DNA of 20,622 bases from Coleofasciculus sp. B1-GNL1-01 (GTDB lineage Bacteria > Cyanobacteriota > Cyanobacteriia > Cyanobacteriales > Coleofasciculaceae): NCBI GenBank assembly GCA_040220235.1, contig JAVJTO010000041.1; one strand, 5' to 3'. Below are positions 1-20,622 of this stretch, in pieces. Position numbers and translations under genes: made by a program. The number at the start of each line of letters is the position of its first letter. The first letter of the stretch is position 1. Under the pieces are notes generated by a model. That model did not search any database. It was not told the DNA's origin and was given only the letters and a program-made list of their open reading frames with translations.

Positions 1-125
1 GAGATGTAGCAGCCGCCCAAGTAGTCTGTATTCGTGGACTTGCAGCCGTGGGACACACGGTCAAGATGCTTTCTGAGGGTAAATTCATTGGAATCCCTAT
101 GACGGAAGAATCACCCGCGCTTTAA
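1..125 (+). CDS. tnpB: 3' end of IS200/IS605-family TnpB (partial, runs off the left edge)
   Basis: Frame from nt 3 reads DVAAAQVVCIRGLAAVGHTVKMLSEGKFIGIPMTEESPAL* (TAA 123-125). This matches the (R)DxxAA RuvC-III motif and the tail typical of cyanobacterial TnpB. Not in the ORF track. Confidence 0.8.
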   Translation, partial: DVAAAQVVCIRGLAAVGHTVKMLSEGKFIGIPMTEESPAL

Positions 126-141
126 GCCGGGTGAGTGTCAA
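1..141 (+). mobile_element. Right part and right end of an IS200/IS605-family element
   Basis: Subterminal imperfect hairpin TCACCCG-cGCTT-T-AAGC-CGGGTGA (111-134), then GTG and TCAA (138-141), the usual right-end tetranucleotide of this family. An unrelated coding frame resumes immediately after it. Confidence 0.8.
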
Positions 142-142
142 C

Positions 143-292
143 TGCTTGCAATGTGGTCAATCGTTTCCACTCGATCACTGCCCTGTGCAAGAATTTGAAG
201 ACCATTTGCAGCCCTCAGTTCCGTTCAAAATCTACTATCACACCCTGGAATTTTTCGGACTCTGTGAACCCTGCACCCATCAAATTTATTAG
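143..292 (+). pseudogene. zur: C-terminal half of a Zur (FurB-type) zinc uptake regulator, cut by the IS element
   Basis: Translates as CLQCGQSFPLDHCPVQEFEDHLQPSVPFKIYYHTLEFFGLCEPCTHQIY*. It has two CxxC motifs plus the CPV and HTLEFFGLC signatures of cyanobacterial Zur. There is no start codon and the frame begins right after the IS TCAA end. Confidence 0.85.
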
Positions 293-327
293 TGATTGCT
301 CGGTTTCTCTAACAACAAGCTAAAAAT

Positions 328-555
328 TCACTGAGAAATGCTGCTGTTTACGTTTTGAAATCCTCTTCCAGAGCCATAGCGAACAGTTTTGAATTCAATT
401 CGGTTGGAATTGGGGTGATAAAGCGTATACGTGGCTTGACCAGGGATACGTCCAACATTGCCAACGCCAACAATCTGCCGAGGTTTTACCAAAGTGGCTT
501 GTGGCGAGGCAGCTAAATTCCCTTCAATTCCACTTAAAATTGCCCAGTTTTTCAT
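328..555 (-). pseudogene. Internally deleted metallophosphoesterase-like protein of the type found in cyanobacterial zinc-starvation loci
   Basis: The N-terminus WAILSGIEGNLAA is a variant of the first calcineurin-like motif (SDIHGNL). It is joined directly to a C-terminus with GVGNVGR..GQATYTLY..RIEFKTVRY. The central part of the fold is missing (75 aa only). Confidence 0.6.
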
Positions 556-623
556 TGTTTATTCCTTCATTGTCAAGTATCAAACTCTATTAGATTAGCT
601 CTAGCCGTCTTGTTTTCTATATG

Positions 624-665
624 GAATAAATCCCCCACAGCCATCACGCCTAGGGGGACTTATTC
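624..665 (-). terminator. Stem-loop downstream of the PEP-CTERM gene (terminator or RNA stabiliser)
   Basis: The minus strand reads GAATAAGTCCCCC...GGGGGATTTATTC, a 13-bp stem with one G-U pair, about 15 nt after the stop at 681. The U-tract is weak. Confidence 0.55.
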
Positions 666-680
666 AGGGAACGACTAATA

Positions 681-1598
681 TTAATCAGCTTGACCCTTGC
701 TCGGATGCTTCTTGAAAAATGCCAGTAACCCCAACATAGTAAATCCTAACAAGGTAGAAGGTTCTGGCACAGACTCTACCTGAAAGTCTAAGAAAAATCG
801 ACCGGATGAAGCCAAAGGTGTATGACTATTTTCTTCGTTAACATCAACTAAGCGGAATTCGGCGGTGTAAGTCCCTAGTGGTGCTGATTTATCGGTATAA
901 AATGTGGGAGTGAATGAGAAGTTATCCCCAGAACCAATAATATAGCGATCGCCAATTGAGCTAAAGAGATCTGCGCCCGTAGAATCAGCAACCTGCAAAC
1001 CATCTGTAATCGATAGCAGTTCGAGCGCCACGGTAGCATCGCCAAGTAAGCCTTGCCAACGACCACCAGAGCTATTGTACAAAGCCTGCGCTCCTGAATC
1101 ATCGATGTCCAGCAAAGATGCTACAGGTTTCATCGTCAAGTTAGTATACTCCGATGAGGGTGTATCTTTGCTAATCAATTGATCGGCAAAAATCCCCTTT
1201 CCTGGCAGGAGGGTAATTGGGGGAAGTCCCGTATAAGTTTCGGGAATTCTGTTGTTAAAATTTGTATCAGAAATTTCGTTATTTAGGGGATCTCCTATGA
1301 AACTGTAACTCCCAATACCGTGGAAATGATTGTTAGTTTCGTCTAGTACTGGGTGTGCGAAGAGAAAGGTGAGCCGATTGTAGTTGGGGTTATTAACAAA
1401 TTGGCTGGGATCGGCTGGATTCGTGAAAATCTCGCGACCATCTACACCAATGTAATAGTGCTGATATTCAGGTTTTTCCTCTGGGCCGGGAATGGGTTCA
1501 GCATGTTGGGCGCGAGCCGTTTCCACTGACGTAAACGACGCAATCGCCGCCAAGGGGACAGCTAACAGGACACTAGTAACAGGCGTTGGTGAACGCAT
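681..1598 (-). CDS. All3515-like Zur-repressed PEP-CTERM surface protein
   Basis: Signal peptide (..TARA-QH), conserved-looking blocks NPNYNRLTFLFAH, HFHGIG and NNRIPE, and a C-terminal VPEPS + hydrophobic helix + basic tail. A Zur box lies directly upstream. Confidence 0.8.
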   Translation of the reverse strand: MRSPTPVTSVLLAVPLAAIASFTSVETARAQHAEPIPGPEEKPEYQHYYIGVDGREIFTNPADPSQFVNNPNYNRLTFLFAHPVLDETNNHFHGIGSYSFIGDPLNNEISDTNFNNRIPETYTGLPPITLLPGKGIFADQLISKDTPSSEYTNLTMKPVASLLDIDDSGAQALYNSSGGRWQGLLGDATVALELLSITDGLQVADSTGADLFSSIGDRYIIGSGDNFSFTPTFYTDKSAPLGTYTAEFRLVDVNEENSHTPLASSGRFFLDFQVESVPEPSTLLGFTMLGLLAFFKKHPSKGQAD

Positions 1599-1625
1599 TT
1601 TTTGCTCTCCGCATTTCTACCGATA

Positions 1626-1659
1626 TGAGAATGATAATCATTATTTTCCAGGTTGTCAA
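1626..1659 (-). promoter_or_regulatory. sigma70-type promoter overlapped by tandem Zur boxes
   Basis: Minus strand TTGACA (1659-1654), 17 nt, TATCAT (1636-1631). Overlapping boxes TGAGAATGATAATCA (1626-1640) and TGATAATCATTATTT (1632-1646) each have 2 mismatches to TGATAATnATTATCA. Confidence 0.75.
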
Positions 1660-1701
1660 GTAAAATTATTACTAAGTATAAATACTTTGATGAACTGATA
1701 G

Positions 1702-1739
1702 AAAAACAGACCCGTTATCCTTTCACTAGAACAGGTCTG
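1702..1739 (-). terminator. Rho-independent terminator of the porin gene
   Basis: The minus strand reads CAGACCTGTT-loop-AACGGGTCTG followed by TTTTT, about 27 nt after the porin stop. Confidence 0.7.
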
Positions 1740-1766
1740 ATCAAAATCATCATTTTTCAGCGAATA

Positions 1767-3728
1767 CTAGAACGTGAAAGTAGTCCGAATTGTGCCAATT
1801 ACAACATCAGAATTCGTGGTTGTTTGGTTGGGTGCTGTTAGCCAAATCACGCCGGGTGTAATCGAGATATTATCCGTCAGTTGATATTTGTAAAAGGCTT
1901 CGATGTGGAATGGAATTGCTCGATTAGGAATCAGTTTAACAGCATCATTTGTCCCAACAAAGTCTTGAAGAGAAGGCGCAATTCCAATTCGGGTGGCGTA
2001 GGGAGGAACACCCACCACGATTCCGCCTAGATTTCCGCGTCTACCTAAATCGGGGAATGCCAGGGAAACCGCATAACTGAATACATCTGCACTCCCTGCT
2101 TCCTGTCCTGTGGGAGGCTGACCCTTAACGTTGGTATAAACAAACCAACCATTAACCGCAAACCCTGGTGTCACTCGCCACATCCCAGCGACACCAAACG
2201 AATCCGCCGAGTATCGAAACGAAGGGGACGCGAGTGTAATATTGACATTGGCTGAGGTTGTACCCACATCATTCAAAAAGAGTGGTAGTCCCGGCGAGTA
2301 GCTGTGATTGTAGGTTAGACCCAGCGCTATGTTGTCATTAGGTTGAAACGTTAACTGCGCTAATGCTCCATATCTGCCGTTAAACAAACCGCCCCCACGA
2401 TTATTGGCTGCACTCAAACTCTCTGGAATGTTTGCTTCCGCCGCTAGATACCCCAGACTGAGACTGACACTGGGGCTAAAACTGTAGGTTAACCCTGCAC
2501 CTGCACCCACACCAATGCGGTAAATCGGGCTGTACTGAGCAAAGGTAGAGATGGAACCCGTTCCTCCATCGTCATCTGCCCAAGTGCTGAAGGTGGTGGG
2601 GAGATAATCTGGATGTTCACCCAAATTGCCGAAAACAGCAACGCGCAGATTCTGCCCTACTGAGAATTTGTAGCTGAGAAGTCCTAATGCTACACTTCCC
2701 GGCTGTTCACTTGCCCAGATATTGAATGTCTGTCCTCCTTCCGGTGAGCTTCCCAGTATTCCTAATACACTCCCCAGGATGGGGTCAGCACCGTAGCGAA
2801 ATGCTCCCGGACGCTGGGGATGGGGAAGATTCCCTGATTCCAGACGGGTCTGTAAGACATCGTTACCCGTAAAGCTGGTGAGTAAGTTTAGGCGTACCCG
2901 ATTGGCAAATACCGTATTGTTGCGGGTGATGCCAACATTAAATGGGTCAGAATCTCCACTCAACACATCAGTTATCGCAAAAATCGCTTCACCGGATAGC
3001 TTCGTCGTAGTGGAAAACTGCTGAGTTTCCAGTTGGGTGGTTCGCGCTTCTAGGGTATCTACTCTACCTTGCAATGCCACCAGTTCGGTGCGAAATTCGT
3101 CAACCAAGCGTTGCAGGGTAGCTAAGTCTTCTTTGCCCACAACATTAGTGGTGTTTCCTGAAATTAAACGCTCGATTTGATTCATACAGGCATTTAACCC
3201 GGCGGCAAATTCGTAGCGCGTCATTGCCCGATTGCCTCGAAAGGTGCCGTCGGGATACCCTGCAATACAGCCGTAGCGTTCAACTAAGCTTCGCAAGGCT
3301 TCATAAGCCCAATCTGTGGGTTGAACATCGGATAGCTGAGATACAGAGGTGACTTGTTCCATTGCCCCATTAGGCGACTCTGCCTCAGAGAGATAGAGAG
3401 AGTCAACCGAGGGTACGTTGTCCGGTGTTACTTCCGGTGAAAAGACTTCAGATGGTGCTGCTGGTGCAACTGGGGTTTCTACTTCAGGATTGGTGATTTC
3501 TAACTCTGTGGAGGAAACAGTTAAGGAATCAGGCATCGACAGTTCGTGCACATCGAGACTCTTTGATTCCGTTAACGGAGACACAGACACGGGGAATTCT
3601 GTACTTTCTACACTCCCTTCTTCCCCCATCAGCACTTCTGGAGTCGTGATGTCGGCGCTGGCAGATAGCGCACAAATCGAAACTCCGAAAGCCGCACCCA
3701 CAAAGGAATTCCACAATATTTTTGGCAT
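1767..3728 (-). CDS. Cyanobacterial outer-membrane porin (SLH domain + OprB-type barrel; 'iron uptake porin' family)
   Basis: Signal peptide, QVTSVSQLSDVQPTDWAYEAL..LVERYGCIAGYPDGTFRGNRAMTRYEFAAGLNAC SLH block, coiled coil, QFSTTTKLSGE barrel start, and C-terminal GTIRTTFTF. Confidence 0.92.
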   Translation of the reverse strand: MPKILWNSFVGAAFGVSICALSASADITTPEVLMGEEGSVESTEFPVSVSPLTESKSLDVHELSMPDSLTVSSTELEITNPEVETPVAPAAPSEVFSPEVTPDNVPSVDSLYLSEAESPNGAMEQVTSVSQLSDVQPTDWAYEALRSLVERYGCIAGYPDGTFRGNRAMTRYEFAAGLNACMNQIERLISGNTTNVVGKEDLATLQRLVDEFRTELVALQGRVDTLEARTTQLETQQFSTTTKLSGEAIFAITDVLSGDSDPFNVGITRNNTVFANRVRLNLLTSFTGNDVLQTRLESGNLPHPQRPGAFRYGADPILGSVLGILGSSPEGGQTFNIWASEQPGSVALGLLSYKFSVGQNLRVAVFGNLGEHPDYLPTTFSTWADDDGGTGSISTFAQYSPIYRIGVGAGAGLTYSFSPSVSLSLGYLAAEANIPESLSAANNRGGGLFNGRYGALAQLTFQPNDNIALGLTYNHSYSPGLPLFLNDVGTTSANVNITLASPSFRYSADSFGVAGMWRVTPGFAVNGWFVYTNVKGQPPTGQEAGSADVFSYAVSLAFPDLGRRGNLGGIVVGVPPYATRIGIAPSLQDFVGTNDAVKLIPNRAIPFHIEAFYKYQLTDNISITPGVIWLTAPNQTTTNSDVVIGTIRTTFTF

Positions 3729-3885
3729 TTTAATTTTTTATCCTCACACCCAATCCGTAAAAAACTTGGCTCATCGGTTTCAGGAGATTGTCGGAATCCG
3801 CGATTATCGCGATCGCTGACTCTGGCACAACTCAACTGGTTCTCGGCTGTCTAGTTGCTCCCTGCTAAAACCACTTATTTCACCA

Positions 3886-3900
3886 TGAGAATAATTATCA
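3886..3900. promoter_or_regulatory. Zur box between the divergent porin and lanM1 genes
   Basis: TGAGAATAATTATCA, 1 mismatch to consensus. It lies 82 nt before lanM1 and about 157 nt before the porin start. Confidence 0.75.
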
Positions 3901-3982
3901 TAATCAGTATTGTCGTGTAAAGTAGAGAACTTGGGGCAGCATCCTAAATAGATAGACGTGAGTTGGGTGCAGGGGGCAAAAA

Positions 3983-6900
3983 ATGATGAGTCAAGACTGT
4001 TTTCAAGCTGCGAACTGGTATCAGGCGTTGAAATTGACCGAAAGGGTGGCATCTTTGGGGGTAAGTGGGCGTCAGATTGCTGAAAATGGGTATAACGCAG
4101 AACTGGCTGAACGGCGAATTCAACGCTGGCGATCGCAAAACCCCTTGACAAAATCCACTTTTTTTGCTATGAAGCTGGCTCAAGAGGGGATAACAGAACA
4201 AGAGTTTCGCTTTCTTTTAGGGGAACCCATGCGATCGCTCCCTCAGCGTTTTCCCACTATTCCAGAATGGCTCAGAGAAATTGAACAGGCTTTTTCTACT
4301 GCTGATCGTTCTAATTTAAAATCTGTTATTACGTCCGATAACTTTCTGTGTGCGATCGCCCCACTGATTCATCAAGGGATTAACCGCTTGCAGGCAGGAC
4401 TTCAAGCCATTGAAGTTAACCAAAACTCTAAAAACAATCCAGAAGATTTATCATCTCAACTGCCTTTCGATGCCAACACCATTTTATCTATATTATTGGC
4501 AGATTTACCCCAGCAGTTACTCTGGATGTTGACTCCGACGATGGTGCTAGAACTCAACGTAGCACGTCTGCAAGAGCTATTATCCGGTAAAACTGCCCAA
4601 GAACGATATGTCAGCTTTTTACAACGTCTCCAAGAGCAAGACGTCGCCATACAACTGTTACAAGACTATCCGGTTCTTGCTCGTCAACTTGCACTTTGTA
4701 TTCAGCAACACATTGAAGTAAAGCTCGAATTTATTCAACGGCTTTGTACAGATTGGGCAGCAATTTACACAGCTTTTAGTCCTGACAAAGAACCGGGGGT
4801 ATTGGAACAAGTTAATTGCAGCATCAGCGATAGCCATAATGGTGGGCGTTCTGTAATTATCGCTAAATTTCAGTCAGGCTTTAAGGTCGTCTATAAGCCA
4901 AAACCTTTAGCGGTAGATGTCCATTTCCAAGACCTTCTCTATTGGATTAATCAAAAGGCTGTTTTTCTGCCATTAAAACCTTTAAAGATTATTAACTGTG
5001 GAACTTATGGCTGGGTGGAATTTATTGAATCATCAAGTTGCAGCCATCGGTCGCAAATCGAGCGCTTTTATCAACGAATGGGGGGATACTTAGCGTTATT
5101 GTATGCACTTGATGCGACAGACTTTCACTTAGAAAACTTAATTGCATCGGGGGAACATCCCATGCCCATTGATTTGGAAACCCTATTCCAGCCTCGTAAA
5201 ATTGAACCCAATTCCCCCGAAGCAATTTTTATAGCAAATCAGCGAATGGCTCAGTCTGTGTTTCGCATTGGCTTACTGCCTCAGCGGTTATGGAGACAGG
5301 GGGAATCGGCGGGGATTGAAGTGAGTGGAATTGGCGCAACCGATGGTCAAATCATGCCAGAACGTATCCTTACTTTGGCGGAAAAAGGAACTGATGAAAT
5401 GCGAATGACTCGGCAGCAAATCCCCCTACCAGAAAGCAAAAATCGACCGCGTTTGCATGAAGCACAAGTGAATGTTTTAGACTACAAAGAGTCAATCATC
5501 ACCGGATTTACAACGATATATCAATTTTTGATGAAACACCAGGATGAATTATTAGCACAGGATGGACTTTTAACTCGCTTTGCCTCGGATGAAGTGCGTG
5601 TGGTTTTGCGTGAAAGTCGAACCTATGCTTTATTATTGCGAGAGAGTTTCCATCCGGATGTTTTACGGGATGCTTTAAATCGCGATCGCTTATTCGATCG
5701 CCTGTGGGTGGATGTGGAAAATCGCTCTTATCTGGCACAGCTAATCAAAGCAGAACAGGAATCATTATGGCAGGGAGACATTCCTAAATTCACCACCTAC
5801 CCCAATTCCCGCGAACTTAGGCTGAATGAACAAAAGCGAATTCCTGATTTTTTTGAGATATCAGGGATGGAACAGGTGCAGCATCGTATACAACAGTTGA
5901 ACCCAGAAGATTTAGCGTGGCAAGTGAGGTTAATCGAGAGTTCTCTTTCTACTCTAGGAATGAAAGCTGAGGCAGTAGAATGGGTAAGTGTGTCTTTGCC
6001 TGAAATTCAGACCATTCCTGAGCAAGAAACCTTAAATTCAGAACTTTTACAAACCGCTTGTGCGATTGCTGAACGCTTGGAGTCATTGGCGTTACGCGAT
6101 GGAGAAATGGCGAGTTGGATTGGCATCAAACTTATGGATAAACACCATTGGACTGTTGCGCCTTTAGGATGGAGTTTGTTTGATGGTATCCCTGGAATTG
6201 CCTTATTTTTTGCCTATTTGGGAGAAGTTACTCAAGAATCACGCTATACAAGACTGGCTCAACAAGCTTTCTTCACATTACAACGTCAAGTCGAGTACGA
6301 TCGCTCTATTATTACCTCCATTGGTGCCTTTGATGGGTGGGGAGGATTGATTTACACCCTGACGCATCTGGGGAGTTTGTGGCGTCAATCCGAATTGTTG
6401 AATCAAGCGTTGGAGTGGGTGGATATCCTGCCCAAATTGATTGAGAATGATAATCACCTGGATGTCATCGGCGGGGTTGCGGGTTGTATTGGGGTGTTGG
6501 TAGCTCTATATCACTGTATTCCGGATGAGCGGATTAAAGCCGTTGCGATTCAATGTGGCGATCGCATAATATCCCAAAATCAACCGATGGAACAGGGTAG
6601 AGCTTGGATGCCTGAAGACGGAACTAACGCCCTAACTGGATTTTCTCACGGTGCAGCAGGGATGGCTTGGGCGCTGTTGGAATTAGCCACATTAACCGGA
6701 GAGGAGCGTTTTCGCTCTTCAGCAGTTGCGGCAATAACTTATGAGCGCAGTCTCTTTTCTCCTGATGCTAAAAATTGGTTAAATTCGGCTGGAGAGCAAG
6801 ATACATTTAGCGTTGCCTGGAGTCATGGTGCCCCTGGAATTGGACTAGCACGATTACATTCCCTCAAACACTTGGACGACGCACAAATTCCCCTGGAGAT

Positions 6901-7228
6901 TAATACTGCCTTAGAAACAACGCTTGCTCATGGCTTTTGTGGAAATCACTCGTTGTGTAACGGGATGCTGGGCAATCTAGAATTTCTCTTACAAGCGAGT
7001 CAAACCCCTAATTATTCAACTTGGCATTCTTCAGTTACTCGTCTTACTGCCAGTATCCTAGAAAGCCTTCACCAGCAGGGTTGGCGTTGCGGACTACCAT
7101 TAGGAGTTGAAACACTAGGGTTAATGACTGGTTTGGCAGGCATTGGTTACGGATTGCTGCGTCTTGCTGCACCTCAAAAAATTCCTTCCATCTTGGTGCT
7201 TTCCCCTCCCAACACCATTTTAGACTGA
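3983..7228 (+). CDS. lanM: Class II lanthipeptide synthetase LanM (LanM1) with degenerate cyclase zinc site
   Basis: Dehydratase motifs SDSHNGG, VYKPK, DFHLENLIA, IDLETLF and GDIPKF are present. The LanC-like domain has GFSHGAAG and GLMTGLAGIGYGLLR, but WSHG and SLCNG replace WCHG and LCHG. Confidence 0.93.
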   Translation: MMSQDCFQAANWYQALKLTERVASLGVSGRQIAENGYNAELAERRIQRWRSQNPLTKSTFFAMKLAQEGITEQEFRFLLGEPMRSLPQRFPTIPEWLREIEQAFSTADRSNLKSVITSDNFLCAIAPLIHQGINRLQAGLQAIEVNQNSKNNPEDLSSQLPFDANTILSILLADLPQQLLWMLTPTMVLELNVARLQELLSGKTAQERYVSFLQRLQEQDVAIQLLQDYPVLARQLALCIQQHIEVKLEFIQRLCTDWAAIYTAFSPDKEPGVLEQVNCSISDSHNGGRSVIIAKFQSGFKVVYKPKPLAVDVHFQDLLYWINQKAVFLPLKPLKIINCGTYGWVEFIESSSCSHRSQIERFYQRMGGYLALLYALDATDFHLENLIASGEHPMPIDLETLFQPRKIEPNSPEAIFIANQRMAQSVFRIGLLPQRLWRQGESAGIEVSGIGATDGQIMPERILTLAEKGTDEMRMTRQQIPLPESKNRPRLHEAQVNVLDYKESIITGFTTIYQFLMKHQDELLAQDGLLTRFASDEVRVVLRESRTYALLLRESFHPDVLRDALNRDRLFDRLWVDVENRSYLAQLIKAEQESLWQGDIPKFTTYPNSRELRLNEQKRIPDFFEISGMEQVQHRIQQLNPEDLAWQVRLIESSLSTLGMKAEAVEWVSVSLPEIQTIPEQETLNSELLQTACAIAERLESLALRDGEMASWIGIKLMDKHHWTVAPLGWSLFDGIPGIALFFAYLGEVTQESRYTRLAQQAFFTLQRQVEYDRSIITSIGAFDGWGGLIYTLTHLGSLWRQSELLNQALEWVDILPKLIENDNHLDVIGGVAGCIGVLVALYHCIPDERIKAVAIQCGDRIISQNQPMEQGRAWMPEDGTNALTGFSHGAAGMAWALLELATLTGEERFRSSAVAAITYERSLFSPDAKNWLNSAGEQDTFSVAWSHGAPGIGLARLHSLKHLDDAQIPLEINTALETTLAHGFCGNHSLCNGMLGNLEFLLQASQTPNYSTWHSSVTRLTASILESLHQQGWRCGLPLGVETLGLMTGLAGIGYGLLRLAAPQKIPSILVLSPPNTILD

Positions 7229-7244
7229 TGGAACCAAATCCAAA

Positions 7245-9395
7245 ATGGGCATGAAATACCAGGTTGTTTTACAGCATAACGAAGAAGATTGTGGTGCGGC
7301 TTGTTTGGCTGCGATTGCTAAATATTATGGGCGTTTTTTTTCCATCAATCGGGTTCGGGAAGTGGCAGGAACAGGACCACTGGGTACTACATTACTCAAC
7401 CTCCGACAAGGGGCAAAAGCGCTTTTATTCGATGCACGAGGTGTTAAAGCACCCCTAGAACTGATCGATCAAAAAGTTGTGCCATTACCCGGAATTATCC
7501 ATTGGAAAGGGAATCACTGGGTTGTATTGTATGGACGCAAGGGAAACAAGTATGCTATAGCCGATCCAGCCGTGGGGATGCGCTATTTATCTCGCCAAGA
7601 ATTACTGTCTGGCTGGACTAATGGCGTGATGCTCTTACTAGAACCACGTTCTGACTTTAAAACCCAACCCGATGATCGAAACAAAGTTGGTAGTTTTAAT
7701 CGCTTCTTCCAACAATTCTGGAACTATCGGACTCTTCTAGCTGAAGCCTTATTACTAAACTTTGTTTTAGGGCTACTTTCGCTTACATCTCCATTCTTAC
7801 TGCAAATTCTTACTGATGATGTGCTGATTCGAGGGGATATTTACCTGCTCAATGGTGTCATCATTGCTGTTTTGGTAATGCATCTCATTAGCAGTATCTT
7901 TAAATTGATTCAATCCAACTTAGTGGCTCATTTTGCTCAACGGCTGGAATTAAATTTAGTCCTAGAATTTGGTCGTACTATTCTGAGTTTACCCCTGCCT
8001 TACTACGAATCTCATCGGAGTGGTGAAATTATTAGCCGCTTGCGAGACATTCAAGCCATTAATTAACTTATTTCTCAAGCCGGAATTATTCTACCGAGCC
8101 AATTTTTTATTGCCTTAGTTTCCCTGGGTTTCATGCTTGTTTACAGCCCTAAACTCTTGATGATAGCTTTAGCTATTGCTGTCATCATGACGCTATCTAC
8201 TGTAGTATTGCTGCCCAAGATTCAGCAAAAAATCCGCAATCTATTAGCCTTAATCGCAGAAAACCAAAGTTTGTTAATTGAAACCTTCAAAGGGGCAATC
8301 ACTCTGAAAACAAAAAATGCCGCCCCTCAATTTTTTGAAGAATTTCAGATTCGCTATGGACGACAAGCAACCCTCACCTTCAATACCCTACAGATGGCTA
8401 TTGTCAATAATGTATTTTCTGGGTTTGTCTCTCTCAGTGGTGAAACCATTCTGCTATGGTTTGGGAGTAGTTTAGTCTTTGCTCAAACCTTAAGCATCGG
8501 GCAATTGTTAGCGTTTAATGCAATGAACCGAAATTGCCTGATTTTAATTACAACAATTCTAAGTTTTGTGAATCAATTCGCCTTTACTCAAACTGCCATT
8601 CAGCGCTTGATGGATGTGATTGATTCTACACCTGAAGTTCAAGACACTACTCCCAAGCCGAGGGTCAAAATTCCTGGTAATGCCACGATTACCTGCACTC
8701 ATCTCAACTTTCATCACACAGGTAGAGTGGAGTTACTCCAAGACTTTTCTCTTACCATTCCTGGGGGAAAAGGGATTGCCTTAATTGGTAAATCTGGCTG
8801 CGGTAAAAGTACCCTAGCTAAACTAATTGCAGGGTTATATCTGCCCCAATCTGGTAATATTCGCCTTGATGATTACAATTTACAAGACCTCTCGCTCGAT
8901 TGCATTAGAAAGCAGATTATTCTAATTCCCCAAGAAGCTCACTTTTGGAGTCGCTCAATTATTGATAATCTTACTCTGGGAAATCCTCAGATTGGCTTTG
9001 AGGAAATTATTAAAGCCTGTCAGATTGCTCAAGCAGATGAATTTATTAGCAAACTTCCCAACAAATATCAAACTATTTTAGGAGAATTCGGCGCTAATCT
9101 TTCAGGAGGACAACGGCAACGATTAGCGATCGCATTAGGTATTGTCACTGACCCACCCATCTTGATTTTAGATGAATCTACAGCGAGTCTCGATCCAGTG
9201 AGTGAAACAGAAGTCCTCGATCGACTCCTCACCCACCGTCAAGGAAAAACCACAATTCTGATTAGTCATCGCCCCAGGGTTATCAACCGTGCCGATTGGA
9301 TTGTCTTCTTGGAAGAAGGACAGGTAAAACTTCAAGGAAGTCCAGAAGTTCTACGTTCCAAAGCTGGAGATCATCTGGATTTTTTGACTCCTTGA
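7245..9395 (+). pseudogene. lanT: C39 peptidase-containing ABC transporter (LanT/PCAT) split by one in-frame TAA at 8064-8066
   Basis: QHNEEDCGAAC, HWVV and IADP peptidase motifs, TM domain, Walker A GKSGCGKST, LSGGQRQR and ILDEST. ORFs 7245..8066 and 8133..9395 share a frame, and the gap reads AIN*LISQAGIILPSQFFIALVSLGF. Repair gives 716 aa. Confidence 0.88.
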
Positions 9396-9525
9396 TTCTT
9401 CTCGAAGTTTTTGGTCTTGTTTCAGTTGATGTAAGAACTGATTGACGGCTTTCATGCTGATTTGAGTCTGTGATAGTGCGATCGCATTTTGCAGATGATG
9501 TCCTCATTGAGATTAGCATCAGTTT

Positions 9526-9540
9526 TGATAATCATTATCA
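9526..9540. promoter_or_regulatory. Perfect Zur box (distal) upstream of lanA1
   Basis: TGATAATCATTATCA, an exact 7-1-7 palindrome. Confidence 0.88.
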
Positions 9541-9559
9541 TTCAGTTAGATAATAAATC

Positions 9560-9592
9560 AAAATGATAATGATTATCATTTTTAGCTATACT
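9560..9592 (+). promoter_or_regulatory. Perfect Zur box (proximal) over the -35 region of the lanA1 promoter
   Basis: AAAATGATAATGATTATCATTTT (9560-9582) is a perfect 11-1-11 palindrome. A candidate -10 TATACT is at 9587-9592. Confidence 0.88.
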
Positions 9593-9644
9593 TACTTTAG
9601 TGGCGAAAAGCCAAATAAATATCTATAGCCAATGGAGGCTGTAT

Positions 9645-9824
9645 ATGTCTAACGCCGATATTATCCGTGCGTGGAAGGATGAAGACTACCGCGCCAGTTT
9701 GAGCGATGAAGAGAAGGAACTGTTGCCAGAAAATCCAGTGGAAGTGATTGAACTGACGGATGAAGAGCTTTCCTCGGTGTCGGGGGGATGCACTCTCTGT
9801 GGCAATCCGTGGCACACTCTTTGA
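9645..9824 (+). CDS. lanA: Lanthipeptide precursor LanA1 (mersacidin/lichenicidin-type leader), 59 aa, core CTLCGNPWHTL
   Basis: GGAGG (9634-9638) precedes ATG 9645. The 48-aa leader DIIRAWKD..YR.SLS....LPENP...IELTDEELSSVSGG ends in a double-Gly site. Confidence 0.9.
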   Translation: MSNADIIRAWKDEDYRASLSDEEKELLPENPVEVIELTDEELSSVSGGCTLCGNPWHTL

Positions 9825-9894
9825 TGCCATTGCCGCGCTATGTACTCTACAGAAGTACTGATGCGATCAAGGCTGACTAATTTTGTTAAACTGT

Positions 9895-9937
9895 TGACCC
9901 AGAGAGGACTTGATACTATCTCTTCTGGGTCATTCTT
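9895..9937 (+). terminator. Stem-loop after lanA1
   Basis: TGACCCAGA (9895-9903) pairs with TCTGGGTCA (9924-9932), followed by TTCTT. Confidence 0.55.
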
Positions 9938-10211
9938 GCAAAATGCTGAACGACTCTAAAGTTAATAAAAATTTAAGGTGATTACAATATTAAATTCCTC
10001 TTTCCACACTAGGTAATCGGCTCCGCCGCCGACAAGTCTTTCTATACTATGCTGTCGAACAAGAACTGGAGATTTCATAGACGTTTTACAAGTCATTTCA
10101 TGAAAAATCTTTATTTAGGTTATTGATTATTGGAGGAGGATGGACTTTTTCATAATTTAAATTCCTAATGAGGAGTGGAATTTTTGTATCGATTAGAGTT
10201 TTCTCCATCGC

Positions 10212-11282
10212 CTAGTCTGATAGTTTGGGTTTTACAACAACTGGTTCTTTTCCCCGTGCAATCAATGCTATTCTTTTTTCTTGAGGCTGGAGGATACAAA
10301 GCTGATCGTCACCAAGCTGAAATACAACAAAATCTCCGGCGAGGTGAGTCGCATTCTGGACACTCCAAAATGCAAAGGGTGTCTCCAGGGAGAATTGGAT
10401 TTTTAAGTTCTCTTTCTCGTTGCTACCCATAATCCCTCCCGCCGCCCAAACGACAGTCCGATATTCCCAATTGGTATTTTCAGTAAGTTTGGGGACGGCT
10501 CCAAAAGGATTGGGGGCACAATTGTACCATTCGGGCGGTTCGGGTGTCGGGGCAACAGAGGCAAAATCGGAAAGGATAGCCTTGGAATTAACCAATAGTT
10601 CAAACTTCCCTGCTTCATTTTTGCCTACACAGAGCCTGCCATTTCTATCTGTAGCCATCACATCTTTTATACTCTCTTGACTCGTGCCGTCAAGGTTTGA
10701 CCGAATGACTTGCTGACCATCAGAGGTCATGAAATATAGCACATATTCTTCGCTTGGTTGTAGCTGTTTGACTGAAATCACATCAAGCTGAGTTAACATA
10801 CTGGTCTGGCTGTTCAGCCCATACAAACCTAATAATAGGAGGTAACTGATACCATGAATAATGATTGTAGATTTGAGAGCATTTTGAACGGCTTTTTGCT
10901 GTTTCTGAAGTAGGAACCAAAAGAATGGATACTCGATGAATAATGTGAGGATAAAGGCAAAGGTCACAAAGAGCCAGAGCCAGATATGAATATTTTCAAT
11001 AGTAATGCTTGGAATAGGAGATAGCCGATCTAGTATCAATAACATTCCTCCCCAAGCCGAGGCGTAATTAGCGACAACGAGGAGATTAATTGATTTTGAG
11101 CGCGGCGTGTGAAAGAATTTTGAAAGCAGGATTCCTTCGACAATACCAATAACCGCATTGCCAATAAAAAGGTGAACCAATCCAGTCCACATCAACGGTG
11201 TTCCTGCATTAGCAAGGACAGGAACAGGTGAGAGCGCGATCGCAAAAGCAAGAATCGCAACAAGCTTCCAGTGGATTTTCAT
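10212..11282 (-). CDS. Hypothetical membrane protein (signal peptide/several N-terminal TM helices + soluble beta-rich C-terminal domain)
   Basis: Long open frame with hydrophobic segments in the first ~160 aa (ANAGTPLMW..HLFIGNAVIGIVEG, VANYASAW, IEYPFF). ATG 11282 is preferred over TTG 11294. No family recognised with confidence. Confidence 0.75.
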   Translation of the reverse strand: MKIHWKLVAILAFAIALSPVPVLANAGTPLMWTGLVHLFIGNAVIGIVEGILLSKFFHTPRSKSINLLVVANYASAWGGMLLILDRLSPIPSITIENIHIWLWLFVTFAFILTLFIEYPFFWFLLQKQQKAVQNALKSTIIIHGISYLLLLGLYGLNSQTSMLTQLDVISVKQLQPSEEYVLYFMTSDGQQVIRSNLDGTSQESIKDVMATDRNGRLCVGKNEAGKFELLVNSKAILSDFASVAPTPEPPEWYNCAPNPFGAVPKLTENTNWEYRTVVWAAGGIMGSNEKENLKIQFSLETPFAFWSVQNATHLAGDFVVFQLGDDQLCILQPQEKRIALIARGKEPVVVKPKLSD

Positions 11283-11440
11283 GTCTTTTATCAAACTAAC
11301 TCATTAAAGCGTTGCGCTCCTACCATTTGAGCAATGCACTGACCTAAACCCCCTTTGATATCACTTTTATTTGCTTCTACCGCGAAATCTCTCTGGCGCG
11401 AGAATGGCAAGCGATCGCATTGTGCCTGCTTTAACTAAAT

Positions 11441-14400
11441 TTAGTCTCGCTCGACTCTCTGTATAAAAGGAGGTGCTAACAGCAACACTGAGGGAACGCG
11501 CTGAGGTTCCGCTAATCGCAAGAGTCCGTAACCAATCCCTGCCAATCCCATCATTAACCCCGGTGTTTCAACACCCAATAGCGTTCCACAACGCCAGCCA
11601 TACTGATTGATACTTTCTAAAATCATGGCGGTAATGCGATGAATCTGCTCATCCCACTGCCCCTCTTTCAGGATTTCACGGGCTTGTAATAAGAGTTCTA
11701 GATTGCCCAAATCGCCGTGACAGAGGCAATGGTTTAAACCAAATCCCCGTTCGAGGGTGATGTTAATCGCCCTGTTAATTTCTGCACGAGTTTCGGCATC
11801 ATCCCTATGGTTGAGGGAACGCAAACGACTTAATCCTATTCCTGAGATGCCATTACACCAGATTGGCAATCCCTGACAGAACTGACTCCGTTCATAAGCA
11901 ATTCCAGCATCAGCCGTTTTCCGAAAACGTTCCTCATGGGTCAGTGCTGCTAATTCAAGCAATGCCCAAGCGATGCCTGCTGCACCATGGGCGAATCCTG
12001 TTGTTTGGAATTGTTGAGTATTGTGAATCCAACAGACGCCCTGTTCTTGGGGTTGAGCCGTGGCAATCAAGCGATCGCCACATTCAATTGCCGCAGCCAG
12101 AACGGCATCTGAGGGAAAGCAATGATAGAGGGCTAGCAAACTGGCGATACATCCAGCCGCACCACCAATTAAGTCAAAATACTCATCGGTTTCAATCATT
12201 CCCCGGATGGAATGGATCAACTCCTCCGCCTCGGTTAACCGTTCGGGTTGCTCCCACAGTACTCCCAAATGAGTCAGGGTATAAATTACCCCTCCCCACC
12301 CACTAAAGCCACCAATCGTCGGAATTAATGATTGACCCTGTTGAATTTGATGCTCTAGAGTTCTGAAAGCAGCTTGAGCGAGTTGAGTGTAGCGTTTTTC
12401 TTGGGTAATCGCTCCTAAATAGGCAAGAAATAAAGCTACCCCAGGCAAGCCATCGTAGAGACTCCAGGTTAAGGAAGCCAGCGTCCAATGGGAACCCCCT
12501 GCTAGAGTTAAACCCAGCCAAGTTGCATCCTCGTGACTACGGAGGGCTAATAACTCTAACCTGTCGCCAATCTGACAAGCCGCCGCTAGAAGTTGTTCGC
12601 GATCGCACCTTGTCTGCGGCTCAAATTGTGGGTATCCTTGCCAACCAACACCCTCCTGTGCCATCGCTAACGTGGAAACAGAAGCGCGGATAAACCAGGT
12701 TTGTCGCTCTAAATCCCGTTCATCTAACTGCTCAAGGCGATAGACTACCTGTTCCATTCCTGATCGCTCAAAAAAATTAGCGAAGATTTGGTTATTGCTG
12801 CCAACCACATCGCGGGAATTGGGACGAGTCGTAAACATGGGGATGTCCCCCTGCCATAACTCCTGCCGTTCCGTTGGGATAACCTTGGCAATATCCGGAA
12901 GATGCTGGACTTCAATCCAGAGCTTATCAAACCAGCGATCGCGCTCTAGGGCATTTCGCAACACATCGGGATGGAAACTCTCGGCTAGTAAGGCGGCGTA
13001 AGTCCGGGTGGGACGCAAAACGACACGTATCTCATCCTCAGCGAAGTGAGTTAAACGGTTCTGGAACTCATCGCGGTATTTTACCAAATCCTGATAAATG
13101 GTGGTAAATCCAGTAACAATCTCCTCGGCGTAATCTAAAACATTCACCTCAGTCTCCAGCAGATGCGGTTGATTCTGAGCGCCTTGCAGCAACCTTTGCT
13201 GGCGAACGACTCGCATTTCATCCGTAGCCACTCCTTCCCAAGACCGAATCCGTCGTGGTACAGTCTGACCGGGCTGACTACCGATGCCACTTTTGTCAAG
13301 TTCTTTTGATTGGTGACTTGTCCAACGACGATTTGGCAGTAATCCCACCCGCAAAACGGAGTAAGCCAGTTGTTGGCTTGCCATAAATACCGATTCTTTT
13401 AAAGGGGTGGTACTGATAGTGGTGCGGCGGGGGTGGAATAGGGATTCTAAGTCAATTAAAATAGGTTGCTCCCCGGCGGCAATTAAGTTTTCCGAATGAA
13501 AATCTGTGGCTTCTAGGGCATACAGCAACGCTAAATAGCCGCCAATTCGTTGATAAAAACGCTGAACCTCTTCTGGGGAGTGACAACTGTGGGCGGTGAC
13601 AAATTCTACCCATCCATAACTCCCACGATTGAGAATGTTGAGAGTTTTGAAGGCTGGGTGATTTCCTCGGTGATTGAGCCAAGTGAGGAGTTCCTGAAAA
13701 TGGACATCTATGGCTAGGGATTTGGGTTTATAAACAATCTGGAAGCCAGAACTAAATTTAGCGATCGCAACAGAACGCCCCCCTCGGTGACTATCCCCTG
13801 TATTCGGTTTTAGTTCTGTCAATACACCGGGATTGGTGTGGGGAGAAAACGTCGTGCAAATCTCATCCCAATCAGCACACAGACGCTGGATAAATTCCAG
13901 GCTAACCTTAACCCAGCGTTCAATACAAGTTACTAATTGTCTTGCCAAAACGGGATATTCTTGTAAGATACCAAGCATGACATCCCGTTGATAGATTCGT
14001 TCTAAGAAGCTTAAAAATCGCTCTCTCGGAGTATTGCCTGACAACAGCCCTTGCAAACGAGCAATGTTGAGTTCTAATATCAGGGTTTGGTTCAACATCT
14101 GGAGCAATGACTGGGGCAAATGCTGATAGAAAATTTCGTGTATTGTGTTGGGGTCAAAGGGGGTTTTGGATTGGGTTTTCTTGAGTAGGGATTGGATACC
14201 AACGTCTAGGCGCTCAATGCCTTGGCTAATTAGGGGTTCAATGGCATAGAGGAAACCCGATGACTCTTTACCGGGTGGTAACTGGGAAGGCGGGATGATT
14301 TTGATCTTGGGGGGTTCGGTACGGGAAAAGGCGTTCTCTAGTTCGTTTAACCAATCGGGTGGAGTCGGGGAACGCTGTTGTAATGCGGCTATCGATTCAC

Positions 14401-14629
14401 CTAAAAGGTAGCGAAAGGATTCAGGGGTGAGTCCATCAATTGCTAATCGTTGAGTATAGTAGGAATCTATGGGAAAAGGGGTTTGCGATCGCCATCGCTG
14501 CCATCGACGCTCTGCCAAAGCCTCGTCAAATTCCTGATCAATTGAAGGCTCCAGTGTGTCTAACGCTGCAATCCGTTCCCTCAATGTCAGTGCCTGATAC
14601 CAGGCTACTCCCTTTAACCCCTGATTCAT
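11441..14629 (-). CDS. lanM: Class II lanthipeptide synthetase LanM (LanM2), cyclase zinc ligands retained
   Basis: GDSHRGG, VYKPK, DFHSENLIA, IDLESLF, RVVLRPT and GDIPMF, then cyclase GFAHGAAG, WCNG and HCLCHG. ATG 14629 has a GGAG upstream; the alternative start is TTG 14644. Confidence 0.93.
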   Translation of the reverse strand: MNQGLKGVAWYQALTLRERIAALDTLEPSIDQEFDEALAERRWQRWRSQTPFPIDSYYTQRLAIDGLTPESFRYLLGESIAALQQRSPTPPDWLNELENAFSRTEPPKIKIIPPSQLPPGKESSGFLYAIEPLISQGIERLDVGIQSLLKKTQSKTPFDPNTIHEIFYQHLPQSLLQMLNQTLILELNIARLQGLLSGNTPRERFLSFLERIYQRDVMLGILQEYPVLARQLVTCIERWVKVSLEFIQRLCADWDEICTTFSPHTNPGVLTELKPNTGDSHRGGRSVAIAKFSSGFQIVYKPKSLAIDVHFQELLTWLNHRGNHPAFKTLNILNRGSYGWVEFVTAHSCHSPEEVQRFYQRIGGYLALLYALEATDFHSENLIAAGEQPILIDLESLFHPRRTTISTTPLKESVFMASQQLAYSVLRVGLLPNRRWTSHQSKELDKSGIGSQPGQTVPRRIRSWEGVATDEMRVVRQQRLLQGAQNQPHLLETEVNVLDYAEEIVTGFTTIYQDLVKYRDEFQNRLTHFAEDEIRVVLRPTRTYAALLAESFHPDVLRNALERDRWFDKLWIEVQHLPDIAKVIPTERQELWQGDIPMFTTRPNSRDVVGSNNQIFANFFERSGMEQVVYRLEQLDERDLERQTWFIRASVSTLAMAQEGVGWQGYPQFEPQTRCDREQLLAAACQIGDRLELLALRSHEDATWLGLTLAGGSHWTLASLTWSLYDGLPGVALFLAYLGAITQEKRYTQLAQAAFRTLEHQIQQGQSLIPTIGGFSGWGGVIYTLTHLGVLWEQPERLTEAEELIHSIRGMIETDEYFDLIGGAAGCIASLLALYHCFPSDAVLAAAIECGDRLIATAQPQEQGVCWIHNTQQFQTTGFAHGAAGIAWALLELAALTHEERFRKTADAGIAYERSQFCQGLPIWCNGISGIGLSRLRSLNHRDDAETRAEINRAINITLERGFGLNHCLCHGDLGNLELLLQAREILKEGQWDEQIHRITAMILESINQYGWRCGTLLGVETPGLMMGLAGIGYGLLRLAEPQRVPSVLLLAPPFIQRVERD

Positions 14630-14704
14630 CACGCTTTGCTCCAAAATCCTGCCTCAACCTATTCGTTATAATTAGTACTTGACGCTGATAATACATCACT
14701 AGTT

Positions 14705-14938
14705 TTACAAACTCAGGGTTGCTTCCCCACAATGTTCGCAATCGGTGTGGCAGGTTTCTTCATGAGACGTACCGTGCGCCAGCACGTTCAGCGCACCGCC
14801 AGCCATGGATGACATCTCTTCATCTGCCAGTTCAATCAATCCGGCTGGATTCTCTGGAAGCTGCGCCTTCTCAGCCTCACTCAAGCTTTCACGATAGTCT
14901 GTGTCTTTCCAAGCGCGGATGATGTCGATATTCGACAT
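14705..14938 (-). CDS. lanA: Lanthipeptide precursor LanA2, 77 aa, His/Cys/acid-rich core ALNVLAHGTSHEETCHTDCEHCGEATLSL
   Basis: AAGGAG precedes ATG 14938. The 48-aa leader is 34/48 identical to LanA1 by manual alignment and ends EMSSMAGG. It lies directly upstream of lanM2. Confidence 0.9.
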   Translation of the reverse strand: MSNIDIIRAWKDTDYRESLSEAEKAQLPENPAGLIELADEEMSSMAGGALNVLAHGTSHEETCHTDCEHCGEATLSL

Positions 14939-14981
14939 GAGATTCTCCTTTGGGTAAAACCCATGGTTTTGCTGTCTCCAG

Positions 14982-15016
14982 AGTATAAACAAAAATGAGA
15001 ATGATAACAATTATCA
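14982..15016 (-). promoter_or_regulatory. lanA2-lanM2 promoter with a Zur box over the -35 element
   Basis: Minus strand TTGTTA (15010-15005), 17 nt, TATACT (14987-14982). Box TGATAACAATTATCA (15002-15016) has 1 mismatch, with an offset weaker box at 14996-15010. Confidence 0.78.
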
Positions 15017-15096
15017 AAAACAAAGTTTTGTTTCCCTGACTGGGGGCGATCGCTCAAGTTGAGTGACAAAACCGCAATATCCAGATTAGTTTCAGA

Positions 15097-15129
15097 TTGT
15101 ATGAGATAATGATTATCAATCTCATACAA
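15097..15129. promoter_or_regulatory. Zur box inside an inverted repeat upstream of the second PEP-CTERM gene
   Basis: AGATAATGATTATCA (15104-15118, 1 mismatch). Arms are TTGTATGAGAT (15097-15107) and ATCTCATACAA (15119-15129). Confidence 0.78.
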
Positions 15130-15138
15130 AGCCAGTGC

Positions 15139-16152
15139 ATGACCATGACCAGTACAGTCCCCGTTAGCCTCACGTCCCTTACCTTATCTGCATTAGCGAT
15201 CGCGGCTACCTCACCTGCTGCGGCAATCTCCCTAGCGACTGGGTATAAGTACGAGCGCTTCGATATCCCTGGTGCTACATTCGTTACCGTTAACGCGATT
15301 GACAATATTGGGCAAATTGCCGGACAAAAAGCAGAAAACGGTCCTGCAACAGGTTTCTTTGTGGATAGCGATGGAGAAACAACATTTTTTGACCCGCCTG
15401 GATCTTACGCGACTGCGGTATGGGACATGAACGATGCGGGTACTATCGTGGGGTACTCCTTCCGCGACGACTCCTTTCTCAAGACAGAACCCTACATATA
15501 TAACAGCAGTCAGTTTTACACTCCGGATCTGTTCCCTGGCAATAATTTCCCAGACGTGGAGTTCTCTTCAATCAATAATGCAGGGCAGATTGTTGGGTTC
15601 TACTATACCGATCTTTTCTGGAATCCTTATGAGGTGCATGGATTTCTGTTAAATGCCGATGACTTCTCAACCCTAAGTCCTGATGATGTCACCCCGATTA
15701 CGATTGCTGGGGCGAGTCAGATTTTCCCTTGGGGAATCAATGACGCTGGCAAGATTACTGGTCATTTTAATGATACCAATGGCACCCATGGTTTTCTTCT
15801 GGAAGGGGAGCAACTCACCCAACTCAACATTCCCGGAGCAGACAGAACTAGACCCTCTGGCATTAACAATAAAGATTCTATCATCGGCGTGTTTACCCTG
15901 CCGGAAACAGGGCGAAATTCTTACTCGTTTATTTGGAACAATGGGCAATTTCAGGAACTGGTCTTCCCCAATGCCTTGTCAACTCGGGTGCTGGACATTA
16001 ATGATGCCGGAGTGATTGTTGGACGCTATCAAGATGCTGACGGCAAATTTTATGGCTTCCGCGCCACACCTGTTCCTGAACCCAGCACGGTTTTCGCATT
16101 GGTGGGATTGGGTGTTGTCGCTTTTTTAGGGAATCGTCAAAAACGTTTATAA
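15139..16152 (+). CDS. PEP-CTERM surface protein with six HAF-like extracellular repeats (probable beta-propeller)
   Basis: Signal peptide, repeats AIDNIGQIAG, DMNDAGTIVG, SINNAGQIVG, GINDAGKITG, GINNKDSIIG and DINDAGVIVG, then VPEPS + TM helix + RQKR. Start is probably ATG 15139 or 15145. Confidence 0.85.
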   Translation: MTMTSTVPVSLTSLTLSALAIAATSPAAAISLATGYKYERFDIPGATFVTVNAIDNIGQIAGQKAENGPATGFFVDSDGETTFFDPPGSYATAVWDMNDAGTIVGYSFRDDSFLKTEPYIYNSSQFYTPDLFPGNNFPDVEFSSINNAGQIVGFYYTDLFWNPYEVHGFLLNADDFSTLSPDDVTPITIAGASQIFPWGINDAGKITGHFNDTNGTHGFLLEGEQLTQLNIPGADRTRPSGINNKDSIIGVFTLPETGRNSYSFIWNNGQFQELVFPNALSTRVLDINDAGVIVGRYQDADGKFYGFRATPVPEPSTVFALVGLGVVAFLGNRQKRL

Positions 16153-16334
16153 ACTGGTGATTGGTGACTGGAGACAAGGATAACTCTTGGAGAATTTTCC
16201 TAATCTCTGGAGTTTAGACTAATTCAACAGAGCTGGGAACTTGATTCTCACCAAAGCTCGGTTACTCACGAATTTGTAATCCGCCAGCAATCGGCTGTTT
16301 ATCCGCTACTTACCTTTTTTTACCGACGACAAAA

Positions 16335-16368
16335 TTGTCATCTGTGATTATAATGATTATCATTATCA
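16335..16368 (+). promoter_or_regulatory. znuA operon promoter overlapped by tandem Zur boxes
   Basis: TTGTCA (16335-16340), 17 nt, TATCAT (16358-16363). Boxes TTATAATGATTATCA (16348-16362) and TGATTATCATTATCA (16354-16368) each have 1 mismatch. Confidence 0.85.
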
Positions 16369-16424
16369 AAAATGAGCGTTACCAAAGTCAAACCTGCTAT
16401 CAATCCAGCAAAGGAGACTAACCC

Positions 16425-17468
16425 ATGCCAAATTATCGCCGTCTAGTTACCACAATCCTGGCGTTAGGAATCGTGTCTTTAGTCGGTTGTGGACAAACTC
16501 AAACGAATGAAACAACCGAATCGGCTCAATCTTCTGACTCTAACATCTCAGAGAACCAGCTTGACGTGGTTGTGAGTATTCCACCGCAAAAATATTTTGT
16601 CGAACGGATTGGTGGTGAATATGTCAATGTCACCGTCATGTTACCGCCTGGTGCGAGTCCAGCCACCTATGAACCCAAACCCCAACAGCTACAAAATTTA
16701 GCGGATGCAGAGGCGTATGCCCGCATCCAGGTTCCTTTTGAGAATGCCTGGTGGGAGCGCATTCGTTCTGGGAATCCGGAGATGAAAGTTGTGGATTTGA
16801 CCGAAGGAGTTAACCGAATGCCTATGGCGGCGGAACATTCCCATTCCGGTGAAGAACACCATCACCACAGTGACGCCGACGAACACCAGCATGATCAGGA
16901 GGCTAGTTCTCAAACCGAAACCGTAGCCAATCCCGATCCTCACATTTGGCTATCACCCCCCCTGGTTAAAGAACAAGCACAAACCATTTATGCAGCCCTT
17001 GTCGAACTTGACCCCAGCCGTCAACAGATTTATCAAGAGAACCTAAATGCCTTCATTGTTGACCTAGAGCAACTGGATCAAGACATTAAGCAAACCCTTT
17101 CTGGGGTTGAGAATCGAACCTTCATGGTCTTCCATCCGGCTTGGGGCTACTTTGCTCGTGCCTACAATTTGGAAATGGTTCCCATTGAAGTTGGAGGCAA
17201 TGAACCCAGTGCGGCAGAAATGTCCAAGCTGGTTTCTAAAGCTAAAGCAGACAATATTCAAGTTATTTTTGCTCAACCTCAATTTAGCACCAGGAACGCT
17301 AAAACAATTGCCAATGAAATTGGTGGAGAAGTGATTTTACTCGATCCACTGGCTGAAGACTGGATGAGCAATATGAGCAAAGTATCTAACACATTTAAAG
17401 ATGTTCTGGGTGATCCAACCGCCCTTTTAGTTGTCACCCCTCACCTTGTCGCTGTGATTAGCAAATAG
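16425..17468 (+). CDS. znuA: Zinc ABC transporter substrate-binding lipoprotein
   Basis: AAGGAG RBS, lipobox LVGC, PGASPATYEPKP, His-rich loop EHSHSGEEHHHHSDADEHQHD, DPHIWLSP and FHPAWGYFA. Confidence 0.9.
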   Translation: MPNYRRLVTTILALGIVSLVGCGQTQTNETTESAQSSDSNISENQLDVVVSIPPQKYFVERIGGEYVNVTVMLPPGASPATYEPKPQQLQNLADAEAYARIQVPFENAWWERIRSGNPEMKVVDLTEGVNRMPMAAEHSHSGEEHHHHSDADEHQHDQEASSQTETVANPDPHIWLSPPLVKEQAQTIYAALVELDPSRQQIYQENLNAFIVDLEQLDQDIKQTLSGVENRTFMVFHPAWGYFARAYNLEMVPIEVGGNEPSAAEMSKLVSKAKADNIQVIFAQPQFSTRNAKTIANEIGGEVILLDPLAEDWMSNMSKVSNTFKDVLGDPTALLVVTPHLVAVISK

Positions 17469-17601
17469 TCGCTCATTATTGGCTTTTTTTGCATCGAATG
17501 ACACTCAGCTTTTTGCCCCTATCGATTACTAATTTTATCATACCCATGTTTCCTGATGTTGCGCCATATCTGACCCATCCGGGCGATAGCAAAAGGGGTA
17601 T

Positions 17602-18423
17602 TTGTTGCCTAATTTAAAAGAGAGTAATGGTATCACTGTGGCACAATCAACTACATCTGAAGTCGTGATTACGATCGAAAACCTTTGGGCAGGATACGGT
17701 AAAGAACCGATTTTGCACGATATCAATCTTTCGGTCAATAAATTGGACTATATCGGTATCATTGGTTCAAATGGAGGCGGTAAGACTACCCTATTCAAGG
17801 TACTATTAGGATTATTGTCACCTCAACAGGGACGGGTGAGAATTCTCGGACGTTCGATTCGGCAAGGTCGTCGTTATATCGGCTATGTTCCACAGGTGAT
17901 GACATTTGACCGCAGTTTCCCCATTAATGTTTGGGATGTTGTGCGGATGGGACGTTTGGGCAAAGGTCGTTTATTGAGACATTTTAATCGTAAGGATGAT
18001 GAGAAGGTAGAACAGGCATTACAACAGGTAGACTTGCTGGATTTAAAAGATCGCCCGGTGAGTGAGCTTTCTGGCGGGCAGTGCCAACGAGTCTATATTG
18101 CTCGGGCGTTAGCAACAGAACCTCAGATTCTACTGCTTGATGAACCCACTACCAGTCTAGACAGTAAAGCCTCTACAGCCATCTATGAATTGCTGCGGCA
18201 ACTGAATGAATGTGTGACAATTTTGATAATTTCTCACGATATTGGCATGGTATCCTCTTACGTTAAAACAATCGGCTGTTTGAACCAACGGCTGTATTAC
18301 CACGGTGATAGTCAGGTGACGAATGAAATGCTAGAACAGACCTACGGAGAATCAGTAGAACCGGTGATTCACAATCGGTTTGTGCCGCGAACATTAGCCA
18401 CGCATCCGTCAAAATCGACCTAA
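17602..18423 (+). CDS. znuC: Zn/Mn ABC transporter ATP-binding subunit
   Basis: Walker A GSNGGGKTT, IGYVPQ, LSGGQCQR, LLLDEPT and ISHD. The true start may be GTG 17638. Confidence 0.9.
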   Translation: MLPNLKESNGITVAQSTTSEVVITIENLWAGYGKEPILHDINLSVNKLDYIGIIGSNGGGKTTLFKVLLGLLSPQQGRVRILGRSIRQGRRYIGYVPQVMTFDRSFPINVWDVVRMGRLGKGRLLRHFNRKDDEKVEQALQQVDLLDLKDRPVSELSGGQCQRVYIARALATEPQILLLDEPTTSLDSKASTAIYELLRQLNECVTILIISHDIGMVSSYVKTIGCLNQRLYYHGDSQVTNEMLEQTYGESVEPVIHNRFVPRTLATHPSKST

Positions 18424-18460
18424 CTCAAAACCTGAATAGCCGAGACCCAAGGAAATAATT

Positions 18461-19306
18461 TTGATTTCGCTTATGCTGGAAGTTATACAGCAAGAATTTA
18501 TGCAAAATGCCCTATTAGCTGGGCTGTTGATTAGCATTGCCAGTGGCATTATTGGCAGCTTTGTGGTAGTCAATCGGATTGTGTTTATCGCTGGAGGCAT
18601 TGCCCACGCCGCCTATGGGGGTGTGGGTATGGGATTTTTCTTGGGATTTAATCCAGTGCTAGGGGCAAGCGCCTTCAGTCTGATGGCGGCGTTGACAATG
18701 GGCTGGGTGCAGCGTAAAACTCAGTTGCGACAAGATACTGTCATTGGTATGTTATGGGCAATTGGTATGGCAATTGGGATAATTTTTGTTGATTTGACAC
18801 CGGGCTATACGGCAAATCTAAGGAGTTATTTATTTGGTAGTATTCTCTCTGTTCCTAGACGCGATCTCTGGATTATGCTGGCGCTAAATATAATGATCGT
18901 CATTTTGGTCGTGCTGTTTTACAAAGAGTTATTGGCGATCTCCTTTGACGAAACCTTTGCCACAGTGCGGAATGTACCCGTGAATGGGCTTTACCTGATG
19001 CTGATGGGAATTATTGCGCTGACGGTGGTGATGCTGATGCAGGTGGTGGGCGTAATTTTACTGATTGCCCTGCTGTCTATGCCTGCCGCGATCGCGAATC
19101 TGTATGTCAAGGACTTGAAGAAAATGATGCTACTGGCTAGTCTGCTGTGTATGATCTTTACCACAGTCGGATTGTGGCTTTCCTACGTCCTCAATTTTAC
19201 CTCTGGTGCCACGATTGTGCTGTGCGCCGCGATCGCTTATCTTGCCAGTTTGGGCATCAATTTTCTCCGGCGATACCGCCAAAGGGAAACCCGATTGTTT
19301 CAGTAG
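18461..19306 (+). CDS. znuB: Zn/Mn ABC transporter permease
   Basis: FMQNALLAG, GIAHAAYGG, YLFGSIL and ISFDETFA motifs of ABC-3 permeases; multi-TM. Confidence 0.9.
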   Translation: MISLMLEVIQQEFMQNALLAGLLISIASGIIGSFVVVNRIVFIAGGIAHAAYGGVGMGFFLGFNPVLGASAFSLMAALTMGWVQRKTQLRQDTVIGMLWAIGMAIGIIFVDLTPGYTANLRSYLFGSILSVPRRDLWIMLALNIMIVILVVLFYKELLAISFDETFATVRNVPVNGLYLMLMGIIALTVVMLMQVVGVILLIALLSMPAAIANLYVKDLKKMMLLASLLCMIFTTVGLWLSYVLNFTSGATIVLCAAIAYLASLGINFLRRYRQRETRLFQ

Positions 19307-19344
19307 AATCTTTCCCGTTTAATTTGTTAGGTTTTAGTTGATTT

Positions 19345-20307
19345 ATGATAGACACCGATAGCTTCCCAAAAAAACTACCTGTAACTGTCATTACAGGCTT
19401 CCTGGGCAGCGGTAAAACAACGCTGTTGAACTATATATTGCAGAATTTTGAAAATTATAAAGTTGCTGTTTTAGTCAACGAATTTGGCGATATCAACATT
19501 GACAGCCAGTTGTTAATCGCTGTTGAAGAAGACATGATTGAACTGACCAATGGCTGTATATGCTGCACGATTAACGATAATTTAGCGGATGCCGTGTATC
19601 GAGTTTTAGACCGCCAAGATCAAGTAGATTATTTGATTGTTGAAACAACAGGTGTTGCTGAGCCGATACCGATCGCGCTAACATTTTTAGGAACAGAACT
19701 GCGAGATCTGACACAATTCGACTCGATGATCACTGTTGTTGATGTAGAAACCTTTACGTCTGAAGGATTAAACAGCCATGTGGCTAACCTGCAACTCTTT
19801 TACGGAGACATAATCCTACTGAATAAGGTTGACTTAGTTTCAGAAGATCATGTTTCCCAGATAGAAGCTCACATTTGTTCTCTGAAAGAAGGTGCAAGAA
19901 TCATCCGATGTGAGTATGGTCAAGCTCCACTATCACTGATTTTAGATACTAGCTTGGCAGAGTCAGGTTCCTCTACGCAAGCATTGGCGAATTCAGACGC
20001 TAAACCATCAACACATCTGGCAAATGATGGGTTTATGGCAGTATCGTTTAAAGGAGATCGCCCTCTCTCTCTCAAAAAATTTCAACAATTTCTTGACTAT
20101 CAACTTCCGAATAATGTATTTCGCGCTAAAGGCGTTCTCTGGTTTGCCGAAAGCCCCAAGCGACATCTATTTCAACTGATTGGCAAGCGATTCACCATGG
20201 ATGATAGTGAATGGACAACAGCTCCTAAAAATGAACTGGTGTTGATTGGACGTAAACTTGAGGCTCTTTTGTTGATCCAAATGCTGAACAACTGTCTTAC
20301 CAAGTAA
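19345..20307 (+). CDS. COG0523 / CobW-family G3E GTPase (putative zinc metallochaperone)
   Basis: GFLGSGKTT, VNEFG, GCICC (CxCC), VETTG, NKVD and the CobW_C motif FRAKG. Confidence 0.92.
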   Translation: MIDTDSFPKKLPVTVITGFLGSGKTTLLNYILQNFENYKVAVLVNEFGDINIDSQLLIAVEEDMIELTNGCICCTINDNLADAVYRVLDRQDQVDYLIVETTGVAEPIPIALTFLGTELRDLTQFDSMITVVDVETFTSEGLNSHVANLQLFYGDIILLNKVDLVSEDHVSQIEAHICSLKEGARIIRCEYGQAPLSLILDTSLAESGSSTQALANSDAKPSTHLANDGFMAVSFKGDRPLSLKKFQQFLDYQLPNNVFRAKGVLWFAESPKRHLFQLIGKRFTMDDSEWTTAPKNELVLIGRKLEALLLIQMLNNCLTK

Positions 20308-20316
20308 CGGTAATAA

Positions 20317-20622
20317 AAGTCTACTATCACACAGTCTAATTTTTGGGTTTGTGTTCTGAGTGTTCGCAACAGATCCATCCTTTGTAGTGATCAATGTTTC
20401 AAGCGATTACATCAAGTTCCTTGTCGCCACTGTGCCTTTTTTACAGGAGATTATCGCCTCAAATGTACCGTGCATCCTAGTAAGGCTTTATCGGAAGAGG
20501 CAATTGGCTGTTTAGACTACGAACCAATCGCGACATCGTCTCGATCTAACGGTGTACATTCCCCATGTTTTTGTGCCAAAACGACAACTAATCACACCTC
20601 GACATGTTTGCCCATTAACCAT
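20317..20622 (+). pseudogene. Small cyanobacterial Cys-rich protein (HQxPCxxCxFFT..LKCTVHP..EEAIxCxDY type); no clear start, runs off the right edge
   Basis: The frame reads ..FWVCVLSVRNRSILCSDQCFKRLHQVPCRHCAFFTGDYRLKCTVHPSKALSEEAIGCLDYEP... No in-frame ATG/GTG/TTG occurs between the stops at 20305-20316 and the motif. Not in the ORF track. Confidence 0.6.

Follow-up and report, generated by a model that had tools for sequence, protein, structure and literature searches.

What are two lanthipeptide cassettes doing in the middle of a zinc-uptake island? To our knowledge, cyanobacteria carry many lanthipeptide clusters, most of them without a known function. The stretch of DNA analysed here (the window) is an entire contig of 20.6 kb from Coleofasciculus sp. 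B1-GNL1-01, a genome of 8.66 Mb. A preliminary description had placed lanM1-lanT-lanA1 and lanA2-lanM2 between porin and zepA genes on one side and PEP-CTERM, znuACB, and COG0523 genes on the other, and profile matches confirmed this layout:

131..292, plus strand: 3' half of a Fur-family (Zur-like) gene, with the 5' half at the end of contig C45 and a repeat in between
681..1598, minus strand: zepA, encoding an all3515-family PEP-CTERM exoprotein (NF040463, E = 2e-86)
1767..3728, minus strand: SLH-OprB porin of the NCBIfam 'iron uptake porin' subfamily (NF033921), divergent from lanM1
3983..7228, plus strand: lanM1, class II synthetase (TIGR03897)
7245..9395, plus strand: lanT, C39 peptidase and ABC transporter, with an in-frame TAA at 8064-8066
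9645..9824, plus strand: lanA1, precursor with a double-Gly leader (TIGR03898, E = 6e-18)
10212..11294, minus strand: gene for a 360-aa membrane protein of an unannotated conserved family
11441..14644, minus strand: lanM2, class II synthetase (TIGR03897)
14705..14938, minus strand: lanA2, precursor with a double-Gly leader (TIGR03898, E = 2e-21)
15139..16152, plus strand: HAF-repeat (propeller-type) PEP-CTERM exoprotein
16425..20307, plus strand: znuA (with a His-rich loop), znuC, znuB, and a COG0523 GTPase

We propose that the window forms the central part of a zinc-starvation island and that its two class II lanthipeptide-type cassettes are members of the Zur regulon. The best reading of the cassettes is that they produce exported Cys/His peptides which, made under zinc starvation, would bind zinc. 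For this explanation as a whole, which was built from sequence comparison, we estimate a probability of roughly one half.

Regulation was approached by searching for a 15-bp 7-1-7 palindrome, scored by mismatch count; we take the consensus string used to be that of the cyanobacterial Zur operator. The window holds 15 boxes with three or fewer mismatches versus 1.72 expected, and 0/100 shuffles reached 15. They include the following:

1626..1646: two overlapping Zur-type boxes (two mismatches each, starting at 1626 and 1632) over the -10 of a zepA promoter-like site (hexamers at 1659..1631, 11/12 matching)
3886..3906: Zur-type box(es) with one mismatch in the porin/lanM1 divergent region, at the same position in relatives; the box at 3886 overlaps a promoter-like site of the porin (3921..3894)
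9526-9540 and 9564-9578: two perfect Zur-type boxes over lanA1 promoter-like sites, 66-105 nt before lanA1
15002..15016: Zur-type box with one mismatch, 63 nt upstream of lanA2
15104..15124: Zur-type box(es) with one mismatch just upstream of the HAF-repeat gene
16345..16368: overlapping Zur-type boxes with one mismatch (16348/16354) on znuA promoter-like sites

The boxes that the preliminary description had reported upstream of lanM1, lanA1, and lanA2 are therefore present (at 3886, 9526/9564, and 15002). A palindromic 15-bp operator overlapping the promoter is a feature of cyanobacterial Zur regulons and occurs in the window, and the company typical of such regulons (znuABC, COG0523, zepA, and a hemB paralogue) was found across the window, the genome, and related loci. 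Across the 8.66 Mb, 24 sites had at most one mismatch, seven of them inside the window, and a reversed-pattern control gave two sites; relaxing the limit to two mismatches gave 137 sites, a background of about 0.003 per 200 nt. Elsewhere in the genome the boxes adjoin genes for COG0523, an AztC-like zinc binding protein, and an FAD oxidoreductase of a type also found inside related cassettes.

The 7-1-7 palindrome is also the core of the classical Fur box. The operators might hence be read by another Fur-family regulator (FurA responding to iron, or a paralogue), or the peptides might serve copper, nickel, cobalt, or iron, with the zinc genes as mere neighbors. Besides the split gene, five intact Fur-family genes occur in the genome, the porin subfamily is named for iron uptake, and two 1-mismatch sites adjoin FhuF-like and ExbB/TonB genes. 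Moreover, thioamide-forming YcaO/TfuA enzymes, which accompany one family of related cassettes (family II, see below), are reminiscent of copper-binding peptides. Against this, the box precedes zepA, znuA, COG0523, AztC-like, and hemB-paralogue genes, and the upstream region of an isiA-like iron-stress gene has no box better than four mismatches, weak evidence since this is a single iron-regulon marker; a second such marker, long-chain flavodoxin, was not found in this genome. Furthermore, according to the available text of PMC10957091, cyanobacterial zepA genes are preceded by a 15-bp palindrome that agrees with the Zur consensus of Anabaena, and the all3515 promoter is a binding target of Zur. 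We consider control by another regulator, or service to another metal, very improbable.

Comparison with other genomes strongly supports the Zur-type control suggested in the preliminary description: for the closest LanM homologues, 8 of 12 loci have the box before lanM or lanA (at lanM, with at most one mismatch), against 0/17 distant LanM loci (97 kb). The conserved order is porin, box, lanM, lanT, an optional further box, lanA, and hlyD, with the porin divergent from lanM in eight related loci. A recurring linkage of related cassettes to zinc genes, proposed earlier as a check, was also observed: among their neighbors are the porin, znuA/COG0523, AztCAB, and a hemB paralogue. Export genes accompany the related cassettes, and homologues of the HAF-repeat exoprotein occur in 8/10 family III loci. 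In three loci from Coleofasciculus metagenome-assembled genomes, znuA and znuB (and COG0523 in two) are 95-99% identical to those of the window and stand directly behind a family IV cassette; at this site, related strains carry another cassette. The box-bearing arrangement recurs in dozens of cyanobacteria. This recurrence, together with the box and the Cys/His cores, points to an undescribed peptide-based handling of scarce zinc, and a literature search found no description of Zur-controlled lanthipeptide cassettes.

Both precursors combine a double-Gly leader with a core containing Ser/Thr and Cys, as expected for class II, and score 64.6 (LanA1) and 75.5 bits (LanA2) against TIGR03898 (cut-off 23.5). 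The LanA1 core (9789-9821) has 11 aa with two Cys, one His, and the motif C-x2-C-G-N-P-x-H-T, lacking the fourth Cys and the tail of its relatives. The LanA2 core (14708-14794) has 29 aa with three Cys, four His, and five acidic residues, and represents a variation on the H-T-x-T-x-C-x-H-C motif of family III. The earlier claim that the cores carry Cys and His but no Lys or Arg stood for both window cores; it does not extend to box-linked cores of relatives, which average 1.47 Lys plus Arg.

To place these cores we surveyed 97 precursors with mersacidin-type leaders from 76 loci, drawn from the best 80 of 215 relatives (79 loci); some of these loci overlap another locus set of the same analysis. 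A box with at most two mismatches lies within 200 nt upstream of 32 precursors. In this survey, whose rows are kin and whose query alignment was biased towards box-linked precursors, His was present in 32/32 box-linked cores versus 16/65 others, and made up 6.2% versus 0.7% of core residues. Four Cys/His motif families (I to IV) fit 33 of 36 distinct box-linked cores versus 4 of 64 others.

The peptides could also be ordinary antimicrobial lanthipeptides, switched on by zinc starvation against competitors, with Cys in rings and His retained for activity. Indeed, both precursors score above the threshold for the mersacidin/lichenicidin profile, the leader family of antimicrobial two-component lantibiotics. 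In lantibiotics of this type, a ring motif that binds lipid II contains a conserved Glu; when read against this motif, the LanA1 core has no Glu and LanA2 spaces its Cys, Thr, and Glu differently. The near tenfold enrichment of His in box-linked cores argues against an antimicrobial role, as do the acidic rather than cationic cores and the window's lack of recognized immunity genes of the LanI/LanFEG type. Taking into account the enzymes and transport genes described below, we regard this explanation as distinctly unlikely.

LanM1 (1081 aa) and LanM2 (1067 aa) are intact, match TIGR03897 at 1027 and 988 bits, and contain nearly full-length PF13575 (DUF4135) and PF05147 (LANC_like) domains, the class II architecture. 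They differ in the cyclase zinc site. When aligned to LicM2 (PDB 6ST5), the LanC-like domain of LanM1 has Ser, Cys, and Asn at the three zinc-ligand positions (columns reading W-S-H-G and L-C-N-G) in place of the Cys-Cys-His site of class II cyclases, whereas the ligands of LanM2 are intact. Two of the three ligands are lost in LanM1 and in 14/14 family II/IV loci, compared with 0/52 other loci. In a FastTree phylogeny, the ligand-less enzymes, LanM1 included, form one clade (SH-like support 100), and LanM2 falls in the family III clade. That two of the four families use such enzymes is at odds with plain lantibiotic synthesis; by contrast, LanM2 and all family I/III LanMs keep the complete site, as an antimicrobial role would lead one to expect. 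Because they keep it, these LanMs may convert Cys into thioethers, which are poor zinc ligands. LanC-like domains without the Cys-Cys-His ligands are known from class III LanKC enzymes, which LanM1-type enzymes resemble in this loss, yet they are class II by architecture and tree position. The loss also fits, by analogy, a habit of Zur regulons: they carry zinc-independent paralogues, among them hemB2, folE2, and thrS2 (available text of PMC6103462), and like HemB2, FolE2, ThrS2, or C- ribosomal proteins, LanM1-type enzymes might be zinc-free variants for times of zinc shortage.

How might the system work? When zinc runs short, Zur would leave the 7-1-7 operators at the lanA1, lanA2, porin/lanM1, HAF-gene, zepA, and znuA promoters, a step we infer from the motif and its company. 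LanM would dehydrate Ser/Thr of the precursors, and LanM2-type enzymes could also close thioether rings; LanM1-type enzymes, having shed their own zinc site, would either run zinc-free or leave Cys free. By homology, LanT/HlyD would cut the leader after Gly-Gly and secrete a short, acidic, Cys/His-rich peptide. Outside the cell, this peptide may bind Zn(II) via Cys/His motifs such as C-x2-C-x4-H-x5-C, and might then either join ZepA in supplying the porin-ZnuABC route with zinc or keep the metal from competitors. The function put forward in the preliminary description, that the peptides chelate, shuttle, or buffer zinc, is in this sense a candidate role. Biosynthesis and export under the control of metal starvation, the mark of a metallophore system, are present here at the level of operator and gene content. 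Neither the window nor the annotated 20-kb related loci contain a TonB-dependent receptor or peptide importer, only the porin and ZnuABC, so that a peptide complex of 1-3 kDa has no evident way back in. An exporter without an importer would suit an antimicrobial as well. A predicted complex of the HAF-repeat domain, the LanA2 core, and a zinc ion gave no support either way.

The lack of a re-uptake receptor in these loci would equally suit peptides that are not scavengers at all but a zinc-stress signal, or surface or periplasmic zinc buffers or chaperones acting with ZepA, the HAF-repeat exoprotein, or ZnuA. The presence of the HAF-repeat gene beside 8 of the 10 family III cassettes, and of ZepA in the same island, is consistent with such a role. 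Nevertheless, nothing favors it specifically, and the usual destination of LanT/HlyD export is the medium; we judge it quite improbable.

We next considered whether the cassettes of this particular genome still work. The TAA in lanT replaces a Gln conserved in homologues and separates halves that match ABC_membrane profile positions 4-111 and 136-266, hlyD is missing from the window, and the LanA1 core is short, as described above. In addition, the adjacent Fur-family gene is split: by blastp, the window piece matches residues 84-129 of the genome's intact Zur-like paralogue (59% identity) and the C45 tail, which matches PF01475, residues 12-82 (49% identity). An Rfam search of the window and the C45 tail for the splitting element returned no family. 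Together with the different cassette carried by related strains, these features might mean that the lan genes are decaying remnants without function here, whatever the family does elsewhere. On the other hand, lanM1, lanM2, and lanA2 are intact with full-length domain matches, the boxes are perfect or nearly so, the lanT stop could be a sequencing error, and contig C45, which probably adjoins the window, carries an intact lanT-hlyD pair. We consider such decay rather unlikely. Cassette 1 (lanM1-lanT-lanA1) is probably impaired in this genome; cassette 2 (lanA2-lanM2 with the HAF protein) is intact and could use the lanT-hlyD pair on C45.

The proposed zinc-binding peptides share features with several known systems. 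Like LicM2, haloduracin, and lichenicidin, the cassettes have a LanM with DUF4135 and LanC-like domains, a double-Gly leader above the TIGR03898 cut-off, and a C39-ABC LanT; they depart from these systems in their Zur-type operators, in acidic, His-rich cores that bear Cys/His motifs, in one LanM clade that lacks the zinc ligands, in their porin, HAF exoprotein, and YcaO/TfuA companions, and in the lack of recognized immunity genes. Zur-regulated zincophore pathways, namely staphylopine/pseudopaline (cnt), [S,S]-EDDS, and coelibactin, yield opine, aminopolycarboxylate, or NRPS small molecules with dedicated receptors. These pathways are cited in the available text of PMC10957091 and PMC13559783. 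Judging from the genes, the cassettes resemble them in placing biosynthesis and export under a zinc-starvation repressor next to zinc importers; they differ in the ribosomal origin of the product and in that no receptor was found. Methanobactins are ribosomal copper-binding peptides made with MbnBC enzymes and taken up by the TonB-dependent MbnT. They provide a parallel for a metal-controlled RiPP as a secreted metallophore with S/N ligands, the role proposed here, to which family II adds thioamide-type enzymes, whereas the enzymes and the metal differ. Closest to hand, ZepA/All3515 of Anabaena PCC 7120 performs extracellular His-based zinc scavenging under Zur (PMC10957091, whose available text makes no mention of lanthipeptides, LanM, or porins). 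It shares island and operator with the lan cassettes, but it is a 30-kDa PEP-CTERM protein rather than a modified peptide.

A wider reading, which we judge slightly less likely than not, can be offered tentatively, its three parts standing jointly. Cyanobacteria, filamentous ones among them, may make a family of ribosomal, LanM-tailored zincophores of four Cys/His core types, one with thioamide-type enzymes, from cassettes exchanged at one site; one LanM lineage may have dropped its catalytic zinc so that the pathway runs zinc-free or thiols stay free; and the peptides, ZepA, the Zur-controlled porin, the HAF-repeat exoprotein, and ZnuABC may form a complete zinc route from outside to cytoplasm. 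The regulatory and compositional signature sets apart 32 of the 97 surveyed precursors and assigns to them a part in zinc economy that can be put to the test. Should this role hold, ribosomal peptides would for the first time be counted among the zincophores, and a class II synthetase would be seen to have evolved independence from zinc in nature. Since several hosts are cultured (Anabaena, Nodularia, Fischerella, Calothrix, and Spirulina), the prediction can be tested directly.

Lastly, we noted the 360-aa membrane protein gene, which has the same orientation as lanA2-lanM2, 0 Pfam/NCBIfam matches, and 246 homologues. It was ruled out as a Zur-regulon member (box in 0/5 homologue loci) and probably stands outside the lanthipeptide system. 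From two raw RNA runs labelled with the species name, 0 reads mapped anywhere on the window, so that these runs are uninformative on expression. Metatranscriptome contigs of near relatives, from two sets, match only 10205-11296 and 16424-19410, corresponding to the 360-aa gene and znuACB, with different flanks.

The genes of the window, which is the whole of contig C41 (20,622 bp) and makes up 0.24% of the 8.66-Mb genome, were listed as open reading frames and scanned with Pfam and NCBIfam profiles. The layout proposed in the preliminary description, in which two lan cassettes (lanM1-lanT-lanA1 and lanA2-lanM2) lie amid zinc-uptake genes, was borne out:

131–292: Fur-family gene, 3' fragment
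681–1598, minus strand: zepA, encoding an all3515-family Zur-repressed PEP-CTERM protein
1767–3728, minus strand: SLH-OprB porin
3983–7228, plus strand: lanM1, intact
7245–9395, plus strand: lanT, with one in-frame TAA
9645–9824, plus strand: lanA1, over the TIGR03898 cut-off
10212–11294, minus strand: 360-aa membrane protein of no known family
11441–14644, minus strand: lanM2, intact
14705–14938, minus strand: lanA2, intact, over the TIGR03898 cut-off
15139–16152, plus strand: HAF-repeat PEP-CTERM protein, intact
16425–20307, plus strand: znuA, znuC, znuB and a COG0523 GTPase

The leaders of LanA1 and LanA2 exceeded the cut-off of the mersacidin/lichenicidin family (TIGR03898), and both terminate in Gly-Gly. 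The window ZnuA is 95–97% identical to the ZnuA of Coleofasciculus MAG records. Homologues of the 360-aa membrane protein number 246 and make up a conserved, unannotated family of cyanobacteria and Verrucomicrobiota; a Zur-type box was absent from all five homologous loci that were scanned. The 360-aa gene also occurs at high depth in metatranscriptome contigs of near relatives, with flanks that differ from those of the window.

Next, we searched for Zur-type operators. The palindrome TGATAATnATTATCA, which we take to be the cyanobacterial Zur consensus of Napolitano et al., 2012, has 15 matches in the window at ≤3 mismatches versus 1.72 expected, and none of 100 shuffles reached 15 matches. 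Boxes had been claimed before lanM1, lanA1 and lanA2, and all three were recovered: two perfect boxes lie upstream of lanA1, and one-mismatch boxes lie in the porin/lanM1 intergenic region and upstream of lanA2, the HAF-repeat gene and znuA. Two overlapping boxes with two mismatches each precede zepA. According to PMC10957091, Zur binds the all3515 promoter at two overlapping sites, all3515 is induced by TPEN, and cyanobacterial zepA genes are preceded by a 15-bp palindrome fitting the Anabaena consensus. Promoter-like hexamers, as consensus matches only, coincide with the boxes at zepA, porin, lanA1, lanA2 and znuA. Genome-wide, there are 24 boxes at ≤1 mismatch, seven of them in the window; a reversed-pattern control gave two sites. 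Elsewhere in the genome, intergenic boxes precede three genes, whose products are a COG0523 protein, a zinc-binding protein of AztC type and an FAD oxidoreductase, one-mismatch boxes also adjoin FhuF-like and ExbB/TonB genes, and the remaining boxes are within open reading frames. We consider the predicted Zur-type control of the lan cassettes, the regulatory half of the proposal, to be well supported by the sequence and by comparison between genomes. A further two-mismatch box inside lanM1 (6442–6456, ~800 nt 5' of lanT) may reflect chance or an internal promoter. A second zinc-related cluster, on contig C5, spans ~9 kb, in which a porin and a box are followed by five paralogues of COG0523 and by a hemB fragment.

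We then searched LanM1 against 401 cyanobacterial genomes. LanMs were found in 42 of these, and the closest relative of LanM1 among them was at most 54% identical. From the 20 kb retrieved around each of the 13 best matches, 12 of which are non-window loci, a box (≤1 mismatch) was found directly 5' of lanM in 8 of the 12. In those eight loci, the box sits in a short divergent region between lanM and a porin that falls in the NCBIfam subfamily of the window porin, and the genes are arranged as porin<-box->lanM-lanT-[box]-lanA-hlyD. No lanM box at ≤1 mismatch was found in 17 loci (97 kb scanned) whose LanMs are more distant. The linkage of Zur-boxed lanM clusters to zinc genes recurs among related loci, where znuA, COG0523, AztCAB and a hemB paralogue are neighbours.

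A second survey, of a species-representative genome collection, used as query a leader-based alignment of 12 precursors; it returned 215 relatives, and the best 79 loci were kept, which makes the sample a biased one. Candidate carriers in culture among the named records are Fischerella thermalis PCC 7521, Calothrix sp. PCC 7103, Spirulina subsalsa FACHB-351 and Anabaena sp. UHCC 0204. Of the best 79 of 215, 76 loci gave 97 precursors, and a box (≤2 mismatches, ≤200 nt upstream) preceded 32 of these 97. In the same set, histidine was present in all 32 box-linked cores (mean 1.72, 6.2% of residues) versus 16 of 65 cores without a box (0.7% of residues), an association with a Fisher p of 5e-14 in which related sequences are not independent. 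With the window and the LanM1-match loci added, the pool comprised 100 distinct cores, 36 of them box-linked. Four Cys/His patterns cover 33 of the 36, versus 4 of the 64 others, and three of those four are family I cores whose box is located at lanM instead:

Family I: C-x2-C-G-[ND]-P-x-H-T-x4-C, i.e. C-x2-C-x4-H-x5-C; mostly Nostocales
Family II: C-x-C-x4-C-x3/4-H-H, then an acidic Ser/Thr tail; Microcoleus, Tychonema and others
Family III: H-T-x-[TS]-x0/1-C-x-H-C; Calothrix, Nostoc, Okeania, Dapis and others
Family IV: C-T-T-C-T-G...H-T...C; Coleofasciculus, Spirulina

An acidic-Ser/Thr-hydrophobic C-terminus is common to 25 of the 36 box-linked cores versus 4 of the 64 others. The window LanA1 has a short family I/II-like core with the motif through H-T, without the fourth Cys and without the tail, and the LanA2 core is a family III variant.

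Aligned to LicM2 (PDB 6ST5), LanM1 differs at two of the three zinc ligands: the first Cys is Ser and the His is Asn. LanM2 keeps all three. When the ligand columns were read in 66 loci, 14 lacked the ligands (13 Ser-Cys-Asn, one Asn-Cys-Ser), namely all seven family II and all seven family IV loci, each with Zur-type boxes; Cys-Cys-His was kept in the other 52 (10 family I, 8 family III and 34 box-less). In a midpoint-rooted tree of 66 LanMs built by the quick method FastTree, the ligand-less LanMs and LanM1 form a single clade (SH-like support 100), whose sister is the family III clade with LanM2 within it (support 99). Family I LanMs form a separate clade (support 100), and the box-less LanMs are placed elsewhere. 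The ligand-less enzymes keep the same two substitutions at ~50% mutual identity, with the domain at full length, which argues for selection rather than decay. In LctM, loss of the ligands reportedly abolishes cyclization while dehydration persists; class III LanKC enzymes cyclize without these zinc ligands. Given both precedents, a LanM1-type enzyme might be either cyclizing or non-cyclizing.

Family II cassettes carry YcaO paired with a TfuA-like protein, as in thioamidation systems. Behind boxes, they also have COG0523, a paralogue of hemB and an FAD oxidoreductase of 405 aa, whose homologue in the window's genome has a perfect box and an adjacent AztC-like gene. The family II product may combine thioamide and dehydro groups in one hybrid peptide. 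Loci L064, L065, L068 and L086–L088 of this family unite a ligand-less LanM, the YcaO/TfuA-like pair and the FAD oxidoreductase, each of them behind Zur-type boxes. A HAF-repeat exoprotein is present in 8 of 10 family III loci and has either a PEP-CTERM end, as in the window, or a long C-terminal extension. The extended form (574–610 aa, without PEP-CTERM) is found in L102, L104, L113, L125 and L132, with a glycine-rich, repeat-like extension in L113, and suggests the same propeller with another secretion route.

In three Coleofasciculus MAG loci, znuA and znuB are 95–99% identical to those of the window, as is COG0523 in two of the three (95–98%), and the zinc genes sit directly 3' of a family IV cassette. 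Hence, different cassettes occupy one chromosomal site in related strains. Cassettes may also travel on plasmids. A family III-like cassette (L067, G086 contig C2) adjoins a boxed AztCAB, and its 200-kb contig also holds conjugation genes of VirD4 type.

Since the zinc-starvation operator and the Cys/His motifs are the only common features of these exported short peptides, the simplest explanation is that they bind zinc, a sequence-based reading to which we assign roughly even odds (about 0.5). We infer this chemical half of the proposal; the peptides would act together with ZepA, the Zur-controlled porin and ZnuABC. A classical zincophore role is weakened by three points: no receptor turned up in the window or in the annotated related loci, the enzymes of families I and III are of the ring-forming kind, and the leader is of the lantibiotic type. 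A full-text literature search, with thin coverage of subscription journals, returned no description of a system of this kind, and the ZepA paper (PMC10957091) makes no mention of lanthipeptides, LanM or porins. PMC13559783 cites Zur-guided genome mining in Streptomyces, where the chemistry is a different one.

Upon a closer inspection of the window copy, the reading frame of lanT is interrupted once, by a TAA (8064–8066) at a position where homologues have Gln, the core of LanA1 is just 11 aa long, and no hlyD is present on the window contig. Contig C45 carries an intact lanT-hlyD pair. Moreover, the Fur-family (Zur-like) gene adjoining zepA is in two pieces: the 5' half lies at the end of C45 and the 3' half at the start of the window, matching residues 12–82 and 84–129, respectively, of the genome's intact Zur-like paralogue. 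C45 and the window are probably adjoining contigs separated by an unresolved repeat, and C45 probably continues the zinc island past the window start. Rfam gave no family for the element between the halves (window start and C45 tail). The intact paralogue is located on C115. Repeats lie at both window ends (1–60 and 20563–20622); the first 40 bases of the window are also at the start of C25, and the last 40 are also in C45 and C86. The lanT-hlyD region of C45 (9000–20116, L161) is without lanM and lanA, and the pair has as neighbours two unannotated genes, a gene for a YfcE-like phosphodiesterase and a hemB fragment behind a two-mismatch box.

Follow-up and report, generated by a model that had tools for sequence, protein, structure and literature searches.

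A class II lanthipeptide synthetase of a predicted cyanobacterial Zur regulon that has lost two of its three cyclase zinc ligands

Introduction

Zinc is, to our knowledge, regarded as indispensable for the lanthionine cyclases of classes I, II and IV. In the class II synthetase CylM the zinc ligands are C875, C911 and H912 (PMC11356792, in excerpt), and alanine mutants of LctM's zinc ligands dehydrate their substrate but lose cyclisation (Paul et al. 2007, as related in citing papers). The cyclase ThurKC, which is metal-free, carries Ser, Phe and Asp at the ligand positions (excerpted text of PMC10604976), and the zinc-free cyclase domain of CcaM is still required for activity, according to the relevant passages of PMC10676384. 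LanM homologues without the zinc motif have been noted in silico in Pseudanabaena galeata (OA858_24670; PMC11356792, in excerpt) and in a clostridium (CA_C0082; PMC10301443), and DUF4135 enzymes with an undefined triad were reported from two cyanobacteria in a paper that does not mention Zur (PMC11251773).

Here we describe LanM1, a class II lanthipeptide synthetase encoded in a stretch of 20,622 nucleotides, called the window below.

Results

LanM1 and its zinc site

LanM1 joins a DUF4135 domain (PF13575, residues 229-605, E 7.9e-138 in Pfam) and a LanC-like cyclase domain in one polypeptide and has the catalytic His as well as the Trp before the first ligand, all as in class II LanM enzymes. 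It scores 1027 bits with the LanM family TIGR03897 (cut-off 304 bits); the class III LanKC-type family NF038151 matches the cyclase part only, at 83.9 bits against a cut-off of 575 bits, which places LanM1 outside that family. The features concerned are:

3983..7228, + strand: lanM1, class II lanthipeptide synthetase (1081 aa, frame open)
6161..7195, + strand: LanC-like cyclase domain of LanM1, residues 727-1071 (Pfam PF05147, LANC_like, E 3.3e-73, profile positions 2-349 of 350)
6647..6649, + strand: codon of His889, catalytic in the GFSHG motif and conserved in 23/23 of the ligand-lost LanMs
6821..6823, + strand: codon AGT of Ser947, which by alignment replaces the first zinc ligand (Cys; CylM C875); AGT in 19/19 Ser-type loci checked
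6956..6958, + strand: codon of Cys992, the sole zinc ligand retained (Cys in 21/23 of the clade, Gly in 2)
6959..6961, + strand: codon AAC of Asn993, which by alignment replaces the third zinc ligand (His; CylM H912)

LanM1 aligns with LicM2 (6st5) end to end (phmmer, E 3.6e-139), with 'WSHGAPG' lying over 'WCHGAPG' and 'NHSLCNG' over 'NHSLCHG', and S947, C992 and N993 fall on C875, C911 and H912 of CylM (5dzt). In place of a Cys-Cys-His (or Cys-Cys-Cys) triad, LanM1 has Ser947/Cys992/Asn993; all 63 CCH-type rows of the comparison alignment have Cys/Cys/His. At the ligand codons canonical relatives carry TGT or TGC and CAC or CAT, each LanM1 change being a single base. The initial annotation, which had been made from the sequence of the window, was thus correct in calling Ser947 (AGT 6821-6823) and Asn993 (AAC 6959-6961), an unbroken 1081-aa frame and a one-nucleotide distance to the canonical codons. 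It had also described the GFSHG catalytic His and the dehydratase motifs as intact: the former is present as His889, and D380, H382, N385 and D397 of LanM1 align with CylM D347, H349, N352 and D364, which we take to be the dehydratase catalytic residues.

Only five of the 1081 positions separate ligand-lost from canonical LanMs (L450I, L852K, C947S, H993N and P1045L; 23 versus 100 sequences), and two of these five are among the three ligand positions, for which our own arithmetic gives a rough chance of ~6e-5.

Spread and single origin of the ligand loss

Ser stands at the first ligand site in 13 of 122 LanMs, a set made up of the best 120 database matches together with P0002 and P0003. Scanning 185,579 species genomes for the motifs returned 12 loci, every one cyanobacterial and Ser-type, a metagenome scan yielded seven additional loci with the motifs, and the P0123 search of 301 genomes of the phylum gave two more Ser-type loci and four cassettes with Cys/Cys/His. 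Altogether, ligand loss is present in 20 distinct loci, with identities down to ~52%. Ligand-lost LanMs were monophyletic in FastTree (12/12 rows) and in IQ-TREE (20/20 and 23/23 rows, SH-aLRT 100), where the zinc-ligand columns had been taken out of the alignment. The conservation of WSHG/CNG in the closest homologues, which had been proposed as a check, extends over 20 distinct loci of one clade, showing that the ligand loss arose once, via two single-base changes, and is fixed across ~20 distinct loci. Open lanM frames of ~1000-1100 codons occur in 12 of 14 loci (the window, the related locus G019 and the 12 genome-scan loci).

Other ligand states, namely S/C/T, S/G/N and N/C/S, also occur inside the clade; this drift fits positions without a precise catalytic role and counts against the explanation that we favour below. 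The sub-clade of the window has gained Cys986 ('GFCGNHSLCNG'), found in five of the 23 clade members and absent from 18.

Constraint on the cyclase domain

The dN/dS of the cyclase domain, which the initial annotation had also suggested computing, was 0.08-0.43 over all 11 close pairs (0.30 for the window against G019), indicating purifying selection, and that of the DUF4135 domain was 0.10-0.27 in the 10 pairs where it was computable; in the window/G019 pair the cyclase value is three times as high as the dehydratase value, which belongs with the erosion seen in this sub-lineage. In the ligand-lost clade the amino-acid divergence of the cyclase domain is 0.94 times that of the dehydratase domain; the corresponding ratios of three ligand-bearing groups are 0.88, 1.09 and 1.10. 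H889, W946, G949, N988, H989 and G994 are retained in 23/23 ligand-lost LanMs, and of the columns without variation in canonical LanMs these also still keep 92 of 128 in the cyclase domain and 94 of 120 in DUF4135. Purifying selection acts on the cyclase domain, and its divergence, when set against that of the dehydratase domain, is no quicker than in LanMs with the ligands. Because the two ligand changes are fixed across a deep clade and lie in a domain under purifying selection, they point to selection, as had been suspected, rather than to chance or error, and the ligand loss looks like a selected zinc-saving adaptation, not a broken gene.

Zur boxes and the cassette

The remaining features of the window are:

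681..1598, - strand: all3515/ZepA-family 'Zur-repressed PEP-CTERM protein' (289 bits with NF040463); Zur-like boxes lie at 1626-1646
1767..3728, - strand: OprB/SLH porin (NCBIfam NF033921 'iron uptake porin', 523 bits), divergent from lanM1, a partner kept in 18/18 flanked loci
3886..3900: Zur-box-like 15-mer with 1 mismatch in the divergent oprB/lanM1 intergenic region, 83 bp before lanM1
7245..9395, + strand: lanT, C39 peptidase and ABC exporter, with an in-frame TAA at 8064-8066
9526-9540 and 9564-9578: two exact Zur boxes, 105 and 67 bp upstream of lanA1
9645..9824, + strand: lanA1 precursor, with a mersacidin/lichenicidin-type leader ending in GG and the core CTLCGNPWHTL (TIGR03898, E 5.7e-18)
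11441-14644, - strand: lanM2, with the ligands Cys/Cys/His present
14705-14938, - strand: lanA2, with a His/Cys-rich core
15002-15016: Zur box of the lanM2/lanA2 pair (motif match)
16348..16368: pair of Zur boxes that overlap, upstream of znuA
16425..20307, + strand: znuA-znuC-znuB-cobW (COG0523), zinc uptake (domain and family matches)

Ten Zur boxes lie in the window, against 0.15 expected, and seven of the 24 boxes of the genome are found here together with znuACB-cobW and the all3515/ZepA-family gene, in line with the Zur-island setting ascribed to this DNA. The box at 9526-9540 is identical to the Zur site of Anabaena alr3242 (S3 Table, PMC10957091), and boxes also precede znuA and the NF040463 'Zur-repressed' gene in the window. 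Eleven further box sites of the genome, which encodes six FUR-family genes, were inspected and yielded little beyond an FAD-type protein and another SLH/porin start. A 15-mer inside lanM1 at 6442 (2 mismatches) was taken for a by-product of the coding sequence E-N-D-N-H and rejected as a Zur site.

All ligand-lost loci share one cassette layout: a divergent porin, a Zur box, lanM-lanT, one or two Zur boxes and lanA. In loci of the clade with flanking sequence, the box stands upstream of lanM in 18/19, and in the 19th one with 2 mismatches was recognised by eye; upstream of lanA it stands in 18/18. The porin was found in 18/18 loci and lanT in 19/19; znuACB-cobW adjoins the cassette in six loci and cobW in two more. 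Among 29 other LanM loci used as a control set, a box was detected in four, exactly the four that proved to be Ser-type, and in 0/25 of the remainder. By these counts WSHG/CNG does track with Zur boxes, the outcome that the initial annotation had wished to see examined. This box association is one maintained evolutionary event, not 20 independent trials, because the ligand-lost loci are all kin. From the motif matches, the LanM1 cassette is predicted to belong to the Zur (zinc-starvation) regulon.

The second lanthipeptide pair, lanM2-lanA2 with its box (11441..15016), sits between lanA1 and znuA, inserted in the Zur island. LanM2, which has its own precursor and its own Zur box, is one of two Cys/Cys/His LanMs of the genome; the other, on contig C49, has 0 boxes within 1.5 kb. 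The P0123 search of 301 genomes of the phylum returned no LanM2-type orthologue closer than 57% except LanM2 itself (68%).

Core peptides and sister cassettes

The precursors of the clade have cores of the family C-T-x-C-G-N-P-x-H-T. All contain at least two Cys and a His, most of them three to four Cys and one or two His, with the spacing C-x2-C-x4-H-x4-C in G019, and Ser/Thr residues are placed 1-5 residues ahead of Cys, as in ordinary lanthionine rings. Four related cassettes keep Cys/Cys/His; porin, box and lanA are arranged in them as in the ligand-lost cassettes, and their cores read C-T-T-C-G-N/D-P-x-H-T. Since these four cassettes of the same core family are still Cys/Cys/His, Zur control is probably older than the ligand loss. 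Zur boxes beside Cys/Cys/His LanMs also mean that Zur control alone does not force ligand loss, and with five box-linked LanMs retaining all three ligands (the four cassettes and LanM2), zinc economy is not obligatory.

Erosion in the sub-lineage of the window

LanM1 is accompanied by a precursor with a double-Gly leader and by a C39-ABC exporter, though this lanT has an in-frame stop. The cassette is recently crippled in this genome, by the lanT nonsense codon and by an 11-bp deletion that shortens lanA1 and shifts its frame relative to its G019 orthologue; lanM1 itself is intact. The site of the lanT TAA is Gln in 16 of 17 other cassettes and CAA in three related assemblies, and lanT is uninterrupted in 11 of 14 loci (the window, G019, where it is split by an insertion, and the 12 genome-scan loci). 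The lanT and lanA1 lesions are confined to the sub-lineage of the window. Contigs from three independent studies cover 6587-9415 at ~99% identity. An in-frame 693-bp deletion in lanM1 is found in ~99%-identical relatives from three studies, and the resulting variant, without residues ~638-868, is the form present at high depth in three studies. The length of the 850-aa variant P0066 fits this form, and P0066 too reads WSHG/LCNG. The initial annotation had left decay open: decay or error is refuted for the ligand changes by their spread, codons, tree and dN/dS, and survives only for the present state of the cassette here, where the lanT nonsense codon and the lanA1 frameshift are real.

Discussion

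We hold it somewhat more probable than its contrary, judging from the sequences, that LanM1 represents an old and distinct cyanobacterial lineage of class II synthetases, a member of the Zur regulon, in which the cyclase zinc site has been dispensed with. Because the enzyme would be made only under zinc scarcity, selection may have removed its zinc requirement. The N-terminal domain would still dehydrate Ser/Thr of the LanA core, and the cyclase domain would still bind it. For what follows, we prefer a metal-free closure of the thioether rings, as in class III, whose enzymes likewise have Ser at the first ligand position; to this closure we would give slightly less than an even chance, and loss of cyclisation is somewhat less probable. 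LanT would cleave after Gly-Gly and export a short Cys/His-rich peptide, whose probable role, alongside the co-regulated porin and ZnuABC, is in acquiring zinc.

The best-surviving alternative, which we consider unlikely, is a dehydratase-only LanM, the second option of the initial annotation: cyclisation would be gone, the cyclase domain would survive only as a scaffold that binds the peptide and on which dehydration depends, as in CcaM, and the free Cys of the core would chelate zinc together with His. It shares the Zur-regulon part with the explanation above and differs solely in chemistry. Zinc-ligand mutants of LctM dehydrate without cyclising, as citing papers relate, and the zinc-free cyclase domain of CcaM makes no rings and is needed for dehydration (PMC10676384, in excerpt); yet all other active-site residues of ligand-lost LanMs, including the proton-donor His889, are kept in 23/23, beyond the needs of a scaffold. 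Cores that all hold at least two Cys and a His, such as the C-x2-C-x4-H-x4-C of G019, would agree with chelation, but their Ser/Thr, 1-5 residues before Cys, have ordinary lanthionine-ring spacing, and a linear Cys/His peptide would require no LanM. The drift of the ligand positions among S, N, T and G and the high-depth form without residues ~638-868 in three studies also favour loss of cyclisation, whereas the ligand-bearing LanMs of the four sister cassettes process the same core family, which makes a switch of chemistry with an unchanged core less parsimonious.

Regulation by iron or a general Fur-family response, or a product that is an antimicrobial or signal under metal stress and unrelated to uptake, appears improbable. 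Although six FUR-family genes are present in the genome and the NCBIfam name of the porin is 'iron uptake porin', the 15-mer equals Anabaena Zur sites (PMC10957091) and precedes znuA and the ZepA-family gene in the window. The leader is of the mersacidin/lichenicidin lantibiotic family, but znuACB-cobW abuts the cassette in six loci and cobW in two more.

Very improbable, in our judgement, is a rebuilt metal site, in which Cys992, Cys986 (in the sub-clade of the window) and ligands from the Cys/His-rich substrate would hold zinc, or a different metal would be bound. Cys992 is found in 21/23 and the substrates themselves carry a Cys-Cys-His set, but Cys992 is Gly in one lineage, and Cys986, gained in 5/23, is missing from 18/23. 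Ser and Asn, moreover, are poor zinc ligands in coordination chemistry generally. Strain-specific decay or sequencing error, with the two substitutions as the first neutral hits in a dying gene, is almost certainly wrong: each change is one base off the canonical codon, lanT and lanA1 are damaged in the window and close relatives have the 693-bp lanM1 deletion, but the same two changes recur in 20 distinct loci of one clade at identities down to ~52%, frames are intact in 12/14 loci with dN/dS of 0.08-0.43, and the lanT and lanA1 lesions are limited to the sub-lineage of the window, lanT being intact in 11/14.

A further reading, which we find doubtful, takes the cassette for a zincophore system based on a ribosomal peptide, which would be the first such system. 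De-repressed by zinc starvation, a short peptide with a Cys-x2-Cys-x4-His(-x4-6-Cys) or Cys3His2 ligand set would leave the cell through LanT, capture zinc outside and come back via the co-regulated porin to ZnuABC. By ridding itself of its Cys/His zinc site, one enzyme lineage would have escaped the bind of spending zinc in order to obtain it; a ligand set of that same kind is carried by the product.

In LanM1, a class II enzyme that is otherwise unchanged, two of three ligands have been lost through substitutions as conservative as they could be, and this state has long been kept. The sister cassettes, whose ligands are intact and whose substrate is almost identical, offer a ready comparison for asking whether, and in what way, a LanC fold may cyclise in the absence of metal. 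The predicted boxes place a lanthipeptide pathway inside the zinc-starvation regulon; in full-text literature searches, no paper turned up that connects lanthipeptide synthetases with Zur or with zinc starvation. Zinc sparing driven by Zur would thereby extend from housekeeping proteins to a natural-product enzyme, with a hint of a peptide-based route of zinc acquisition in filamentous cyanobacteria.

Comparison with known systems

LanM1 has in common with LicM2 (6st5), CylM (5dzt) and LctM the two-domain architecture, the dehydratase residues, the catalytic His, a precursor with a GG leader and a C39-ABC exporter. The ligand replacements of LctM are laboratory mutants without cyclisation, as related in citing papers, whereas the Ser and Asn of LanM1 are natural and conserved. 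ThurKC, a class III LanKC, resembles LanM1 in its LanC fold and in Ser at the first ligand position, and works without zinc; as described in the excerpted report, it differs in that its Asp/His acid-base pair is also replaced, the other ligands are Phe and Asp, and kinase and lyase domains stand in place of DUF4135. Compared with ThurKC, the ligand loss of LanM1 is a recent, minimal change within class II.

CcaM (LanMbC, of the dehydrazole pathway) shares with LanM1 a DUF4135 dehydratase fused to a cyclase domain that is zinc-free in CcaM and putatively so in LanM1. According to the passages available from its report, its cyclase is class III-like, its cores are azole-containing and leaderless and it is YcaO-linked, whereas the nearest relatives of LanM1 are ordinary Cys/Cys/His LanMs (55-60% identity); a Pfam scan of 12 window ORFs gave no match to the YcaO family. 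OA858_24670, as excerpted, and CA_C0082 lack all three ligands, and LanM1 keeps one ligand and everything else, including the dehydratase residues that CA_C0082 has also lost. The excerpt on P. galeata describes a precursor without Cys, whereas precursors of the LanM1 clade are Cys-rich and their cassette is Zur-linked.

The initial annotation had offered a zinc-sparing paralogue like the C-minus ribosomal proteins, which resemble LanM1 in combining a Zur box with zinc-ligand loss (PMC10957091 and general knowledge). That likeness is imperfect: C-minus paralogues back up a zinc-bearing twin, whereas LanM1 probably backs up none and has its own precursor and exporter instead; because its precursor is dedicated, LanM1 is unlikely to replace a constitutive zinc-bearing LanM. 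As in metallophore-type clusters, biosynthesis, export and outer-membrane genes stand together under metal regulation, predicted here from the Zur boxes, and znuACB adjoins in six loci. Opine-type zincophore operons likewise combine biosynthesis, an exporter and an outer-membrane channel (PMC10957091 and general knowledge); the putative metallophore of the LanM1 cassette would be a ribosomal peptide, and a porin takes the place of the TonB-dependent transporter.

Two zinc ligands are replaced in an otherwise complete LanM1

The lanM1 frame (3983-7228) is open over all 1081 codons, and its product is a full class II lanthipeptide synthetase, matching TIGR03897 with 1027 bits and aligning with LicM2 over its whole length (E 3.6e-139).

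LanM1 residues 229-605: DUF4135 (domain search)
LanM1 residues 727-1071: LANC_like (domain search)
6821-6823 (+): AGT codon of Ser947
6959-6961 (+): AAC codon of Asn993

In the LicM2 alignment, 'WCHGAPG' is matched by 'WSHGAPG' in LanM1 and 'NHSLCHG' by 'NHSLCNG', and in the CylM alignment C875, C911 and H912, given as the zinc ligands of CylM in PMC11356792, correspond to Ser947, Cys992 and Asn993. The catalytic histidine of the GFSHG motif is His889, and the dehydratase residues match their CylM counterparts. Codons and alignments together confirm the initial annotation, which had reported serine and asparagine at two ligand positions of an unbroken 1081-codon frame. An extra cysteine, Cys986 (6938-6940), lies in 'GFCGNHSLCNG' six residues ahead of Cys992, and was gained in the window's sub-clade, 5 of 23 ligand-lost LanMs.

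Ligand loss is widespread and conserved

In another genus, genome G019 (Allocoleopsis franciscana according to the source of protein P0005) has a 93%-identical LanM1 orthologue, whose open frame of 1109 codons reads 'WSYG' and 'LCNG'. Among 122 LanMs (the best 120 cyclase-domain database matches and the genome's two other LanMs), 13 have serine at the first ligand position, eleven being Ser/Cys/Asn, one Ser/Cys/Thr and one Ser/Gly/Asn. Scanning one genome per species for the back-translated motifs yielded 12 loci, 12/12 cyanobacterial and 12/12 Ser-type, in Microcoleus, Coleofasciculus, Tychonema, Iningainema and other genera; the metagenome scan returned 11 stretches, with the motifs in seven, lanM remnants adjoining the porin gene in two, and no LanM match in two short contigs. 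Removal of near-duplicates left 20 distinct ligand-lost loci. The serine codon is AGT in 19/19 loci checked, and the asparagine codon AAC or AAT. Sequencing error or strain-specific decay as the source of the ligand changes is ruled out by the same state in 20 distinct loci and by the open frame of the A. franciscana orthologue. Within the clade, the ligand positions drift among small polar residues, Ser/Cys/Asn being commonest, with Ser/Cys/Thr, Ser/Gly/Asn and Asn/Cys/Ser also present.

Separately, in a distant ProcM-like LanM (L022, G014:C245) the ligand positions read Ala/Cys/Trp and glutamine replaces the catalytic histidine, and two otherwise canonical LanMs (P0035, P0091) have arginine for this histidine (GFSRG).

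FastTree placed 12/12 Ser-type rows among 112 full-length LanMs on a single branch. With the ligand columns excluded and ProcM-like Cys/Cys/Cys enzymes as outgroup, IQ-TREE recovered the ligand-lost rows as one clade (20/20, then 23/23; SH-aLRT 100); the ligand loss arose once and has been maintained since. Of the 1081 positions, only five distinguish the clade from 100 canonical LanMs (L450I, L852K, C947S, H993N and P1045L), and His889, Trp946, Gly949, Asn988, His989 and Gly994 are conserved in 23/23. The dN/dS comparison proposed for the cyclase domain gave, as simple pairwise Nei-Gojobori estimates, 0.30 for the window against A. franciscana and 0.08-0.43 across all eleven close pairs, with 0.10-0.27 in the dehydratase domain of close pairs. 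The cyclase/dehydratase ratio of amino-acid divergence is 0.94 in the ligand-lost clade (interquartile range 0.84-1.05); three groups that bear the ligands give 0.88, 1.10 and 1.09.

The ligand-lost cassette is associated with putative Zur boxes

The window holds ten matches to TGATAATNATTATCA with at most two mismatches, against 0.15 expected; at no more than one mismatch, the whole genome (8.66 Mb) has only 24, of which seven lie within this 20.6-kb contig.

681-1598 (-): all3515/ZepA-family gene, 'Zur-repressed PEP-CTERM protein' (NF040463, 289 bits, E 2.2e-86)
1626-1646: two overlapping Zur-like boxes upstream of this gene
Divergent spacer between porin gene and lanM1: putative Zur box
Ahead of lanA1: two putative Zur boxes, one an exact 15-mer at 9526
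64 bp upstream of lanA2: putative Zur box
Ahead of znuA: putative Zur box
15104-15118: putative Zur box near the start of a PEP-CTERM gene, 15097-16152 (+), whose protein has HAF repeats

The 15-mer at 9526 equals the Zur site listed for Anabaena alr3242 (S3 Table, PMC10957091). The PEP-CTERM/HAF-repeat protein may be secreted and belong to the zinc island as well. A TGATAATNATTATCA match inside lanM1 was rejected as a Zur site and is taken to arise incidentally from the coding sequence. In Iningainema (L039), an all3515/ZepA-family homologue flanks the porin gene as well.

The cassette was then surveyed at the 20 ligand-lost loci.

Cassette features at ligand-lost loci
Putative Zur box within 450 bp upstream of lanM: 18/19 assessable loci
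Divergent OprB-type porin gene: 18/18 loci
lanT downstream of lanM: 19/19 loci
Putative Zur box upstream of lanA: 18/18 loci
znuA/B/C in the locus: 6 loci
cobW in the locus without znuA/B/C: 2 more loci

At the 19th locus, that of Iningainema, a box with two mismatches was spotted by eye. As a control, 29 further LanM loci were scanned together with flanks of 1.5 kb; a box occurs in four, exactly the four Ser-type, and none was found at the remaining 25. Ligand loss, which the initial annotation had proposed to follow across homologues, is thus conserved across strains and tracks with predicted Zur boxes. The ligand-lost clade probably sits in the zinc-starvation regulon, with Zur binding predicted from the box motif; because the ligand-lost loci are all related to one another, their link with the boxes counts as one conserved event and not as many independent ones.

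Ligand-bearing relatives share the Zur linkage

Four genomes of another family (G216, G218, G210 and G081) have the order porin, box, lanM-lanT-lanA, the same layout as in ligand-lost cassettes. In their LanMs, Cys/Cys/His, Leu852 and Pro1045 are retained, and their cores (lanA was seen in three of four) begin C-T-T-C-G-N/D-P-x-H-T. These cassettes (L069-L072) offer a natural comparison with the ligand-lost enzymes. In an outgroup-rooted tree, their LanMs fall outside all other LanMs compared, and Zur control seems older than ligand loss, an order that depends on a root placed on a long outgroup branch.

A second lanthipeptide pair lies between lanA1 and znuA.

11441-15016 (-): lanA2-lanM2 pair

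LanM2 has Cys/Cys/His intact ('WCNG', 'CLCHG') and a putative Zur box ahead of its precursor, and the LanA2 core contains many His, Cys, Glu and Asp residues. Among ligand-bearing LanMs, LanM2 is the one closest to the ligand-lost clade (SH-aLRT 99, falling to 69 once LanM2's own relatives were added), and in G138 (L073) a LanM2/LanA2-type pair adjoins ZnuA/ZnuB-like genes and a box. Since the four cassettes and LanM2 combine Zur boxes with Cys/Cys/His, and the G138 pair is likewise Zur-linked, Zur linkage does not force ligand loss; the loss itself appears to have taken place within a Zur-linked lineage.

Precursor peptides and two possible chemistries

Every precursor carries a leader of the mersacidin/lichenicidin type (TIGR03898) that ends in Gly-Gly. 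Cores contain His in every case and start with Cys-Ser/Thr-(x)-Cys in all but one, the Ser/Gly/Asn lineage starting C-C-C. Those of the window, A. franciscana, Iningainema and the Cys/Cys/His cassettes share C-T-x-C-G-N-P-x-H-T; Microcoleus/Tychonema-type cores read C-x-C-x4-C-x4-H-H, and Coleofasciculus-type cores have four Cys and one His. These Cys and His residues could serve in ring formation, in metal binding, or in both.

What the sequences show are the regulatory signals, the conservation and the architecture. Under the proposed regulation, a LanM1-type enzyme would be made only under zinc scarcity, a setting in which its zinc requirement may have been lost. The conserved coupling with porin, exporter and ZnuABC suggests a role of the cassette in zinc acquisition. 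Metal-free cyclisation by the ligand-lost LanM is our tentative preference, falling just short of probable; it is favoured because the remaining active site is fully kept, because the cyclase domain is under the same degree of constraint as its ligand-bearing counterparts, and because ligand-bearing sisters handle the same core family. The class III enzyme ThurKC, which has Ser/Phe/Asp in place of the ligands and cyclises metal-free (PMC10604976), is a precedent. Alternatively, cyclisation may have been lost with the zinc site, leaving a dehydratase-only LanM, which we consider possible but on the doubtful side. In its favour, LctM ligand mutants lose cyclisation (cited in PMC11356792 and PMC10301443), the zinc-free cyclase domain of CcaM is needed only for dehydration (PMC10676384), the ligand positions drift within the clade, and the Cys/His pattern of the cores suits metal binding.

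Some cassettes are eroding

In the window, lanM1 is intact and its partner genes are damaged. The C39-ABC exporter gene lanT (7245-9395) has a single in-frame TAA at 8064-8066, where 16/17 other cassettes encode Gln and related contigs of three studies have CAA. Compared with the A. franciscana orthologue (L033), lanA1 has an 11-bp deletion (9815-9830); the resulting frameshift leads to a premature stop, and the C-x2-C-x4-H-x4-C core loses its fourth Cys. In contigs of ~99% identity from three independent studies, 693 bp of lanM1 (5893 to 6587) are deleted in frame, and protein P0066 (850 aa) has the length expected from this deletion; the undeleted form is also present in the same runs, in low-depth contigs. 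In A. franciscana, lanT is split at its start by a ~1.1 kb insertion holding a PIN/VapC-like gene, with codons for residues 23-60 duplicated and the downstream copy without the catalytic-Cys region. Across the window, A. franciscana and the 12 genome-scan loci, frames are open for lanT in 11/14 and for lanM in 12/14. The lesions in the window, its ~99% relatives and A. franciscana therefore indicate repeated recent erosion in the window's sub-lineage, most other cassettes being intact.

Contigs with the 693-bp deletion also have an 87-bp deletion at 9415-9503. In two metagenome contigs (L047, L048), a lanM remnant (residues 2-135 joined to 971-1076) and lanT fragments adjoin the porin gene and a Zur box; the cassette is lost in some lineages. 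A short ORF at 11371-11466 (+) corresponds to the C-terminus of an FAD/NAD-binding-type protein of ~410 aa, which is intact in A. franciscana and at C23:45960-47195 of this genome, there after an exact Zur box; the ORF looks like a remnant left after rearrangement. Between lanA1 and lanM2, 10212-11294 (-) encodes a predicted membrane protein of 360 aa that matches neither Pfam nor NCBIfam; tblastn likewise gave no hit at any of the 12 genome-scan cassette loci or in the A. franciscana stretch.

Comparison with known zinc-free lanthipeptide enzymes

Full-text literature searches found no paper tying Zur or zinc starvation to lanthipeptide synthetases, and these enzymes are not mentioned in the ZepA paper. 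LanM-like proteins without zinc ligands are described in Pseudanabaena galeata, where one was noted in silico (PMC11356792), and as the clostridial CA_C0082 (PMC10301443) and CcaM (PMC10676384), and class III enzymes are metal-free (PMC10604976). None of them is tied to Zur, and none is, like LanM1, a LanM of canonical make-up apart from two conservative substitutions at ligand positions.
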